From assembly GCA_004297825.1 (NCBI GenBank), contig SCSX01000084.1:42862-106861 (forward strand): a stretch of 64,000 nucleotides of DNA, read 5' to 3'. The stretch comes from Spirochaetota bacterium (lineage in GTDB: Bacteria > Spirochaetota > UBA4802 > UBA5368). A model generated the notes under the pieces. That model ran no database searches. It was not told the origin of the DNA and worked only from the letters and a program-made list of their open reading frames with translations. Positions within the stretch are counted from its first letter, which is position 1; each line of letters opens with the position of its first letter. Made by a program: the position numbers and the translations under genes. Positions 1 through 64,000 of the stretch are shown one piece after another.

Positions 1-88
1 TTGCTTGAGTTTGATTGTATCCTGGGTAAGTATATTCAAGTTTGATTTTTTCGAATAAACCGCCGTCGCGTAAGCATCGAGGAAGCCC

Positions 89-622
89 ATGCCGGTATGT
101 TCATTCAAGAATAAGATCCCCGTGATAGGGAAAGGTACCTGGATCGCGCCCAACGCGTATGTTATCGGCGATGTACGTATCGGCAGGGATTGTTTCATCG
201 GCTTTGGTGCGACCATCCGCGCCGATTTCGGCACCATAATAATTGGAAATGCGAGCGCCGTGGAAGAGGGCGTGGTGATCCACGGCCCGGGGCTTACCGA
301 GATCGGTAACTCGGTCATCCTGGGCCACCTGGCGATGGTGCACGCGTCGATCGTCCGGGACTTCGCCCTCATCGGTATGCAGGCGCTCATCACCGATAAT
401 TCCCTCGTGGAGGAGTGGGCCATCGTGGCGGAAAAGTCCCATGTAAGGAAGAAACAGGTGATACCGTCCGGAACCATCTTCGGGGGAATTCCCGCTGAGG
501 AGGTCGGCAAGGTGACACAGCGCCATCGCGATCTGCTGGCCTTGGGCCAGCAGGCCTACAAAGACCTGGCGGCACAATATACGGAGACTTACAGGGAAAT
601 TGAGTGGATTCCATCTCCATGA
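89..622 (+). CDS. Hexapeptide-repeat (left-handed beta-helix) protein, gamma-carbonic-anhydrase/PaaY/CaiE-like family
   Basis: 177 aa. Repeated [LIV]-G-x-x-x-x hexapeptide pattern (VIGDVRIGRDCFIGFGATIRA..IGNASAVEEGVVIHG..IGNSVILGH) typical of the gamma-CA/YrdA/PaaY family. Hydrolase versus acyltransferase cannot be decided from the sequence. Confidence 0.7.
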   Translation: MPVCSFKNKIPVIGKGTWIAPNAYVIGDVRIGRDCFIGFGATIRADFGTIIIGNASAVEEGVVIHGPGLTEIGNSVILGHLAMVHASIVRDFALIGMQALITDNSLVEEWAIVAEKSHVRKKQVIPSGTIFGGIPAEEVGKVTQRHRDLLALGQQAYKDLAAQYTETYREIEWIPSP

Positions 623-673
623 AGCGAATTTAAAAAATGGCGGATTAGACTCATTTCAGCATTCCCAATCGCT

Positions 674-1591
674 ATGCACACAAAAATACTGATCATTGCC
701 GATATAGAAGGGAGCTCGGGGTGCCGGGACTATGAATCATCGGCATTCAAAACCAAAAAATGGGCCGGGGCGTGCGTTGAAATGTCAAAGGACGTCAATG
801 CGCTCGTGAAGGCCCTGCTGGACGCGGGCGCGGAACAAATCTTCGTAAAGGACTTCCATAGAACGGGATTCAATCTCTTTCCGGAACTGATAGACCCAAG
901 GGCTCGGATTATACCAGGCTACATAAACGGCATGGTTCCCGGCATTGGCGATCCTCCCGAAGTGACCGGCCTCATGATGACGGGGATGCACGCATCGTCG
1001 GGATCGGGCGGATTCCTCGCGCATACCCTGACTTCGAGAATAGAGAGGCTCACGGTAAACGGAACCCCCATGGCCGAGGTGGAGCTTTTTTCATCGGCCC
1101 TTGCACCTTTTAACATACGCCCCATATTCTTTTCAGGCTGCCCGGTGGCGTGCGCGGAGGCGCAGCGCGCTATAAAAAACATTACGGTCCACGCCATCGA
1201 TAAGGCAGGGAACAATAGATTCAATTCGGATGCGTGGAGAACACAACTTGCCGCAAGGGGCGTGGAATCGCTCATGAACGATAAGACCATACCATGCCTG
1301 TTGACAGGACCATTCAGCGCAAAGGTTGTAATGCGTGATGGGCCAATGTACGCGAAGAAGCTGGCCGAACGATGGGGATTCAAGTACAAGGGGAATACGG
1401 TATTCCTGGAGGAAAAGGAGATTCGGGATCTGTACCACAACCTGATCAGGCTTTGCTACCTGACACCATTCGTTGAAAAGATACTCCCGCTGGGATTACC
1501 GCTTTATAATCTATACGGATTATGGGGACGCAAATGGGCTATGAAGCACTCTGATTATCGCCGCCATACATGGATGAGATCTCATTTTTAA
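674..1591 (+). CDS. M55-family D-aminopeptidase (DppA-like)
   Basis: 305 aa. N-terminal ILIIADIEGSSG resembles the DppA motif (MSVDMEGISG). Conserved H-rich core (FHRTG, GMHASSGSGGFLAHT) in the expected order. The 3' end overlaps the convergent gene by 53 nt; both ends are fixed by stop codons. Confidence 0.5.
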   Translation: MHTKILIIADIEGSSGCRDYESSAFKTKKWAGACVEMSKDVNALVKALLDAGAEQIFVKDFHRTGFNLFPELIDPRARIIPGYINGMVPGIGDPPEVTGLMMTGMHASSGSGGFLAHTLTSRIERLTVNGTPMAEVELFSSALAPFNIRPIFFSGCPVACAEAQRAIKNITVHAIDKAGNNRFNSDAWRTQLAARGVESLMNDKTIPCLLTGPFSAKVVMRDGPMYAKKLAERWGFKYKGNTVFLEEKEIRDLYHNLIRLCYLTPFVEKILPLGLPLYNLYGLWGRKWAMKHSDYRRHTWMRSHF

Positions 1592-3347
1592 AGCGTTCCG
1601 TGATATTCTTCCTTTTAATCTTCAACGTCGGCGTGATCTCTCCCTCTTCCTGCAAGAATTCCCGCGGAAGGACGATGAATTTTTTAATGCTTTCATATTT
1701 CGCAAGATTTTCATTTATCCGATCAATCCCTTTCTGGACCGCCCGCAGTATATCATGCGATAGGATCAAATTCTCAAATCTTTCGCCCGGGATATTGTGC
1801 CGCTTCGCATAGTCTTTCGTGTCCGCCATGTCGAGCGTGATAAGCGCGGTAAGATAATTTTTTCTGTCCCCGTAAACCATCGCATTGGAAACCATGGGAA
1901 TTTTTTTGAGCATATTCTCGATGTTCTGGGGAGATATCTTTTTCCCTCCCGATGTTACAATGAGGTCTTTTTTCCTGTCGTTGATCACCAGGAAGCCGTC
2001 AGCGTCCCAGTATCCTATGTCGCCGGTATAACACCAGCCGCCCTGTAGTATCTCTTTCGTGAGGGAAGGCTTGTTGCAGTACCCGAGGAAGTTGTTGCCG
2101 TGTATTAATATCTCGCCGTCATCGGCGATTTTAACCTCGAAACCGGGCATGGGCATCCCCACCGTGCCGTAACGGCATTTTTCGAATGTGGTCATCGTTC
2201 CTCCAAGGGTCTCCGTGAGGCCGTAAAACTCGATCACCTGTATTCCAATGCTGTGAATAAATTCTCCCACCGCAGCCGAGAGCGGAGCTCCCGCCGATAC
2301 GGCAAACCGGAGCTGCCCGCCCAGCAGGTCCCGTATCTTTTTGAAAACGAGCAGATCGGCCAGCGAAAATGCAAGACTCAATAGTATGGAAACATGTCCC
2401 TTTGAGTTCATCCCCCTGCTTCTCATCGTTCCGATCGTCACCGCGAAGGAGAATATCATCCGCTTCAACGGGGATCCCTGTTTCACGTTGTTCAGTATCC
2501 TGCCGTGGACCTTTTCAAATATGCGGGGCACGCTGGTAAAATATGTGGGGCGGACTTCCATCATATTTTTTGCCAAAGTATCAATCGATTCGGCGACGGC
2601 AAACGGGACGTTTTTGAAAATATTGTAGTAGTAGCCGGATATCCTCGGATAGAAATGCGAGAGGGGGAGCACCATCAGGGACAGGTTCGACTCCGGATCA
2701 ATGCGGATCAGGTCATCGATCGATTTCAGGACATAGACGGTATTCCCGTGACTCACCATGCACCCCTTCGGGGGGCCGGTAGTTCCGGAGGTATAGACGA
2801 TAGTCGCCATTTTCGATGGATCGATCGATCGGGCGATTTTTTCAATTCTGCCGCCAAGAGCATTGAAACTTTTTCTGCCGATTTCAAGAAGGTCGGAGTA
2901 TGAAATGACATTTTTCTGTTTAGGCCGCTTTCCGTGTATGAGGATGATCTTTTTCAAACCGAGCCCTTTCCCTTTTGACAGGACCTTGGCGAGCTGCAGC
3001 TCATCTTCCACCACGACATACTTTGATCCTGAATCCCTAATGATATAGGCGCATTGATCGGGGGTATTCGTGTGATATACCGGCACGTCGGCTCCACCCA
3101 TCATCATGCATCCCAGGTCGGCGATGATCCATTCATAGCGGTTTGACGAGAGTATCGCCATCCTGTCGGCGGTCTTCATGCCCAGCTTTGCAAGGCCGCA
3201 TGCAAAGGCCATCGTCGTCTCCCTCAATTCCTTCCAGGTTACGTCGCTATAGTCAGCCCCTTTATTCTTTTTAAACTTGAGGATAGTCGTATGAGGATAT
3301 GCCAGAGCGTTATCCAGAAATATGTCGATGATTGTATCTCCGCCCAT
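1539..3347 (-). CDS. Long-chain fatty-acid--CoA ligase (AMP-forming, ANL superfamily)
   Basis: 602 aa. AMP-binding signature YTSGTTGPPKG, followed by YGLTET, the GYWD..G motif and a C-terminal KIKR lysine. Confidence 0.85.
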   Translation of the reverse strand: MGGDTIIDIFLDNALAYPHTTILKFKKNKGADYSDVTWKELRETTMAFACGLAKLGMKTADRMAILSSNRYEWIIADLGCMMMGGADVPVYHTNTPDQCAYIIRDSGSKYVVVEDELQLAKVLSKGKGLGLKKIILIHGKRPKQKNVISYSDLLEIGRKSFNALGGRIEKIARSIDPSKMATIVYTSGTTGPPKGCMVSHGNTVYVLKSIDDLIRIDPESNLSLMVLPLSHFYPRISGYYYNIFKNVPFAVAESIDTLAKNMMEVRPTYFTSVPRIFEKVHGRILNNVKQGSPLKRMIFSFAVTIGTMRSRGMNSKGHVSILLSLAFSLADLLVFKKIRDLLGGQLRFAVSAGAPLSAAVGEFIHSIGIQVIEFYGLTETLGGTMTTFEKCRYGTVGMPMPGFEVKIADDGEILIHGNNFLGYCNKPSLTKEILQGGWCYTGDIGYWDADGFLVINDRKKDLIVTSGGKKISPQNIENMLKKIPMVSNAMVYGDRKNYLTALITLDMADTKDYAKRHNIPGERFENLILSHDILRAVQKGIDRINENLAKYESIKKFIVLPREFLQEEGEITPTLKIKRKNITERFKNEISSMYGGDNQSAS

Positions 3348-3377
3348 AGTCTGCCCCCGAATATTTTATGATATGGT

Positions 3378-4619
3378 CTACTTCTTCTGTAACAGCATTT
3401 CCATGAAGGCATCCGCCCTCGTCTGGAACTGCGCCATGGAAAAATTTCTCTCGTCCATATGATCGCCGTCTATCACGAGTGACGGTATCCCGAGATCCTT
3501 TTCAAGGGCCCTCTTGATATCCATCTGGCCCAGGGTGATGGGATGGCATGATTTATTGCTGTGCAGTATTGCCCCGTCGATGTGATATTCCCTGCATGCC
3601 TTAAGCACCATCTCCTTTCGTTTTTTGATGGAGACGCAGGAGACCATTGGGTACGACATCAGGCTCTTCATGGCCAGCGTCTCTATCGGGTTCTTCACAT
3701 CAAGCCTCAGGGACCATGCCGCCGAATAGGTTTCCGCCACCATGACTCCTCCCATGGTTTCGAAATAATTCAGCAGGCCCATGTTGTACCAGGGAGGAAT
3801 ATTGTCCCAGAAAAGGCGCACTTTTTCGTTTTCGATAACCCCGATTTTCGAAAGGGCCCTCTCCCTCACTTCGTCCCTCACCCTGGTCAGGTAATCCACC
3901 GCGGTTTGCGTTCCCTGACGGGTGACCATGACGAACATAATGCCGATCTCGGCCGCCGAAAAAGGCGTGGGGATGCTTTTTCTGTAGGCCATGATCTCAT
4001 CCCAGAGCGCGCACGCCCGGTCGGAGAGCATGACGACTTCCGCCAGCCTGTCACGATCGAGCGTGCGTCCCGTCGCTTCGGTGAGGAATTCGATGAGCCG
4101 GTTTATTTCGCTCACCGCATATCTCAGGTGATCCTCTCTAATATCTTCTACGGCGACTTGAGGAAGATCGGCCCTGAATACTTTTGCATCGGGGAAGCGC
4201 TCTTCCATGATGTGGAAAATTTTCATGACGGGGATGCATCCGGCCCCGGGGGAGATTATAAGATCCGGCTCTGGGAGGCCGCCCAGGGGGCCTCCCCCGT
4301 TCTTCATCAGGCCGTACACATATCCGTTGATGTTTCGAAGATAGCCGCAGAGGTCCCGCGAATATCCCATCTCCTCGGTGACGCGAAAATTTTCCGGCGT
4401 GAGCCCGAAGGCGGCGCAGATGGGAGACCAGTTTTCCGGAAACACCGGCTGGAGGTCCATGGCGTAAAATATCTCAATTCCCCCGTTCATCGGGGGCATC
4501 CACCCTACGGGTTTCCCCATGCCCCTGGCCTGGTTGCATTCCTGGTAATACTCGATAATTATCCTGCTGAGCTCCTTTGCGGTAGTGAGTCTTTTCTTGG
4601 ATTTGCCGGATTTTTCCAT
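3378..4619 (-). CDS. 2-hydroxyacyl-CoA dehydratase / benzoyl-CoA reductase D-component subunit (HgdA/FldB/BcrB-like, HGD-D family)
   Basis: 413 aa. Cysteine-containing blocks typical of HGD-D proteins (CAAFG, LCGY, ISPGAGCIP, KSCHP). Paired with a second HGD-D paralog immediately downstream. Confidence 0.7.
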   Translation of the reverse strand: MEKSGKSKKRLTTAKELSRIIIEYYQECNQARGMGKPVGWMPPMNGGIEIFYAMDLQPVFPENWSPICAAFGLTPENFRVTEEMGYSRDLCGYLRNINGYVYGLMKNGGGPLGGLPEPDLIISPGAGCIPVMKIFHIMEERFPDAKVFRADLPQVAVEDIREDHLRYAVSEINRLIEFLTEATGRTLDRDRLAEVVMLSDRACALWDEIMAYRKSIPTPFSAAEIGIMFVMVTRQGTQTAVDYLTRVRDEVRERALSKIGVIENEKVRLFWDNIPPWYNMGLLNYFETMGGVMVAETYSAAWSLRLDVKNPIETLAMKSLMSYPMVSCVSIKKRKEMVLKACREYHIDGAILHSNKSCHPITLGQMDIKRALEKDLGIPSLVIDGDHMDERNFSMAQFQTRADAFMEMLLQKK

Positions 4620-4689
4620 TCCGATACCCCGACTAGTTGATAATATGTAACGTGCGTGTGAAGGGCTTGCCGATCATATTTGTCGGCGC

Positions 4690-5802
4690 CTATTTTAAAA
4701 TCTCCAAGAAGCTTTCGATTCGGGTCATAAATTGACCGTCTACATCGGGTGACTCCGCGATCTCGATGGCCAGGGACGGAATGCCCTTTGCATTCAGCTC
4801 GCGCGCCAGTACGGGGTGGTCCGCAAGATGCGGGGTGCAGAATTTTTGAAAGAGAAACAGTACGCCTTTGGCGCCGGACGCCTGTATAAGATCCGCGAGG
4901 TGTGGCAGGCGCTCCAGAACCCTGCTCCTCGAGGGGCAGGGAAACCGGTTCATATATCGATCGATCAGCGCATCGACCGCATCCTTGCCGGAACCCGAGG
5001 GCGGGGAAAAATTACGATAACCGGTGCAGAGATCATCAGCGACGATCCTTCCCCCGCGGTCCTCTACTATTTCAAACAACCGGGTATTTTCGATGATGCT
5101 GCCGGAAACAAGGATCGGAACACCGTCCGGTTTTCGCGTCGCTGTCGTAGTGAAGGTCGATACAAGGGTTTTAAGCATCGCCAGGTAATCCGCGGGAGGG
5201 GTAATGAATCCGGCGAGTACCACGTACAGGAAGTCGCCGGCCGACAAGGGAAGACTCCCGCGATATCTCATCGTATACATGTCGAGCATTGCCTGGCGGA
5301 TCTCCCCGTATAATTCAAGGGACGATCTCAACTTGCCTTCCTGAAAATCACCCCCGATGGATTCGAGCATTTTCACCAGGTCCATCATGCGGGCGCGCAT
5401 GAATTCCCCGGAAGCGGCCGATTTATTGTAGGGGAGCGGCATTGAGTAGAAGAGTTTCCCCCCGATATTCTCTTCCCAGATGTTCACGATGCCGCAGGCG
5501 GCGTCGCAGGTGTATCCCTGGATGATGCCGGAAAGGAAATTATATTCTCCGCCAAGGCCCTTTTCAAGCGCGCCTCTCACGTAGGGACAGATAAAGCTTG
5601 GCACGAGGGAATAGGCTTTATCCGTCTGCCGTGAGCTGCCGGTCAATCGTACCGGGACGATTCCCATGGAGTGGATCAGCTCAAGGGGCGTATAGGTGCA
5701 GAAATATCCGATAATCGCCTTGCCGCGCGAGGCAATTTCAGTCAGATACGCTTGTTCGTTTCGAACAATTTCAACGAAGGGCTCGACCATTTTAGATCTC
5801 AT
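4690..5802 (-). CDS. 2-hydroxyacyl-CoA dehydratase / benzoyl-CoA reductase subunit (HgdB/FldC/BcrC-like, HGD-D family)
   Basis: 370 aa. N-terminal IGYFCTYTPLELI, plus SFICPYVRG and GYTCDAACG motifs characteristic of the beta subunit of 2-hydroxyglutaryl-CoA dehydratase-type enzymes. Confidence 0.7.
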   Translation of the reverse strand: MRSKMVEPFVEIVRNEQAYLTEIASRGKAIIGYFCTYTPLELIHSMGIVPVRLTGSSRQTDKAYSLVPSFICPYVRGALEKGLGGEYNFLSGIIQGYTCDAACGIVNIWEENIGGKLFYSMPLPYNKSAASGEFMRARMMDLVKMLESIGGDFQEGKLRSSLELYGEIRQAMLDMYTMRYRGSLPLSAGDFLYVVLAGFITPPADYLAMLKTLVSTFTTTATRKPDGVPILVSGSIIENTRLFEIVEDRGGRIVADDLCTGYRNFSPPSGSGKDAVDALIDRYMNRFPCPSRSRVLERLPHLADLIQASGAKGVLFLFQKFCTPHLADHPVLARELNAKGIPSLAIEIAESPDVDGQFMTRIESFLEILK

Positions 5803-5888
5803 GATAATTTTCCATATTGTAGTTCAACTGTCAGGCATAGCTTGCAAAATATTAAAGGCCTGTAACAACATCGAGCGACAGCCGCATA

Positions 5889-7580
5889 TCATGCGGAACC
5901 GGCCATGATCTTTCTAAGGTCCTTCTTTAAAATCTTGCCGACAGTGCTCAAGGGGAGCTGGTCCAGGAACTCAATCCGTTTGGGAATTTTATAGGGGGCC
6001 AGTTTCGATTCTAAGAATGAAATAATATCGGCCCTCATTGTATCGTTCCCTTCGCGATCCGGTTTCAGAACAATCGCCGAGGCGACGATCTCGGAGCCGG
6101 GCCTCCTGGGATCGGGAAGGCCCACCGTTGCCGCCATGGCAATATCGGTATGCTCAAGAAGGACTTCATCCACCACGCGCGTAAACACCTTGAATCCCGA
6201 AACGTTCACCATGTCCTTTATCCTGTCGACGATATACAGGTATCCCTCTTCGTCCATCGTACCGACATCGCCCGTACGGAACCAGCCGTTATTCAAAGCA
6301 TTGGCCGTCTCCTCCGATTGCCTATGGTATCCGGTGAATATCTGCGGGCCTTTCACCACCACCTCTCCCGGTTCGCCTGCGGGCATGAGCGCGCCCGTTT
6401 CCGGATCCAGGATTTTTATTTCCGTATCCGATATCGGAACCCCTACCGATCCGACTTTCCTCTTGCCTTTTACCGGGGGTGCCGCCACGCATGTGGTAGT
6501 TTCGGTCAGGCCGTAGGTTTCAATTATGGTTCCACCGACGAGCTTTTCAAACTGCTTGATGGTCTCGGCCGGGAAGGGCGCGGATCCGCTCAGGTAATAG
6601 TTCACGTTCGACAGGTCGAGGGAGCAGAATTCCTTGTATTTCATGAGTTCGATGTATATCGTCGGTACCGCTATTATCGAAGTGGGCTTGTGCTTTTTTA
6701 TCAGGGAGATCGTGAATTTCATATCCCGTGGGTTTGGAATAAGTATATATGAGCTCCCAATGGAAAAATGACCCATTGAGATGAAGCATCCGGCCATGTG
6801 AAACATGGGGTAGGGACAGAGTGTCGTCTCGTTCCATTTGTTGAAATTGTACCAGGCGTTATTCTGAATCATATGATTAACGAGGTTGCTCTGAGACAGC
6901 AGCGCTCCCTTGGGCTTGCCGGTAGTTCCGCCCGTATAGACCATGATGCAGGGACTTTGCGGATCGACCTTCACCAGTATTGAATCCCCCGACATGCCTT
7001 TCAGCATTTCCTGGAATCGTACTACCTTGATAACGGGTAATGGATGTATTTTCCCCGTGGGTATCTTTTTTAGGAGAAGGCCGGGTATTTTTTTCATCAC
7101 GGGCATATAATCGGCTATGGAGGTTACGAGTGCCCACCGAACACCTGTATTTTGCAGCGTTGCCTTGAATTTATCGAACAGCAGGTCGATCGTTACCACA
7201 AACCTCGTCCCTGAATCGTTCAACTGATATTCGAACTCCTCGGCGGTAAGAAGGGGGCTGAGTCCCTGATATACACAGCCGGCTTTTTGAATTCCGATAA
7301 GGCTGATAAAGCAGGCAGGAATATTGGGAAGGTTAACCGCGACGAAATCGCCCGGCGTGCATCCGTTCCTGACCAGGAAATGCGCAAACCTATTTGAAAG
7401 TTCATCCAGTTCCCGGTAGGTTATTCCTTTCCCCATGTAATAAAGGGCTACTCGATCGGGTACCTTGCTGAATGCCTCGCGGAGATATTCGGCGTAGCTG
7501 ATTTTTGGATAATCAAGTTCGGGCGCTACATCGGGATCATAATGCCGTAACCATGGTTTTGCCGAATAAAAATCATCCAT
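5889..7580 (-). CDS. AMP-dependent synthetase/ligase (acyl- or aryl-CoA ligase)
   Basis: ANL signature YTGGTTGKPKGA and ETYGLTET present. The likely start is MDDFYS at 7580 (AGGGGG RBS) rather than the 7607 start in the ORF track. Confidence 0.85.
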   Translation of the reverse strand: MDDFYSAKPWLRHYDPDVAPELDYPKISYAEYLREAFSKVPDRVALYYMGKGITYRELDELSNRFAHFLVRNGCTPGDFVAVNLPNIPACFISLIGIQKAGCVYQGLSPLLTAEEFEYQLNDSGTRFVVTIDLLFDKFKATLQNTGVRWALVTSIADYMPVMKKIPGLLLKKIPTGKIHPLPVIKVVRFQEMLKGMSGDSILVKVDPQSPCIMVYTGGTTGKPKGALLSQSNLVNHMIQNNAWYNFNKWNETTLCPYPMFHMAGCFISMGHFSIGSSYILIPNPRDMKFTISLIKKHKPTSIIAVPTIYIELMKYKEFCSLDLSNVNYYLSGSAPFPAETIKQFEKLVGGTIIETYGLTETTTCVAAPPVKGKRKVGSVGVPISDTEIKILDPETGALMPAGEPGEVVVKGPQIFTGYHRQSEETANALNNGWFRTGDVGTMDEEGYLYIVDRIKDMVNVSGFKVFTRVVDEVLLEHTDIAMAATVGLPDPRRPGSEIVASAIVLKPDREGNDTMRADIISFLESKLAPYKIPKRIEFLDQLPLSTVGKILKKDLRKIMAGSA

Positions 7581-7778
7581 TGGGACCCCCTTTTTCCTGG
7601 TGAACATTGATTACCTTATATCTGTCATATGTCGACAATTATATATATATTAGTATTTGTCAAGTTATAAATATTTCCGAAATTAAGGCCTGTCTTTCCG
7701 GGAACAGGAAGCCGGTAAAATTTTCTTGATTATTTGTTCGTAAAGCACAGCAAATGCATTTTTCGGAGAAACACTGGT

Positions 7779-8441
7779 ATGAACTTTACCCTATCGGAAA
7801 ACCTTTCCAGCCAGATAACGCACTACCTCACTGAAAGAATAATCAGCGGAGATCTCAGGCCGGGCGAACGCATCCAGGAAATACCCCTGGCGGCGGAGCT
7901 CGGCGTCAGCCGCGCGCCGATTCGCGAAGCCCTTCAGATACTGCGCAGGAACAGACTGGTCGAGCTAACCCCCCGGCACGGCGCACGCGTCACGCCCCTT
8001 TCGCGGGAGTACGTAGAATGGCTCTACGAGATCCTGGTCGAGCTGTACTCAATCGTCGTCCGCCAGCTCATAACCAGGCCCGATAAAGAGCGATTGTCCA
8101 GGTTCGAGGTCGCACTTGAAAAGATAGAGGCCATGTCCCGGGAGGGAGAGGAGCGGGCCTATTATAACGCCCGGATGGAGTATGCGCTGATAGGGCTCGA
8201 GGGGAGCAGCAACCTGTTGCTGAAGGAGACGATGTACGATTTTATTCCCAGCGTCATGAGGGTACAGCATCTCGCCCTGACGAAACGCCTGGGCAACATA
8301 AAAATGACAATGCAGTACCTGAAGACCTTCAACGACGCCATGAAAACGGGGGAGGTCGACCGGGGCGTGACGGCAATACGCGACTTGCTTCAATGCGACA
8401 AGGAATTCGCCATCAGGGCGATAGGGGAAGAGCAGCAGTGA
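7779..8441 (+). CDS. GntR-family transcriptional regulator (FadR/FCD subfamily)
   Basis: N-terminal winged HTH (ISGDLRPGERIQEIPLAAELGVSRAPIREALQIL) with a C-terminal all-helical FCD-like domain. Divergent from the CoA-ligase/dehydratase cluster. Start chosen at MNFTLS. Confidence 0.75.
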   Translation: MNFTLSENLSSQITHYLTERIISGDLRPGERIQEIPLAAELGVSRAPIREALQILRRNRLVELTPRHGARVTPLSREYVEWLYEILVELYSIVVRQLITRPDKERLSRFEVALEKIEAMSREGEERAYYNARMEYALIGLEGSSNLLLKETMYDFIPSVMRVQHLALTKRLGNIKMTMQYLKTFNDAMKTGEVDRGVTAIRDLLQCDKEFAIRAIGEEQQ

Positions 8442-8659
8442 TCGTCGGATCGCCCGTGCGTCAAGGTCTCTGCTTACTTTGACCGGCGCACTATCCTTAC
8501 AACTACACTGAAGACTGTCCTCCAGGGAAGGCTGGGAAAACCTCCCCCATTATACTATTTGACATATCCGATTTCCCGTGCATAAGGAATGCTCCGGTCC
8601 GTTTTTCCACGACGGATTATTCCTGAAAATTCCATGCGGCAACTGGATGAGGTCCCTTC

Positions 8660-10558
8660 ATGAAAAAAGTCACCTTCGCCGACAGGCTCAGATACGCCTT
8701 TGACAATACGCTCGCCAAGGGCACTCCCGCCCTCATCGCCTGGCTTTTCGCCGTCTCGCTCCTCATGATATTATTCTTTTCTATACTGGTATGGATTGCC
8801 GGGGCCCTTCCCGACGAAGCGGAAGGAAATTTCTTTCAACTGGTCTGGATGAGCCTGATGCGGTCGATCGACTCCGGCACCATGGGGGGAGACAAGGGTC
8901 TGTACAGCATTTTCATGCTGGGACTCACCTTCGGGGGGATATTCATCGTCAGCACGCTCATCGGCGTGATAAATTCCGGCATCGAGCGGAGGATCGAGCA
9001 GCTTCGCAAGGGGCGGTCGATGGTGGTGGAGAAAAACCATACGGTCATCCTGGGATGGTCGGAGCATATTTACTCGATAATATCGGAACTTGTGATCGCG
9101 AATAAAAATCAGCGCTACTCGTGCATCGTCATAATGGGAGACATGGACAAGGTCGAGATGGATGAGGCGGTGCGCAGCCACGCGGGCCCCACCGGACGGA
9201 CCAGGATCGTATGCAGGACCGGGAGCCCCAGCGATATAAACGACCTTGAGATCGCGGGCGTCGATATGGCCAGGTCCATCATCGTGGTATCGCCCCGCGA
9301 TGAAGACCCGGACGCCGAGGTCTTAAAAACGCTGCTTGCCCTGACCAACAACCCGAAGCGAAAAAGGGAGCCGTACCATATCGTCGCCGAGATACGCGAT
9401 CCCAAAAACATGGACATCGCTGCCATAGTCGGGAAGGACGAGGTCGAGCTTGTGCTGGTGGGCGATCTCATCGCGCGCATCATCGCCCAGACCAGCCGGC
9501 AGGCCGGGCTTTCTGTCGTCTACACCGAGCTTCTCGATTTCGGCGGCGACGAAATTTATTTCAAAGAGGAGCCGTCACTGGCCGGAAAGACATTCCGCGA
9601 AGCGTTGTTCATGTACGAGGATTCGGCGGTCATCGGGATCGCGCCGCGCGGCGGGAAATCCCATCTCAATCCGCCCATGGGCAGGATCATTGCCGAAGGC
9701 GACAGGCTGATCGTCATCTCGGAAGACGACGATACTATCAAGCCTTCCGAGATGAAGGAATTCAACATTGCCGGGGACATGATAAGCCCGGGATCGGTTT
9801 CGATAAGCGAGCCGGAATCACTGCTCATCATGGGGTGGAACTGGCGTGCACCCATCATCATTAAAGAACTCGACAACTACGTGGCCCAGGGATCCTCGGT
9901 GACGGTCGTTGCCGATATCGCTCCCGAAGAGAAGGAGTCCATCGCAAAGCGACTTGCGGGATTTAACAAGAAGCAGACTATTAAGCTCATGGCGGCAGAT
10001 ACCACGGACCGGTCGGTACTCAACAGGCTGAATGTCCAAACATACAGCCATATAATAATTCTCTGCTACTCCGATACGCTTTCAATGCAGCAGGCGGATG
10101 CGCGGACCTTGAAGACCCTGCTGCACCTTCGCGACATATCCGAAAAAACGGGGAACGAACTGTCGGTGATAAGCGAGATGATGGATGTGAAGAACAGGGA
10201 CCTGGCGCAGGTGGCCAGGGTAAACGATTTTATCGTCAGTGACAAGCTAATCAGCCTTCTTATGGCGCAGGTCTCCGAAAACAAGCAGCTCAACGGCGTC
10301 TTCATCGACCTCTTCGATCCGGAGGGGTCGGAGCTTTACCTTAAGCCGGTCGCAGACTACATCGTTCCCGGCTCCGAGGTCAATTTTTACACGATACTCG
10401 AAGCAGCCGCGCGGCGGAACGAGATCGCCATCGGGTACAAGATCGCGGCCGACGCCTACCGGGAGGAGCTTTCCTTTGGCGTGGTGGTGAATCCGGACAA
10501 ATCTAAAAAAGTATCCTTTGCGTCAGGGGACATGGTTATCCTTCTCGCCGAATCTTAG
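8660..10558 (+). CDS. Putative cation channel with tandem RCK/TrkA-N domains (CASTOR/POLLUX-like)
   Basis: 632 aa. N-terminal hydrophobic helices with a pore-loop-like segment (SIDSGTMGGDKG). Two Rossmann-type RCK domains follow (VILGWSEHI..; LIMGWNWRAPIII..). Confidence 0.6.
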   Translation: MKKVTFADRLRYAFDNTLAKGTPALIAWLFAVSLLMILFFSILVWIAGALPDEAEGNFFQLVWMSLMRSIDSGTMGGDKGLYSIFMLGLTFGGIFIVSTLIGVINSGIERRIEQLRKGRSMVVEKNHTVILGWSEHIYSIISELVIANKNQRYSCIVIMGDMDKVEMDEAVRSHAGPTGRTRIVCRTGSPSDINDLEIAGVDMARSIIVVSPRDEDPDAEVLKTLLALTNNPKRKREPYHIVAEIRDPKNMDIAAIVGKDEVELVLVGDLIARIIAQTSRQAGLSVVYTELLDFGGDEIYFKEEPSLAGKTFREALFMYEDSAVIGIAPRGGKSHLNPPMGRIIAEGDRLIVISEDDDTIKPSEMKEFNIAGDMISPGSVSISEPESLLIMGWNWRAPIIIKELDNYVAQGSSVTVVADIAPEEKESIAKRLAGFNKKQTIKLMAADTTDRSVLNRLNVQTYSHIIILCYSDTLSMQQADARTLKTLLHLRDISEKTGNELSVISEMMDVKNRDLAQVARVNDFIVSDKLISLLMAQVSENKQLNGVFIDLFDPEGSELYLKPVADYIVPGSEVNFYTILEAAARRNEIAIGYKIAADAYREELSFGVVVNPDKSKKVSFASGDMVILLAES

Positions 10559-10786
10559 CAGTCCGCTCACGTCGCTGAAGGCCGGACTTTCTTTCGCGGC
10601 GTCCTTGGGGAAGTGCTCATTGTAATCGAAGGCGATGTTTCCTTCGATCTAAATCTCCAGCGCCTTTCCGCGGAATTCCCCGGGGACCTGCGCAACCAGT
10701 GGGCGCTTCCCGCTCCCCGGGAAATGGACCACTTAAAAATTAAATTGACATTTCAGGCGCCGCTTCATGCATGTGAGTAAAATCAT

Positions 10787-13078
10787 GTGGAAAATATGAA
10801 GGCATTATTCAGAAACCATAATTGCGGTTCCGCGAAGCGCATTCCCAACACGCTCGCCTGGATGGCCGTTACCGTGATGCTCGTGCACGCGGCGCTGTTT
10901 ATCCTGTCCGTGACGGCGCTCACGGTGGTCGCGTCGCAGTCGGCGAGCAGGTTCGCGGGTCTCGCGCTTGAGCATCACAAGACGTTCCTCTTCTGGACGA
11001 ATATCGACCTCCTTCGCGGATACGCGCTGGTCTCCCTGGGGTACGTGCTCCTGGGTTATCCCGTCGTACGGCTCTGGATGGGCAGCCGGGAATGCGTGAC
11101 CCGCTGGGCTATAAGCTGGCGCACCCTGGCACTCACCGGCGTGATCATGGCCTATTGCGTGCTGCGCCTCGTGCACGCGCGCCCGTACTTCCTGAACGCC
11201 GCAAGCTATGATCACTGGTATTTCAAGCTCCTCTCCGGACTTCCCGAAGGGGTACGGCCCCACGTATTTTTCGCGCTCTTCACCGCGCTTCCCGTGGCGG
11301 CGGGATTCTCGGCGGCGGTATATTACGGGACGGTCCTCATCCGGCGCCTCCTGCCGGCATGGCGGCCCGGGCGCGCGGCGGGCGTTTCCACGGCGGCCGG
11401 GGCGCTGATACTCTCCGTATGGGTGGCGGCGCCCCTCGTAAGGGGAGACGAGCCGGTCGCGCTCGGCCGGCAGGGACCGCCCAACGTGCTCATGCTGGTT
11501 TCTGATTCCCTGCGCGGGGACCGTCTTTCGTGCAACGGGTATTATCGGCCCACCACGCCGCACATAGACGAGCTTGCCGCAAAATCGGTGAACTTCCAGC
11601 GCATGATGACCCCGGTCGCTTCCACGCTCGAATCCATGACCACGATCATGACTGGGCAGTACCCGCACACGCACGGGTTCCGTCACATGTACCCCTCCCG
11701 GGAGCGCGTGGACGCGACGCTCGCGCAGTCGCCCACGCTCGCCGGCGCGCTCGCCGCGCGCGGATACGAGACCGCCGCGATGGGGGACTGGTGCGCGGGG
11801 ATTTTCAACGTGGTGCCGCTCGGGTTCCGGGAGGTGCAGGCGAGCGATTTCGACGACTTCAAGCTCTACATGGCCCAGGCGGTTTACATCGCGCACTTCA
11901 TAATTCCTCTCTATTTCGACAACGAGCTGGGCTACCGCATGTTTCCCCGGCTCCAGTCTTTCGCCACGTACGTCACGCCGGACGTGGTCACGGACCGCCT
12001 CGTGGAAAGGCTCGATCGCGCGGCGCGCGGCGGCGATCCGTTCTTCATTACGGCCTTCTACTCGTGCACGCACATTCCGTATTACTGCCCGCCGCCCTAT
12101 CACGAGCTGTACGCCGATCCCGCATATAATGGAAGGAACAAGTTCAAGATGGACTTCAACGTGGACTCGTTCATTCGCGGCGCGGGAATCGAGAAGGAGT
12201 TCGCCGGCATGCCCCCGCACGAGGTGCGCCAGATACGCGATCTCTACGACGGCGCCGTGAATTTTTTCGACAGCCAGGTGGGACGCGTGCTCGCGGGCCT
12301 GGAGCGCGCCGGCCTCGCGGAAAACACCATCGTGATCGTGACCTCCGATCACGGGGACGACCTGTTCGAGCCCAACACGAGCTTCAGCCACGGGCTCTCG
12401 TTCAACGGTGGCGACCAGACGAACCGCATCCCGTTCGTCATGTACGTGCCCGGCGGACGGTTCGCGCCCGCGAAGGTGGCGCAGCTGACCCGCACGATCG
12501 ATATCGCGCCCACGGTGCTCGAGGTACTCGATGTCCCGCGCGCGCCGGGGATGGAGGGGACGAGCCTTCTTCCCTACCTCGAAGGAACGAGCACGGACCT
12601 CTCGCTCGCGTTCTTCGGCGAGACGAGCTACCTGTTTTTCAGGCGGCAGGTCCCCGGAGAGGAGCCGCTCTGGATCGCGCCCCTCGAGGAAACGACGGCG
12701 ATCGATCCGGATTTCGATTTCCATTTCGTGCTCCAGAAAAAATACGAGGCCGACGTGCTGCGCACCAAGGAGCGTTGCATCAGCACGCGGGACTGGAAAC
12801 TCGTTCACACGCCGGGAGTTCACAGGGACATATGGCGCCTCTTCCACCTGCCCACCGATCCCCACTGCGAGCGCGATGTGAAGCGCGCCTACCCGCGGGT
12901 ATGGAGGGCGATGCAGGCGAAGCTTCGCATGTGGGCGGACGAGCGGCGCGAGAGCCGCGTGTGCGAGATTTTCCCTTCCGATGACGGGGGCGCACCGTGG
13001 GAAGGCAAGGAACAGGAAACGCCGGAAGGCAAAGGCGGTAGGATCGCATCGGTGGAGGACGCGTTCCTGGATCGCTGA
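10787..13078 (+). CDS. Membrane-anchored sulfatase-fold (alkaline phosphatase superfamily) enzyme, LtaS/MdoB/arylsulfatase-like
   Basis: 763 aa, GTG start at 10787 (alternative ATG at 10796). About 220 aa of N-terminal TM helices, then a sulfatase domain (VLMLVSDSLRGD, TSDHGDDL, DIAPTVL). The position of the usual C/S-x-P-x-R nucleophile reads TPVASTLES. Confidence 0.65.
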   Translation: MENMKALFRNHNCGSAKRIPNTLAWMAVTVMLVHAALFILSVTALTVVASQSASRFAGLALEHHKTFLFWTNIDLLRGYALVSLGYVLLGYPVVRLWMGSRECVTRWAISWRTLALTGVIMAYCVLRLVHARPYFLNAASYDHWYFKLLSGLPEGVRPHVFFALFTALPVAAGFSAAVYYGTVLIRRLLPAWRPGRAAGVSTAAGALILSVWVAAPLVRGDEPVALGRQGPPNVLMLVSDSLRGDRLSCNGYYRPTTPHIDELAAKSVNFQRMMTPVASTLESMTTIMTGQYPHTHGFRHMYPSRERVDATLAQSPTLAGALAARGYETAAMGDWCAGIFNVVPLGFREVQASDFDDFKLYMAQAVYIAHFIIPLYFDNELGYRMFPRLQSFATYVTPDVVTDRLVERLDRAARGGDPFFITAFYSCTHIPYYCPPPYHELYADPAYNGRNKFKMDFNVDSFIRGAGIEKEFAGMPPHEVRQIRDLYDGAVNFFDSQVGRVLAGLERAGLAENTIVIVTSDHGDDLFEPNTSFSHGLSFNGGDQTNRIPFVMYVPGGRFAPAKVAQLTRTIDIAPTVLEVLDVPRAPGMEGTSLLPYLEGTSTDLSLAFFGETSYLFFRRQVPGEEPLWIAPLEETTAIDPDFDFHFVLQKKYEADVLRTKERCISTRDWKLVHTPGVHRDIWRLFHLPTDPHCERDVKRAYPRVWRAMQAKLRMWADERRESRVCEIFPSDDGGAPWEGKEQETPEGKGGRIASVEDAFLDR

Positions 13079-13458
13079 TGCGGCTTCGCCTGTGCGCGCA
13101 CAAAGCGGCTGCGCGGAAACTTCACCTCATGACACGCGCTTCCCGCGAAGCACGGAGATTCGAACGGGCAGGGAGCGCGAAACCCGGTCCGTGGGCGTAT
13201 CGGCCCCCATGCCGAAACGCCGTGCGTATTCGATCCGTCTATAAAGCGCGTACATGATCCCAACCAAGAACCATCGCTTCATCCGGACGGGATGGTCCGA
13301 TTCGCATTGCATAAAGACCACACTGTATTCCGTTAACCGGACACAAACCCCGCGGGAGTGCCCCGGAGGCCCCTGAAAACAATCGCGCGCGCAACTAAAT
13401 CATTGACAGAATGCGCGCCGTGATTTTGAATTCTTGAAACTTGAACGAGGGGACACGC

Positions 13459-14226
13459 ATGAAAATAGAAAACGCCGTTGCAATCGTAACCGGAGGCGCG
13501 TCGGGGCTGGGCGAGGCCGCGCTGCGGGGCATACTCGCGCGCGGGGGCAAAGCCGCGATCCTGGATATCGCCGACGACAAGGGCGCGCGCCTGGTGGCGG
13601 AGCTCGGGGCCTCCGTGATCTACTGCCGTACGGACGTCGCGAACGAAGACGACGTGGCGAAGGCGGTGGCCGCAACGGCCGCGAAGTTTGGAACCGTGAA
13701 CGTCGCGGTGAACGCGGCGGGAATCGCGCCGTCCGCGCGCACGGTCGGGAAGAAGGGCCCGGCCGGTCTGGCCGATTTCGAGCGGGTCGTACGCGTGAAC
13801 CTTACGGGAACCTTCAACGTAATACGGCTCGCGGCGGCCAGGATGATCGAAAACGCCCCGGACGCGGACGGCGAGCGCGGCGTGATCGTGAACACGGCCT
13901 CGATCGCGGCCTTCGAGGGGCAGATAGGGCAGGCGGCGTACGCGGCCTCGAAGGCGGGCGTGGTGGGCATGACGCTCCCCGTTGCGCGCGATCTCGCGGG
14001 CTACGGGATACGCAACGTGACGATCGCCCCGGGCATTTTCGATACGCCCATGATGGCGACGATCGCGCCCGATATCCGGGAAGCACTGGGCAAGAGCGTC
14101 CCGTTTCCGCAGCGCCTGGGGAGGCCGGACGAGTTCGGCGCCATGGTTGTGCATGTAATAGAAAACAGCATGCTGAACGGGGAAACGATACGACTGGACG
14201 GCGCCATGCGCATGGCGGCGAAGTAG
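13459..14226 (+). CDS. SDR-family 3-hydroxyacyl-CoA dehydrogenase (HSD17B10/type-II HADH-like)
   Basis: TGGASGLG Rossmann motif, NAAG, catalytic S..Y..ASK (YAASKAG). GAGGGGA RBS before the ATG at 13459. The ORF-track start at 13441 is TTG. Confidence 0.8.
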   Translation: MKIENAVAIVTGGASGLGEAALRGILARGGKAAILDIADDKGARLVAELGASVIYCRTDVANEDDVAKAVAATAAKFGTVNVAVNAAGIAPSARTVGKKGPAGLADFERVVRVNLTGTFNVIRLAAARMIENAPDADGERGVIVNTASIAAFEGQIGQAAYAASKAGVVGMTLPVARDLAGYGIRNVTIAPGIFDTPMMATIAPDIREALGKSVPFPQRLGRPDEFGAMVVHVIENSMLNGETIRLDGAMRMAAK

Positions 14227-14243
14227 GAGACAAGGAGACCAAC

Positions 14244-15416
14244 ATGAAAGAAGTGGTAATCGTAAGCGCATGCAGGACGGCGCTGGGGTCATATAACGGG
14301 TCGCTTGCCGGGATCGGCGGGACGAAGCTGGGCGCGATCGTGATCGAAGAGGCGGTGAAGCGCGCGGGGATAAAAAAGGAGCACGTGAACGAGGCCATCA
14401 TGGGCATGGTGCTTCCCTGCGGCTACGGCCAGAACCCGGCGAAGCAGGCGGTCGTGCAGGCCGGCATGCCCTGGGAGGTCGAGGCGATCACGGTGAACAA
14501 GGTATGCGGGTCCGGCCTCAAGGCCGTGATGCTGGGTGCGCAGGCCATCCAGGCCGGGGACGCGGACGTCGTCGTCGCCGGGGGCATGGAAAACATGAGC
14601 ATGGCCCCGTACTACCTCGAGAAGGCGCGCTTTGGCTACCGCATGGGGAACGAGAAGATCAGGGACCACATGGTTCACGACGGCCTGTGGGACGTGGTGA
14701 ACGATTTCCACATGGGCGGCTCCAACGAGCTTTGCGCGGAGCGCTACAAGGTGAGCCGCGAGGACCAGGACCGGTTCGCGGCCGAATCCTACCGCAAGGC
14801 TCTTGAAGCAATCAAGGCCGGCCGATTCAAGGACGAGATTGTTCCGGTCACCGTAAAGGGGAGAAAGGGCGACGTGATTTTCGACACGGACGAGTGCCCC
14901 GTACCCACGGACTACGAGACGCTGGCTAGAATGAAGCCCGCCTTCAAGGAAGGGGGGACCGGCACCGCCGGGAACGCGTCCATTATCAGCGACGGTGGCG
15001 CGGCGGTCGTGCTCATGTCGCGCGAGAAGGCGAAGGAGCTCGGCTGCACGGTACGCGCGACGGTGTGCGCGCAGGCGTCCTATGGGATCGACATGAAGTA
15101 CGTGCTGGTCGCCCCCATCTGGGCGATCCCGAAGTGCCTCAAGAAAGAAGGCATCTCGAAAGACGATGTGGATCTCTGGGAAGTGAACGAGGCGTTCAGC
15201 GGATCGAGCGTCGCCGTCATCAGGGAACTGGGCCTGGACCAGTCGAAGATCAACGTGAACGGCGGGGCAGTCGCGCTGGGACATCCCATAGGCGCAAGCG
15301 GCTGCCGCGTGCTTGTGACCCTCATCCACGAACTGGAGAAGCGCGACAAGCACACGGGCCTCGCGACGCTCTGCCTGGGCGGAGGAGAGGCGGTGGCGCT
15401 GATTGTGAGACGCTAA
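14244..15416 (+). CDS. Acetyl-CoA C-acetyltransferase (thiolase II)
   Basis: 391 aa. Thiolase signatures VNKVCGSGLKAV (active Cys), NASIISDGGAA, and C-terminal GLATLCLGGGEAVA. AAGGAGA RBS. The long 660-aa ORF in the track is an out-of-frame upstream extension. Confidence 0.9.
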   Translation: MKEVVIVSACRTALGSYNGSLAGIGGTKLGAIVIEEAVKRAGIKKEHVNEAIMGMVLPCGYGQNPAKQAVVQAGMPWEVEAITVNKVCGSGLKAVMLGAQAIQAGDADVVVAGGMENMSMAPYYLEKARFGYRMGNEKIRDHMVHDGLWDVVNDFHMGGSNELCAERYKVSREDQDRFAAESYRKALEAIKAGRFKDEIVPVTVKGRKGDVIFDTDECPVPTDYETLARMKPAFKEGGTGTAGNASIISDGGAAVVLMSREKAKELGCTVRATVCAQASYGIDMKYVLVAPIWAIPKCLKKEGISKDDVDLWEVNEAFSGSSVAVIRELGLDQSKINVNGGAVALGHPIGASGCRVLVTLIHELEKRDKHTGLATLCLGGGEAVALIVRR

Positions 15417-15426
15417 CTAGAAAGAC

Positions 15427-15495
15427 GTGTAAGAATTGGAGATGGGGAGAGGGATGAGATCGGGGGGATGTCAAGAATTTGATAATTTGGTAATT
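15427..15495 (+). repeat. Purine-rich ~65-bp intergenic element, copy A
   Basis: GTGTAAGAATTGGAGATGGGGAGAGGGATGAGATCGGGGGGATGTCAAGAATTTGATAATT. About 70% identical to the copy at 18725-18790, in the same orientation. Confidence 0.5.
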
Positions 15496-15535
15496 AAAAT
15501 CAGCCCCCGGAGCAATTCCGAGGGCTTTTATTAAT

Positions 15536-15937
15536 TTAAGCACCAGCGCTCTGCCGCGGCCTTTCGCGGTTTCTGCCGGTCGAATATTCTCTTACAAGAA
15601 TGTCCGCCGGAATGGCGAATTTTTCGACCAGAGCCCTGATCATCGTGATCGAGAGCGGGCGTTTTTTGGTCATCACGTCATGAACGCGGTTGCGCGGGCC
15701 TATCACGCCCTCGAGGTCTTTATTGGTAAGACCGTTCTGTTCCAAATAAAACTTGATGGCGCTGATGGGATCCGGCGTTTCAATCGGGAAATGCTCGCTT
15801 TCATATTCCCCGATTAACAGCGCCAGGATTTTTAATTCATCGGATTCCGGCGTCCCCTTCTTCGCATCCATGAGGCTGCCAAGGCGCTCCAGGGCGGCTG
15901 CGTAATCGCGTTTATTGTGTATTGCTGTTATATTCAT
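15536..15937 (-). CDS. higA: HigA antitoxin (XRE-family HTH, E. coli HigA type)
   Basis: 133 aa. C-terminal HTH block (KKRPLSITMIRALVEKFAIPADIL) as in E. coli HigA. Lies directly downstream of a HigB toxin gene with a 2-nt spacing. Confidence 0.7.
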   Translation of the reverse strand: MNITAIHNKRDYAAALERLGSLMDAKKGTPESDELKILALLIGEYESEHFPIETPDPISAIKFYLEQNGLTNKDLEGVIGPRNRVHDVMTKKRPLSITMIRALVEKFAIPADILVREYSTGRNRERPRQSAGA

Positions 15938-15939
15938 GG

Positions 15940-16236
15940 CTAAATCTCCTCGGCGTTAATCTTGTCGTACTCGGTATGAGTTCCTAAAAACCTTATCCAA
16001 ACTATCCTATGCTCGTAATTAACCTTTATGACGAGTCGGTAGTTACCTCCACAGATATCAAACACCGCTCTGTTCCCCGACAGGATGCACGCCTTTGTAA
16101 ATTGCTTCTTGATATCCTTTGGGCTCTTCCAGTCGGCCCGTTTCGCGAACCCAACCCATGCGCGTAACGGCTCTTCGGTCTCTTTGTGATTCGTCCAGTA
16201 TTTGCGAAGCGTACCTGCGCTGATTATTCTCATCAC
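15940..16236 (-). CDS. higB: HigB toxin (RelE/ParE superfamily mRNA interferase)
   Basis: 98 aa. C-terminal FDICGGNYRLVIKVNYEHRIVWIRFLGTHTEYD matches the E. coli HigB-type core. Toxin-first gene order typical of higBA. Confidence 0.7.
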   Translation of the reverse strand: MMRIISAGTLRKYWTNHKETEEPLRAWVGFAKRADWKSPKDIKKQFTKACILSGNRAVFDICGGNYRLVIKVNYEHRIVWIRFLGTHTEYDKINAEEI

Positions 16237-16276
16237 TTACAAGTACGTGTTTCAGACGCTAAATGTCAAACCAAAA

Positions 16277-16293
16277 GTTACCATAATGGTAAC
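16277..16293. promoter_or_regulatory. Perfect inverted repeat GTTACCAT-A-ATGGTAAC next to a TTGACA -35 box upstream of higB
   Basis: 8-bp perfect arms read directly from the DNA, about 40-55 bp upstream of the higB start codon. A typical position for a TA autoregulatory operator. Confidence 0.45.
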
Positions 16294-16435
16294 ATTGTAA
16301 TGCATGGTTTTAACCCCCCCTCCCCCGCTCCTTACACATTTATCTCCCACCATTGCCCCTGGAAATTTTTCCCCGGGGTTGACCGTTCCACCGGATTTCC
16401 GTACTTTTTTTAACTGTGCAAGGGGAGGGGAAACG

Positions 16436-16945
16436 ATGAAGCATAAAATAGTGACGTACATATGGTTCGACAACGGCGCCGAGGAGGCGGTGAAGTTTTA
16501 CAAGAAGGTGTTCGGGGACAATTTGAAGGTCGGGGGCACTACACACTATACGACCGAGACCCCGAGCAATAAACCCATAGGAAGCGTATTGACCGTGGAG
16601 TTCGAGCTTTTCGGACAGCGGTTCGGGCTGTTGAACGGGGGACCGTATTTCAAGCCGAATGAAGCCGTTTCATTCCTGATAGAATGCGAGGACCAGAAGG
16701 AGATCGACAAGTACTGGAACGCGCTGTCTGCCGATCCGGGCTCCGAGATGTGCGGCTGGCTCAAGGACAAGTACGGGGTCTCATGGCAGGTCGCCCCGAA
16801 GGCCCTGGAAGCCATGATCGCTTCGAAGGATACGGAAGCCGCGGCGCGGGCCATGAAGGCCCTGCTCGGGATGAAAAAGCTCATCCTCGCGGATTTGGAG
16901 AAGGCGTTCAAGGGCCCGGGTCACAGGCTGTCTAAGGCCGGCTGA
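16436..16945 (+). CDS. VOC-superfamily protein (PhnB-like / 3-demethylubiquinone-9 3-methyltransferase-domain type)
   Basis: 169 aa. Paralog of the 18983-19501 gene (WFDNGAEEAVKFY.., KDKYGVSWQV shared). AGGGGAGGGG RBS. Confidence 0.6.
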   Translation: MKHKIVTYIWFDNGAEEAVKFYKKVFGDNLKVGGTTHYTTETPSNKPIGSVLTVEFELFGQRFGLLNGGPYFKPNEAVSFLIECEDQKEIDKYWNALSADPGSEMCGWLKDKYGVSWQVAPKALEAMIASKDTEAAARAMKALLGMKKLILADLEKAFKGPGHRLSKAG

Positions 16946-16964
16946 TCCCTGGAGCCACGCGGGC

Positions 16965-18107
16965 TTAGTCCGCGTAGCCCCTCTCCGTCTCGCGCGCGAT
17001 GACCATGCGCTGCACCTCGGAGGTGCCCTCGTAGATCGTCGTCACGCGCGCGTCGCGGTAGATGCGCTCGATTTTGTTGTCGCGGATATACCCGTAGCCG
17101 CCGAATACCTGGAGCGCCTTGTAGGCGGAGCGGTTCGCCGCTTCCGACGCGAAGAGCTTCGCGATGGACGCCTCGCGCGAAAAGGGGAGCTTCCGGTCCT
17201 TCATGGACGCCGCCGACCACGTGAGAAGCCGCGCGGCCTCGCTGTCCACGGAAATGTCCGCGATCATATTCTGGATCGACTGATGGCGGATAATGGCCCT
17301 TCCGAACTGCTTGCGCACCTGCGCATACTCGCTCGCCTCGTGCAGCGCCGCCGCGATCATGCCGGTCGCCTGCGAGGCGATGCCGATCCTCCCGCTGTCG
17401 AGCGCCCCGAGCGCGGTCTTGAGCCCCATGCCGGGCCCTCCGAGCATGTAGCGCTCCGGAACCTCGCAGTCCTCCAGAATGAGCTCCACGGTATTCGACG
17501 CGAGGAGCCCCATCTTGTGCTCCTCCTTGCCGATCTTCAATCCCTTCGTGCCGGCGGGAATGAGGAACGCCGACGTCCCGTTCCTGTCCGCGGAGGTGCG
17601 CGCCATCAGGATGAAAACGCCCGCGTACGCGCCGTTCGTGATGAACATCTTCGTCCCGTTCAGGATGTAGCTCTTGCCTTTCTTAACCGCGGAGGTTTTT
17701 AAAGACGAGGGGTCCGATCCTGCCTCCGGCTCGGTGAGCGCGAACGCGCCGACATGTTCGCCGGATGCAAGGGGAACCAGGAACTCCATTTTCTGTTCCT
17801 CGGTGCCATAGTTGAGGATGGGATCGGTGCAGAGGTTCGTCACCGAGAGCGTGACGGCCACCGATGCGCAGGAAAAGGCGATCTCCTGGAGCGCGAGGCT
17901 GTAGCTCACCGCGCCTGCGGCGGAGCCGCCATACTGCTCCGGGACCATCATGCCGAAAAGCCCGAGCCCCCCGAGCTTCGCGATGATATCTTTCGGGTAT
18001 TCGCCGCGCAGGTTGTACTCCTGGGCGATCGGCTCGATCTCGCCGCGGGCGAACTCGCGGATCATGTCCCGTATCATTATCTGTTCGTCGGTAAGCGGAA
18101 GTTTCAT
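16965..18107 (-). CDS. Acyl-CoA dehydrogenase
   Basis: 380 aa. ACAD N-terminal, middle and C-terminal domain signatures (GAFALTEPEAGSD, YGGYGY..D, catalytic E in IYEGTSEVQ). Confidence 0.85.
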   Translation of the reverse strand: MKLPLTDEQIMIRDMIREFARGEIEPIAQEYNLRGEYPKDIIAKLGGLGLFGMMVPEQYGGSAAGAVSYSLALQEIAFSCASVAVTLSVTNLCTDPILNYGTEEQKMEFLVPLASGEHVGAFALTEPEAGSDPSSLKTSAVKKGKSYILNGTKMFITNGAYAGVFILMARTSADRNGTSAFLIPAGTKGLKIGKEEHKMGLLASNTVELILEDCEVPERYMLGGPGMGLKTALGALDSGRIGIASQATGMIAAALHEASEYAQVRKQFGRAIIRHQSIQNMIADISVDSEAARLLTWSAASMKDRKLPFSREASIAKLFASEAANRSAYKALQVFGGYGYIRDNKIERIYRDARVTTIYEGTSEVQRMVIARETERGYAD

Positions 18108-18116
18108 CGTTCTCTC

Positions 18117-18680
18117 CTATGGCGTGTACAGGGTGACGATGAGTACGGTCTTCGCCTTCCCGGGGTTCCTGAGCGAGTGACGGACGCTGGAATCGAAATG
18201 GAGCGTAGTGTCCTTTTTGAGATGGTGCTCCTTCTGCCCCACCTTCACCATGACCTCGCCCTTGAGCACGTAGACGAACTCCTCGCCCTCGTGCTGGTAG
18301 CGCTGGCCCGGAAGCTCCGAGCGCGGGGGGATGGTCACGCGAAACGAGCGCAGATGGCCCTTCATCGCGTTAGGCGTGAGCACCTCGTACTCGTAGGCCT
18401 GCTCGCGGCTCTTGAAGCCGCGAATCCGGTCCTTCTCGCGCTCCCGGTCCTTGCCAGTGTCCTTTTTCAGGAGTTCGCCCGGGTCTATCGTGAGCGCCCG
18501 CGCGATTTTCAGGATATCGCCCACCGGGGCGAAATCGGTGCCGTCCTCGATCCGGGCGAGGTGCGCCTCGGCGAGCCCGGTTTTCGCGGCCAGTTCCCCG
18601 ATGCTCATCTTGAGCTTGCTGCGCCTGGTCTTGAGCGCGCGCGCAAGCGCGCCTCCGTGCGGTGCGGGTGTTGAATGCAT
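18117..18680 (-). CDS. XRE-family HTH transcriptional regulator with C-terminal cupin domain
   Basis: HTH (MSIGELAAKTGLAEAHLARIEDG) plus a cupin_2-like beta-barrel C-terminus (FVYVLKGEVMVKVG..HLKKDTTLHFDSSVRH). The start could be the internal MSIGE. Confidence 0.65.
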   Translation of the reverse strand: MHSTPAPHGGALARALKTRRSKLKMSIGELAAKTGLAEAHLARIEDGTDFAPVGDILKIARALTIDPGELLKKDTGKDREREKDRIRGFKSREQAYEYEVLTPNAMKGHLRSFRVTIPPRSELPGQRYQHEGEEFVYVLKGEVMVKVGQKEHHLKKDTTLHFDSSVRHSLRNPGKAKTVLIVTLYTP

Positions 18681-18724
18681 GCGTACCTCCGCGTTTTCTG
18701 TTTCAATATGGGTGCGAAAAAAAA

Positions 18725-18790
18725 GGTGTAAGAATGGGGGAGAGGGGGATGGGATGAGATTGAGGAGATATCAGAATTATTAATAGCTAA
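18725..18790 (+). repeat. Purine-rich ~65-bp intergenic element, copy B
   Basis: GGTGTAAGAATGGGGGAGAGGGGGATGGGATGAGATTGAGGAGATATCAGAATTATTAAT. Shares the GTGTAAGAAT, GGGGAGAGGG, GATGAGAT and TCA(A)GAATT blocks with copy A. Confidence 0.5.
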
Positions 18791-18982
18791 GGCGATAGAA
18801 TGTTTCCCCGGTCGCCGCTTCCCGATTCTTACGAAACGTTTCGCAATAAATTAGTTTGATGGTAAAATTATGCAAGCAATAAACTGATAGGGTTGTCGTG
18901 CGGGTTGCCTTGGGAACGGCGGCAGGATACCTTATTCAAGATGACGTCTCGATCAATACCGGGGAATGCGGGAGGGTGCACG

Positions 18983-19501
18983 ATGCGGAACATCACGCCA
19001 CATCTATGGTTCGACAAGGAGGCCGCGGAGGCGGCCGTGTTTTATTGTTCGGTTTTCTCAAATTCGAGGATTACGGGGATCACTACCATCCACGAGGTCC
19101 CGAGCCCCACGGGGGACAGCGATATCGTCTCGTTCGAGCTCAGGGGCCTGCCCTTCATGGCGATCAACGCCGGTCCCCTTTTCACCTTCAACCCCTCGGT
19201 GTCGTTTTTGGTGAATTACGACCCGTCGCGGGAACGCGAAGCCTCCGAAAATATCGATGCGGCGTGGGAAATGCTTTTACCGGGCGGGACGGTCCTCATG
19301 CCCCTGCAGGAGTACCCGTGGAGCAGGCGATACGGCTGGATAAAGGACAAATACGGGCTTTCCTGGCAGGTGACTCCCACCATCATGGCCGAAATGATGG
19401 CGAAGGGCACACCCGAACAGGTCGCCCGCGTCACCAGGGCGTTCCTTCCCATGAAGAAGTTCGATCTGGGCGCGCTGCAGAAGGCGTACGAAGGGCCGTG
19501 A
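18983..19501 (+). CDS. VOC-superfamily protein (PhnB-like), second paralog
   Basis: 172 aa. HLWFDKEAAEAAVFY.., KDKYGLSWQV. GGGAGGGTG RBS. Confidence 0.6.
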   Translation: MRNITPHLWFDKEAAEAAVFYCSVFSNSRITGITTIHEVPSPTGDSDIVSFELRGLPFMAINAGPLFTFNPSVSFLVNYDPSREREASENIDAAWEMLLPGGTVLMPLQEYPWSRRYGWIKDKYGLSWQVTPTIMAEMMAKGTPEQVARVTRAFLPMKKFDLGALQKAYEGP

Positions 19502-19510
19502 CCGGCGTTC

Positions 19511-19546
19511 CCCGTAGAGACGCGATTAATCGCGTCTCTACGGGGA
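19511..19546. repeat. Perfect 36-bp palindrome (16-bp arms, TTAA centre)
   Basis: CCCCGTAGAGACGCGA-TTAA-TCGCGTCTCTACGGGG, read directly from the DNA. It lies between the convergent VOC (+) and etfA (-) genes. Confidence 0.6.
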
Positions 19547-19606
19547 ATTCACACCGCGTCTCTACAGGGAATTCACGCCGCGTCCCCACAGGGAATTCAC
19601 ACCGCA
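19547..19606. repeat. About 2.5 tandem copies of a 24-bp unit (AATTCACRCCGCGTCYCYACAGGG)
   Basis: The right arm of the palindrome resembles the unit. Copies 1 and 2 are complete; copy 3 runs into the etfA stop codon. Confidence 0.5.
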
Positions 19607-20628
19607 CGCGTTTCTTTTTTCAAGCGGGCGGTGAACCGCTTGAGGAATTCACGCGCATCGTCCGTCACCACGTAGTCCGATATGCCGTTGATGGGCGCGG
19701 AGGCGTCGTTGTTGATCGATACGATTATCTCCGAATCTACAATGGACGCCGTGTGTTGTATCTGGCCCGATATCCCGAATCCCAGGTAGAGCCGCGGGCG
19801 TATGGTCTTTCCCGTCTGGCCGATCATGCGCTCCTCGCCGCACCACCGGTTGAATACCGGCACCCGCGTCGCGCCGACCTCGCCGCCCAGGACATCCGCG
19901 AGATCGAACAGGCAGTCGAAGCCCTTTTTCGTCCCCAAGCCGCGCCCGCCCGCGACGACGACCGGGGCCTGCTCCAGCGGAACGCGCGGCTTGTCCCAGC
20001 GTGTGGGATTTTCCAAATGCGTGATTTTATAGTTAGAGAGATCGTAGTCGAAGGGGACGCGCACGACCTCCGATTTATTGCCGGGGAGCTCTTTCTTGTC
20101 AAACACCCCCTGCTGGACGGTCGCCATTTGAGGGCGCGCGTGCGGGCAGATGACGGTCGCGATCGCGTTCCCGCTGTAGGCCGGGCGCTTCATCACGAGG
20201 AGCCCCTTCCCGTATTCGTCCGAGTCCATGATCGAGAGCCCCGTGCAGTGCGAGGTGAGCCCGGTGGAGAAGCGCTGCGCGAGACGGGGCGCGAGGTCCG
20301 TTCCCGCCTCCGTGGAGGGAAAGAGCATGATCGAAGGGGCGTGGGCGCGGATAAGCCTTTCGATCATGTCGGGGAATATGGCGCCGTCGTAATGCTTAAG
20401 GGCGCGGTCGCTCGCGCAAAAGATCGCGTCGGGACCGAACCTTTCGATTACGGGAAGGTACCGCTCGGCGTCGAGCGCGAAGACGAGCGCGCACAGCCGG
20501 GACCCGAGCGTATCGGCGAGCGCGCGGCCTATGGTCAACAGCTCGCAGGAGCCCTCCAGCACGCGCTCGTGGTCCTGGATCTCGGCGAACACCCAGACGT
20601 CTTTTCCGTTATGTGCCATTGGTTTCAA
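19597..20628 (-). CDS. etfA: Electron transfer flavoprotein alpha subunit
   Basis: 343 aa. FAD-binding C-terminal domain (VVAGGRGLG, PRLYLGFGISGQIQH). Confidence 0.85.
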   Translation of the reverse strand: MKPMAHNGKDVWVFAEIQDHERVLEGSCELLTIGRALADTLGSRLCALVFALDAERYLPVIERFGPDAIFCASDRALKHYDGAIFPDMIERLIRAHAPSIMLFPSTEAGTDLAPRLAQRFSTGLTSHCTGLSIMDSDEYGKGLLVMKRPAYSGNAIATVICPHARPQMATVQQGVFDKKELPGNKSEVVRVPFDYDLSNYKITHLENPTRWDKPRVPLEQAPVVVAGGRGLGTKKGFDCLFDLADVLGGEVGATRVPVFNRWCGEERMIGQTGKTIRPRLYLGFGISGQIQHTASIVDSEIIVSINNDASAPINGISDYVVTDDAREFLKRFTARLKKETRAV

Positions 20629-21416
20629 TTTCTCAGTAGATTGTGTTTTTTCAGTTTGTGTATCAGACCCTCGATCTTTTCGTCAAGGGTGCCCGGGAGC
20701 GCCTCGCGCCCGCGCGCGTGCGTGAAGAGCTCGGTGCCGATCACCATGGTGGGCGACCCCGCGGCCCCGTACTCGTCAGCGCTCCCGCCGATATCGGACA
20801 ACCCCATGACGGCGATCTCCCTGCCCGTGCAGTTCTTGAGGTCCGCGAGGCGCGGCGCGCGCACCCGGTTCGCGTTCCTGCCGGCCGATACGAGCAGGGG
20901 CAGGGCGACGCGTATCTTCTGGTATTCGTGCCCGTAGAGCCGCTCGACGATCGCGTGCCCGTCCTCGATCCGGATGTCGTGAACCTGCGTGACGTGCGGG
21001 ATGCCCAAAAATTCAGAGAGCTGGTAGCCCACGTGCGCCGTGTTGCCGTCGATCGCCTCGAAGCCGGTCACGACGACGTCGAACGCGCCGAGCTTCGTAA
21101 TGGCGCGCGCGAGTATCTTGCTCGTCACGAGCGAATCGGAACCGGCGAAACACGGACCGCTCACGAGCACGCAGCGGTCCACACCCAGGGCGTAGGCCTC
21201 CGCGAGCACGTCGGACGCCTGGGGTGGTCCCATGCTTATCGCCGTGACGCTCCCGCCGCACGCGTCGCGGAGGGCGAGCGCCGCCTCGATCGCGTGGAGA
21301 TCGTCGGGGTTCGTTATGTTCTCCGCGGACGCGCGGTCGAGCACGCCCGTCTTCGGATCGAAGGACGCGCGGTGCGTGTCGGGAACCTGTTTGATGCAGA
21401 CTATAATTGATAGCAT
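20625..21416 (-). CDS. etfB: Electron transfer flavoprotein beta subunit
   Basis: 263 aa, starting MLSIIVCIKQVPD (canonical EtfB N-terminus). The stop overlaps the etfA start (ATGA). Confidence 0.85.
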   Translation of the reverse strand: MLSIIVCIKQVPDTHRASFDPKTGVLDRASAENITNPDDLHAIEAALALRDACGGSVTAISMGPPQASDVLAEAYALGVDRCVLVSGPCFAGSDSLVTSKILARAITKLGAFDVVVTGFEAIDGNTAHVGYQLSEFLGIPHVTQVHDIRIEDGHAIVERLYGHEYQKIRVALPLLVSAGRNANRVRAPRLADLKNCTGREIAVMGLSDIGGSADEYGAAGSPTMVIGTELFTHARGREALPGTLDEKIEGLIHKLKKHNLLRN

Positions 21417-21427
21417 GGTGGCTGTTT

Positions 21428-22585
21428 TTAAATCTTCGAAAATTCCTTCACGATCGCGTTGCCGATTATGATTTTCATGACCTCGGAGGTGCCTTCGTAT
21501 ATCTGGGTAATCTTCGCGTCGCGGAAGAAGCGTTCCACCGGGAGGTCTTTTACATAGCCGTAGCCGCCAAACACCTGGAGCGCCTCGGTGCACGTGCGCA
21601 TGGCGACGCCCGACGCGTAGAGCTTGCACATGGCCGATTCCACGGAAAAGGGGAGCCCCTTGTCTTTTAAACATGCGGCGCGGTAGACGAGGAGCCGCGC
21701 CGCGTCGAGCTCCGTGCGCATCTCGGCGAGCTTGAATGAAATTCCCTGGAATGAACCGATAGGCCTTCCGAACTGGGCGCGCTCGGTCGCGTAGGTCGCG
21801 GCGGCCTCGTACGCCGCCATCCCGATCCCCAGCGCCTGCGCCGCAATACCGATGCGCCCGATGTCGAGCGTCTGCATCGAAATACTGAAACCGTCCTCGA
21901 CGCGGCCCAGTACGTTTTCTTTCGGGACGCGCACGTTGCTGAAAAAAAGCTCGGAGACCATGTTGCCGCGCATGCCCATCATGTCTTCGATTTTCCCCAC
22001 CTCGAAGCCGGGCATTGATTTCTCGACTATGAAGATGGCGATGCCGCCCGTCTTCTTTCCGGGGTCCACTGTCGCGCCCACGAGGAAGACCTCGCCGGTG
22101 CCGCCGTTGGTGACGAACGCCTTCTGGCCGTTCAGCACGTAGCCGTCCCCGTCGGGAACCGCGGTCGTACGGATGGAAGCGGCGTCGGAGCCCGCCTGCG
22201 GCTCGGTGATCGTGAAGCCGCCCAGTTTTTTCCCGCGGGCAAGATCCGGTGCGAGGCGCTCGACCTGTTCCGGCGTTCCGAATTTCAGTATCGGCGCGAG
22301 GCATACGGAGTTGTGCACGGTCACGCCCAGGCCCACGGCGGCGCTCACGCGCGAGAGCTCCTCGATTACGATCGCGTAGCTTACCGTGTCGAGGTCCGCG
22401 CCGCCGAACCTCTCCGGCGCCTGTATCCCCCACATGTTGAGGCGCCCCATCTCGCGCACGACCTCCGGGGGAAGCGGCTTCGAATCGCGGTCGAGCGTGT
22501 TCGCCCATTCGTCGAGCGTCCCGGTCGCGAACTTCCGCACACTCTTGCGGATCATGAGCTGGTGCCTGGCAAGGGTGAAATCCAT
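21428..22585 (-). CDS. Acyl-CoA dehydrogenase (short/butyryl-CoA DH-like), co-operonic with etfBA
   Basis: 385 aa from MDFTLARHQLMIRK. ACAD signatures GGFTITEPQAGSD, YGGYGY, IYEGTSEV. Forms an ACAD-etfB-etfA operon. Confidence 0.85.
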   Translation of the reverse strand: MDFTLARHQLMIRKSVRKFATGTLDEWANTLDRDSKPLPPEVVREMGRLNMWGIQAPERFGGADLDTVSYAIVIEELSRVSAAVGLGVTVHNSVCLAPILKFGTPEQVERLAPDLARGKKLGGFTITEPQAGSDAASIRTTAVPDGDGYVLNGQKAFVTNGGTGEVFLVGATVDPGKKTGGIAIFIVEKSMPGFEVGKIEDMMGMRGNMVSELFFSNVRVPKENVLGRVEDGFSISMQTLDIGRIGIAAQALGIGMAAYEAAATYATERAQFGRPIGSFQGISFKLAEMRTELDAARLLVYRAACLKDKGLPFSVESAMCKLYASGVAMRTCTEALQVFGGYGYVKDLPVERFFRDAKITQIYEGTSEVMKIIIGNAIVKEFSKI

Positions 22586-22821
22586 GACGATAGATATGAA
22601 GGAAGCGCGCCCGGGTCTGTCAAGCAATGAATTATTTTTTTGGGGTTGGGGGCCGATGCGCACTACGGCGGGGAAGAGCGCCTGGGGAAGGAGTGATGAC
22701 GACGAGGAGGACGGGTACCTGGCGGATCGATCATTTTAAAAAAGGGTTGTTTTATTAAGAGCAATATTAAAGTTTTGTACAATGGTGCAATCATAAAATC
22801 ACATATATAAGAGGTGTTGTC

Positions 22822-24228
22822 ATGAAAACGGCCCATGACTTTTTTCACTCTTACCTGTCCGAAAACATATCAGACGCCGACACCCTTGAGCGGATGCGCA
22901 ACGTCATCTCCGAATTCTCAACACGCGCCCCAAAAATCATCGTAATGAAATGTATCGACGGCCGGGTCCATGGGAGCAAGGCCAAGGGCTATCCCCCCAC
23001 CACCGTCCGGTTCGGGCGTACCGACGGCAACAAGGTATCGCTCGATATGAGCAATTTCTGGTACTGGAACCGTATTGACCGGGTCGTCAAGGACGCCCAC
23101 TTCAATACCCCGGAAACGCCGGCCCTCTTCATAGCCTTCATGCACCATTCACCGAAAGGCCACGGCTGCGCCTCGCATAACAGTGACGATGCAGCGGCCC
23201 TTGTATCGGTGGAAGAGCAGGTCGCGGCGGTCCGCAAAACATACAAAGAATCCGAGCTCTACGTCATGGGCGGCGATACCAACACCGACATCATGGCCGA
23301 AACGCTCATCTTTCCCGGCAGTTACCGTATCGATACGGAAAACATCATTCAGTACTGCAATTTAAAAAAACCGCGCGACGTGTTCCACGAGGCGTTCCTG
23401 AAAAACAAAATCGACGATGTCGCTACCTCAAGAAATGTGGACCACAAGACGCCGGATGATCTGCTTAACGGGATCAATCCGGAGTATTTCACAAACTTCC
23501 AGACCTGCCTCAACATGGAAAACTATCTTCTTCGCGAGATTACCACGATGCTCAACAAGGACCGGGGCGATCTCAAGCGGCTCATCCGACCGGACATCCT
23601 GGACTATATCTTCGTAACCCTTGATCGGGTCAAAATACCTAAAACGCTCGTCGGCCCCATCCTCTACCAGGTAATATGGAATATCACGTATGCCCTGTAC
23701 CAGATGAAGCTCGTAGACCACCTCTCGCCGGAAGAGCTGGAACGCCATCTCGATCATGCCGAGGAGCTGGTCTGCTACGGCGACGGGTTCGAGACGCTTC
23801 CGCGCAATAAGGCCGTGCTGGTCAAGACCGGACGGGGGGACGACGTCGATGCGCTTAATGTGTCGATGAATGTGCTTACGAAAAACCGCAAGCGTTATCA
23901 ACAGGACCACAAGCTCCTTGTGCATATAAACATCGAGGTGATGGGCGAGATGATGTCCTGGGACGATTTTAACGATAACGTCGGCTCCCGCATTCTTACC
24001 ATGCGACGGAACGTGGATTTTGTTTTCGGAAACGACGTGGCGATCCTCACATCGTATTCCTACCGCGATCAGAAGCGTTTTTACCCGGTCAAGATTTCCA
24101 AGGACGATGCCCGCATAGTGTACCCCGCGGACGTTATCTCGGAGATCAATTCCTCGCTCAAGTTCAGCAACATTTCGCTTAAGGCCCAGGAGGCCATCTA
24201 TAAAGCGAGTTTTATCGGTAAACTTTAA
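22822..24228 (+). CDS. Hypothetical 468-aa cytoplasmic protein, low-GC orphan
   Basis: No signal peptide or TM segment. Contains KIIVMKCIDGRVHG and FMHHSPKGHGCASH blocks. GC visibly lower (~50%) than both flanks. No family recognised. Confidence 0.5.
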   Translation: MKTAHDFFHSYLSENISDADTLERMRNVISEFSTRAPKIIVMKCIDGRVHGSKAKGYPPTTVRFGRTDGNKVSLDMSNFWYWNRIDRVVKDAHFNTPETPALFIAFMHHSPKGHGCASHNSDDAAALVSVEEQVAAVRKTYKESELYVMGGDTNTDIMAETLIFPGSYRIDTENIIQYCNLKKPRDVFHEAFLKNKIDDVATSRNVDHKTPDDLLNGINPEYFTNFQTCLNMENYLLREITTMLNKDRGDLKRLIRPDILDYIFVTLDRVKIPKTLVGPILYQVIWNITYALYQMKLVDHLSPEELERHLDHAEELVCYGDGFETLPRNKAVLVKTGRGDDVDALNVSMNVLTKNRKRYQQDHKLLVHINIEVMGEMMSWDDFNDNVGSRILTMRRNVDFVFGNDVAILTSYSYRDQKRFYPVKISKDDARIVYPADVISEINSSLKFSNISLKAQEAIYKASFIGKL

Positions 24229-24254
24229 TGCCTGTTGCCTCATGAATGCGGTTC

Positions 24255-24288
24255 GGCGGGAAGGGCGACGCACACCTCCCTTCCCGCT
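24255..24288. terminator. GC-rich hairpin (10-11 bp stem) between convergent genes
   Basis: GGCGGGAAGGG-12 nt-CCCTTCCCGCT. No U-tract, so at most a hairpin-type or bidirectional terminator. Confidence 0.3.
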
Positions 24289-24321
24289 GTGTGCCCGGGA
24301 GCAGCCGGGGTACGATCGTAG

Positions 24322-25077
24322 TTACCTTCCCATGAATTTTAAAAGTCCGTTCACCACCGTGAGCGGATGTACTGGACATCCGGGTATGTAGAGATCGATA
24401 TGGTGTTTATCCAGAAATTCGCGATTGAGCGCCGCCGATCCCTGGAATACGCCGCCGGATATCGCGCAACTCCCTGCGAGAATCACCACCTTCGGGTCCG
24501 GTGTGCACATATAGGCATCCTCCAGGGCCGGGGCCATGTTTTCCGAAATTGGTCCTGTGATCAGGATTCCGTCCGCGTGACGCGGAGAGGCTACGAATTC
24601 TATCCCAAAGCGTCCCATATCGAAGTTCGGATTGCCGCAGGCATTAAGCTCCCACTCGCACCCATTGCATCCGGCGGCGGATACCTGGCGAAGTTTGAAG
24701 GAGGCGCCAAACAGCCGTTTTATCTCCTGCCTCGCTTCGATGGCGCCGGAGAGGTACTCTTCCGCGTTTTTTGCGCCGTCCACCACCAGGTAATCCCTCG
24801 ACGTTGACGCGATCTTGTGAAAAGTCGAAAACGTGATCGATTTTTCCGGGCACTCCCGCGCGCAGTCGCCGCAGAAGACGCATTTCCCCAGGTCGATCGC
24901 AAGCGGCCGCGCCGAAATCGCCCCCACGGGGCAGACCTCACGGCACGCGTCACACCTGCCGCATTTCGATCCATCCACGGCGGGGAGCCCTCTGAAGGGA
25001 GGGCGTATCTCGGCCCTGGTCACGTCAGGAATCGCCTGTTCGCCCTGGTTTTTCCTTATTTTCAGCGTATTAATCAT
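24322..25077 (-). CDS. Fused 2x[4Fe-4S] ferredoxin (NuoI/HyfH-like) plus NuoB/HyfI-like small subunit
   Basis: Start MINTLKI (AAGGAG RBS overlapping the upstream stop). Two CxxCxxCxxxCP motifs (CGRCDACREVCP, CVFCGDCARECP), then a NuoB-like domain with the four cluster cysteines (GCNGC, GSCA, GCP). Confidence 0.8.
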   Translation of the reverse strand: MINTLKIRKNQGEQAIPDVTRAEIRPPFRGLPAVDGSKCGRCDACREVCPVGAISARPLAIDLGKCVFCGDCARECPEKSITFSTFHKIASTSRDYLVVDGAKNAEEYLSGAIEARQEIKRLFGASFKLRQVSAAGCNGCEWELNACGNPNFDMGRFGIEFVASPRHADGILITGPISENMAPALEDAYMCTPDPKVVILAGSCAISGGVFQGSAALNREFLDKHHIDLYIPGCPVHPLTVVNGLLKFMGR

Positions 25078-25087
25078 GGTGCGCTCC

Positions 25088-26578
25088 TTACAGGTCGTTG
25101 CCGCAATACGAAAGATTGAAGCTCTTATTACAGAGCGGAAAGTCGGAGATGCCATTCCCGCGCAGCGCATAGGCCAGCCCGTACCAGTTCTGCAGGGACG
25201 GGTCTTTTATCTTGTATCGGACGATCTTCCCCTTTTTCCCGGTTACGGCGCAGTGTACGATTTCGCCGCGCCATCCTTCCGTCATTGAAACGACCAGGCT
25301 GTCGGAGGGAAGTTTGTGAAGCGGCGAGATGAGCGGCTTATCGTCCGGAAGCCCGTCGAGCTGTTCAAAGATGAATTCGATCGATTGTTTTATCTCAATG
25401 TAGCGCATATAGGAGCGGGCGAAGACGTCGCCGCTGAGCATAGTGCGCTTGTGAACGGGATAAAACCGATATATGCCAAAGGGATGATCGGCCCGCACGT
25501 CGAGTGACACGCCAGAGGCGCGTCCCGCGGGTCCTACAAGGCCCATTTTCGTAGCGGCCTCAAAATCAACCGTACCGGTATGGTCCAGGCGAGAGAGAAC
25601 GCTCGCCATCTCGAACATCGCCTCACCCATGAGCTCCACGTCCCTGGAAACCTTGGTGAGTTTTTCCTTGAATTCCCTGACGTGATCCGGCTTAAAATCG
25701 AAGGCGACGCCGCCCTCGCGCACGAGTCCCCTGCCGAAGCGGCTTCCCGTGAGGCTAAGGAGGGTGTTGATCACCAGGGTGCGGGTTACGCCGAAGACCG
25801 CATTACCCAGCAGATAGGCGACGTCGTTCGCGATCGCGCCGAGGTCCCCAATGTGGATGGCCGCGCGCTCCATTTCCAGCGCAATGGCGCGGATCGCCTG
25901 CGCCCGCCGGCTTATCTCAACGTTCGACAGCGCTTCAATGGCGTCCGCGTACGCGGTGGCGTGACCGATCACCGTATCTCCCGCGATCGACTCCGCGAGA
26001 TGGATGCCCGACCGGTCATAACGCTCGACCATGAGGCGTTCCACACCGCGGTGCTGGTAACCGAGCTGTATCTCGAGATGGTGCACGTCCTCACCCTGGC
26101 ACATGAAACGGAAATGCCCGGGCTCGATCACACCCGCATGCACGGGACCCACGGCTACCTCGTGCACCTCCTCTCCCTTCATGGTGAAGAACGGATAACT
26201 CTCCATCGTTTTCTCATGGTCGGCGCGGTCATGCCCGTAGCGCACCCCCTTGAGCCAGGGATGCCCCTCCGGCGTTATGCCCGTGTCCTCGTAGAACTCC
26301 CGCTCGAAGATATGGAAACGCGGCGCCTCGGGGGTAATTGCCTGGTAACGGCGTTCCCTGCCCATCGCGCCGGATGATATATAAAGCCGGTTTGCTTCGT
26401 CGTCGGCGAGTACCGCGTACACTGTCTCCGTCCTGCCGTTCGGCATTCCAAAGAATGCGACGACCCTTCTGCCCTCGCGGCATCGCCCGACGATCTGGGC
26501 GCGAAGTTCGTCCATTGTCATTTCCGGAATGTCGGCCAGCCTTACAGGCCGATTATTTTTCGTATATATCCATTTCAT
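25088..26578 (-). CDS. Fused NuoC-NuoD / HycE-HyfG-like 'large subunit' lacking NiFe-binding cysteines
   Basis: 496 aa. NuoC-like N-terminal part, then a NuoD/hydrogenase large-subunit fold (HFRF, LGYQHRGVE). Only 5 Cys in total and no CxxC pair. The position matching the N-terminal R-x-C-G-x-C-x-x-x-H block reads ESIAGDTVIGHATAY. The C-terminus is ..LCNKSFNLSYCGNDL, with no DPCxxC. Confidence 0.75.
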   Translation of the reverse strand: MKWIYTKNNRPVRLADIPEMTMDELRAQIVGRCREGRRVVAFFGMPNGRTETVYAVLADDEANRLYISSGAMGRERRYQAITPEAPRFHIFEREFYEDTGITPEGHPWLKGVRYGHDRADHEKTMESYPFFTMKGEEVHEVAVGPVHAGVIEPGHFRFMCQGEDVHHLEIQLGYQHRGVERLMVERYDRSGIHLAESIAGDTVIGHATAYADAIEALSNVEISRRAQAIRAIALEMERAAIHIGDLGAIANDVAYLLGNAVFGVTRTLVINTLLSLTGSRFGRGLVREGGVAFDFKPDHVREFKEKLTKVSRDVELMGEAMFEMASVLSRLDHTGTVDFEAATKMGLVGPAGRASGVSLDVRADHPFGIYRFYPVHKRTMLSGDVFARSYMRYIEIKQSIEFIFEQLDGLPDDKPLISPLHKLPSDSLVVSMTEGWRGEIVHCAVTGKKGKIVRYKIKDPSLQNWYGLAYALRGNGISDFPLCNKSFNLSYCGNDL

Positions 26579-26596
26579 GATTTTACAATCCCCCTG

Positions 26597-28003
26597 TTAA
26601 AGTAACGCCGCGGCTTTCTGGAAAAGGGCCTGCACGAAGAATGGCATGGACACGCCCATGGAGAGCAGAAGCGCAAGGAAGGCGAACTGCGGCAGGTATG
26701 AAAGCACCCCCGCGCCGTGCGCCGCCGGGCCGTCGGTGGAGGCGCCAAAGCTCATCCGCAGCACCGCTTTGCCGATTCCTGCCATGTTGATCGTCAGTAA
26801 AAGGAGAAAGAGGACCATGTGGACGAACATCCCCGCGTCAAACATCGACTTCGCCGCAAGGAACTCGCTCAGGAATATGGGAAACGGCGGGATGCCCACG
26901 ATGCCGGCGAAGCAAAGCATCCAGAGCCACCCCGTTGCGGGTTCGGACCGGAGCAGTCCCCGTACGTCCTCGATCTGCTTGGATTTAAAGCGGTGCAGGA
27001 TATTCCCCGAGGTGAGAAAGAAAGCCGCCTTGGTCAGCGAGTGCGCCGCCAGGTGGAGCATGGCGGCGAAAAGGCCCGCCCCGCCGACCCCGAGGCAAAT
27101 GGCGATGATCCCCATGTTCTCGATGGAAGAATAGGCGAGCATTCGCTTGTAGTTTTTGATATTGATGATGTATACCGCGGAAACGAAAATCGAGATGAAG
27201 CCGATCACGAGCAGAAGGTTGTCTGCATACCATCGCATTCCCGCCAGACTCATGAGCTTGTTAATACGCGCGATACCCAATAATGCCGCATTGAGAAGCG
27301 TCCCCGAGAGGAGTGCCGAAACCGGCGAGGGCGACTCCGAGTGTGCGTCGGGCAGCCAGGCGTGCACGGGGGCGAAACCCACCTTGGTGCCGAACCCCAC
27401 GAGCATTAATGGAAAGGATAGCTTCAGCCAGTAGGGGGTAATATTCCGCGCTCCCGCGTAAAGGTCGTCAAAGAAAAGAGAGCCCGAATCTCCCAGCCCC
27501 ATCGAAAGGACGATGATGCCGACGAATGCCAGGGCGATTCCGATCGAACAAATAAACAGGTATTTCCAGGTCGCCTCGAGCGAGGCCTCCGAATGGCTGA
27601 AATAAATAAGATACGAGCTCGAAAGCGTCGTGGCCTCAACGAAGACCCAGAGGAGCGCGAGGTGCGTGGAAAGAATCACCCCGGTCATGGAGGCGACGAA
27701 AACCAGGATATTCGCGGTAAAAAGCGACTGGCTCTTGGCCGGGGCTTCATTGTTTTTCAGGTAGTCGACAAGAAATACCGCCACCCCGAGGAAGACGACG
27801 GCCAGGACAAGAAGAAAAAGTACGTTAAGATCGTCGATTCTGAAATACGGGGTGAACGATGCCGGGTTGAAATACAACAAAATAGAGACAGCCATGAATG
27901 CCGCCGCATAGGACACCGTCACGATGATATTCAGCGCCTTGTTCCTCACAACGAGAACTACTATAGAAAGCGCTATCGGGAGAAATAGTAAAGTTTCTAT
28001 CAT
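26597..28003 (-). CDS. NuoN/HyfF-like antiporter-type membrane subunit
   Basis: 468 aa, polytopic. Mrp/complex-I antiporter-like signature (FGTKVGFAPVHAWLPDAH). Confidence 0.75.
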   Translation of the reverse strand: MIETLLFLPIALSIVVLVVRNKALNIIVTVSYAAAFMAVSILLYFNPASFTPYFRIDDLNVLFLLVLAVVFLGVAVFLVDYLKNNEAPAKSQSLFTANILVFVASMTGVILSTHLALLWVFVEATTLSSSYLIYFSHSEASLEATWKYLFICSIGIALAFVGIIVLSMGLGDSGSLFFDDLYAGARNITPYWLKLSFPLMLVGFGTKVGFAPVHAWLPDAHSESPSPVSALLSGTLLNAALLGIARINKLMSLAGMRWYADNLLLVIGFISIFVSAVYIINIKNYKRMLAYSSIENMGIIAICLGVGGAGLFAAMLHLAAHSLTKAAFFLTSGNILHRFKSKQIEDVRGLLRSEPATGWLWMLCFAGIVGIPPFPIFLSEFLAAKSMFDAGMFVHMVLFLLLLTINMAGIGKAVLRMSFGASTDGPAAHGAGVLSYLPQFAFLALLLSMGVSMPFFVQALFQKAAALL

Positions 28004-28007
28004 GGCC

Positions 28008-28643
28008 TTAATCCTTTAATTTCGCGAGCGTGTTGATGTGGGTGTCGGAGTACGAATCCTGCACTTTATTGATGAATAGCCCGAGCAGGTACACGGCGAT
28101 AAAGATGTCCAGGAGCACGCCCATCGCGACGATGAAGGGCATTTCGCGCGCAATGGAAAGCGCCAGGAGAAAAATGCCGTTTTCGAGCATCATGTATCCC
28201 ATTACGTGGGTAATGATTTTTTTGCGCGAGATAATTATGAACAGTCCCGTTACAATAGTGGAGATGGAAATGCCGAAGTAGAAGGGTCTGATATTACTTA
28301 CCGTCCCCGCGGACCAGTAGGCGATGTAGAAACCGGCAGCGAAAATCGCGGTCGTGATCGCGAGGGATGAATGATTTGTTACATAGGGATCAATCTCGCG
28401 GTAGATGCCGTTTTTGCGGATTACATACATGAGAAAGATCGGAATCGCTATGGCCTTGACGACGAGCGTTTCAAATGAAAGGAATATCAGGTTCGGAAGG
28501 TTGGTCGTTCCGTAATCGAACAATACCAGGAGAAACAGGATTACCCCCTGTGCCGCTATCGCCTTGACATAGCTTTCAATGCGCGTGGTGACTGAAACGT
28601 ACAACATGGTGAGTCCGAAAAGTATTATTATGAATTGGATCAT
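28008..28643 (-). CDS. HyfE-like small membrane subunit
   Basis: 212 aa from MIQFIIILF. About 6 TM helices. Size and operon position match HyfE. Confidence 0.55.
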   Translation of the reverse strand: MIQFIIILFGLTMLYVSVTTRIESYVKAIAAQGVILFLLVLFDYGTTNLPNLIFLSFETLVVKAIAIPIFLMYVIRKNGIYREIDPYVTNHSSLAITTAIFAAGFYIAYWSAGTVSNIRPFYFGISISTIVTGLFIIISRKKIITHVMGYMMLENGIFLLALSIAREMPFIVAMGVLLDIFIAVYLLGLFINKVQDSYSDTHINTLAKLKD

Positions 28644-29560
28644 TTGATGCCTCCCGCAATAAAAAGCACAACGGTTGAAATGATGATGGCCGAAATCGCG
28701 GTCATGAAGAGGAGAAACTGCGGCACATGCGTCATGCGCAACCGCGCTGTGACCGATTCGATGGTACCGATGACGACGGCCAGGAGCGCCTGTACGGCGA
28801 TCATTAGGCCCAGGGAAGCCCACAGGGGAAAGGCTGCCGGGATTACGAGGTTCGCAATGAGGGCGCCTATGACGACCATCTTCATGCCCGCCGCGTACAT
28901 GATGAATCCCATGTCGGGGCCGGAATTGTCGAGGACCATCACCTCGTGTATCATAGTGAGTTCAAGGTGGGTATTCGGGTCGTCCACGGGCACGCGGCAT
29001 CCCTCCGCAAGGAGCATGATGAAAAGTGCGATGATCCCCAGTGGCAATACGAGTATGGCCACATCGCCCCCCTTGGCGATTTCGAATATTCGTTCGAATG
29101 ACAATCCCCCGGATATGAGGCCCAGCGAGGCGATGATGATGAAAAATGCCGGCTCCACCAGCGCGGCAAAAGTCACCTCGCGGCTTGCCCCCATTCCCTC
29201 GAAACTCGAACCGGTATCCAGCGCGCCTACGACGGTAAAGAATCTCCCAATCCCGAGAACATATGCGAAGAGGATAAAATCCGCCTCGAAGGATATGACC
29301 GATTTCCCTCCCGCCAGCGGCGCGATGAGCCCAGCCGTAATGACGGCGGCGAACGTTACCGACGGGGCCAGGCGAAAGACGAAGGATGAAGTAGAGCTTA
29401 TCACTTCACCCTTTTTCATGAGCTTCATGAAGTCCCTGAAAGGCTGCATGATAGACGGGCCCTTCCGCCCTGCCCAGCGGGACTTTATTCGATTTATAAA
29501 CCCAAGAAATAAAAAGGGCATTATAAGAAGCAATGCTATGTTAATGATCGTTATCATCAT
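28640..29560 (-). CDS. NuoH/HycD/HyfC-like membrane subunit
   Basis: About 306 aa from MMITIINIALL. NuoH-type loop motif (RIKSRWAGRKGPSIMQPFRDFMKL). Confidence 0.75.
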   Translation of the reverse strand: MMITIINIALLLIMPFLFLGFINRIKSRWAGRKGPSIMQPFRDFMKLMKKGEVISSTSSFVFRLAPSVTFAAVITAGLIAPLAGGKSVISFEADFILFAYVLGIGRFFTVVGALDTGSSFEGMGASREVTFAALVEPAFFIIIASLGLISGGLSFERIFEIAKGGDVAILVLPLGIIALFIMLLAEGCRVPVDDPNTHLELTMIHEVMVLDNSGPDMGFIMYAAGMKMVVIGALIANLVIPAAFPLWASLGLMIAVQALLAVVIGTIESVTARLRMTHVPQFLLFMTAISAIIISTVVLFIAGGIK

Positions 29561-29561
29561 T

Positions 29562-31553
29562 TCAGACCACCATGATCCAGAGAGTAATCGAGATGAGGAA
29601 TACCAGGCCGTACAGGATGTACTGCTGGGTACTCCCGCTTTGAATCCAGGTAAAGGCATTCATGGACCGTTCGATCATCGAAAGGACGGGGTTGATGATT
29701 CCCCGCTCAAAGCGATCCTCCGCGTGGCTTTCAAAACCGGCTTCCCCGGGAAATAGTCCCTGCGGTTTCGTAAAGTGTATCTTCCAGGAAAAGAGCGGGC
29801 GGAAAATTCTTAAGAACGGCGCTGCGTAGGAAGAGGCGGTATACTGCATCCGTACGTTTCCGGCCTGGTATCCGCAGTCCCATGTTTTATACGTGTAGAC
29901 GCTCCGCTTTCTAAGAAGCAGGGCTCTCAAGAAAAAGATTGCGGCGAAGAGGCCTATGAAGACTGCCAGCCCTTTCGAAACGCCTCCGAGGGTTATAAGA
30001 TAGGGTGATGTGTCCAACGCTTTACCGCCTTCAGGCATAAGCTGCTGCGCCACGAGGGCGACGCCGGACAGGGCGTATTGCGGAAGAACGCCGATCAGGA
30101 CGATCAGCCCCATCTGGATGGCCATGGCGGCCTTCATCGAAAAAGAAACCTCGACCGGAGCTTCATGATACTCGCTTCGGGGGCTTCCCAGGAATACGAC
30201 GCCAAAGACCTTGGTGAAGCACAACAACGCCATGGCGCCGATAAACGCAAGGGACGCGAATGAGAAAACCATTGCGATTGAAAGCAGGGTGTTCCCGGCT
30301 GTGAGACCTTTCAACATCCCCCAGTAAATAAAAAACTCGCTCACGAAGCCGTTGAATGGCGGGAGCCCGCAAATAGCGATCGAACCCACCAGGAAGGCTG
30401 TGGCCGTAAATGCCATGAACTTAACGATGCCGCCCAGCTTTTCGATATCGAGGAGGTGCGTTTTTTGATACACCCCGCCAGTGGCGAAAAAGAGCAGCGA
30501 CTTGAAAATCGAATGGTTGAGCACGTGCAATATCCCGCCGGAATATCCGAGAAGCGCGAGCGGGACGTTCCCGTAAGCGGTTCCCAGCATGCCCAGTCCG
30601 ATGCCAATCCCGATGATACCGATGTTTTCAACGCTGTGATAGGCCAGGAGCCGCTTGATGTTGTGCTGGGCGATGGCGTAGGCGACGCCAAGGATGCCCG
30701 ATATCACCGAAATGATCAGGACGAAATAGGCGATTTCGAAGGCCGGCGTCTGTATCAGAAGCACGGTCCGGAGAATCCCGTATATCCCGGTTTTGATCAT
30801 AATTCCCGACATGAGGCCGGAAATGTGGCTCGGTGCGGCGGGATGCGCCTTGGGAAGCCAGGTATGAAAGGGGACGAAACCCGCCTTCGTGCCGAAGCCT
30901 ATGAACAAGAGCACGAAGACCAGGCTCGCCAGCCCGCGGTGCTCCTGGAATACGGTGGTGAATGAAGCAAAATCGAAACTGCCCGATTGAAACGCGGCGG
31001 CGAGGAACCCGACCATGAGGAAAAGAACCCCGATATGCATGGCGATCAGGTAGTTGATCGAAGCCTGATACACCTCCTCGCTCTCGTTTTCAAACGCCAC
31101 GAGAAAGAAAGAAGAAAGCGACATGATCTCCCAGGCGATGAGGAAGGCAACCGCGTTCTGAAGGGCGATTACGGAAAGCATCGAGGCGATAAGGGCGGCA
31201 AGGAAGAAGAAGTGCGATGTTGTTCCGTTCTTTTTCCCATAGTACGGCTTCATATACCCGATTGCGTATACCGTTCCCAGGAAGCTGATCCCGGCGATGA
31301 CAAGGGAAAAAAAAGCTGCGAGCTTATCGATCACCAGTCTTACCGTGCCGGTGGGGTACGAAAGGACATATGCCGCCGTGATCGGACTTTCCTCGAAAAG
31401 CGCGTTAAGCGAAACCCATGCGATCAGCGCCGCGCCGCAGCCGGTTCCCAAAGCCACGGCCCAGCTCTTCAGCCGCTCGGGGAGAACCATGGAAACGAGG
31501 CCCCCGGCAAGTATAATGCCGATACCGGCTATGAACAGGTCCATCATCTCCAT
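29562..31553 (-). CDS. NuoL/HyfB/HycC-like antiporter-type membrane subunit
   Basis: 663 aa, polytopic. Antiporter-module signature (GFGTKAGFVPFHTWLPKAH). Confidence 0.8.
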   Translation of the reverse strand: MEMMDLFIAGIGIILAGGLVSMVLPERLKSWAVALGTGCGAALIAWVSLNALFEESPITAAYVLSYPTGTVRLVIDKLAAFFSLVIAGISFLGTVYAIGYMKPYYGKKNGTTSHFFFLAALIASMLSVIALQNAVAFLIAWEIMSLSSFFLVAFENESEEVYQASINYLIAMHIGVLFLMVGFLAAAFQSGSFDFASFTTVFQEHRGLASLVFVLLFIGFGTKAGFVPFHTWLPKAHPAAPSHISGLMSGIMIKTGIYGILRTVLLIQTPAFEIAYFVLIISVISGILGVAYAIAQHNIKRLLAYHSVENIGIIGIGIGLGMLGTAYGNVPLALLGYSGGILHVLNHSIFKSLLFFATGGVYQKTHLLDIEKLGGIVKFMAFTATAFLVGSIAICGLPPFNGFVSEFFIYWGMLKGLTAGNTLLSIAMVFSFASLAFIGAMALLCFTKVFGVVFLGSPRSEYHEAPVEVSFSMKAAMAIQMGLIVLIGVLPQYALSGVALVAQQLMPEGGKALDTSPYLITLGGVSKGLAVFIGLFAAIFFLRALLLRKRSVYTYKTWDCGYQAGNVRMQYTASSYAAPFLRIFRPLFSWKIHFTKPQGLFPGEAGFESHAEDRFERGIINPVLSMIERSMNAFTWIQSGSTQQYILYGLVFLISITLWIMVV

Positions 31554-31556
31554 GGC

Positions 31557-32231
31557 TTACCTCTCCCTCCATTCCTTTTCAGCCCGTTCTATATAGTAGA
31601 GAACCACCTCTTTCTTCGGGCGATCCCGAAGCGTTTTCAGAAAATCTTCCTGCTTGCAGAGAAAAGAAATCTTCGACAGGATTTCCAGGTGCCGTTTCGC
31701 GTTAGACGAAATAATGATGAAAAGAGCCTGCACCGGCTCGCCGTCCAGGGCCCTGTAGTCGACGGGGTTTTTCAAAAAACATATGGACACGGATTCGTCG
31801 TCGATGTCCGATATAATCGGATTGCGCGGATGCGGTAGGGCGATCCCCTTGCCCACGGCGGTCGTCATCATTTCTTCCCGCTGAAGAAGCGACGCGAGCA
31901 CCGTGTCCTTGTCAATGCTTTTCGGCAGGGGGATCGTATTTACTACGCCGTCGATCACCCCCCGAACCGTTGCTCCCTCGATGCCGTAATGGATATCGCC
32001 CCGCTTGATGAGGTCGATAAGGGACACCGGCCTTGTCGTCAGGGTGAGGTCCAGTATCTTTTCGGATACGGCAATGTCGTTTCTCAAGATCCATTCGTTC
32101 ACTTCCGCCTTGTTAAAGAAGTACTGGTTTTTGATCTTGTACGACGGCATCTTTTTCTCGTTGATCCACTGCAGAATGGTCTTCTCCGGCACGTCGAACA
32201 GGTCGACGACGTCCTTCATTTTTAAATCCAT
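31557..32231 (-). CDS. Transcriptional regulator: N-terminal excisionase/MerR-type HTH fused to a PTS EIIA type-2 (EIIA-Ntr/fructose) domain
   Basis: 224 aa. HTH (VPEKTILQWINEKKMPSYKI). EIIA-2 domain with a candidate phospho-His in GKGIALPHPRNP. Ends 3 nt before the NuoL-like gene. GAGGAG RBS. Confidence 0.65.
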   Translation of the reverse strand: MDLKMKDVVDLFDVPEKTILQWINEKKMPSYKIKNQYFFNKAEVNEWILRNDIAVSEKILDLTLTTRPVSLIDLIKRGDIHYGIEGATVRGVIDGVVNTIPLPKSIDKDTVLASLLQREEMMTTAVGKGIALPHPRNPIISDIDDESVSICFLKNPVDYRALDGEPVQALFIIISSNAKRHLEILSKISFLCKQEDFLKTLRDRPKKEVVLYYIERAEKEWRER

Positions 32232-32252
32232 CGTGCTCCTCTTCTCGAATCG

Positions 32253-32591
32253 TTATTGCTTATTTTTAATGATGTCTTTGAATGGAATAATCTTCCGATA
32301 TTCCTCTTCATTGTTTTTCTTAGCTTCCCAAAGCGAGATGTCCGACTGCATCCCCAGCCAATATTCCACGGTGGTGTCAAAAAACCGCGCGAGCCTGATT
32401 GCCGTATCGTGAGTGATGGCCCGTTTTCCCAGGACCACCTCGTTGATACGCACTCTCGTTATTCCCAGGTGGTCGGCGAGATCCTGCTGGGTGATCCCCA
32501 GCGGCTCAAGGTATACTGACTTTAATACTTCGCCCGGATGCCGCGGGCGCCGGTCATTGCCGGAATCCTGGTTTTCCCTGTTTTTTTTCAT
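32253..32591 (-). CDS. higA: HigA-family addiction-module antidote protein (VapI-type XRE HTH)
   Basis: 112 aa. HPGEVLKSVYLEPLGITQQDLADHLGITRVRINEVVLGKRAITHDTAIRLARFF..WLGMQ is a close match to the HigA/VapI antidote family. Confidence 0.75.
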   Translation of the reverse strand: MKKNRENQDSGNDRRPRHPGEVLKSVYLEPLGITQQDLADHLGITRVRINEVVLGKRAITHDTAIRLARFFDTTVEYWLGMQSDISLWEAKKNNEEEYRKIIPFKDIIKNKQ

Positions 32592-32679
32592 CCACTCCCC
32601 GCGCGATCAATTTTGAGCGAGAATGTGCGGACATGTATCGAGCAACGTTGCATATTGCAAGCAAAATATAATGGCCCTC

Positions 32680-32883
32680 TTAGGGAATAATCCGGCGGAA
32701 ATGAAACGCAATTAGTGCTTGATGGCCGGCGGGAGCGAATTTATAGTTCGATAAAAGGAGAACGTGGATGCTAGTAAACCTGCGAATACCTGCATCGCTG
32801 ATGCCTTTTCTTTCCATGATTTTGAGCGGGCGCTTTTTTCTGAAAGATGCCATGAATTCATAAACACCAATGGAGCCTGTCAA
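32680..32883 (-). pseudogene. Degenerate higB-like ('plasmid maintenance system killer') toxin remnant
   Basis: The first ~40 aa (MASFRKKRPLKIMERKGISDAGI..) match the killer-protein family N-terminus. The ORF is only 57-67 aa versus ~92, and the central/C-terminal core is missing or scrambled. Confidence 0.4.
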
Positions 32884-33170
32884 TGAAAAAAAATGCCGTG
32901 GATGCTTCCCTTACCATCGAGGAGAAGGCCCTGCTTTCCGCAATAGTTAAGAACAAGTACGAGGGCGGCAATAATTACCCGCGCGCCGCATGGGTCGAAA
33001 TAATCTGCCCGGACAGAAAAGGCAAGGCCGTGCTGAGAGGCCTCTGCGAAAAGGGACTGGCTGAGACCGGCATGGGTGGCACGGTGGCGGGCGACTTCTA
33101 TACCGCCTGCTGGCTGACCGGCGAGGGAGAAGCAGTCTATCGCGGTCTTGAACGTGAAACAGCCGACTAA
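32883..33170 (+). CDS. Hypothetical protein (95 aa)
   Basis: ORF with a start-to-start overlap with the higB remnant. No recognisable domain. Confidence 0.35.
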   Translation: MKKNAVDASLTIEEKALLSAIVKNKYEGGNNYPRAAWVEIICPDRKGKAVLRGLCEKGLAETGMGGTVAGDFYTACWLTGEGEAVYRGLERETAD

Positions 33171-33236
33171 AAATATCTTGCAGATGAATCAACATCGAAT
33201 AGAATGCAGATATTCTAACCGGAAAGGAGAATTCAA

Positions 33237-33452
33237 ATGTGGGAAAAAATCAAGGGGGCGATCATTCCCCATCTTGTCGGATTAGCGCTCATGGCGGGGG
33301 GATGGTTTATCAGCATCACCTACGTGGGCTTCAGGAGATTTGAATCCGATATACTTTTTACGAACATGACCGGACTGGGATTGCTCATGATAATTGTCGG
33401 GGCGTATTTCCCGGATGTATATATCGGTCTCAGGGAGAAGTTCAGGAAATAA
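33237..33452 (+). CDS. Hypothetical small membrane protein (71 aa, 2 TM)
   Basis: Two hydrophobic helices. GGAGAA RBS-like sequence upstream. Confidence 0.35.
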   Translation: MWEKIKGAIIPHLVGLALMAGGWFISITYVGFRRFESDILFTNMTGLGLLMIIVGAYFPDVYIGLREKFRK

Positions 33453-33510
33453 TGAAAACGTGCTTCACCGCAGCGTTCTGAAACATCGCGTGCCCGGTTC
33501 AGCTCCGGGG

Positions 33511-34809
33511 ATGCCCCGCGCCCCGCACTTTACCGCCATCCGCAACACGCTCATACTCATGGTGTTCATCGATGTGGCGGCATTTTCGATCATCTTCCCG
33601 ATTATTCCGGATCTCATGGAGTATTATCTGACCAGGATATTCGCGGCCGGGGTTGACGATCTCAGGCGGGTAACCGTCGCGGGCATATCGCTTTCCCGCG
33701 ACGATGTGGCGGTTATCCTGGGGGGCCTCCTCACCTCGATATGGGCGTTCCTCCAGTTTTTTTCCGCCCCGCTCTGGGGACGGCTTTCCGATAAAATCGG
33801 CAGGAAAAAAATTCTCATGCTCAGCGCGACCGGCCTTTCCCTCGCCCACGTGCTCTGGGGCTTCGCGACATCGCTGCCGGTTTTCTTCGCGTACCGGATG
33901 CTGGGCGGGATCATGGGCGGCCACATCGGCGTCGCCCATGCCGCCATGGCCGATATCACCGAAAAAAAAGACCGCACCCGCTACATGGGGATGCTCGGCG
34001 CGGCGGCCGGCTCCGGGATGATAATAGGTCCCGTGATGGGCGGCCTCCTGGGTCACCCCGCCATGCAGGGGGTTATTTCCGATATTCCTTTTTTCCATCC
34101 CTTTTCACTCTGCGCATTTGCGAGCGCCCTGCTCTTCGCCGTGAACGCGCTCTTTCTGATCCGCATGCCGGAGACGCGCAAAAATCATCGCATGGACGAG
34201 GCCGTGGAATATACGGGGCTCAACCTCCGGCTGGACGTGCCCATTCCCGGCTTCAGGCTCCTTGCGCTTCTTAATTTCATTTATTGCTTTTCGCTGGCGG
34301 GCGTGGAACTGCTCCTCCCGTATTTCTACAAGCAGCGGTACGATCTTCCGCCGTCATCGATCGGCATGGTTTTCCTTTTTATCGGCAGCGTGATGGTGGC
34401 CGCCCAGATCATGCTGATACCGTTTCTCCTGAGGCACATGTCCGAGAAAACCATGATACTCGCGGGGTTTATGATTATCCCGGTCCCGCTGGCGCTCTGC
34501 GTGAATGTTGCGCCCGAAATGGCGTATTCACTGGCGTACATATTTCCGGTCGCGCTCGGCGCATCGGTGATCGGTCCGGCCGTCATGGGGACGACTTCGC
34601 ACCTGGTGCCGCCCGACAGGCAGGGGCATTCTCTTGGCATTCTCACCTCATACGGCTCGCTGGCATACGCCACCGGTCCGCTGATCACATCCGCCCTTTA
34701 CGGCGCAACGGGACTTGACAGCGCCGCGATCATTTCTTCCTGCCTGTTTCTTCTGGGCGCGGGGCTCGCGACGAGAATCGGGGGAACGCAAAAATCGTCA
34801 ACTGCATGA
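33511..34809 (+). CDS. MFS transporter
   Basis: 432 aa from MPRAPHF. 12 predicted TM helices. MFS motif G-x-L-x-D-[RK]-x-G-R-[RK] (GRLSDKIGRKK). Confidence 0.8.
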   Translation: MPRAPHFTAIRNTLILMVFIDVAAFSIIFPIIPDLMEYYLTRIFAAGVDDLRRVTVAGISLSRDDVAVILGGLLTSIWAFLQFFSAPLWGRLSDKIGRKKILMLSATGLSLAHVLWGFATSLPVFFAYRMLGGIMGGHIGVAHAAMADITEKKDRTRYMGMLGAAAGSGMIIGPVMGGLLGHPAMQGVISDIPFFHPFSLCAFASALLFAVNALFLIRMPETRKNHRMDEAVEYTGLNLRLDVPIPGFRLLALLNFIYCFSLAGVELLLPYFYKQRYDLPPSSIGMVFLFIGSVMVAAQIMLIPFLLRHMSEKTMILAGFMIIPVPLALCVNVAPEMAYSLAYIFPVALGASVIGPAVMGTTSHLVPPDRQGHSLGILTSYGSLAYATGPLITSALYGATGLDSAAIISSCLFLLGAGLATRIGGTQKSSTA

Positions 34810-34827
34810 CCGGTGGGCGAATCCGCG

Positions 34828-36438
34828 TTACAGGATGAAATCCGTGGACAGGAAGTTGGACTTCCTGTTGCGCACGATGTCCCGGATGATGTCGTTGTTA
34901 AGCTCGCCGCCCTTGGCCGCGACGACAGCCCTGATGGAGAACACCCTCAGCGCGTCCGTCACGGAGAGCGTTCCCTCGGCCGAATCCTTCCTGCCCCCGA
35001 AGGGGAACGTGTCCGGGCCCCGCTGGCACTGGCTGTTGATGTTCACGCGGCAGACCTGGTTCACCAGGGGGTCGATAAGCCTCGCCATCGTGTCGCTGTC
35101 CCTCCCGAAAATGGAAAGCTGCTGCCCAAAGAACGACCCGATGACGTACTCGATGGGATCTTCGATGTCGTCGAAGGGGACGATGGGCACTACCGGGCCG
35201 AATTGCTCCTCGTGGTACACCCGCATCGTTTCGTTTACCGGGTAGAGCGCCGCGGGACGGAAGAGTGTCCCGGCAAAAGTTCCCCCCGCGCCGTTGGCGA
35301 TCTTTGCGCCTTGTTCGACAGCGTCGGCGACGAGCCCCGCCAGGTAGCCCGTCTTGCCGGGCTCCGGGAGCGGGGTGATCGAGACCCCTTCCTCCCAGGG
35401 CATGCCCGCCTTGAGCGAATCCAGCGCCGCGCAGTACCGCTTTAAATAGTCGTCGGCGATATCCCGGTGGACGAAGATGATCTTGAGCGCCGTGCAGCGC
35501 TGGCCGTTGAACGAGAGCGAACCGGTGATCGTTTCGCGCACCGCCAGGTCCAGGTCGGCGTCGGGGAGGAGGATCGCGGGATTTTTCGCCCCCATCCCGA
35601 GCGCGCACCTGAGACGGTGGGGTTTCGGATGCTGCGTCTTTAAAATATCGGCCACCCGGTGCGAGCCGATAAAGGCGAGCACGTCGATCCTGCCCGATTT
35701 CATGAGGGGGGTTACCACCGTGGCGCCGTCGCCGTAGATGACGTTGATAACACCGGGTGGAAACGAATCCCGGAAGGCCGTGAGCAGCGGCTCGTACAGG
35801 AGGACGCCGAACCGGGGCGGTTTTAGGATCAGGCTGTTTCCCATGATAAGGGCGGGGATGAGGGTCGTGAACGTCTCGTTGAGCGGATAATTGAAGGGCC
35901 CCATGCAGAGCACGACCCCCAGGGGCGCCCGGCGGATCTGGGCGACGATGCCCTCGGTTATGGTGAATCGGGACGATACCCGGTCCAGCTCCTTGAGCGC
36001 GTCTATCGTGTCGACGATATAGGCGACGGTCCGGTCGAATTCTTTGGCCGAATCGGCATGGCTTTTGCCGATCTCCCACATGAGGAGCCGTATAACCTCC
36101 TCCCTTTTTTCCTTCATCCTGTCCGCGAAGGCCTGGACGCAGCGTATCCGCTCTTCCACCGCCATGGTAGGCCACTGCCCGCGGCCGCTGTTGTACGCGA
36201 GGACCGCGGCGTCAAGCGCCTCCATGGATTCCTTCTCCGTGCAGGAGGGGAAGCTGCCGATAACACGCGGCTCGAGCGTCTTTCCGTTTCTCATGCACAC
36301 TGGGGAACAGACCTCCTCGGCGGGTCCGTTCCAGGGTTTCAGCTCGCCGCCGCACAGGTAGTGCCGCTGGTGGAGCGGGGCGATGTCGTGCTTTTCCGGA
36401 ACGTCCTCGATTCGGGGAAATAAATCGGCCAGGTCCAT
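34828..36438 (-). CDS. Aldehyde dehydrogenase family protein (GapN-like non-phosphorylating type)
   Basis: ALDH signatures (catalytic Cys in FNGQRCTAL, Glu in ..GAKNPAI.., GSFFGQQLS). Start chosen at MDLADLF. Confidence 0.8.
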   Translation of the reverse strand: MDLADLFPRIEDVPEKHDIAPLHQRHYLCGGELKPWNGPAEEVCSPVCMRNGKTLEPRVIGSFPSCTEKESMEALDAAVLAYNSGRGQWPTMAVEERIRCVQAFADRMKEKREEVIRLLMWEIGKSHADSAKEFDRTVAYIVDTIDALKELDRVSSRFTITEGIVAQIRRAPLGVVLCMGPFNYPLNETFTTLIPALIMGNSLILKPPRFGVLLYEPLLTAFRDSFPPGVINVIYGDGATVVTPLMKSGRIDVLAFIGSHRVADILKTQHPKPHRLRCALGMGAKNPAILLPDADLDLAVRETITGSLSFNGQRCTALKIIFVHRDIADDYLKRYCAALDSLKAGMPWEEGVSITPLPEPGKTGYLAGLVADAVEQGAKIANGAGGTFAGTLFRPAALYPVNETMRVYHEEQFGPVVPIVPFDDIEDPIEYVIGSFFGQQLSIFGRDSDTMARLIDPLVNQVCRVNINSQCQRGPDTFPFGGRKDSAEGTLSVTDALRVFSIRAVVAAKGGELNNDIIRDIVRNRKSNFLSTDFIL

Positions 36439-36614
36439 GGTATCCTCGTGGTGGTGGAATATGGTGCGCACTTCAAGTAATGAGGGCGGGGAGCGGCAAT
36501 ATCAAGAAAAATTACGCAGGTTACTATATCACCGAACCCCCCAAAATTATTTCCCTTGCTTTCGCCTCTAAATTATCCTATACATGCTTCACTACCATTC
36601 TGCAGGGAGGAACA

Positions 36615-38033
36615 ATGAAACGATACCTTGGAGCCTTTGTCGTCGCATGCGCGATCTTTGTATGCGGGGATCTCTTCGCATGGGACAACCACATGATGTT
36701 TTCGAAGCTTATCTTCTCCCGCGACACCGGATTAAGCGAGAAGGTCAAGGCCGAAAGCCTCCAGGCGTTCATCGAGGCCGAGAAGAAGAATATCGCCGCG
36801 ATGCTCGGGGAGGACGAGGCATGGCTGCGTGCCAACCTCGCATCCTACGCCCCGCTGCCCGATTCCCTCGTGTTCAAGGGATCTGCATCCGGTGAGGCCC
36901 TGCGCAGGGAATTCTTCCAGGCCCTGCGCATAAATCCCGGGCTTCCCTGCCCGCTGTACCTGCAGCTCATGCCCGGTGAGCGCCACACCCGCGCCGCGCT
37001 TCCCCATCGCGCGGTCGCGACCTATGACTTCGATATTCCCAACCCGCCGTTCGAGAAGCTGAACGAGGGGGAGATGCTCGGTTCCGTGGACGTGCTGGCG
37101 ACCGCCACCGATGAACCGGACTACGGCCTGGACCTGGGCTTATACGAAGACAACAATACCGCGTGGGGAAAAACCTACGGGTTCGGAACCCAGCCCTTCG
37201 GGAATCCCGTCTATGCATTCGGGACGCAGGCGCCTTTTCACATGGCGTTTTACCATGAAAACTTCATCATCAACCTGGCGGCCTCGTTCATCAAGCGGGC
37301 AAGCGTCGAATACCGGTTCCACGAATTCAGTTCGCTTGCCGCACTGGCGTTCAAGACGGGGCACCCGTATTGGGGATACCGGTTCGCCGGCTGGGCCCTG
37401 CACTACGTTCAGGACGCGGCGCAATTGTATCACGCGGTCATGCTTCCCGGCATCTCCACGTACAGGCTCCTCAGGGCCGTCATCCTCAAGGACGACCAGG
37501 ACAAGAATCTGCTTCTCTCCGAGGTATCCAACAAGCATGTCGTCTACGAGGACTACCAGTACGACGCCATGAAAGCACTTACCGGAAGCGGGGATTTCAA
37601 GAACTCGATCCTCGCCGCCCTGACGGACGTGAACCACGACAAGGAGGTTCCGGAATTTTACGAACAGTATATGAGGGATGTCGTGACCGCCGGGGTCGCG
37701 GGCAGAAGATCCCGTACCGATACCACCATCGTACGGTCGTTCCCGGCCCGTTACATCTCCGACCCGTCCTATATCTACGCCACCACGGAACCGGGCATCG
37801 ACCTGTACGCGTTCCTTAAAGCAGCGCCCGAAAAGCAAAAAGAAATGGACGCGGAATTGAGCCTCGTCTTTCGCGACATGGGCTCCTATTCAAGGAAATA
37901 TATTTCCTGGCTCAAAGCCGGTCGCCCCGCGGGCGGCGCGGGCGGCGGATCGCTGACATGGATGATCGGGGCCGCGGCGGTTCTTGTGCTCCTGGCGGCG
38001 TACCTCGTGATGCGCAGGCGGAAGGCCGCGTGA
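36615..38033 (+). CDS. Secreted putative zinc-dependent phospholipase C / S1-P1 nuclease-superfamily protein with C-terminal membrane anchor
   Basis: Signal peptide, then a mature N-terminus of W-x-x-H type (FAWDNHMM). An H-x3-D-x5-H block (HYVQDAAQLYH) resembles the P1/PLC zinc site. C-terminal Gly-rich linker, TM helix and RRRK. GGAGGAA RBS. Confidence 0.4.
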   Translation: MKRYLGAFVVACAIFVCGDLFAWDNHMMFSKLIFSRDTGLSEKVKAESLQAFIEAEKKNIAAMLGEDEAWLRANLASYAPLPDSLVFKGSASGEALRREFFQALRINPGLPCPLYLQLMPGERHTRAALPHRAVATYDFDIPNPPFEKLNEGEMLGSVDVLATATDEPDYGLDLGLYEDNNTAWGKTYGFGTQPFGNPVYAFGTQAPFHMAFYHENFIINLAASFIKRASVEYRFHEFSSLAALAFKTGHPYWGYRFAGWALHYVQDAAQLYHAVMLPGISTYRLLRAVILKDDQDKNLLLSEVSNKHVVYEDYQYDAMKALTGSGDFKNSILAALTDVNHDKEVPEFYEQYMRDVVTAGVAGRRSRTDTTIVRSFPARYISDPSYIYATTEPGIDLYAFLKAAPEKQKEMDAELSLVFRDMGSYSRKYISWLKAGRPAGGAGGGSLTWMIGAAAVLVLLAAYLVMRRRKAA

Positions 38034-38173
38034 GATCGTACGGCGCCTCCTTCTGTTCGAAGCTACCCGTTACCCACATCATCAAAACCGCCTCCGGAGG
38101 CCCCCTAAATCCCCCGGAGGGGGACTTCAGCAACCTGCAGAAAATGCATTTTCCATCCTTGGCAGATGTCGTT

Positions 38174-38210
38174 GCCCCCCACCGGGGGGTATGGGGGGCG
38201 TTTTATTTTA
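38174..38210 (+). terminator. Rho-independent terminator candidate
   Basis: GCCCCCCACCGGGGGG..GGGGGGCG followed by TTTTATTTT. Confidence 0.5.
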
Positions 38211-38307
38211 CTTGCGGGCAATGGGTAGCTGTTCGAAGGGGGAGGCGCCTGGCCGCATCGACGCCGCTAGGTAAAGTTATCGGACAGGCTGCTTATTAAA
38301 GAAGGTA

Positions 38308-38391
38308 TGCCGAAGGAGGGACTTGAACCCTCATGGAGTTGCCCCCGGCGGATTTTGAGTCCGCTGCGTCTACCAGTTTCACCACTTCGGC
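38308..38391 (-). tRNA. tRNA-Leu (anticodon CAA)
   Basis: Folded by hand. Acceptor GCCGAAG/CUUCGGC, D-arm GUG..CGC, anticodon stem GCGGA/UCCGC with loop CUCAAAA, long variable arm, T-arm GAGGG-UUCAAGU-CCCUC, discriminator A. CCA is not encoded. Confidence 0.85.
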
Positions 38392-38403
38392 GTTGGGTGT
38401 TTT

Positions 38404-38820
38404 CTATTCGGGTTGGGGGAGGTCGTCGACCTCGATGTACTTGCCCTTGGCGCGGGCGACGATCTTGCCCATCTCGTTCTCGATCTCCGCGCGATTTTCT
38501 ATTATACGCTTGTTCTTCTTGACGTACCAGCCCCGGATATAGAGGTTTTCCTTGATGAAGGCCGGCTGGAGATAGCGGATGGTGAGCTCCCCCGTGAGTG
38601 TCATGATGTCCATGTACTTGTTCACGGTGATCATGGTCTCGTCCAGGAGCGAGGCTATGACGCCCGCGTGGATGATATTGGGCGGTCCCTCCAGGGTCTG
38701 GACGGCCGCATACTCCCCATACGCGGTTTTCGTGTCTTCATCGAATTTGAGTTTGAGCCTGAGGCCGCACTCGTTGTCGGCGCCGCAGCCGAAACATGTC
38801 TTATCTTCAAATTCAATCAT
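38404..38820 (-). CDS. Hotdog-fold acyl-CoA thioesterase (PaaI/4HBT-like)
   Basis: 138 aa from MIEFEDK. HAGVIASLLDE matches the HGG..D thioesterase motif. An alternative start lies 9 nt upstream (MRAM). Confidence 0.6.
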   Translation of the reverse strand: MIEFEDKTCFGCGADNECGLRLKLKFDEDTKTAYGEYAAVQTLEGPPNIIHAGVIASLLDETMITVNKYMDIMTLTGELTIRYLQPAFIKENLYIRGWYVKKNKRIIENRAEIENEMGKIVARAKGKYIEVDDLPQPE

Positions 38821-38914
38821 AGCGCGCATCCTTAAATAATGGACTTTTTTTGTCAAATACTTTTTGACTACCGAGGGGGAGACGCACGGGCCCCGATTGT
38901 ACGCGGCGCATGCC

Positions 38915-39211
38915 TTATTTCCCGGCGTTCTTGCTGCCAATCTTGGCGAGCAGCATATCGATCTCTTCCTGGTCGAGCCATTCGTCGACATGCGTGGGCT
39001 TGTTCCCGGTCACCATCAGGAACATCTCCATGGCCATGATGAGGTCTTCCTTCGTGAGGACCCCCGTCGTGACCAGGATCTCGCCGATAAGCCGCTCCGG
39101 GTTGTCTTTCTGCAATGCAAGCGCCTCGTCCAGCTGTCCCCTGGAGATGAGTCCGTTCTCCATGAGGAATTCGCCCACCCTGACGTCTTTATGCTGCCCG
39201 TTAGTTTCCAT
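38915..39211 (-). CDS. Standalone MshEN (T2SS-E N-terminal) domain protein, probable c-di-GMP binder
   Basis: 98 aa. RVGEFLMENGLISRGQLDEALALQKD..RLIGEILVTTGVLTKEDL fits the MshEN c-di-GMP-binding motif RLGxxLLxxGxIxxxxLxxALxxQ, present twice. Confidence 0.6.
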   Translation of the reverse strand: METNGQHKDVRVGEFLMENGLISRGQLDEALALQKDNPERLIGEILVTTGVLTKEDLIMAMEMFLMVTGNKPTHVDEWLDQEEIDMLLAKIGSKNAGK

Positions 39212-39446
39212 GGAACGCTCCGGTTGATCGTGTCCGGGACCGAGTTGCGTGACGCGCATGCACCGGCGCATGGCTGAGACCATAGACGCCGGCGGCTCCT
39301 GCTCACACAGACTGAAGTATATTCAGTCAATTTTCGAAAGTCAAGTTTAAAAATTATTGACTGATAACACATTATGGTCATATTTACACGAGGCTGTGAA
39401 GCGCGCATTTTCCCGGATTCGTGCGCGGGACAGGCCGGCAGGGGAT

Positions 39447-40070
39447 ATGAAGAATCGCATTCCAGGCTTACAACGTATGGCGCCGATGCTCGTGCTCGCG
39501 TGCGCTCTGCTCGCAGCAGGCGCGCATGCGGCGAGGGTGGAGCCCGCGTACGTGGGCACGCCGCGCTGCAAGGTCTGCCACGATTCCGAAAACATAGGAA
39601 ACCAGTACCGCATCTGGGCGCTCTCCCCGCATTCGAAGGCCTACCAGATACTCGCCGGGGAGCGGGGCAAGGCGGTGGCGGCGCGGAACGGGGTCGAAAA
39701 CGCGCAGGAAAACGCGGCCTGCCTCAAGTGCCACACGACGGGAGGCGGCGAGAGCGGGAAGACCATCCCCGAGGGCGTGGGCTGCGAGGCCTGCCACGGT
39801 CCCGGGAGCCTCTACAAGGATTTTTCGAGCCACGCGACCATGGGAAGCGGTGAGCGGCCCTACCAGAAGTCCGTGTACAGAAGGGCGATCGCGCTGGGAA
39901 TGAAGCCCGTGCTGGGACCCGACGCGGTGAAGGCGCGCGAGAAGCTCTGCACCGCGTGCCATTCGATCGAGCGCCCCTGCGCCCCCGAGGACGGCGAGCT
40001 GCGCAAGCGCCAGCAACTCCCCCTGCAGGCCATCGCCGACATCCCGTTCAGCCACCCCGTCCGCAGGTAG
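39447..40070 (+). CDS. Periplasmic tetraheme c-type cytochrome
   Basis: 207 aa. Signal peptide and four CxxCH motifs (CKVCH, CLKCH, CEACH, CTACH). Confidence 0.8.
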   Translation: MKNRIPGLQRMAPMLVLACALLAAGAHAARVEPAYVGTPRCKVCHDSENIGNQYRIWALSPHSKAYQILAGERGKAVAARNGVENAQENAACLKCHTTGGGESGKTIPEGVGCEACHGPGSLYKDFSSHATMGSGERPYQKSVYRRAIALGMKPVLGPDAVKAREKLCTACHSIERPCAPEDGELRKRQQLPLQAIADIPFSHPVRR

Positions 40071-41031
40071 GCTTTTTCTCCTGGTCGATCCCCATCCAGC
40101 GCAGGCCTTGGGCTCTCAGGAGCAGGGCCTGCAATTCCCGGTTAATGTCGCATAACGGAAGATAAGCCTCGTCGGACATCGCGTTTTCCATGGAGAACGC
40201 GTCCATCCCCATGGTATGGTATATCCGCGCGAGCGGCTCGCGCACGAGGTGGATGTTGCCGGTGAACTCGATCTCGCGGTTGAGGCGGTCGACGAGCACG
40301 AAGAGCTGCTTGCGGAAAAGCAGGTTCGCGAGGTATCCCAGTATCTCGCGAGGGGACATGACCGCGCGCGCGATCCGGTTGAGGCCCGATATCAGCTCGT
40401 GCACGTACAGGCCCTCGCGCATGTCCTTGTACGGGTAGAAGGGGACGCGTTTCGCGTCCCCGCCCGCGAGCGCCCTGCGGATGAACGATGCGAGGTCGAG
40501 GCCCGGCGCCCCCATACTCAACAGCACGCCCTGGAAATCCCGACCCTGGATGCGGGCGAAAAGATCATCGGCCCCCGCGCACACGACGGCCTCGCAGCCG
40601 AAGCGTTCGATCACCTCCGTGAGCACCCGTGCGAAGCAGGGGTCCGGTTCCAGGATCGCGAACGAGCCGCAGGCAGCGCCGGGTTTTTCTGCGATCGCGG
40701 CGAGAATATCGGCGAGGTTGGCGTCGGGTTGGGGACGCAGGAGGTCGGCGATGCCGTTCCGGAGCATGAACGCGCACAGGTCGTCGGCGGGAAGCGGGGA
40801 AAGGAGCACGGTCCGCGCCCCCGCTTCCCTCAAACGGCTTGCCGTGTCCTTGTGGGTGCCGGTCTCTTCCCGCATCTCGAAGAGCGCGAGAGAACCGGCG
40901 GGTAGCTCTCCGGGAACGGACGGCAGGTCGCCCGGCGCGGGGTCGAGCGCGGACACGGAGAAGCCCGCGCGGGAGAGGCGATCGCCCAGCGCGGGGTTGT
41001 TCCGGGTTATGAGCAGGATGTCTCTCATGTG
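40048..41031 (-). CDS. Hypothetical protein with two degenerate receiver-like (pseudo-REC) domains
   Basis: ILLIT.. and ..FAILEPD.. beta-alpha repeats without the phospho-acceptor DD/D residues. The 3' end overlaps the cytochrome gene by 23 nt (convergent). Confidence 0.35.
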   Translation of the reverse strand, partial: HMRDILLITRNNPALGDRLSRAGFSVSALDPAPGDLPSVPGELPAGSLALFEMREETGTHKDTASRLREAGARTVLLSPLPADDLCAFMLRNGIADLLRPQPDANLADILAAIAEKPGAACGSFAILEPDPCFARVLTEVIERFGCEAVVCAGADDLFARIQGRDFQGVLLSMGAPGLDLASFIRRALAGGDAKRVPFYPYKDMREGLYVHELISGLNRIARAVMSPREILGYLANLLFRKQLFVLVDRLNREIEFTGNIHLVREPLARIYHTMGMDAFSMENAMSDEAYLPLCDINRELQALLLRAQGLRWMGIDQEKKPTCGRGG

Positions 41032-41470
41032 CGGTACGCGCGCGCGCGAAGGATGTGAATTCGAAGCGATCCGCGGCGCCGGGTTTGCGTGCACCACGGG
41101 GGTGACTGCGCGGTGACGCCCTGCAATCCCCGAATGTGCGGCGGGCGTTTCACTTCCGGCAGACCCGCGCATCGGCGCCCGATATTTTTAAAATCACGTT
41201 CGATAACCGCGCGTTCCGGCAGTGCGGGAGAAGCGAGTGAAAAAACACGGCCTTATGCGGGTTATTCTCAACCACGATCCGGTCCCCTGCGCCGGTCACC
41301 GCGAAGGAAAAAACGCTCGGCATGGTGAATGATAGCATGGATGCGGTTCCTTTTTTTATTTTTCCGGGATGATCCACGTATCTATAGAGAGGAAAGCGCT
41401 ATGTCAATGAGAAAATCGACCGGGCATCGAGGCTGCATGGCACGGTTTTCGAATTGACTTTCGCCGCGAC

Positions 41471-42097
41471 ATGCGTCCTCATGAGCGGCAGCACTACAGT
41501 GGAGGTTTATTCGTGGACAGCGTTAAAAAATATCTTTTCGTCGAGAAGCTTCTTCCCCGCGTCTCCCAGGCGGGATTTTTCATCACGGCGTTCGCCTGGT
41601 TCATGCGCGCAAGCGCCGTACTCACGGGCCTGGGCGTTCTCGCGGTGTGGGTTTTGCTCTGGGCCCGTATCGGGGACCTCGACTGGCTGGGGATTATCGG
41701 CGGCGTGCTGGGGCAGATACTCATCCTGGTGTTCGGGTATACGGCCGTGCACATCCAGCTCCTGCGCGCGCGGGACGTCGCGGCGCTCCCGCACGCGGCG
41801 GATTACCGGGTGATACCCATCGTCGTCATCTTCATGAAAACCTGCGGGGAGGTGCTGGCCGCCTTCTTTTTAATCGGAGGAATGGTCCTGGGAATCTTCG
41901 TATGGTGCGCGGGAATGATCCCGGCGCGCCTGCCGGGATTCGGGTATTCCGGCACCGGGGCGATGGGTGGTTTCATGTTCATACTGGTGGGCGTGGTCCA
42001 GGGTTTCCTGGTGCTGTTCTTCGCGCACTTCATCGCGGAGCAGACCGGTGTGTTCGTCGATATAGCGCGGAATACGAGGAAGGAGGACCGGCCATGA
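41471..42097 (+). CDS. Hypothetical integral membrane protein
   Basis: About 5 TM helices. The stop overlaps the next gene's start (ATGA). Confidence 0.45.
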   Translation: MRPHERQHYSGGLFVDSVKKYLFVEKLLPRVSQAGFFITAFAWFMRASAVLTGLGVLAVWVLLWARIGDLDWLGIIGGVLGQILILVFGYTAVHIQLLRARDVAALPHAADYRVIPIVVIFMKTCGEVLAAFFLIGGMVLGIFVWCAGMIPARLPGFGYSGTGAMGGFMFILVGVVQGFLVLFFAHFIAEQTGVFVDIARNTRKEDRP

Positions 42098-42567
42098 CGG
42101 GAGCGGGCAGGCTGGGATCATTCGCGCTCAACTCGCTCGACAGCGCCCTCACCGCGCTCTCGGGCGCGGCGGGGGGACTCCTGCTCGTTCAGTTCCCCCA
42201 GTTCCTCGCACAGTACCTGCAGCGGCTGGGCGGCCATATCGACGAGGCGACCCTCTCTGCCGCGAAATTCAAGCTTCCCGAGCTCGCCGCCCGGGCCCAG
42301 GAGCTCAAGGCCGGGCTCGACGCGATATCGGACGCCCCGGTCTTATGGAAGCTTGCGTCTTTCATTTATCACGCCCAATGGGATATCGCGAAGGCAGCGT
42401 ACAAGAATTTTACGCCCGGCATGACCTTCAACGACGCGGGCCTGCTCTACTTTCTGTGCGGCCTGGCCGCGGGGCTGGTCCTGTACGGCGCGCTCAAGGC
42501 GCTCGGGAAAAAAATGCTGGCGCCGGTATTCACCGGAAAAACGGCACGGGCGCGGGGCGCCGATTAG
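42094..42567 (+). CDS. DUF2937-family protein
   Basis: N-terminal LLVQFPQFLAQYLQRLGGHIDEA resembles the DUF2937 consensus (..P.F..QY.QR...H). C-terminal hydrophobic helix. Confidence 0.5.
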   Translation: MTGAGRLGSFALNSLDSALTALSGAAGGLLLVQFPQFLAQYLQRLGGHIDEATLSAAKFKLPELAARAQELKAGLDAISDAPVLWKLASFIYHAQWDIAKAAYKNFTPGMTFNDAGLLYFLCGLAAGLVLYGALKALGKKMLAPVFTGKTARARGAD

Positions 42568-42788
42568 CCGGGTTTCCGGTATGTGCGCTTCAGCCTTGAA
42601 TACGAGCTGCCCGCATTCCAATTATTTATTTGCTTTTTAAACCGGACGGGTATAAAAAACATTACCGATTCGGCTTCCCTTGACCCGGGGGCGCCGGGGA
42701 TTCCGGCACAGGACCATGTCCATTACATCCCCCGCGCATGCCGTTCGCGGCCCGTGCGGGGAAAAAAATTCGACCAGGAGAAACCATC

Positions 42789-43850
42789 ATGAAGCGAGGC
42801 ATTCGACTCCTTATCCCCCTGTTCATCCTAATGCTGGCGGCAAGCGCCGGCCCCGTCACCGCCGCGGATATGTTCGTCAAGGACGTCGACCACGACGGCT
42901 TCCCGGACGACCTGGAGATCAAAACTAAGAACGATCCCAAGGTGAACGAGGCGCTTAAAAAAAGCACGGCGGGCGGGAAATGCGGTGTCATAAAAACGGA
43001 CCTTTTAAAGATCGGCGCGGCGCAGAACGTGCTCTTGATAGTAGACGTATCGGGCAGCATGAACGAGGCCATGAGCGGCTCCACCCGCATGGAAATCGCG
43101 AAGAGGATCATGACCAAGTACGTTGACGCCCTCCCGGCTTCCATGAAGGCGGGCCTCATGACCTACGGCAACGCCGACTGCGGTGACGAGAGCATACAGC
43201 TCCTGGTTCCCCTTGCCCAGTACAACCACGACGCCCTCAAGGCGCAGATCGCGGCGCTCGAGCCGCGGGGCTCCACGCCCATAGCGCTTGCGATTGCGAA
43301 GGCCATGGAGTTCCTCAAGGGGCTCGAGCGAGAGAACAACAGCATGATTATCGTAAGCGACGGCCAGGAAAGCTGCGGCGGGGATCCCATCAAGGCGATC
43401 ACCGACCTGAGGGAAAGCGGCGCGAGCCCGGAGGTCACGGTTATCGGTCTCGGGGTGGATGCGAACACGCGCAAGCAGCTCGCGAAGATCGCCGCGTCGT
43501 CGGAAGGCGTCTACGAGGACGTAAAGACCGAAGAAGACCTCGTGAAGGCGTTCGGCAATTTCTTCAAGAAGCTCTCGGGCATGTACAAGGATATCGTGTG
43601 TATCGTGCGCCAGTACAACGTTTACCTTTCCAACGAGACCGACCAGTTCAACACGAGCAAGAACTATATCCTGAAGGCCTCCACCATGTCCAAGGACGAC
43701 ACGCTCACGGCCGCTTTAAAAAATGTTCAGGCGCGCATAGAGCAGAACCATGCGGACCGGGTGGCCGCGCAGAACAAGCTGAACGAGATGATAAAGAACA
43801 AGCTCGACGAAATGGAACTGTCGACGAAGGCGTTCATCGGCACCAAATAA
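42789..43850 (+). CDS. Secreted von Willebrand factor type A (VWA) domain protein
   Basis: Signal peptide. MIDAS motif DVSGSM, plus further VWA-domain signatures (..T.., ..SDG..). Confidence 0.75.
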   Translation: MKRGIRLLIPLFILMLAASAGPVTAADMFVKDVDHDGFPDDLEIKTKNDPKVNEALKKSTAGGKCGVIKTDLLKIGAAQNVLLIVDVSGSMNEAMSGSTRMEIAKRIMTKYVDALPASMKAGLMTYGNADCGDESIQLLVPLAQYNHDALKAQIAALEPRGSTPIALAIAKAMEFLKGLERENNSMIIVSDGQESCGGDPIKAITDLRESGASPEVTVIGLGVDANTRKQLAKIAASSEGVYEDVKTEEDLVKAFGNFFKKLSGMYKDIVCIVRQYNVYLSNETDQFNTSKNYILKASTMSKDDTLTAALKNVQARIEQNHADRVAAQNKLNEMIKNKLDEMELSTKAFIGTK

Positions 43851-43998
43851 AGTTCCCGTGACGGGACGGGCGCCGCGCCGGGATGGGCGCTGCGAACGCA
43901 CCGTGTTAATCTACGCGAATGGCCTTCGGCCGCGCTGAAACACGGCGCGGCCTTCCCATTTAAAAGATGTAACGTAATGAATATGCTTCCGCGGAGGC

Positions 43999-44541
43999 GT
44001 GCGAGAGATGGCGCTCGATCGATGGAAAACCCTGTCCACTAAGCTGGTAATAAGAAATCCCTGGTGGAGCTATATCTTGGATACCGTGCGGGGCGCGGGA
44101 GGACGAGAGGGAGAATACCATTTCGTCCGCACCCCCGGTTCCGTGATAATCGTTCCCGTGCGCGACGACGGCGCGATCGTCATGGTGCGCCAGTACCGGT
44201 ACCTCATGGAGCGCGAGAGCCTGGAATTCCCCGCGGGCGGCATGAAGGAAGGGGAGGCCCCCGCGGAGCGCGCGCGCCGGGAACTGATTGAGGAAACGGG
44301 AATGGATGGGAGTATCGAATTCGTTGGAAGGTTCAATCCCTGCAAGGGAATTATCGATGAATGGTCCCACGTATTCATCGCACGGGACCTGATGCCGTCG
44401 AATGAATTCCACAAAGATGATTCCGAAGAGTTCGAGATCGACGCGCATCAACCAAGTGAAATCGATCGCATGATCCGGGAAAATGAAATCGCGGATGGAA
44501 TGACTATGGCCGCATGGGCCATGGTCGCGGGAAAAGTGTAA
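43999..44541 (+). CDS. NUDIX hydrolase (ADP-ribose pyrophosphatase-like)
   Basis: Nudix box GGMKEGEAPAERARRELIEETG (G-x5-E-x7-REUxEExGU). Confidence 0.8.
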   Translation: MREMALDRWKTLSTKLVIRNPWWSYILDTVRGAGGREGEYHFVRTPGSVIIVPVRDDGAIVMVRQYRYLMERESLEFPAGGMKEGEAPAERARRELIEETGMDGSIEFVGRFNPCKGIIDEWSHVFIARDLMPSNEFHKDDSEEFEIDAHQPSEIDRMIRENEIADGMTMAAWAMVAGKV

Positions 44542-44546
44542 TAGGT

Positions 44547-45152
44547 TTACGCGTACTTTCTAAATACGCCTGCCAGCTTTCCCAAAATTTCCACTGTTTC
44601 CGGTATGATAGGTTTGTAAGCCTTATTTGCGGGCAGGAGTTGAATGGCGCCTGCCGTTTTTTTAAAAATTTTGAGTGTCGCCTCGTCTTCGAGGAGAGCA
44701 GCCACGATCTCCCCGTTCACCGCGGTATTCTGCTTCTTGATGATCGCGAAGTCGCCGTCGTGTATTCCTTCCTCGATCATCGAATCGCCCTTGATCTTGA
44801 GCGCGAAGAATTCCCCGGAGGTGAACATCGAGGCGGGAAAATCAAGGTATTGTTCGATATTTTCCTCCGCGATAATGGGCGAGCCGGCGGCGATCCGGCC
44901 AACGAGCGGTACCTGGATGGAATCTGGCACGATTACACGGGCCGGACCGGCAAGCTCGATTGCCCGGGACTTGTTCTGGGCGCAGTTGATGTATCCTTTC
45001 TTTTCGATGGCCTTGAGATGGTCATAGGCGCCTTTCACGGTTATGGAGAATCGGTCCCCGATCTCCCGTACCGTGGGAGGATACCCGGATTCCCTGATGC
45101 TCTGCTTAATAAAGGAAAGTATCTCGTCCTGGCGGTCGGTGAGCTCTTTCAT
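44547..45152 (-). CDS. lexA: LexA repressor
   Basis: 201 aa. N-terminal winged HTH. S24 peptidase domain with the Ala-Gly cleavage site (IAAGSP), catalytic Ser (KGDSM) and Lys. AGGAGGA RBS. Confidence 0.9.
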   Translation of the reverse strand: MKELTDRQDEILSFIKQSIRESGYPPTVREIGDRFSITVKGAYDHLKAIEKKGYINCAQNKSRAIELAGPARVIVPDSIQVPLVGRIAAGSPIIAEENIEQYLDFPASMFTSGEFFALKIKGDSMIEEGIHDGDFAIIKKQNTAVNGEIVAALLEDEATLKIFKKTAGAIQLLPANKAYKPIIPETVEILGKLAGVFRKYA

Positions 45153-45358
45153 GGGTATCCTCCTATAGTCTAACTAAACATTAAACTAGCATACACCGGT
45201 ATAGATGTCAAGCAATTATTTCTCCGGGTCCGTGATTTTTTAACCCGGTAGTAACCCGGCGCGATCAATTGAATAATTCTTGCGAAAAAAAACAGATTGT
45301 GCGTATCCTTATTCGCGGCAAGGAACCCTGCCTTAAAATACATTATCGAGGTGTTGGA

Positions 45359-46138
45359 ATGAGAAACAGGAAATTATTGTTTTTAATCGCGTCCTTCACG
45401 GTCTTCGCGTTCGTCGTTTCCTGCGGCGGCGTCAAGACGCTTCGTTCCATACCGCGGTCCGAACGCAAGGGACTGGCCGCCCTCAACTTCATGAACAACA
45501 CGCAAAAGAGCCGCGCCGAGGAATTCCAGCCCTGGGAGGTGGGCCTCTCGTCAATGCTCACGACCGACATCGAATCGATCGGGATGTTCAACATCATCTC
45601 CAAGGAACGCATGAAGGACGTGATGAAGGAGCAGGAGATCCAGATGACCGGTCTCGTCGAGGAAAAGGACATTGTCAAGGTGGGCAAACTGGTAGGCGCC
45701 AGCTACATTCTCGCGGGCTCCTTCACCGAGATGAACGGGATGATGCGCATCGAATCGCAGGTGTACTCGGTGGAAAAGGGCATACAGCTTGGAACGGCTG
45801 CCGTGACCGGAAAGACGGGCGATTTCTTCGAGCTGGAGAAGCAGCTGGTCACGAAGGTCACCGATTTCCTCAACGTGATACTTACGGAAAGCGAACAGGT
45901 CATCATCAAGGCCAAGGTCGAGACGAAATCGGTCGAGGCCTCCCTCTCCAACTACAAGGGGGAGATTGAGCTCATGAAGGCGAAGGAGCTTGAGGACACA
46001 GGAAAAAAGGACGAGGCACTGAAACTCAAACAGGTGGCGAAGGAGGAGTTCCAGAAGGCCCTCAAGGAAGACCCCAACTATGAAAAGGCGAAGCAAAACC
46101 TCGCCAAGATCGTGAGCGCGATACCCGTTACGCTGTAA
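45359..46138 (+). CDS. CsgG-like outer-membrane lipoprotein with coiled-coil C-terminus
   Basis: Lipobox FVVSCGG. CsgG-like core (AALNFMN..WEVGLSSMLTTDIESIGMFNIISKERMKDVMKEQEIQMTG..GKLVGASYILAGSFTE). Confidence 0.55.
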   Translation: MRNRKLLFLIASFTVFAFVVSCGGVKTLRSIPRSERKGLAALNFMNNTQKSRAEEFQPWEVGLSSMLTTDIESIGMFNIISKERMKDVMKEQEIQMTGLVEEKDIVKVGKLVGASYILAGSFTEMNGMMRIESQVYSVEKGIQLGTAAVTGKTGDFFELEKQLVTKVTDFLNVILTESEQVIIKAKVETKSVEASLSNYKGEIELMKAKELEDTGKKDEALKLKQVAKEEFQKALKEDPNYEKAKQNLAKIVSAIPVTL

Positions 46139-46305
46139 CCGGTCCGGTCACATCCCGGCGTCCGGACCCCGTGGCGGTGCGCCGGGAAAAACCTGCTTCG
46201 CTGAATTTTGTATCCCTTCCATGAAACCGGCAATTCCCTGCTGGTGAAACCGGCCGGTGTGGTCGATAATCAAACGAGGGCGCGGGTCACACGAGCGGCG
46301 CGCGG

Positions 46306-46320
46306 GCGATTAATCTTGAC
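46306..46320 (+). promoter_or_regulatory. Conserved 15-mer GCGATTAATCTTGAC (TTGAC -35-like) upstream of the DJ-1 gene
   Basis: Identical 15-mer at 59539-59553 upstream of the MCP gene. Both copies are followed at the same offset (+17) by CCCAC/CCCCA. Confidence 0.3.
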
Positions 46321-46377
46321 TTTTGGCATTTTTGAGCCCACACTATAGCACTTATCGCATTATTCCGGGGGAAAGCC

Positions 46378-46929
46378 ATGAAAATAGTGGTGCCGCTGGC
46401 CGAGGGCTTCGAGGAGATTGAGGGAGTGACCATTATCGACGTGCTGCGCAGGGCCGGGCTCGACGTCACCACAGCGCACGTGGGAAGCAACCCGGTGAAA
46501 GGCTCCCACGGAATTTCCGTTACGGCCGACAGGCCGTTGTCCGAGCTCAAGGCGGTCGACTTCAATTGCATCGTACTCCCGGGCGGAATGCCGGGAAGCG
46601 AGAATCTCAGGAAGAGCGATACGGTCATTTCTTTCATCAAGCATATATTCTCGAAGGGCGGAATAACAGCGGCCGTGTGCGCGGCCCCGATCGTGCTCGC
46701 CCGCGCGGGGGTGCTGTACGGAAAGAGGGCGACGTGCTTCCCCGGTTACGAGGCGGAGTGCGAGGGCGCGACCATGACGGGGGCCCCGGTCGAGCACGAC
46801 GGTACCGTGATCACCGGGTGCGGGGCGGGCTGCGCGCTTCCCTTCGCGCTCGAGGTGGCGGGGGCGCTCGCGGGCGAAGCCGTAAAGAAAGAATTGATCG
46901 GCAGAATGCGCGTGTACTGGATGGAGTGA
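46378..46929 (+). CDS. DJ-1/PfpI (ThiJ) family protein
   Basis: 183 aa. Nucleophile elbow AAVCAAP. Confidence 0.8.
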   Translation: MKIVVPLAEGFEEIEGVTIIDVLRRAGLDVTTAHVGSNPVKGSHGISVTADRPLSELKAVDFNCIVLPGGMPGSENLRKSDTVISFIKHIFSKGGITAAVCAAPIVLARAGVLYGKRATCFPGYEAECEGATMTGAPVEHDGTVITGCGAGCALPFALEVAGALAGEAVKKELIGRMRVYWME

Positions 46930-46932
46930 GCC

Positions 46933-48414
46933 GTGGCGGTTGTAGAATCGAAAAAAAGCGTTTTCAGGGCGGGGGCGTACGTCTACATCGAGGGTGATGA
47001 AGACAGCGATGAGATATTCATCGTGGAACGGGGCGAAATCGAGCTCAAGACCGCCGGCGAAAAGATAAAAAAATTCAACAGCGTCATCCGCCCGGGCGAG
47101 GTGTTCGGCTTCACTACCGCCCTGTGCCGGCGGCCGCGCATGGATTCGGCCAGGGCGCGGCGCGATTCGATCGTCATTGCCATACAGCGCGACAAGTTCA
47201 TCGAGATGGTCCAGAGCAATCCCCCCGTCGCGCTTAAAATCGTGAATTACTTCGCAGGGGAACTGAGGGCGTACAACGAGATGATGTTCTCGCTGGACGA
47301 CGAGGACCGCGACATCCTTCCCGACGAGACCCGCCTCTTCAACCTGTGCGAGTACTACTACGACAAAGCGGCCTACCAGTATGCGCAGTATTCCTGCCAG
47401 CGCTACCTTGAGCTTCACCCGGACGCGCCCAACTCCGCGTCGGCGCGCACGATGATCAAGCAGATCGAGCAGGTGGACAACCGCATGATGCTGGAGCCGG
47501 TGAAGACCGGCATCTACAAGCTCTACGCCGACAGGCAGATGATCTTCTCCGAGTACGAGCAGGGGAACGAGCTTTATATTATTAAAGAGGGGAAGGTCAA
47601 GATCATCAAGGTGAGCAGCGACGAGGAGATCATGCTTTCCGTGCTCAAGGAAGGCGATATTTTCGGCGAGCTTGCGATAGTCTCCAACAAGCCGCGCAAC
47701 GCCTCCGCGATCGCGTGGGGGAAGACGACCCTGCTTCCCATAGCCAAGGAGACCCTCCCCGTACTTTTAAAGAAATCACCCGGGATGATCAACCGCATCT
47801 TCATGGCGATCAGCCAGCGAATCTGGTTCACCTACATACGGCTCGAATCGCGGGTATACTCGAAGCCCGTCACGCGCGTCTACGTATTCCTGGAAAACAA
47901 GCTTCTCGAGGAACACCACTCGCTCAAGGACACCCAGCCCGTCACGCTCAACTTCGGGATCGACGAACTTTTCCGCATGATGGGGATTTCCCCTTCCAAT
48001 CCGGGGCCGGTCGTGAACCTGCTTATGGACGACAACAACCTGAATTTCAATTTCGGACAGATCACCATAGAGAACCCGACCGTGCTTTCCATGAAGGCGA
48101 AATTCCTGCGCTCCCGCGACCATATCGTCACGGGCGATGAGGGAGAGGAGCAGCCCAGGAACCAGCGCGCCCGCACCGAGCAATCCTCGTCAGGCGCGAT
48201 GGAATCGGAGGGACTCGAAGCGACGTATGATGAGATCCTTCCGCCCGAGAAGCCCGCGAAAAGCACGCCTACCCCGCGCCCCGAACCGGTCGCGGAATTC
48301 GAACAGGAAGAGGATAAAAAGCCTGCTCCCGCGAAGAAGGAACAGGCTCCGCCGACCGGGGAAGCCGGAGACGAGCTTAAGCTTGTTTCGGATGAGATTT
48401 CTTTTGATATGTAA
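46933..48414 (+). CDS. Protein with two cyclic-nucleotide-binding (cNMP/CAP-effector) domains and an acidic Pro-rich tail
   Basis: GTG start 3 nt after the DJ-1 stop. Two cNMP-binding beta-barrels (..GEVFGF.., ..GDIFGELAI..). Low-complexity C-terminal ~80 aa. Confidence 0.65.
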   Translation: MAVVESKKSVFRAGAYVYIEGDEDSDEIFIVERGEIELKTAGEKIKKFNSVIRPGEVFGFTTALCRRPRMDSARARRDSIVIAIQRDKFIEMVQSNPPVALKIVNYFAGELRAYNEMMFSLDDEDRDILPDETRLFNLCEYYYDKAAYQYAQYSCQRYLELHPDAPNSASARTMIKQIEQVDNRMMLEPVKTGIYKLYADRQMIFSEYEQGNELYIIKEGKVKIIKVSSDEEIMLSVLKEGDIFGELAIVSNKPRNASAIAWGKTTLLPIAKETLPVLLKKSPGMINRIFMAISQRIWFTYIRLESRVYSKPVTRVYVFLENKLLEEHHSLKDTQPVTLNFGIDELFRMMGISPSNPGPVVNLLMDDNNLNFNFGQITIENPTVLSMKAKFLRSRDHIVTGDEGEEQPRNQRARTEQSSSGAMESEGLEATYDEILPPEKPAKSTPTPRPEPVAEFEQEEDKKPAPAKKEQAPPTGEAGDELKLVSDEISFDM

Positions 48415-48429
48415 AAGGCCGTAATGAGG

Positions 48430-48774
48430 TCAGCGGGTCGGGGAAGAGAGCACGGTGATGTTCCTGATCATGCGCACGGTTCGGGAGTGCTTCCCGTCCG
48501 CGGTTTCGAGCTTTGTTTCGGTCATGTCCGCTTCGATTGCGATTAAGCCACCCTGCCGCGCCGAAAGCTGTTTCGCTTCCACGGGCGCCACTTCGTAGCT
48601 CGCGCCGTTCTCCGCCCTGAAAACGAGCTTCGCGAAGGGGGCGTTGCCCGCCATTGCAAAATGTCCCTTCAGTGAAACGCGCTCGCTGCCGGCCGGTTGC
48701 GCCGAGCAGCACGCGAGAATTAACGGCACGAGAAGCGCAAGCGCCGATATCAGCTTTGTTCCATGAAGGCGCAT
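48430..48774 (-). CDS. Hypothetical lipoprotein
   Basis: Signal peptide with a Cys lipobox (LILACCS). Confidence 0.4.
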   Translation of the reverse strand: MRLHGTKLISALALLVPLILACCSAQPAGSERVSLKGHFAMAGNAPFAKLVFRAENGASYEVAPVEAKQLSARQGGLIAIEADMTETKLETADGKHSRTVRMIRNITVLSSPTR

Positions 48775-48778
48775 CAGG

Positions 48779-50245
48779 TTATTTCTCCGGTTCCTCTTCG
48801 GGGGAGGAATCTTCGTCGGCGAGCGGTGCGAAGAATAATGCGGGCCGGCGCGAATGCGGCGGAAGAAGATCGATCTTCCGGGGCTGTGCCGATATCGTGA
48901 ACAGCCGGTCTCCAGCGAATTCTATGGCCTGTGCGCTTTCAATAAGTGAATCCTCTGAAAACACGATCGGCATGGACGATGTGCCGGAGGTTGCGGTTTC
49001 AGGGTAATAATTCCGATACGCGGCGACAAAACGGTAGCTTGCCGGGATATTGTCAGATACATTGAAATCTTCCCCTGTTCCGGCTGCGCCGACACCAAGA
49101 TAAATGAAACCAGCAACTGCGCTACCTGAAGAAAATACACCCGCATTCTGTTTAATAGCGCCCGCTCCGCTTAACAGCCCACTTGCGCCGGAGGGCAGGC
49201 TTTGATTGATTCCACTCAATCTTCCATTGTATGAATAGAGTGTCCCTGCAACCCCGCTATTCGTCGCATACCACCGGAGTACCAGCCTGTTGAATCGTTC
49301 CTGATTGGTGGTCCCCCATGATGAACCCCCGAGCGTAGCGTCCTGGCCCATTGCGGTTTCAATTGCCCGGTAATCGACGTATTGATTATTGTATATCGCC
49401 TTGTAAATGTCATCGCCGCCGGCTGATTGCGCGTTCAGGAATTGAAAGAAGAGATAAGATTTGTCGTAGTTAGGAAGCGAATTGTCATAATCCCAATAAA
49501 AGAGGGGATGCCTGTTGATCGGGTGCGCCACGGTATCATAAGCGTTGTATTCGCCGATCCTGTCCGTCAAGGGCCCATAGCACAAATGGTTCGCCGCCTC
49601 CGCGAGTCCCTCGTCGATCCATGTGTCCATGAGGTCGGTTTTGTTGGCGTATGCATTCGCGAAGTTCACCATGTGCTGAAATTCATGCGCGATCGTGCCC
49701 TTCGCCTCGGTTTCAATGTCCTGCGGGTCGCAGTCGATGTACATGATCTCGCCCTGGTTCGAATGCATGGCGGGGTAGGCCTGCTGGACCGATTTATTGC
49801 TGTACTCGTCAATGCTGAAAAAATATCCGCCGATATACGAGCTGCTCAACATATAATAGTTCTCATCCCGGATATTATAAATCAGGAGCTTCATCTTGCC
49901 GTTGTGGTCGACGTCCATGGGTTCCGCGAAATAGGTCGTGACCTTGTCGTAGATATTATTCTCAAACTCATCCGCGAGCGCCTGAGCTTCGCTCATGCTT
50001 ACACCGTTGACGCCGATCATTTCCTCGGTAACGTTCGTATCGACGAGCACAATCGCATGTGCGGTCTCCGCGTATTTTTCCGTAGTTATCGTGTACCAGG
50101 CGTTCGGATCGGTGTCGTAAGACATGGTCGTATCGAACACCCAGTAGACATTGTCGTCACCCTTGGAGGATTCCGGCTGGCAGGAAGCGAACAGCAGGGT
50201 TGCGGCAGAGAGCACTATGATCATTCGATGGGCGAATCGGCGCAT
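48779..50245 (-). CDS. Putative secreted zinc metalloprotease lipoprotein (HExxH)
   Basis: Lipobox LLFASCQ. HEFQHM zinc-binding motif with downstream E (DEGLAEA). Family not assigned. Confidence 0.5.
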   Translation of the reverse strand: MRRFAHRMIIVLSAATLLFASCQPESSKGDDNVYWVFDTTMSYDTDPNAWYTITTEKYAETAHAIVLVDTNVTEEMIGVNGVSMSEAQALADEFENNIYDKVTTYFAEPMDVDHNGKMKLLIYNIRDENYYMLSSSYIGGYFFSIDEYSNKSVQQAYPAMHSNQGEIMYIDCDPQDIETEAKGTIAHEFQHMVNFANAYANKTDLMDTWIDEGLAEAANHLCYGPLTDRIGEYNAYDTVAHPINRHPLFYWDYDNSLPNYDKSYLFFQFLNAQSAGGDDIYKAIYNNQYVDYRAIETAMGQDATLGGSSWGTTNQERFNRLVLRWYATNSGVAGTLYSYNGRLSGINQSLPSGASGLLSGAGAIKQNAGVFSSGSAVAGFIYLGVGAAGTGEDFNVSDNIPASYRFVAAYRNYYPETATSGTSSMPIVFSEDSLIESAQAIEFAGDRLFTISAQPRKIDLLPPHSRRPALFFAPLADEDSSPEEEPEK

Positions 50246-50355
50246 AAATCTTTTCCTCTTTACTTGGCCATAAACCACGCGGGGCAGCCATACAGCCGCC
50301 CTGAGCGTATATAACAGTATACAGTGAAAACTGGCAAAGAGGTAATTATTTCCCT

Positions 50356-51324
50356 CTACCGCATAATCGCATTCGGATCAACCGCGGTCCCGCCCTTGCG
50401 GATCTCGAAGTGCAGGTGCGGGCCTGTCGAATAGCCCGTCGTGTCGACCATGCCGATCTGCTCGCCCTTGGCGACCTTCTGCCCCGGTTTCACGATGTAC
50501 TTCTGGAGGTGGCCGTACAGCGATGTCACGTCCTTGTCATGCTGGATTATGATCATGTTGCCGTAGCCATACTGGTTGAACTCCGCCTGCAGCACCTCGC
50601 CCGCGGCGGTCGCGGTGACCTTGGTGCCGTTCGGGGCCGCGATATCGATCCCCGAGTGGAAGCTGTCGGCCTTTTTCGAAATGGGGTCCACGCGGTAGCC
50701 AAACGCGCTCGACTGGAATCCTGTGGTGGGCACCGCGTAATCGCCGGCGGTCACCTTGGTCCCGGCGGCGGGCTTGCCCGTCTCCTTGGGTTTTTCCGCG
50801 GGCTTCTCCTTGGATAGAAAGGCCCCGAACACCCACCCCTCGTCCTCGTTATCGTTGGCCCGGCGTACCATGTACCACGGCGCCGTCGCCCCGTCGATCG
50901 TCTCGGTATCGGTGGACTGGACGATCACCTCCACCTGCTCGGCGAAATCGAACATGCCGATTATCTTGCCGCTGGTGCTTCCGTCGGTGCGGAAGCGCAC
51001 CTTCTCGTCGTTGACGAACGCGAACACGCGCGGGGGCACGACCTGGTTGGAGTGCACGTCCTCGGTCTTGGATATGTCGGTCACGTCGTCGATGTTTATC
51101 GGCGCATCGACCTTGACCTTGGTCTTCTTGAGCCTTCCGTTTATCTGTTTGATGTATTCGCGCATCTTGCGGAGGATCGCCTCCTTGCGCTCGATGTCCG
51201 ATGCATACTGCTGCTTCACCATGGATTTCCCGGCCTTTTTCTGCTGCTCATACGCGTCGTCGGAGAGGCCGGGGAGCGTGGCGCAGAACAGTATGGTGAC
51301 GGCGGCCAGTATTATCCTCTTCAT
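50356..51324 (-). CDS. M23-family peptidase (LytM domain) with N-terminal SH3-like/secreted region
   Basis: Signal peptide. C-terminal M23 motifs HSGIDIAAPNGTKV .. GYSTGPHLHFEIR. Confidence 0.8.
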   Translation of the reverse strand: MKRIILAAVTILFCATLPGLSDDAYEQQKKAGKSMVKQQYASDIERKEAILRKMREYIKQINGRLKKTKVKVDAPINIDDVTDISKTEDVHSNQVVPPRVFAFVNDEKVRFRTDGSTSGKIIGMFDFAEQVEVIVQSTDTETIDGATAPWYMVRRANDNEDEGWVFGAFLSKEKPAEKPKETGKPAAGTKVTAGDYAVPTTGFQSSAFGYRVDPISKKADSFHSGIDIAAPNGTKVTATAAGEVLQAEFNQYGYGNMIIIQHDKDVTSLYGHLQKYIVKPGQKVAKGEQIGMVDTTGYSTGPHLHFEIRKGGTAVDPNAIMR

Positions 51325-51490
51325 GGTGTTCCTCCTGGATGCGTAAATTATTTGACGCCCGCGTGGAAGGGCGTACTATGCTGTAGTTCGAGCCGGGTAT
51401 CGGGCTATCTGTTTTCTCCGGACTTCATGAAGCCGAAATGTATCGCAGGCGAAAAACATTGTCAACCTTTTCCGACAGGCGGGTAATCCC

Positions 51491-53893
51491 TTGAAAACGC
51501 GCGTGGTACTCCTCCTGGAGCAGGGGATCGGCTGCGCCGGCGATATCCAGGCGATCCTTGCGGCATGGTCCGATATCGCGGTCATCCGGGTCGGGAGCGT
51601 CGAGGAGGCAACGACGGCGGCGCGGGGGACCGATATCGGCCTCCTGGTGGCGCCCGCTTCCCTGCCGGACGGGATGACCGGTTGCCGGCTCGCGTCTCAT
51701 CTCGGGGGAGGGCAACCGCTTCCCGCCATTCTCATCGCCGGTGAGGCGGATGATGACGCCCGCGGCGGCGCCGATGCGCCCTGCGAAACGATTCCGGGCT
51801 GCCCGCTCGACGAGGACAGGTTCCGCCGGGCGCTCGATTCCGCCCTCGCGCACGATACCCCCCGCCGCGCGCCGGATCACGATCCGGAGATGCTGATCAA
51901 AACCGCCGAATCGAGCCCGTTCCCCGTCATCGTACTGGACCGGGAAGGCCTTGTCGTCCACGCCAATTATCTCGCCCGGCGCCTGCTCGAGCTTCCGCAT
52001 GACGGGCCAAAGGCGCGCCTTCATGAATCCCCCGGCTGGAAATTCATGGATTTCAACGGCAACCCGTTGGGCGACGAGATGCTGCCCTTCCTTGTCGCGG
52101 CGCGGGGCGTCCCGGTCTACGGCGCGCGGGTCGCGGTGGGAACCCCCGGGGGACGGCGACTCTTCCTGTCCGTGAATTGCCTGCCGTCGGATACCGCGGA
52201 GTGCGGCGCGGGGCGCGTGATGATGTCCCTGAACGATATCACCGAGTGGGTGCGCATCGACACCGTGATCAAACACCAGAACCAGCGGCTCGCGATGCAG
52301 AACCTGGAGCTGCAGACGGCCATGTACGAGCTCGACCGCAGGGAAAAGATGCTTGCGCTTTCGGAGGAGAAATTCGCGAAGGCTTTCAAGCTCAACCCCG
52401 TGATTATGACGATCACGAGGCTTTCGGACGGGCTGGTCGTGGAGGTGAACGACGCGTTTTGCGCACAGCTCGGATATTCGCGCGAGGGGGTCATCGGTAA
52501 GGACGCCCATGAGCTTGGGTTTCATGCGCTCACCCCCGGGCGTGAGTGGCTGGTCGATACGCTGAAAAACGGCGGAAGCGTTATCGAACAGGAGCTCCAT
52601 GTACGGGCGGCTGCCGGTGAGACGCACACGGGTATGTATTCGGCGTCGCTCATGGACATAGGGGGCGAGCCTCATATCGTGTCCATGTTCAGGGACATCA
52701 CCGCGCAGAAGGAGGCGGAGGCGAAGCTGGAGCGCGAGATGGCGATTCTCGAGGCGCTCACCCTGCTCTCCGGAACCCTCATCGCCCGCTCCTATACCAT
52801 TCCCGACGTCGCCGCCATGGTGCTCAGGAACGCGCGCTGGCTCACGCTCAGCGAGCACGGTTTCGTGTCCCAGACCGATCCCACGGGCGGAAAGTGTATC
52901 GGTCACGCGCTCGTCACCGGGATAGAGGGCGGATGCGGCGTCGCGGAGGGGGCAAGGGCGTTCGAGTTCTGCCCCGGGCCCGACGGGACCTATGCGGGAC
53001 TGTGGGGACACGCGCTGAACACGGGAAAGGCGTTTTTTACGAACGATCCGGCCGGGCATCCCGCGCGCGGCGCCTGTCCCCCGGGGCACGTGCCTGTCGG
53101 GAATTTCATGGGCGTACCGGTGATGCTGGGCGACGAGATCCTTGGGGAAATCGCGCTCGCGAACTCGACACGCGGATACACCACGGACGATCTCGAGGCG
53201 GTCAAACGGCTCGCGCAGCTTTACGCGTTCGCCATTCACCGGCTGCGCGCGGAAGAGCGCGTCACGAGCTCATTGCGCGAGAAGGAGGTGCTCCTCAAGG
53301 AGGTTCACCACAGGGTGAAAAACAATCTCCAGATCATCCACAGCCTCTTCAGCCTGCAGGCGCGCACGAACAGGAACGCGGAAGTGACCGACGTGCTCCG
53401 TTCCTCGCAGAACCGCATCCGGACCATGTCGCTCATCCACGAGAAGCTGTATAAGTCGGGGGACTTCGCCCGCATCGACCTGTCGGATTACGTGAGGACC
53501 TTCGCCGGGGAGCTCCACGCCGCCCATTCGGGAATCGGCGCGCGCGTTTCGCTTAAAATCGACGCACTGCCCGTGAGCGTGGAGCTCGCCATCGCGATTC
53601 CCTGCGGGTTGATAATGAACGAGCTCATTTCGAACGCCTTCAAGCACGCGTTCCCCGAGGACTGGCCGGGTCAGGCCGAGATTCGCGTAGATCTGAAGAT
53701 GAACTCCGATGATATGATCGAGCTCACCGTCGCCGATAACGGGTGCGGCATGGCGCCGGGCATCGAATTCATGTCAACGGATACACTTGGGCTCAAGCTC
53801 GTGAGCATACTTGGCGAGGAGCAGCTCAAGGGAACGCTCGTTCTGGTCAGGGACAGCGGAACCGCGGTGACCCTTCGTTTCAAGGCGGACTGA
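51491..53893 (+). CDS. Multi-domain sensor histidine kinase (pseudo-receiver, PAS x2, GAF, HisKA_2/HWE-type kinase)
   Basis: 800 aa. H-box [18 protein letters not shown] typical of HisKA_2. PAS and GAF folds. HATPase C-terminus (DNGCGM). Confidence 0.75.
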
Positions 53894-53901
53894 CGCGAAG
53901 G

Positions 53902-54426
53902 CTAATCCTTCCCGGAACATTCCTTCCTGCGATCGAGGTATTCGGTGAGCGATACCTGCTTCAGGTAGCATTCGTCCCGCACGTAGCGCAGTATGGGGAT
54001 GAACATTTTGGGCTGTACGTACCCGGGGACCAGGGTTATGAGCTCGCCCTTCTTGTCCATGAACGCGACGGTCGGCAGTCCCTGTACCCCCATCATGGAC
54101 GCGAACGCGGAGGGCGCAAAATTCCTGTTTTTCGCCTTGATCCTGTCGGTCGATTCGACGTCCACGCGCACCGGTATAAAATTCCCGGCAATCATCGCCG
54201 CCGTCTCGTCGTCCCCGAAGGTCTCCCTGTCCATGACCGTGCACCAGTGGCACCACGAGGCGTAGAAGTCGATTATCATCGGCTTCCCTTCAGTGCGCGC
54301 CCTATCGGCCCCCTCGTTATACGACATCCATTTGACCTTCGAGTCCGTGCCCGCGTCCTTCCCGCAGCTCCCGGCGCCGGCTGTCACGAAGAGCAGCGCG
54401 GCCAGCGCAATCAATGTTCTTTTCAT
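53902..54426 (-). CDS. Thioredoxin-fold lipoprotein (thiol:disulfide oxidoreductase-like)
   Basis: Lipobox AGSCG. WCHWC active-site variant. Confidence 0.65.
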   Translation of the reverse strand: MKRTLIALAALLFVTAGAGSCGKDAGTDSKVKWMSYNEGADRARTEGKPMIIDFYASWCHWCTVMDRETFGDDETAAMIAGNFIPVRVDVESTDRIKAKNRNFAPSAFASMMGVQGLPTVAFMDKKGELITLVPGYVQPKMFIPILRYVRDECYLKQVSLTEYLDRRKECSGKD

Positions 54427-54675
54427 CGGGTGATCCCCCGTGTTGAATGGAAAATATTTCAGTTGTTAAGAAAATAATGAAAATAAGCCCCGGAAGTCAA
54501 CAGCGATATTCCCCGGGCGGGCATAAATTACGGGAATGATCTTTTTCTCCCTAAAATCATATTGACGAATCGCGCTGCCTGTGCAGACTGAGAACTACCA
54601 GCGGCAAAAACGCCCCCCGCCTCGCCGGCGACCGGGCGCACGCGCATATTTTACCCTACACGGAGACAGGTCCCT

Positions 54676-55788
54676 ATGGAGCATGATACGGCGTGGGTCA
54701 GTTTCGACGTCATGGAGCGATTCATGGCCGACGCATTAGTCGCGGCGGGCGTACCGCCGGAAGACGCTGCCGTATGCGCCGAGGTGCTCATCACCGCGGA
54801 CGCGCTGGGGATCGATTCCCACGGAGTAAACCGCCTTAAGCCCATTTACATCGACAGGATCAGGGCGGGCATCCTCAATCCGCGGACCACGTTCGAGATC
54901 GTCAGGGAAGGGCCCACGACCGCCGTCGTGGACGGCCACGACGGGATGGGGCACGTGATCGCGAAGCGTGCCATGCGCATGGCCATGGACAAGGCGCGCG
55001 AGTTCGGTATGGGCATGGTTGCGGTAAGGAATTCGTCGCACTACGGCATCGCCGGCTACTACGCGCTCATGGCGGTCAAGGAGGACATGATCGGGATCAC
55101 CGGTACGAACGCGCGTCCCTCCATCGCCCCGACCTTCGGCGTGGAGAACATGCTGGGCACGAACCCGCTCACCTTCGGCATACCGTCGGACGAGGACTTC
55201 CCCTTCCTGCTGGACTGCGCCACCTCCGTGAGCCAGCGCGGGAAGATAGAGGTATACGGCCGGCAGGGGAAGGACGTGCCCCCCGGCTGGGTCATAGACG
55301 AGAAGGGCGAGACCCGGACCGATACGCACGGCATCCTGGACGACCTCACGAAGGGCGCGGCGGCGCTGGCACCGTTAGGCGGTATTGGAGAGGAGGGCGG
55401 CGGCTACAAGGGCTACGGGTACGCGACCGTGGTGGAGATACTTTCCGCTGCCTTGCAGGGCGGGCCGTTTTTGAAGATGCTCACCGGGCTCCGCGAGGGG
55501 AAAAAGACCCCGTACAGCCTGGGCCATTTCTTCATCGCGATAAACGTATCGTCCTTCATCGAGCCCGCCGAGTTCAAGAAAACCACGGGCGACATACTCA
55601 GGGGGCTTCGCTCCTCGAGAAAAATGCCGGGCCAGGAGTGCATCTATACGGCAGGCGAGAAGGAGCACCAGGCCTGGCTCGAGCGCAAGGGCAGGGGCGT
55701 TCCCCTGGGCGAGGAGCTCCGGCGCGAGATCACCGGTCTGCGGAACGAGATGGGACTCACCGGCTACCGCTTTCCGTTCGAACAATAG
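54676..55788 (+). CDS. Ldh_2-family (malate/L-lactate/L-sulfolactate dehydrogenase-like) oxidoreductase
   Basis: 370 aa. Family signatures (GIDSHGVNRL, HDGMGHV, SHYGIAGYY). Confidence 0.7.
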   Translation: MEHDTAWVSFDVMERFMADALVAAGVPPEDAAVCAEVLITADALGIDSHGVNRLKPIYIDRIRAGILNPRTTFEIVREGPTTAVVDGHDGMGHVIAKRAMRMAMDKAREFGMGMVAVRNSSHYGIAGYYALMAVKEDMIGITGTNARPSIAPTFGVENMLGTNPLTFGIPSDEDFPFLLDCATSVSQRGKIEVYGRQGKDVPPGWVIDEKGETRTDTHGILDDLTKGAAALAPLGGIGEEGGGYKGYGYATVVEILSAALQGGPFLKMLTGLREGKKTPYSLGHFFIAINVSSFIEPAEFKKTTGDILRGLRSSRKMPGQECIYTAGEKEHQAWLERKGRGVPLGEELRREITGLRNEMGLTGYRFPFEQ

Positions 55789-55814
55789 AAGGGCGTGGGC
55801 GAGGTAAGTATTTA

Positions 55815-56111
55815 ATGCGTGACCATGATCATTCCCACCTGCGCGAGGGGGAGCGCTGCGAAGAGTGCGACGCGAGGGAATTCCCCGGCGAGATAACCTT
55901 CAAGGCCGTATATAAGAACCTTCCCTACGTACTGGACGTCATCAGGAATATTTTCAGCGAAAACGGGCTCATGCCGCAGATAGAGACAAAGCTCAGCCGC
56001 ACCAGCAAGTACATATCCTTTACCTTCTCCGCGCGCTTCGAGAGCGAGGCGCAGCTCAACAAGGTGTGTTCCGCTATCTCCAGGGTGGAAGGATTCACCA
56101 CGATGTTCTAG
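55815..56111 (+). CDS. DUF493 (YbeD-like) family protein
   Basis: 98 aa. EFPGEITFKAV.. core of the YbeD/UPF0250 fold. Confidence 0.5.
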   Translation: MRDHDHSHLREGERCEECDAREFPGEITFKAVYKNLPYVLDVIRNIFSENGLMPQIETKLSRTSKYISFTFSARFESEAQLNKVCSAISRVEGFTTMF

Positions 56112-56114
56112 CGC

Positions 56115-57341
56115 TCACGTCGCGCGACCCAGCGCTATCCCCGCGAGCGCGCCCGTGCTCCATGCGAACTGGAGATTGTAGCCCCCGCTGTCGCCGTCTA
56201 TGTCGAGAAGCTCCCCCGTGATGTAAAGCCCCTTCACCCGCCTGGATTCCATCGTCGCGGGATTGATCTCGTCCACGTCCACGCCCCCCGCGGCGACCAC
56301 TGCCTCGGCGAAGGGGCGCGGGGTGCCCGGCGCGACGCGCACATCCTGGAGCGCGCGTACGATCCGCGCGCGCGCTCCGGGGGAGAGCGAATCGGCGCGG
56401 GCCTGCCCGTCCAGTCCCGCGAGGGAGAGGAAGATCTCGGGCATGCGCTCTTTCAGTATGCCGAGAAGGCCGAAGGCGAGGGTGCGCTCCCCGTCCGCCA
56501 GCACCGTGTCCAGCAGCTCCGCAAGACCCGCGTCGTCAGTCGCGGGGAAGAGATCGATCGCGACCTCGGGCGTTTCGCCCGCGAGGACTCGTTCGTTCAC
56601 GGCGCGGGACACATCGAGCGAGGCCGGTCCCGAGATCCCGTATTTCGTAAAGAGGAGCTCCCCATTGGATTCCGCGATCGTTTTCCCGCGCGCGCGCACG
56701 CTCACCCCGCAGTCCCACTTGATCCCCTCGAGCCGGTGCAGCGCCTTGAGCGGTATCGAGATCGGAAGGATGGCGGGAAAGGGCTCGTACACCCGGTGCC
56801 CCAGGGAGGAGGCGAGCTCGTAGCCCGCGGTGGACGCGCCCAACTGCGGGGCGGCGCAGCTTCCCGCGGCCAGGACGACTGCGTCGAACTCGAGCTCCTC
56901 GAGCCCGGAAGTCACGAGCAGGAATTTCCCGTTTCGCGGCTGGATCGAGTCGACCTTGCGGTGAAGATGTATATCGGCCCCCAATCTCCCGATTTCCCAG
57001 ATAAGCACGCGCTGCACGGAGGACGCCTGGAGGGACGCCGGGTAGAGTTTTCCGCGCTCCCCCTCCACGAAGGGAATGCCGATCGACCGGAAGAACTCCG
57101 TGGTTTCATCGAGCCCGAAGCGCGCGATGACATTGCCGGCGAACCGGGGATTGTGCCCGTGGTAGCGGTCCGCGTCAAGTTCGCGGTTGGCGATGTTGCA
57201 GCGCCCGTTGCCGGTCGCGAGGAGCTTTCGCCCCGCGGATTTCTGCCGCTCGAACACGGTCACGCGGCATCCGCCGCGCGCGCAGAAGTGCGCCGCGATG
57301 AGCCCCGATGCCCCTCCCCCGATTATCGCTACGCGTTTCAT
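56115..57341 (-). CDS. NAD(P)/FAD-dependent oxidoreductase (HI0933/BaiN-like flavoprotein)
   Basis: VAIIGGGASGLIAA dinucleotide-binding motif. C-terminal GELLDIDGDSGGYNLQFAWSTG is typical of the HI0933 family. Confidence 0.7.
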   Translation of the reverse strand: MKRVAIIGGGASGLIAAHFCARGGCRVTVFERQKSAGRKLLATGNGRCNIANRELDADRYHGHNPRFAGNVIARFGLDETTEFFRSIGIPFVEGERGKLYPASLQASSVQRVLIWEIGRLGADIHLHRKVDSIQPRNGKFLLVTSGLEELEFDAVVLAAGSCAAPQLGASTAGYELASSLGHRVYEPFPAILPISIPLKALHRLEGIKWDCGVSVRARGKTIAESNGELLFTKYGISGPASLDVSRAVNERVLAGETPEVAIDLFPATDDAGLAELLDTVLADGERTLAFGLLGILKERMPEIFLSLAGLDGQARADSLSPGARARIVRALQDVRVAPGTPRPFAEAVVAAGGVDVDEINPATMESRRVKGLYITGELLDIDGDSGGYNLQFAWSTGALAGIALGRAT

Positions 57342-57554
57342 CGCTTTCTCCGCTCCTGGATTTTCCTGCCGGAATGGATTTTAAGGAAACGCGTGCCGCC
57401 GTCAAGAAGTAAGGAAAATGTTGATATTTTTAAAAAGGACCGCTACTGTGCCCTCGCGCAATCGTAAACCGGGCGGTCGAATACAAGGTGACGGATTTTG
57501 CTGTTTTGTCTATCCTGAAAATGACTGCGCGGTACGTTCCATTGCGAGGTTTAT

Positions 57555-58307
57555 TTGATGAAAAAAATTCTTGAAGCGTTGTACAGCCTGCTGTTTTTCT
57601 TCATCTTCGCTTTTTATACGGCGTTCTTCGGAATCATTTCACACGTGTCCATTCTGTTCAGCCCGCGGGGAAAGGTCGCGCACTGGTGCATGCGTATGTG
57701 GTCCCGGTGCACCCTGGCAACATGCAGGGTCACGGTGCGCGTGGAGGGGTTGGAAAATATCGCCCGCGACCGCGTCCAGATATTCGCGTCAAACCACGCG
57801 AGCCATTTCGACATATTCATCCTGAGTACGGTGATCCCGGTCAGGTTCGGCTGGGTCGCCAAGGCCATACTTTTTAAAATTCCGTTCATAGGCTGGCACA
57901 TGTGGCTGAACGGCTATATCTCCATCAATCGGACCAATCGGACGAAAGCGATCAAGAGCATGGACCTCGCGGCGGAAAAGGTAAAGAGGGGAAACCGGAT
58001 CACGATTTTTCCCGAGGGAACGCGCAGCCGCACCGGCGTGCTTCAGCCCTTCAAGAAGGGGCTTTTCCACCTATGCGTGCAGACCGGGGTTCCCATCGTG
58101 CCCATCTTCATCAGGAATTCGTACCACATACTCCCGCCCGGATCCATGATCCTGCATCCGTCCACGGTGTACGTGAAAATAGGCGAGAAGATGCCCACTG
58201 CCGGATACTCGGTGGAGAAAATAGAAATAATCATGAGCGATCTCCGGAAGCGCATCGAAACCCTGGAGAAAGAGGCGGCGGAAATGGAAAAGAGGTTCGG
58301 GGGCTGA
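57555..58307 (+). CDS. plsC: 1-acyl-sn-glycerol-3-phosphate acyltransferase (PlsC family)
   Basis: HX4D motif NHASHFD. FPEGTRS motif. N-terminal TM anchor. Confidence 0.8.
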   Translation: MMKKILEALYSLLFFFIFAFYTAFFGIISHVSILFSPRGKVAHWCMRMWSRCTLATCRVTVRVEGLENIARDRVQIFASNHASHFDIFILSTVIPVRFGWVAKAILFKIPFIGWHMWLNGYISINRTNRTKAIKSMDLAAEKVKRGNRITIFPEGTRSRTGVLQPFKKGLFHLCVQTGVPIVPIFIRNSYHILPPGSMILHPSTVYVKIGEKMPTAGYSVEKIEIIMSDLRKRIETLEKEAAEMEKRFGG

Positions 58308-58447
58308 TAATACCGTATGTGCAACGGCGCCGGCAATTGTTCGGCGGGGTCGTTTGTCCATACGGCCGAAAATCCATAGTAGAGACGTCCCGGCGGGACG
58401 TCTCTACTACAGGTTTTCGGTTGCATCCACAAACAACCCCGCACCAT

Positions 58448-59302
58448 TCAATCCAGGGCGTTAATGACCTTCGACACCGCCTGCGACTTGTTCAGCGCGT
58501 AGAAGTGGAAACCGGGCACTCCCCAGGACTTGAGCTCCCGGCACTGGATGATCGAGTACTCGATCCCCACCTCGCAGACGTCGACGATCGAACCGCACGT
58601 GACGAGCCTTTTCATGAGCTCGTTCGGGATTTTCGCGCCGCACATGCGCGTGACCTTCTCGATGTTCGCTTGGTTGGTGACGGGCATGATGCCGGGGATC
58701 ACCGGGACCGTGACGCCCATGCGGCGCACGCTGTTCATGAACTCGTAGAAATCGTCGTTGTTGTAGAAAAGCTGGGTGATGACGTAATCGGCCCCGGCGT
58801 CCACCTTGCGCTTGAGGTTCTCGAGATCGGCCTCCATGCTGGGGGCTTCCAGGTGCTTCTCGGGGTATCCCGCGACGCCAATGGTAAACCCGTTGATCGA
58901 GCGGATGAAGGTCACGAGCTCGTTTGCGTACGGGAACCCGTCCACCGGTGCGACGAAGTGCTCCTGTCCCTTCGGGGGATCGCCCCTGAGCGCGAGGATG
59001 TTCGATATGCCCTTCGCCTTGACATCGCCCAGGTAGCGTGCGATCTCGTCCCTGCCCGCGCCCACGCAGGTGAAGTGCACAAGGGGCGTGATGCCCAGTG
59101 TGTCGCGTATCTTGAGGGAAAGCTCCAGGGTGCGTGACTGGGTGGATCCCCCCGCCCCGTACGTCACCGATATGAACCCGGGCTTGAATACCGCGAGCTC
59201 GCCCAGGGCCTGCATGAGGTTGATCTCGCCCTGTTCCGTCTTGGGCGGAAACAGCTCGAATGAAATCACGAATCCTTCTTTATATAATTCGGGTATGCCC
59301 AT
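58448..59302 (-). CDS. metF: Methylenetetrahydrofolate reductase
   Basis: 284 aa. MTHFR signatures (ISFELFPPKT, TYGAGGS, ALRGDPP). Confidence 0.85.
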   Translation of the reverse strand: MGIPELYKEGFVISFELFPPKTEQGEINLMQALGELAVFKPGFISVTYGAGGSTQSRTLELSLKIRDTLGITPLVHFTCVGAGRDEIARYLGDVKAKGISNILALRGDPPKGQEHFVAPVDGFPYANELVTFIRSINGFTIGVAGYPEKHLEAPSMEADLENLKRKVDAGADYVITQLFYNNDDFYEFMNSVRRMGVTVPVIPGIMPVTNQANIEKVTRMCGAKIPNELMKRLVTCGSIVDVCEVGIEYSIIQCRELKSWGVPGFHFYALNKSQAVSKVINALD

Positions 59303-59538
59303 GCCGCCGGGGTTCCTCCTTAAACTGGTTGCAATGGAGAACCCTAGACCTGGGCGTGCCGGCTTTCAACTGTTTTTTGATCGAGCGCGGGCAAAATAGG
59401 AGGGCCGTGGCGTATCCTGGGGCGGTTTTCCTGGTTGACGCACCCGGGAAATTGACGTATGCTTCGACGGATATGCACCATGGCTTCCCAATGCACGGCC
59501 GCGCAAGAAGGAATGCCGCCCGTGGATTCGGCAGCGAC

Positions 59539-59553
59539 GCGATTAATCTTGAC
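59539..59553 (+). promoter_or_regulatory. Conserved 15-mer GCGATTAATCTTGAC upstream of the MCP gene
   Basis: Exact repeat of 46306-46320. Followed by the hairpin GGGGGGTGTATGTGCCCCC. Confidence 0.3.
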
Positions 59554-59632
59554 AGCGGGGGGTGTATGTGCCCCCAATGATTGAGCGCTCACTCAAATTT
59601 TCAATGCGCGTTCGGCAGGAGCGGGAGGAAGA

Positions 59633-61219
59633 ATGGGGAGGAAAGTTATGAGCCAGGCCGGATCGATCGGCGACATCTCACGGCAAAACATACTTATCGC
59701 GAACCGGATCAGGATGATCATAATCATCGCCCTGCTTGCAGTTGTCGCGGGCTCAGCGGAAAGCAACATGCTGGTCATCAACATCGCCTATTTCAGCGGC
59801 TTGGGGATCTATTTCGTAACCGCCGTGGTGAACTATGCGTTGACGCGCCGCGGGCGCGGGGGCGCGGCGCTTCAGTTTGTCACGATGGCGGTCGAGATGA
59901 ACATCGTGACGCTCATCAAATCCGCGTACGCGTTCACCGACAAACCTTACCTCGTGGTGAACGAAAGCATCGTCTTCTCGGTCTATTTCCTCTTTATCCT
60001 CCTCACCCTGCTCCAGAACAGCAGGGCCCTCACCGCACTCGCGGGAGGGCTCGCGGCGCTCGAGTACTCGGCGCTTATCGCGTTCTGCGTAGTGGTCATG
60101 GGAGTGCCCTGGGCCGTGGGAAATCCAATTCCGGGACACGCGGTGATAGACGATGAGATAGCGAAGCTCATACTCATCGGGGGCTTTACGGCTGTGTGCG
60201 CTACGGTGCTGAAAAACCTGCGCGGTTTTTCGTTCAAGGCCGAGGAGAATGAGCGGATCGCGCGATCGCGCTCGGCGCACCTGGAAGGGATAATCGCCTC
60301 CGCGACCGGTATGAACGAGTCGCTCACCGGCGTGAGCAGGGACCAGAAATCGGTCTGCGACACATTCTCGCAGCTCTCGCAGGATCAGGCGGCGATGAGC
60401 GAAGAGCTTTCCTCGGTGTACGAGGAGCAGGTCGCCTCGATAGAGTCGATCAACCGGAACATGACGGCGCAGAGCGCCGAATCCGAGAAATCCGCGGCGC
60501 TCATCGCGACGCTCAGGGAAAGCGAGCGAAGGGTGCTCGACCTGAGCTCCGCGGTACTGGCGGACATAGGACGCGTGGCCGCTTCGTCCGAAAGCACCTC
60601 GCGCATACTCTCCCAGATGGGCGGCATGATGCAGCTCCTCCGCGAGGGTGGGCAGTCGATCACCGCGTTCATCTCGGTCATTAACGATATCACCGACAGG
60701 ATCAACCTGCTTTCGCTTAACGCCGCGATCGAGGCCGCGCGCGCGGGCGAGCACGGCCGCGGCTTCGCCGTCGTCGCCGACGAGATCGGCAAGCTCGCGG
60801 AGGCGACCTCCGACAATTCCAGGGAGATATCGGCCCAGCTCGAACGCATCCGGGCGGACATCGAGCGCGGCGGCGCGCTCGTCAACGACACCCGCTCCGC
60901 GGTGGACGAGGTTATCGCGCTCATAGGGGCGAGTAACGAGAAGATAGACGAGGTGCGCGAGGCGATGACGGCGCAGAACGGCGCGATAGGCGCGGTGGAG
61001 GAGCAGTCCGCGATCCTGGGCTCGCTTTCGCGATCGATTTTATCGGCGACGGACGAACAGCGCTTTTCGATGGAGGAAAGCATGGCGACCGTCCAGAGGA
61101 TCGCGGAATTGGCGCAGACGATAGGGTCACACACGCAGCAGATGCTCGAATTCGCCCGGGTGATCACGGGCGGAACCGAGGAGCTGAGCGCGCTCATTAC
61201 GACCGGCGCGACGGAATAA
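59633..61219 (+). CDS. Methyl-accepting chemotaxis protein with polytopic N-terminal membrane sensor
   Basis: About 6 TM helices, then the MCP signalling domain ([30 protein letters not shown]). GGGAGGA RBS. Confidence 0.8.
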
Positions 61220-61315
61220 ATAAAAACGCCCCCCGCCAGGCGGCGCGGGAGGCGGGAACCGGGGGAACGCCCCCGGGGCCGCGGACCGGTGTATCGGCCC
61301 CCGGGCCCCCTGCCG

Positions 61316-62614
61316 CTACTCTTCCAATCCCACGCGCTCGACCTTGTTGAGGTCCCTCACGTAGAAAAACGACCCGATGAAAAATACCACTGCCCCGAAA
61401 AGAGAGAAAAGCGGGAGGAATTTGAACGCGGTAAGGAGATCGTAGCGGTCCGATATGTACCCGACGAATATGGGTGCCAGGCTGTAGCCCAGGAGCATCA
61501 TGAAGAACTGCGCCAGGCTGTAGGAAATCGCGCGAAGGCCGGGGTGCACGACGTCCTGCGTGACCGCGGAGCCGCCCGCGGCGAACATGGGCGCGGTGAA
61601 TCCGAAGCAGATGAGGAACACGTATTGCGCGGTCCCCTCGAGGAAGAAGAAGCCGATAAAAAGGAACAGCCCGGTGAGGAGCGATGTGACGGCCGGCACG
61701 CTCATGCGCGCGTTAGGATACTTGCGGCGAAGCTTGTCGGTGACTAACCCGCCTATGGGGGCGCCGAAAATCGCGAGGAGGAACACCACCGAGGTCTTCA
61801 CGCCCGCCTTGTCCATGGGAAGCCCGTCCATCCGGTTGAAGTACGAGGGAAGCCAGTTCATAAGCGCCGTGGTGACGAAGGTGTTTCCGATGTAGCCCAG
61901 GTACGTGAACAGCACCGAGGGTGTGTGCAGGAATTCCCTGGCGATTTCACCCGGCTTCATCTTCACGTGAACCGCGTTGGCACCCGTGCCGGACTTTCTC
62001 GTGATCTGCACCGTCTTGTAGTCCTTCACCCAGAAAAAGAGCAGGGCGACGATAAGCCCCGGCACCGCGAGCAGGCCGAAGGCGTAGCGCCAGCCCAGGC
62101 TCTCCGCGATCACCCCGCCCAGTATCACCCCGATCGCGGTGCCCATGGGAATGGCAGCCGTGAACAGCCCGTTCATGGTGGCGCGCTTTTCCTCGGGGAA
62201 ATATGCCGCGATCATCGCGTGACCTCCTGAGGTGTACGCTGCCTCCCCGACGCCGATAAGCGAGCGCGCGGTGAACAACTGCGTGAAGCTTTTCGTCAAC
62301 GCGCACGCCGCCGCGCCGATGCTCCAGAGCACCGCCATGATGCCTATTGCTTTTTTCCTGCTCCACCGGTCGACAAGCAGTGATACGGGAAAGACGAACA
62401 GGGTCATCATGAGCGTCACGATCGAGGCGAACCAGCCGCATTCGGCGTCGGTGAGGGCCCACTCGACCTTCAGGTACGGGAAGATGGCGGCGACAACCAT
62501 CCGGTCCACGTAATTGAACAGGTAGAGCAGGAACAGCAGGAGGAACACGTACCGTGCGTATCCCGGTGAAACCTGGAAGTCTTTCGCTTCGTTCAGGCGT
62601 GCGGCTTTTTCCAT
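61316..62614 (-). CDS. MFS transporter
   Basis: 432 aa, 12 TM. MFS loop motif (DRWSRKKAI). Confidence 0.8.
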
Positions 62615-63381
62615 GTAAACGCTCCTCGATGGGTTTTATGGACGGCTTCCGGCATTATTCCCCGGGGGGAGGCCGGCGCTTCGAAAAATGCGCATTCTTC
62701 CCCCTTGTGCCCTTAAAGGGTACCGTGCGAACGCACGTTGGAAGATGAATGCTTATCGCCGCCGCGGCGACCGCGGTGGCGTGAGGTACGGCGGCGCCCA
62801 TTCCCCGCCGCATCCGGTTCAAACCGGGCTCGCGGGGCCGGCACGTGTAGAGCAAGATGATTTCATTGATATACAACGTAATCCATAAATCAATCATTAT
62901 TTTTATTTCCCCGCCGCCGTTACGTGTTACCGCCCGTTTTCTTTTTCCCGGAATTTCCAGCCGCGTGTTGCCGCCCGGACGCGGCGCGCGCTCCCGCGCC
63001 GGTAACCGCCGCCGGTTTGCCGGAAAGCCGATCGCGGGCATAATGTTACACGCCCGTAATATTGGGGGCGTGTGAGCGCGGATTTTCCCGCGATATAAGC
63101 GACGCTAACGGCCGCGCGGCCGCCGGGGCCTTGCGGAAAAATATTTAACCTCATGGAAATATATTACCTGAAGGTAAAATAGGCCCCGATTTTCCACGCC
63201 GCGACCCGCGAACGTTGACAGGTTTTGTGCGTGTGCTAAAACCACAGTATGGAAATTTATTTCATTGAAACCGGATTGAAAAGCGCGCGGAACGCGCCGC
63301 GACCCCGGTCGAGGAGGATGCCTATGAGCGTGAATGCGGGCTTGTGCGTACTAATCAATTAATAACAGGAGGATTCGAACG

Positions 63382-64000
63382 ATGAAGATGAGGAAGTTAT
63401 TGTTGCTGGCATGCGTCGCGATCATCGCACTCATGCCGCTCATGGCGCTCGCCGAGGACGCGGCGAAGCCGAAACAGGACGCGGCCGCGGCGGTGCAGCC
63501 GTCCGCGCGGGCCGTGGATCCAAGCGGTTCAAAGACCGGAAACGCCGCCGACGTAACCGCGGCGAAACCGGGAAATCCCACGATAGCGGAAATCGCCGAC
63601 GAGGTGGGTAAGAGCAAGGTAGCCGTGAACATGGTCTGGGTGCTGATCACGGGCTTTCTGGTGATGTTCATGCAGGCCGGGTTCGCGATGGTCGAATCGG
63701 GACTCACCCGCGCGAAAAACGTGGCGCATACGATGGCGATGAATTTAATGATCTACCCGCTGGGCATGCTGGGCTTTTACCTGTGCGGATTCGCGCTCAT
63801 GTTTGGCGGGGTGGGGGCGCTGGGAACCCTTGGGGGATTTGACGGGCTTTCGAGCGAATTCACGGTGACCCTCTTCGGGAAGGAGTTCGGTCTTTTTGGA
63901 AGCAAGGGTTTCATGCTGACGGGCGTGTACGACGTCGCGGTGTTCGCGATGTTCCTTTTCCAGATGGTATTCATGGACACGACGGCGACCATTCCCACGG
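63382..64000 (+). CDS. amt: Ammonium transporter (Amt family), 5'-partial (runs off the window end)
   Basis: Signal peptide, then the Amt signature (VWVLITGFLVMFMQAGFAMVESGLTRAKN). AGGAGG RBS. No stop codon within the window. Confidence 0.85.
   Translation, partial: MKMRKLLLLACVAIIALMPLMALAEDAAKPKQDAAAAVQPSARAVDPSGSKTGNAADVTAAKPGNPTIAEIADEVGKSKVAVNMVWVLITGFLVMFMQAGFAMVESGLTRAKNVAHTMAMNLMIYPLGMLGFYLCGFALMFGGVGALGTLGGFDGLSSEFTVTLFGKEFGLFGSKGFMLTGVYDVAVFAMFLFQMVFMDTTATIPT

Follow-up and report, generated by a model that had tools for sequence, protein, structure and literature searches.

The locus raises the question of what a hydrogenase-like complex may do when its large subunit has lost the ligands of the NiFe site. 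This subunit, EhrL, is a NuoC-NuoD/HycE-like protein of 496 aa encoded at positions 25088-26578 on the minus strand of the window (the whole stretch of DNA analysed, 64 kb), and all four of its cysteine (Cys) ligands are replaced. The ORF encodes five Cys (33, 160, 443, 483 and 492) and not a single CxxC, as the initial annotation had reported for this NuoC-NuoD fusion. Pfam domains were found for Complex1_30kDa (NuoC) at residues 47-110 and for Complex1_49kDa (NuoD) at residues 265-414. Searches of PDB sequences with phmmer gave HycE (E 1e-50), MbhL (E 4e-39) and MbsL (E 2e-18). The AF2 monomer model of EhrL (pLDDT 84, pTM 0.88) has low confidence in the interface elements (residues 131-161 and 492-496), and a Foldseek comparison of the model with PDB structures revealed HycE (7z0s_E) as top match with a TM score of 0.85.

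The ligand positions were assigned from the phmmer alignment with E. coli HycE. The HycE stretch DRVCGICGFAHSTAY pairs with ESIAGDTVIGHATAY of EhrL, which places Cys1 on Ala199 and Cys2 on Thr202; likewise the HycE end SLDPCY(SCTDR) pairs with SFNLSYCGNDL and places Cys3 on Ser490 and Cys4 on Gly493. The N-terminal NiFe motif (RxCGxCxxxH) corresponds to ESIAGDTVIGH (residues 196-206; 25961-25993, minus strand) with invariant Glu196, Gly200 and Asp201, and the C-terminal motif (DPCxxCxxR) to NKSFNLSYCGNDL (residues 484-496; 25091-25129, minus strand), with which the protein ends. This alignment agrees with the manual one on which the first description had relied; there the N-terminal Cys had been read as Ala and Thr and the C-terminal pair as lost, with the reservation that the Cys might only have been misplaced. 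The L1 (C[GS][ILV]C..H) and L2 ([DE][PL]CxxC) motifs of functional group 4 [NiFe]-hydrogenases are absent from EhrL. As it has no NiFe site, EhrL can therefore neither produce nor oxidise H2 by a NiFe centre. The end of EhrL matches what we take to be the C-terminus of mature, processed HycE (cleavage presumably after Arg537), so EhrL has no C-terminal maturation extension for endopeptidase processing.

None of 118 full-length database homologues of EhrL (55-100% identity) carries a Cys at any of the four ligand positions, and E196, G200, D201, S490, Y491, G493, D495 and L496 are invariant in all of them. Across 80 species-level loci (42-83% identity) most invariant residues, including G200, D201, S490 and G493, hold with at most one exception. 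The same replacement motifs, E-x-x-x-G-D and a C-terminal ...NKSFNLSY-x-G-x-DL, are kept in about 200 homologues from at least 15 phyla, and on this pattern of conservation we regard the replacements as selected and not as chance decay. Sequencing error, a pseudogene or recoding as source of the missing Cys is ruled out by the invariance of the substitutions in these homologues and by the intact ORFs. The β1-β2 loop GPVHAGVIEPGHFRF (residues 144-158; 26105-26149, minus strand) is of hydrogenase type, its Glu152 aligning with MbhL Glu21, and the loop, GP[VI]HAG[VI]IEPGHFRF in the family, occurs in just five variants among 82 sequences from many phyla. Asp252 is invariant as well and aligns with Nqo4 Asp139 and with an Asp in MbhL. 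Altogether, 70 EhrL residues are near-invariant across phyla, and the four former Cys positions hold small residues in the family (Ala, Thr/Ser, Ser and Gly) with invariant carboxylates around them.

EhrL is almost certainly the large subunit of an Ehr (energy-converting/Ech-hydrogenase-related) complex. According to papers citing the defining review (Marreiros et al. 2013, BBA), the Ehr class is defined by missing NiFe ligands. The Cys loss in EhrL is real, but it is already published as the defining trait of this class. The initial annotation had missed this. In the published Ehr complexes of Geobacter sulfurreducens (GSU0739-0745), Riflemargulisbacteria, Saganbacteria, Melainabacteria and Nitrospira the large subunit likewise lacks all NiFe Cys, and the Margulisbacteria Ehr has the same subunit set as found here, consisting of HyfB-, NuoH-, HyfE- and HyfF-like proteins and the fusions NuoC-NuoD and NuoI-NuoB. 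Spirochaetes sequences have been placed in the same Ehr cluster (text of PMC6349859). The Margulisbacteria sequence OGH98787.1, which is present in the group 4/Ehr tree and alignment files of that study, shows 56% identity to EhrL over 100% of the query; judged by this similarity, and not by a tree of our own, EhrL can be placed within the published Ehr clade. Nothing essential differs between the published complexes and this operon, which is a member of the Ehr class; the window holds no new kind of system.

The operon is compact, with six structural genes in the order EhrA, EhrB, EhrC, EhrD, EhrL and EhrS behind an HTH-EIIA gene, and its intact ORFs are tightly packed (overlapping or near-abutting). 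The A-B-C-D-L-S order is kept in most of 80 Ehr loci. All genes lie on the minus strand. EhrA (29562-31553) is a HyfB/NuoL-like antiporter-type subunit (NCBIfam hydrogenase 4 subunit B, E 9e-168; Pfam Proton_antipo_M and Proton_antipo_N), and EhrC (28008-28643, start refined) is a HyfE-like, NuoK-related membrane subunit (NCBIfam hydrogenase 4 membrane subunit, E 2e-18). EhrD (26597-28003) is a second antiporter-type subunit, HyfF/NuoN-like (Pfam Proton_antipo_M, E 1e-54; NCBIfam hydrogenase 4 subunit F). Alignment of EhrD with MbhH identified its charged residues as the Glu of FVEAT, the Lys of GTKVGFAPVH and the Glu of LSEFL, which presumably are the charged residues expected in TM5, TM7 and TM12. 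The anchor of the peripheral arm is EhrB (28640-29560), a HycD/MbhM/NuoH-like membrane subunit (Pfam NADHdh, E 7e-33) with HycD and MbhM as top PDB matches; it keeps the acidic loop motifs VEP and LAEGCRVPVDDPNTHLEL that are common to HycD and ND1 of complex I. The Ehr membrane subunits score highest with the Hyf B, E and F models. A scan of positions 24000-33200 for promoters gave promoter-like sites at the number expected from shuffled sequence; terminator-like sites exceeded this expectation, none of them at an operon boundary.

Both the sequence and the structure of EhrL are closest to the group 4a subunits HycE/HyfG of E. coli formate hydrogenlyase and hydrogenase 4 (PDB 7z0s). The two systems share the NuoC-NuoD fusion, the hydrogenase-type β1-β2 loop (EPGHFR), Hyf-like membrane subunits and a small subunit of CxxC type. 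In contrast to HycE/HyfG, Ehr has all four NiFe Cys replaced and lacks the C-terminal extension for HycI-type processing; unlike in formate hydrogenlyase, the small subunit carries a fused HycF-like ferredoxin, and there is no FdhH/HycB partner and no hyp gene nearby. Ehr stems from Hyf/Hyc-type group 4 [NiFe]-hydrogenases and has irreversibly lost the NiFe site. Further relatives are the ferredoxin-linked group 4-type complexes MBH (6cfw) and MBS/Mbx (6u8y) of Pyrococcus furiosus, which have Mrp-like modules. In the PDB searches, MbhL, MbhJ, MbhM and MbhH ranked first or second for EhrL, EhrS, EhrB and EhrD, respectively, whereas MbsL matches EhrL much more weakly than HycE does. MBH keeps its NiFe Cys, and MBS/Mbx, a relative that also lacks the NiFe site, uses a different acceptor. 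With 13-14 subunits and a full Mrp module both are larger than the six-subunit Ehr. Mbx is described as a hydrogenase-related complex in the study reporting Ehr (PMC6349859).

The small subunit EhrS (24322-25077, minus strand, 251 aa) combines a NuoI-like 2x[4Fe-4S] ferredoxin domain with a NuoB/HycG-like domain; its start is likely the ATG at 25077 behind an AAGGAG Shine-Dalgarno sequence, rather than the start of the longer ORF at 25170. Two CxxCxxCxxxCP motifs are present, and four Cys (CNGC...GSC...PGC) align with the proximal-cluster ligands of MbhJ and HycG; this CxxC...C...C spacing is that of hydrogenases and unlike the complex I pattern. The electron-input chain up to the subunit interface is complete in this protein. 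In these respects the initial annotation, which had described a NuoB-like partner with all proximal Cys and an intact electron input leading to an interface without NiFe site, was borne out; its further proposal of a quinone-like pocket as in complex I was not supported (see below).

This EhrS carries the full set of 12 FeS Cys, as do most members of the family, which speaks for selection acting on the clusters. However, the proximal [4Fe-4S] ligands are gone in 8 of about 72 species from three phyla (Bacteroidales/Prolixibacteraceae, five loci; Planctomycetota, two; Opitutae, one), mostly replaced by Asp, Glu or Asn, with D-x-D-N at the ligand positions in Prolixibacteraceae, within otherwise highly conserved EhrS sequences, and the EhrL pocket is unchanged there. 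When EhrS sequences are clustered at 50% identity, substitutions at three or more ligands occur in at least 9 of 120 clusters. Melainabacteria, Gemmatimonadota and Omnitrophota have lost one or both FeS clusters of the ferredoxin domain, again with an invariant EhrL pocket. The single cluster retained differs between lineages, so the electron wire must be broken in at least one of them. Since the pocket is unchanged in the species without proximal ligands, electron delivery to it is not universally required. This suggests that the conserved core function of Ehr may not need electrons delivered to the pocket. The literature searched makes no mention of FeS-ligand erosion in Ehr.

The gene directly upstream of ehrA encodes an HTH_17 and PTS-EIIA(Ntr-like) protein (31557-32231, minus strand; Pfam HTH_17 and PTS_EIIA_2, E 1e-25) and is separated from ehrA by only 3 nt (TAA GCC ATG); the two genes are probably co-transcribed. 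Top PDB matches were PtsN structures. The predicted protein fits the PTS EIIA(Ntr)/PtsN-like family, with an EIIA-2 fold and a putatively phosphorylatable His with Arg and His partners; these active-site residues are kept in at least 37 (Arg118), 43 (His134) and 42 (His181) of 43 orthologues. Of 52 testable loci, 34 from at least ten phyla have this gene immediately upstream of ehrA, and it is the only gene family with conservation in the 10 kb on both sides of 80 Ehr loci. By its domains and position it is likely to be a PTS-responsive regulator or accessory protein. No link of Ehr to EIIA or to an HTH-EIIA gene was found in the literature searched. This gene and the repeated loss of proximal ligands under an invariant EhrL pocket go beyond that literature.

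Ehr identity together with a redox-coupled ion-translocation mechanism best explains the observations as a whole, with a probability of roughly 0.55; the mechanism by itself, redox-coupled ion translocation, we put at slightly below even odds. In this spirochaete, a low-potential donor, for example reduced ferredoxin, would hand its electrons to the NuoI-like 2x[4Fe-4S] domain, from which they would reach the proximal [4Fe-4S] cluster of EhrS. Charge or protonation changes could then be passed on at a remodelled polar pocket, in which small residues take the places of the four lost Cys and which includes the invariant Glu152, Glu196, Asp201, Asp252, Tyr491 and Asp495. From there the near-invariant β1-β2 loop might relay a signal to EhrB and to both antiporter-like subunits, which would move H+ or Na+. 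The 12 FeS Cys found here and in most family members, the charged residues of EhrD that align with conserved ones of MbhH and the acidic loop motifs of EhrB, and the invariant Glu152 in its loop and Asp252 are consistent with such a pump, as is the neighbourhood, where acyl-CoA dehydrogenases with EtfAB and a 2-hydroxyacyl-CoA dehydratase point to ferredoxin-linked fermentative metabolism. Published data also show a higher abundance of Geobacter Ehr subunits on formate. Against a redox pump count the loss of FeS ligands in several lineages whose EhrL pocket stays invariant, the absence of an identifiable electron acceptor site in Ehr, and the lack of any partner oxidoreductase conserved in the 10 kb flanks of 80 loci. 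The literature searched contained nothing relevant on structure or biochemical function of Ehr.

The partner proteins that we considered did not hold up. A formate dehydrogenase partner has been proposed for the Margulisbacteria Ehr; none is encoded within 10 kb of the operon here or in 80 related loci, and a formate dehydrogenase-Ehr supercomplex was rejected as the 10 kb flanks of these loci share no conserved FdhA or NuoE/F-like gene and none occurs among the annotated larger ORFs of the window. The convergent neighbour, a CsoSCA-like protein of 468 aa (22822-24228), was dismissed as a carbonic-anhydrase partner, since it adjoins Ehr in only 2 of 81 loci (this window and its closest relative).

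The FeS losses may also be read in another way, which we consider unlikely, at about half the weight of a redox pump. Ehr would then be an Mrp-like cation/proton translocator at its core, the EhrL/EhrS arm would serve for gating, proton entry or ligand binding, the FeS clusters would be structural or a redox sensor only, and expression or activity would be tied to PTS(Ntr) via HTH-EIIA. The replacement of proximal ligands in three phyla, usually by Asp, Glu or Asn in a conserved EhrS, the clusters with at least three ligands replaced and the retention of different single ferredoxin-domain clusters all favour it, and so do a pocket, β1-β2 loop and membrane arm that are invariant regardless of FeS loss, the pocket having small residues ringed by invariant carboxylates. 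The loci share no conserved oxidoreductase partner nearby, and the PtsN-like EIIA-HTH fusion is their only conserved accessory gene. However, most lineages, this one included, keep the 12 FeS Cys, and the clades poor in FeS ligands could have acquired a different function. Moreover, we know of no peripheral-arm member of the complex I/group 4 hydrogenase superfamily that works without redox chemistry; if this reading were true, Ehr would be the first one without electron transfer.

A quinone (or methanophenazine-like) reductase resembling complex I, whose proximal cluster would reduce a membrane quinone at the EhrL/EhrS/EhrB interface, is improbable. The Q-module of complex I (NuoCD/Nqo4, NuoB and NuoH) is itself a NiFe-less descendant of the same ancestor with the same fold (TM about 0.8); it shares with Ehr an FeS chain ending at the interface of large and small subunit as well as antiporter-like pumping subunits. 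The intact electron chain in this operon and the NuoH-like subunit with its acidic loop motif would suit a quinone reductase, and many Ehr hosts (Planctomycetota, Verrucomicrobiota, Gemmatimonadota, Bacteroidota) are respiratory. Respiratory members of these phyla generally make menaquinone. The quinone ligands themselves speak against this function. An ungapped phmmer alignment with T. thermophilus Nqo4 places the quinone head-group ligand Tyr87 on Gly200 and His38 on Ile151/Glu152 of EhrL, all three invariant in the family, so that both ligands are absent, and the N2-associated His169 falls on Gly282. The initial annotation had named the NuoD Tyr/His equivalents as the check on its quinone-like pocket, and this comparison speaks against it; the predicted EhrL pocket is not a complex-I-type quinone site. 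The hydrogenase-type loop and small-subunit Cys, EhrB (far closer to HycD/MbhM, E 1e-21, than to ND1/NuoH, E 6e-9) and the clades without proximal cluster argue in the same direction. The six operon genes include no NuoEFG input module (N-module) and no separate NuoA or NuoJ homologue. Ehr complexes are reported from Riflemargulisbacteria, in whose genomes a full quinone biosynthesis pathway was not found (PMC6349859).

A cryptic hydrogenase on a different metal site, for which Cys492 beside the former Cys4 position and the nearby carboxylates and His206 might be taken, or a decaying pseudo-operon is highly improbable, as Cys492 is Ala or Ser in about 15-20% of species-level loci, His206 is not fully conserved, the annotated larger ORFs of the window include no maturation genes such as hyp or hycI, H2 does not induce Ehr expression in Nitrospira moscoviensis according to published data, and decay is excluded by the 70 near-invariant residues and the intact, tightly packed ORFs.

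The invariant polar pocket residues, the missing complex I quinone ligands, the repeated loss of the FeS wire and the conserved PtsN-like HTH-EIIA gene provide experimental handles. The literature discusses Ehr as linking hydrogenases to complex I in evolution, and published hosts include Geobacter, Nitrospira, ammonia-oxidising archaea and sister lineages of Cyanobacteria. In a collection of species-representative genomes we found Ehr complexes in at least 600 stretches from many phyla.

The gene ehrL is the fifth in a tightly packed minus-strand operon encoding EhrA (29562-31553; HyfB-like), EhrB (28640-29560; HycD/NuoH-like), EhrC (28008-28643; HyfE-like), EhrD (26597-28003; HyfF-like), EhrL (25088-26578; HycE/NuoC-NuoD-like) and EhrS (24322-25077; a NuoI-NuoB fusion). 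This matches exactly the published description of Ehr complexes (PMC6349859, Supplementary Note 4), which lists HyfB, HyfF, NuoH, HyfE, a NuoD gene also encoding NuoC and a NuoB gene also encoding NuoI. The window complex is an Ehr, and its cysteine loss is an already known, defining trait of the family. The EhrL clade is also on a published Ehr tree: the database homologue P0108 (OGH98787.1, Margulisbacteria GWD2_39_127; 56% identity to EhrL over its full length) is present in the tree, name list and alignment files of PMC6349859, whose text groups Melainabacteria Ehr with Riflemargulisbacteria, Lentisphaerae and Spirochaetes sequences. The same definition is used in PMC10284858 (2023), PMC10432482 (2023) and PMC12342949 (2025), which all state the function as unknown, and in PMC4758237, citing Marreiros 2013; a Geobacter ehr cluster likewise appears in the literature. 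Two comparative leads emerged for the family, the erosion of FeS ligands against an invariant EhrL pocket and the linkage to a PtsN-like HTH-EIIA gene.

A scan of species-representative genomes with EhrL listed at least 600 matches, from which 80 loci (42-83% identity) were retained, covering Spirochaetota, Melainabacteria, Bacteroidota, Ignavibacteriota, Planctomycetota, Verrucomicrobiota, Gemmatimonadota, Acidobacteriota, Omnitrophota, Lentisphaerota, Desulfobacterota, Myxococcota and others. Most share the gene order of the window. In seven loci (L018, L023, L026, L061, L064, L066, L075), the best EhrA match and EhrB are separated by ~2 kb of additional sequence that probably encodes another antiporter-like paralogue. 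L074 has its membrane genes after rather than before ehrL-ehrS, and the arrangement of L054 likewise differs.

EhrL (496 aa; GenBank TAL31060.1, from a Spirochaetes MAG, annotated solely as 'hydrogenase') contains the Pfam domains Complex1_30kDa (NuoC-like, residues 47-110) and Complex1_49kDa (NuoD-like). A phmmer search of all PDB chains revealed E. coli HycE as the top match (7z0s_E, E 1.4e-50), followed by P. furiosus MbhL (6cfw_L, 4e-39) and T. thermophilus Nqo4 (6e-29), and the AF2 model (pLDDT 84, pTM 0.88) was closest to HycE (TM 0.85), then to E. coli NuoCD. Cys residues are found at positions 33, 160, 443, 483 and 492 and CxxC is absent, which confirms the initial annotation. Alignment with HycE placed EhrL 'ESIAGDTVIGHATAY' opposite 'DRVCGICGFAHSTAY', so that Cys1 corresponds to Ala199 and Cys2 to Thr202. 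At the C-terminus '...SFNLSY' lies opposite '...SLDPCY', followed by C-G-N-D-L opposite S-C-T-D-R, which assigns Cys3 to Ser490 and Cys4 to Gly493. The manual alignment in the initial annotation was therefore right. With HycE cleaved after Arg537, the last EhrL residue presumably lies opposite the C-terminus of processed, mature HycE.

The best start of EhrS is ATG 25077, downstream of an AAGGAG site, giving 251 aa. As described previously, it contains two CxxCxxCxxxCP motifs in its ferredoxin domain and four Cys (CNGC...GSC...PGC), here aligned to the MbhJ and HycG ligands of the proximal cluster; 12/12 FeS cysteines are present. The window complex has an intact FeS ligand set, no NiFe ligands and none of the quinone ligands of complex I. 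Residues of the membrane arm are conserved where aligned with charged residues of MBH, FHL and complex I membrane subunits. In EhrD, the Glu in 'FVEAT', the Lys in 'GTKVGFAPVH' and the Glu in 'LSEFL' lie opposite conserved charged residues of MbhH and are, we assume, the TM5, TM7 and TM12 residues; EhrB, aligned with HycD, keeps 'VEP' and acidic loop motifs. Reduced ferredoxin could feed the NuoI-like domain and, through it, the proximal cluster of EhrS, redox-linked protonation changes in the polar EhrL pocket would act on the β1-β2 loop, EhrB and the antiporter-like subunits, and the latter would move H+ or Na+. We give this ferredoxin-fed, redox/protonation-driven translocation a probability of roughly 45%.

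The main rival, which we consider rather unlikely, takes the EhrL/EhrS arm as a non-redox or redox-sensing gate on an Mrp-like translocator. It is suggested by repeated losses of FeS ligands, as the EhrS cysteines are not kept throughout the 80 loci. Proximal ligands are replaced in eight loci of three phyla (L048, L065, L069, L076, L077, L059, L061, L039; for example C/C/C/C to D/C/D/N), with the remainder of EhrS conserved; these EhrS orthologues sit around 11.4-12.6 kb of their loci, mostly, except those of L059 and L076, which are positioned differently. Five Bacteroidales/Prolixibacteraceae loci read GGDNS[CYT]E...GTDAISGG...PGNP instead of the usual GGCNGCE...GSCAISGG...PGCP, with three or all four proximal ligands replaced and one ferredoxin-domain cluster left. 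Planctomycetota L061 and L039 and Opitutae L059 miss two or three proximal ligands and keep all eight ferredoxin-domain Cys. Cluster A is missing in Melainabacteria and some others, cluster B in Gemmatimonadota and both in Omnitrophota; all loci named here were inspected by eye. In a wider sample of 120 EhrS cluster representatives (50% identity), the complete set of four proximal Cys is kept in 94, and at least nine show replacement, chiefly by Asp or Glu, at three or more ligand positions, although some single-site differences may be fragments or alignment errors. Against this erosion, the invariant EhrL pocket is kept in every locus with FeS-ligand loss.

A complex-I-like quinone pocket, as proposed in the initial annotation, was not borne out and appears quite improbable. 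The EhrL/Nqo4 alignment is gap-free over residues 24-126, so equivalent positions could be read directly, and comparison of the NuoD Tyr/His equivalents revealed no complex I quinone ligands in EhrL. The Nqo4 quinone ligands Tyr87 and His38 correspond to Gly200 and to Ile151 beside Glu152 (all invariant), the N2-associated His169 to Gly282, and Asp139 to the invariant Asp252 (Asp in MbhL too). Glu152 lies opposite MbhL Glu21, which we take to be the conserved glutamate that transfers protons in hydrogenases. The β1-β2 loop equals that of HycE (DEPGHFRL) in length and signature, the EhrS Cys pattern is of the hydrogenase CxxC type, and EhrB matches HycD/MbhM at E 1e-21 and ND1 only at 6e-9. For the Riflemargulisbacteria genomes in which it describes Ehr complexes, PMC6349859 identified no full pathway of quinone biosynthesis. 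For these reasons the pocket, with small residues at the four former Cys sites and several invariant carboxylates, is by its sequence a remodelled hydrogenase site and not a quinone site of the complex I type.

The four NiFe ligand positions are free of Cys in all 118 full-length database homologues (55-100% identity), and E196, G200, D201, S490, Y491, G493, D495 and L496 are common to the whole set. Across the 80 loci, 70 EhrL residues show at most one exception, covering the β1-β2 loop GP[VI]HAG[VI]IEPGHFRF and most of the C-terminal NKSFNLSY-x-G-x-DL. Because replacements and motifs are kept across homologues and phyla, the alignments mark the cysteine-replaced state as selected; this cross-phylum conservation rules out decay as the cause of the loss, and a cryptic hydrogenase or pseudogene is very improbable.

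The sole other gene family conserved near ehr in the 80 loci encodes an HTH_17 plus PTS-EIIA-2 protein (31557-32231, minus), directly upstream of ehrA, with 3 nt between its stop codon and the ehrA start. Among the 52 loci with sufficient flanking sequence, 34, from ten or more phyla, have this gene immediately 5' of ehrA; it is absent from the Melainabacteria, Riflebacteria and Prolixibacteraceae ehr loci. The EIIA domain is PtsN-like, and Arg118, His134 and His181 are kept in at least 37/43, 43/43 and 42/43 orthologues; their spacing presumably fits the active-site Arg, phospho-His and His of EIIA(Mtl/Ntr). The literature searched does not mention this linkage. A small HTH gene (XRE/HigA-like; Pfam HTH_3; 32253-32591, minus) ends 21 nt upstream on the same strand. 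Formate dehydrogenase, NuoEF, hyp and quinone biosynthesis genes are neither conserved near ehr in the 80 loci nor found among the larger annotated ORFs of the 64 kb window.

The flanks (1539-7607 and 13400-22663) carry anaerobic acyl-CoA metabolism genes, namely two 2-hydroxyacyl-CoA dehydratase (HGD-D) subunits, two acyl-CoA synthetases, a thiolase, two acyl-CoA dehydrogenases and EtfA/EtfB. These enzymes may produce or use reduced ferredoxin; their linkage is not conserved at other ehr loci. Three long, mechanically called ORFs whose N-terminal parts are rich in Arg and Gly (13434-15416, plus; 18898-20937, plus; 20625-22508, minus) are high-G+C artefacts that over-extend real genes (thiolase, from about 14238, and EtfB) or lie antisense, and ORF lengths in the window are not reliable at face value.

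Convergent with the operon, a 468-aa protein (22822-24228, plus) resembles the catalytic domain of CsoSCA, the carboxysome shell carbonic anhydrase, with weak matches (Pfam PF20686, E 7e-4, below its cut-off; PDB 2fgy_A, E 0.003). Its 'CIDGR' lies opposite 'CADGR' and 'HHSPKGHGCASH' opposite 'HFS..PTHSGCAAH', which we take to be the Zn-ligand and Asp-Arg motifs. The annotated ORFs of the window include no carboxysome genes, and apart from this window the gene adjoins ehr only in the closest relative (L001). A further small XRE/HigA-like HTH gene (15536-16236, minus), preceded by a 98-aa ORF, looks by eye like part of a HigB/HigA-type toxin-antitoxin pair with that ORF.
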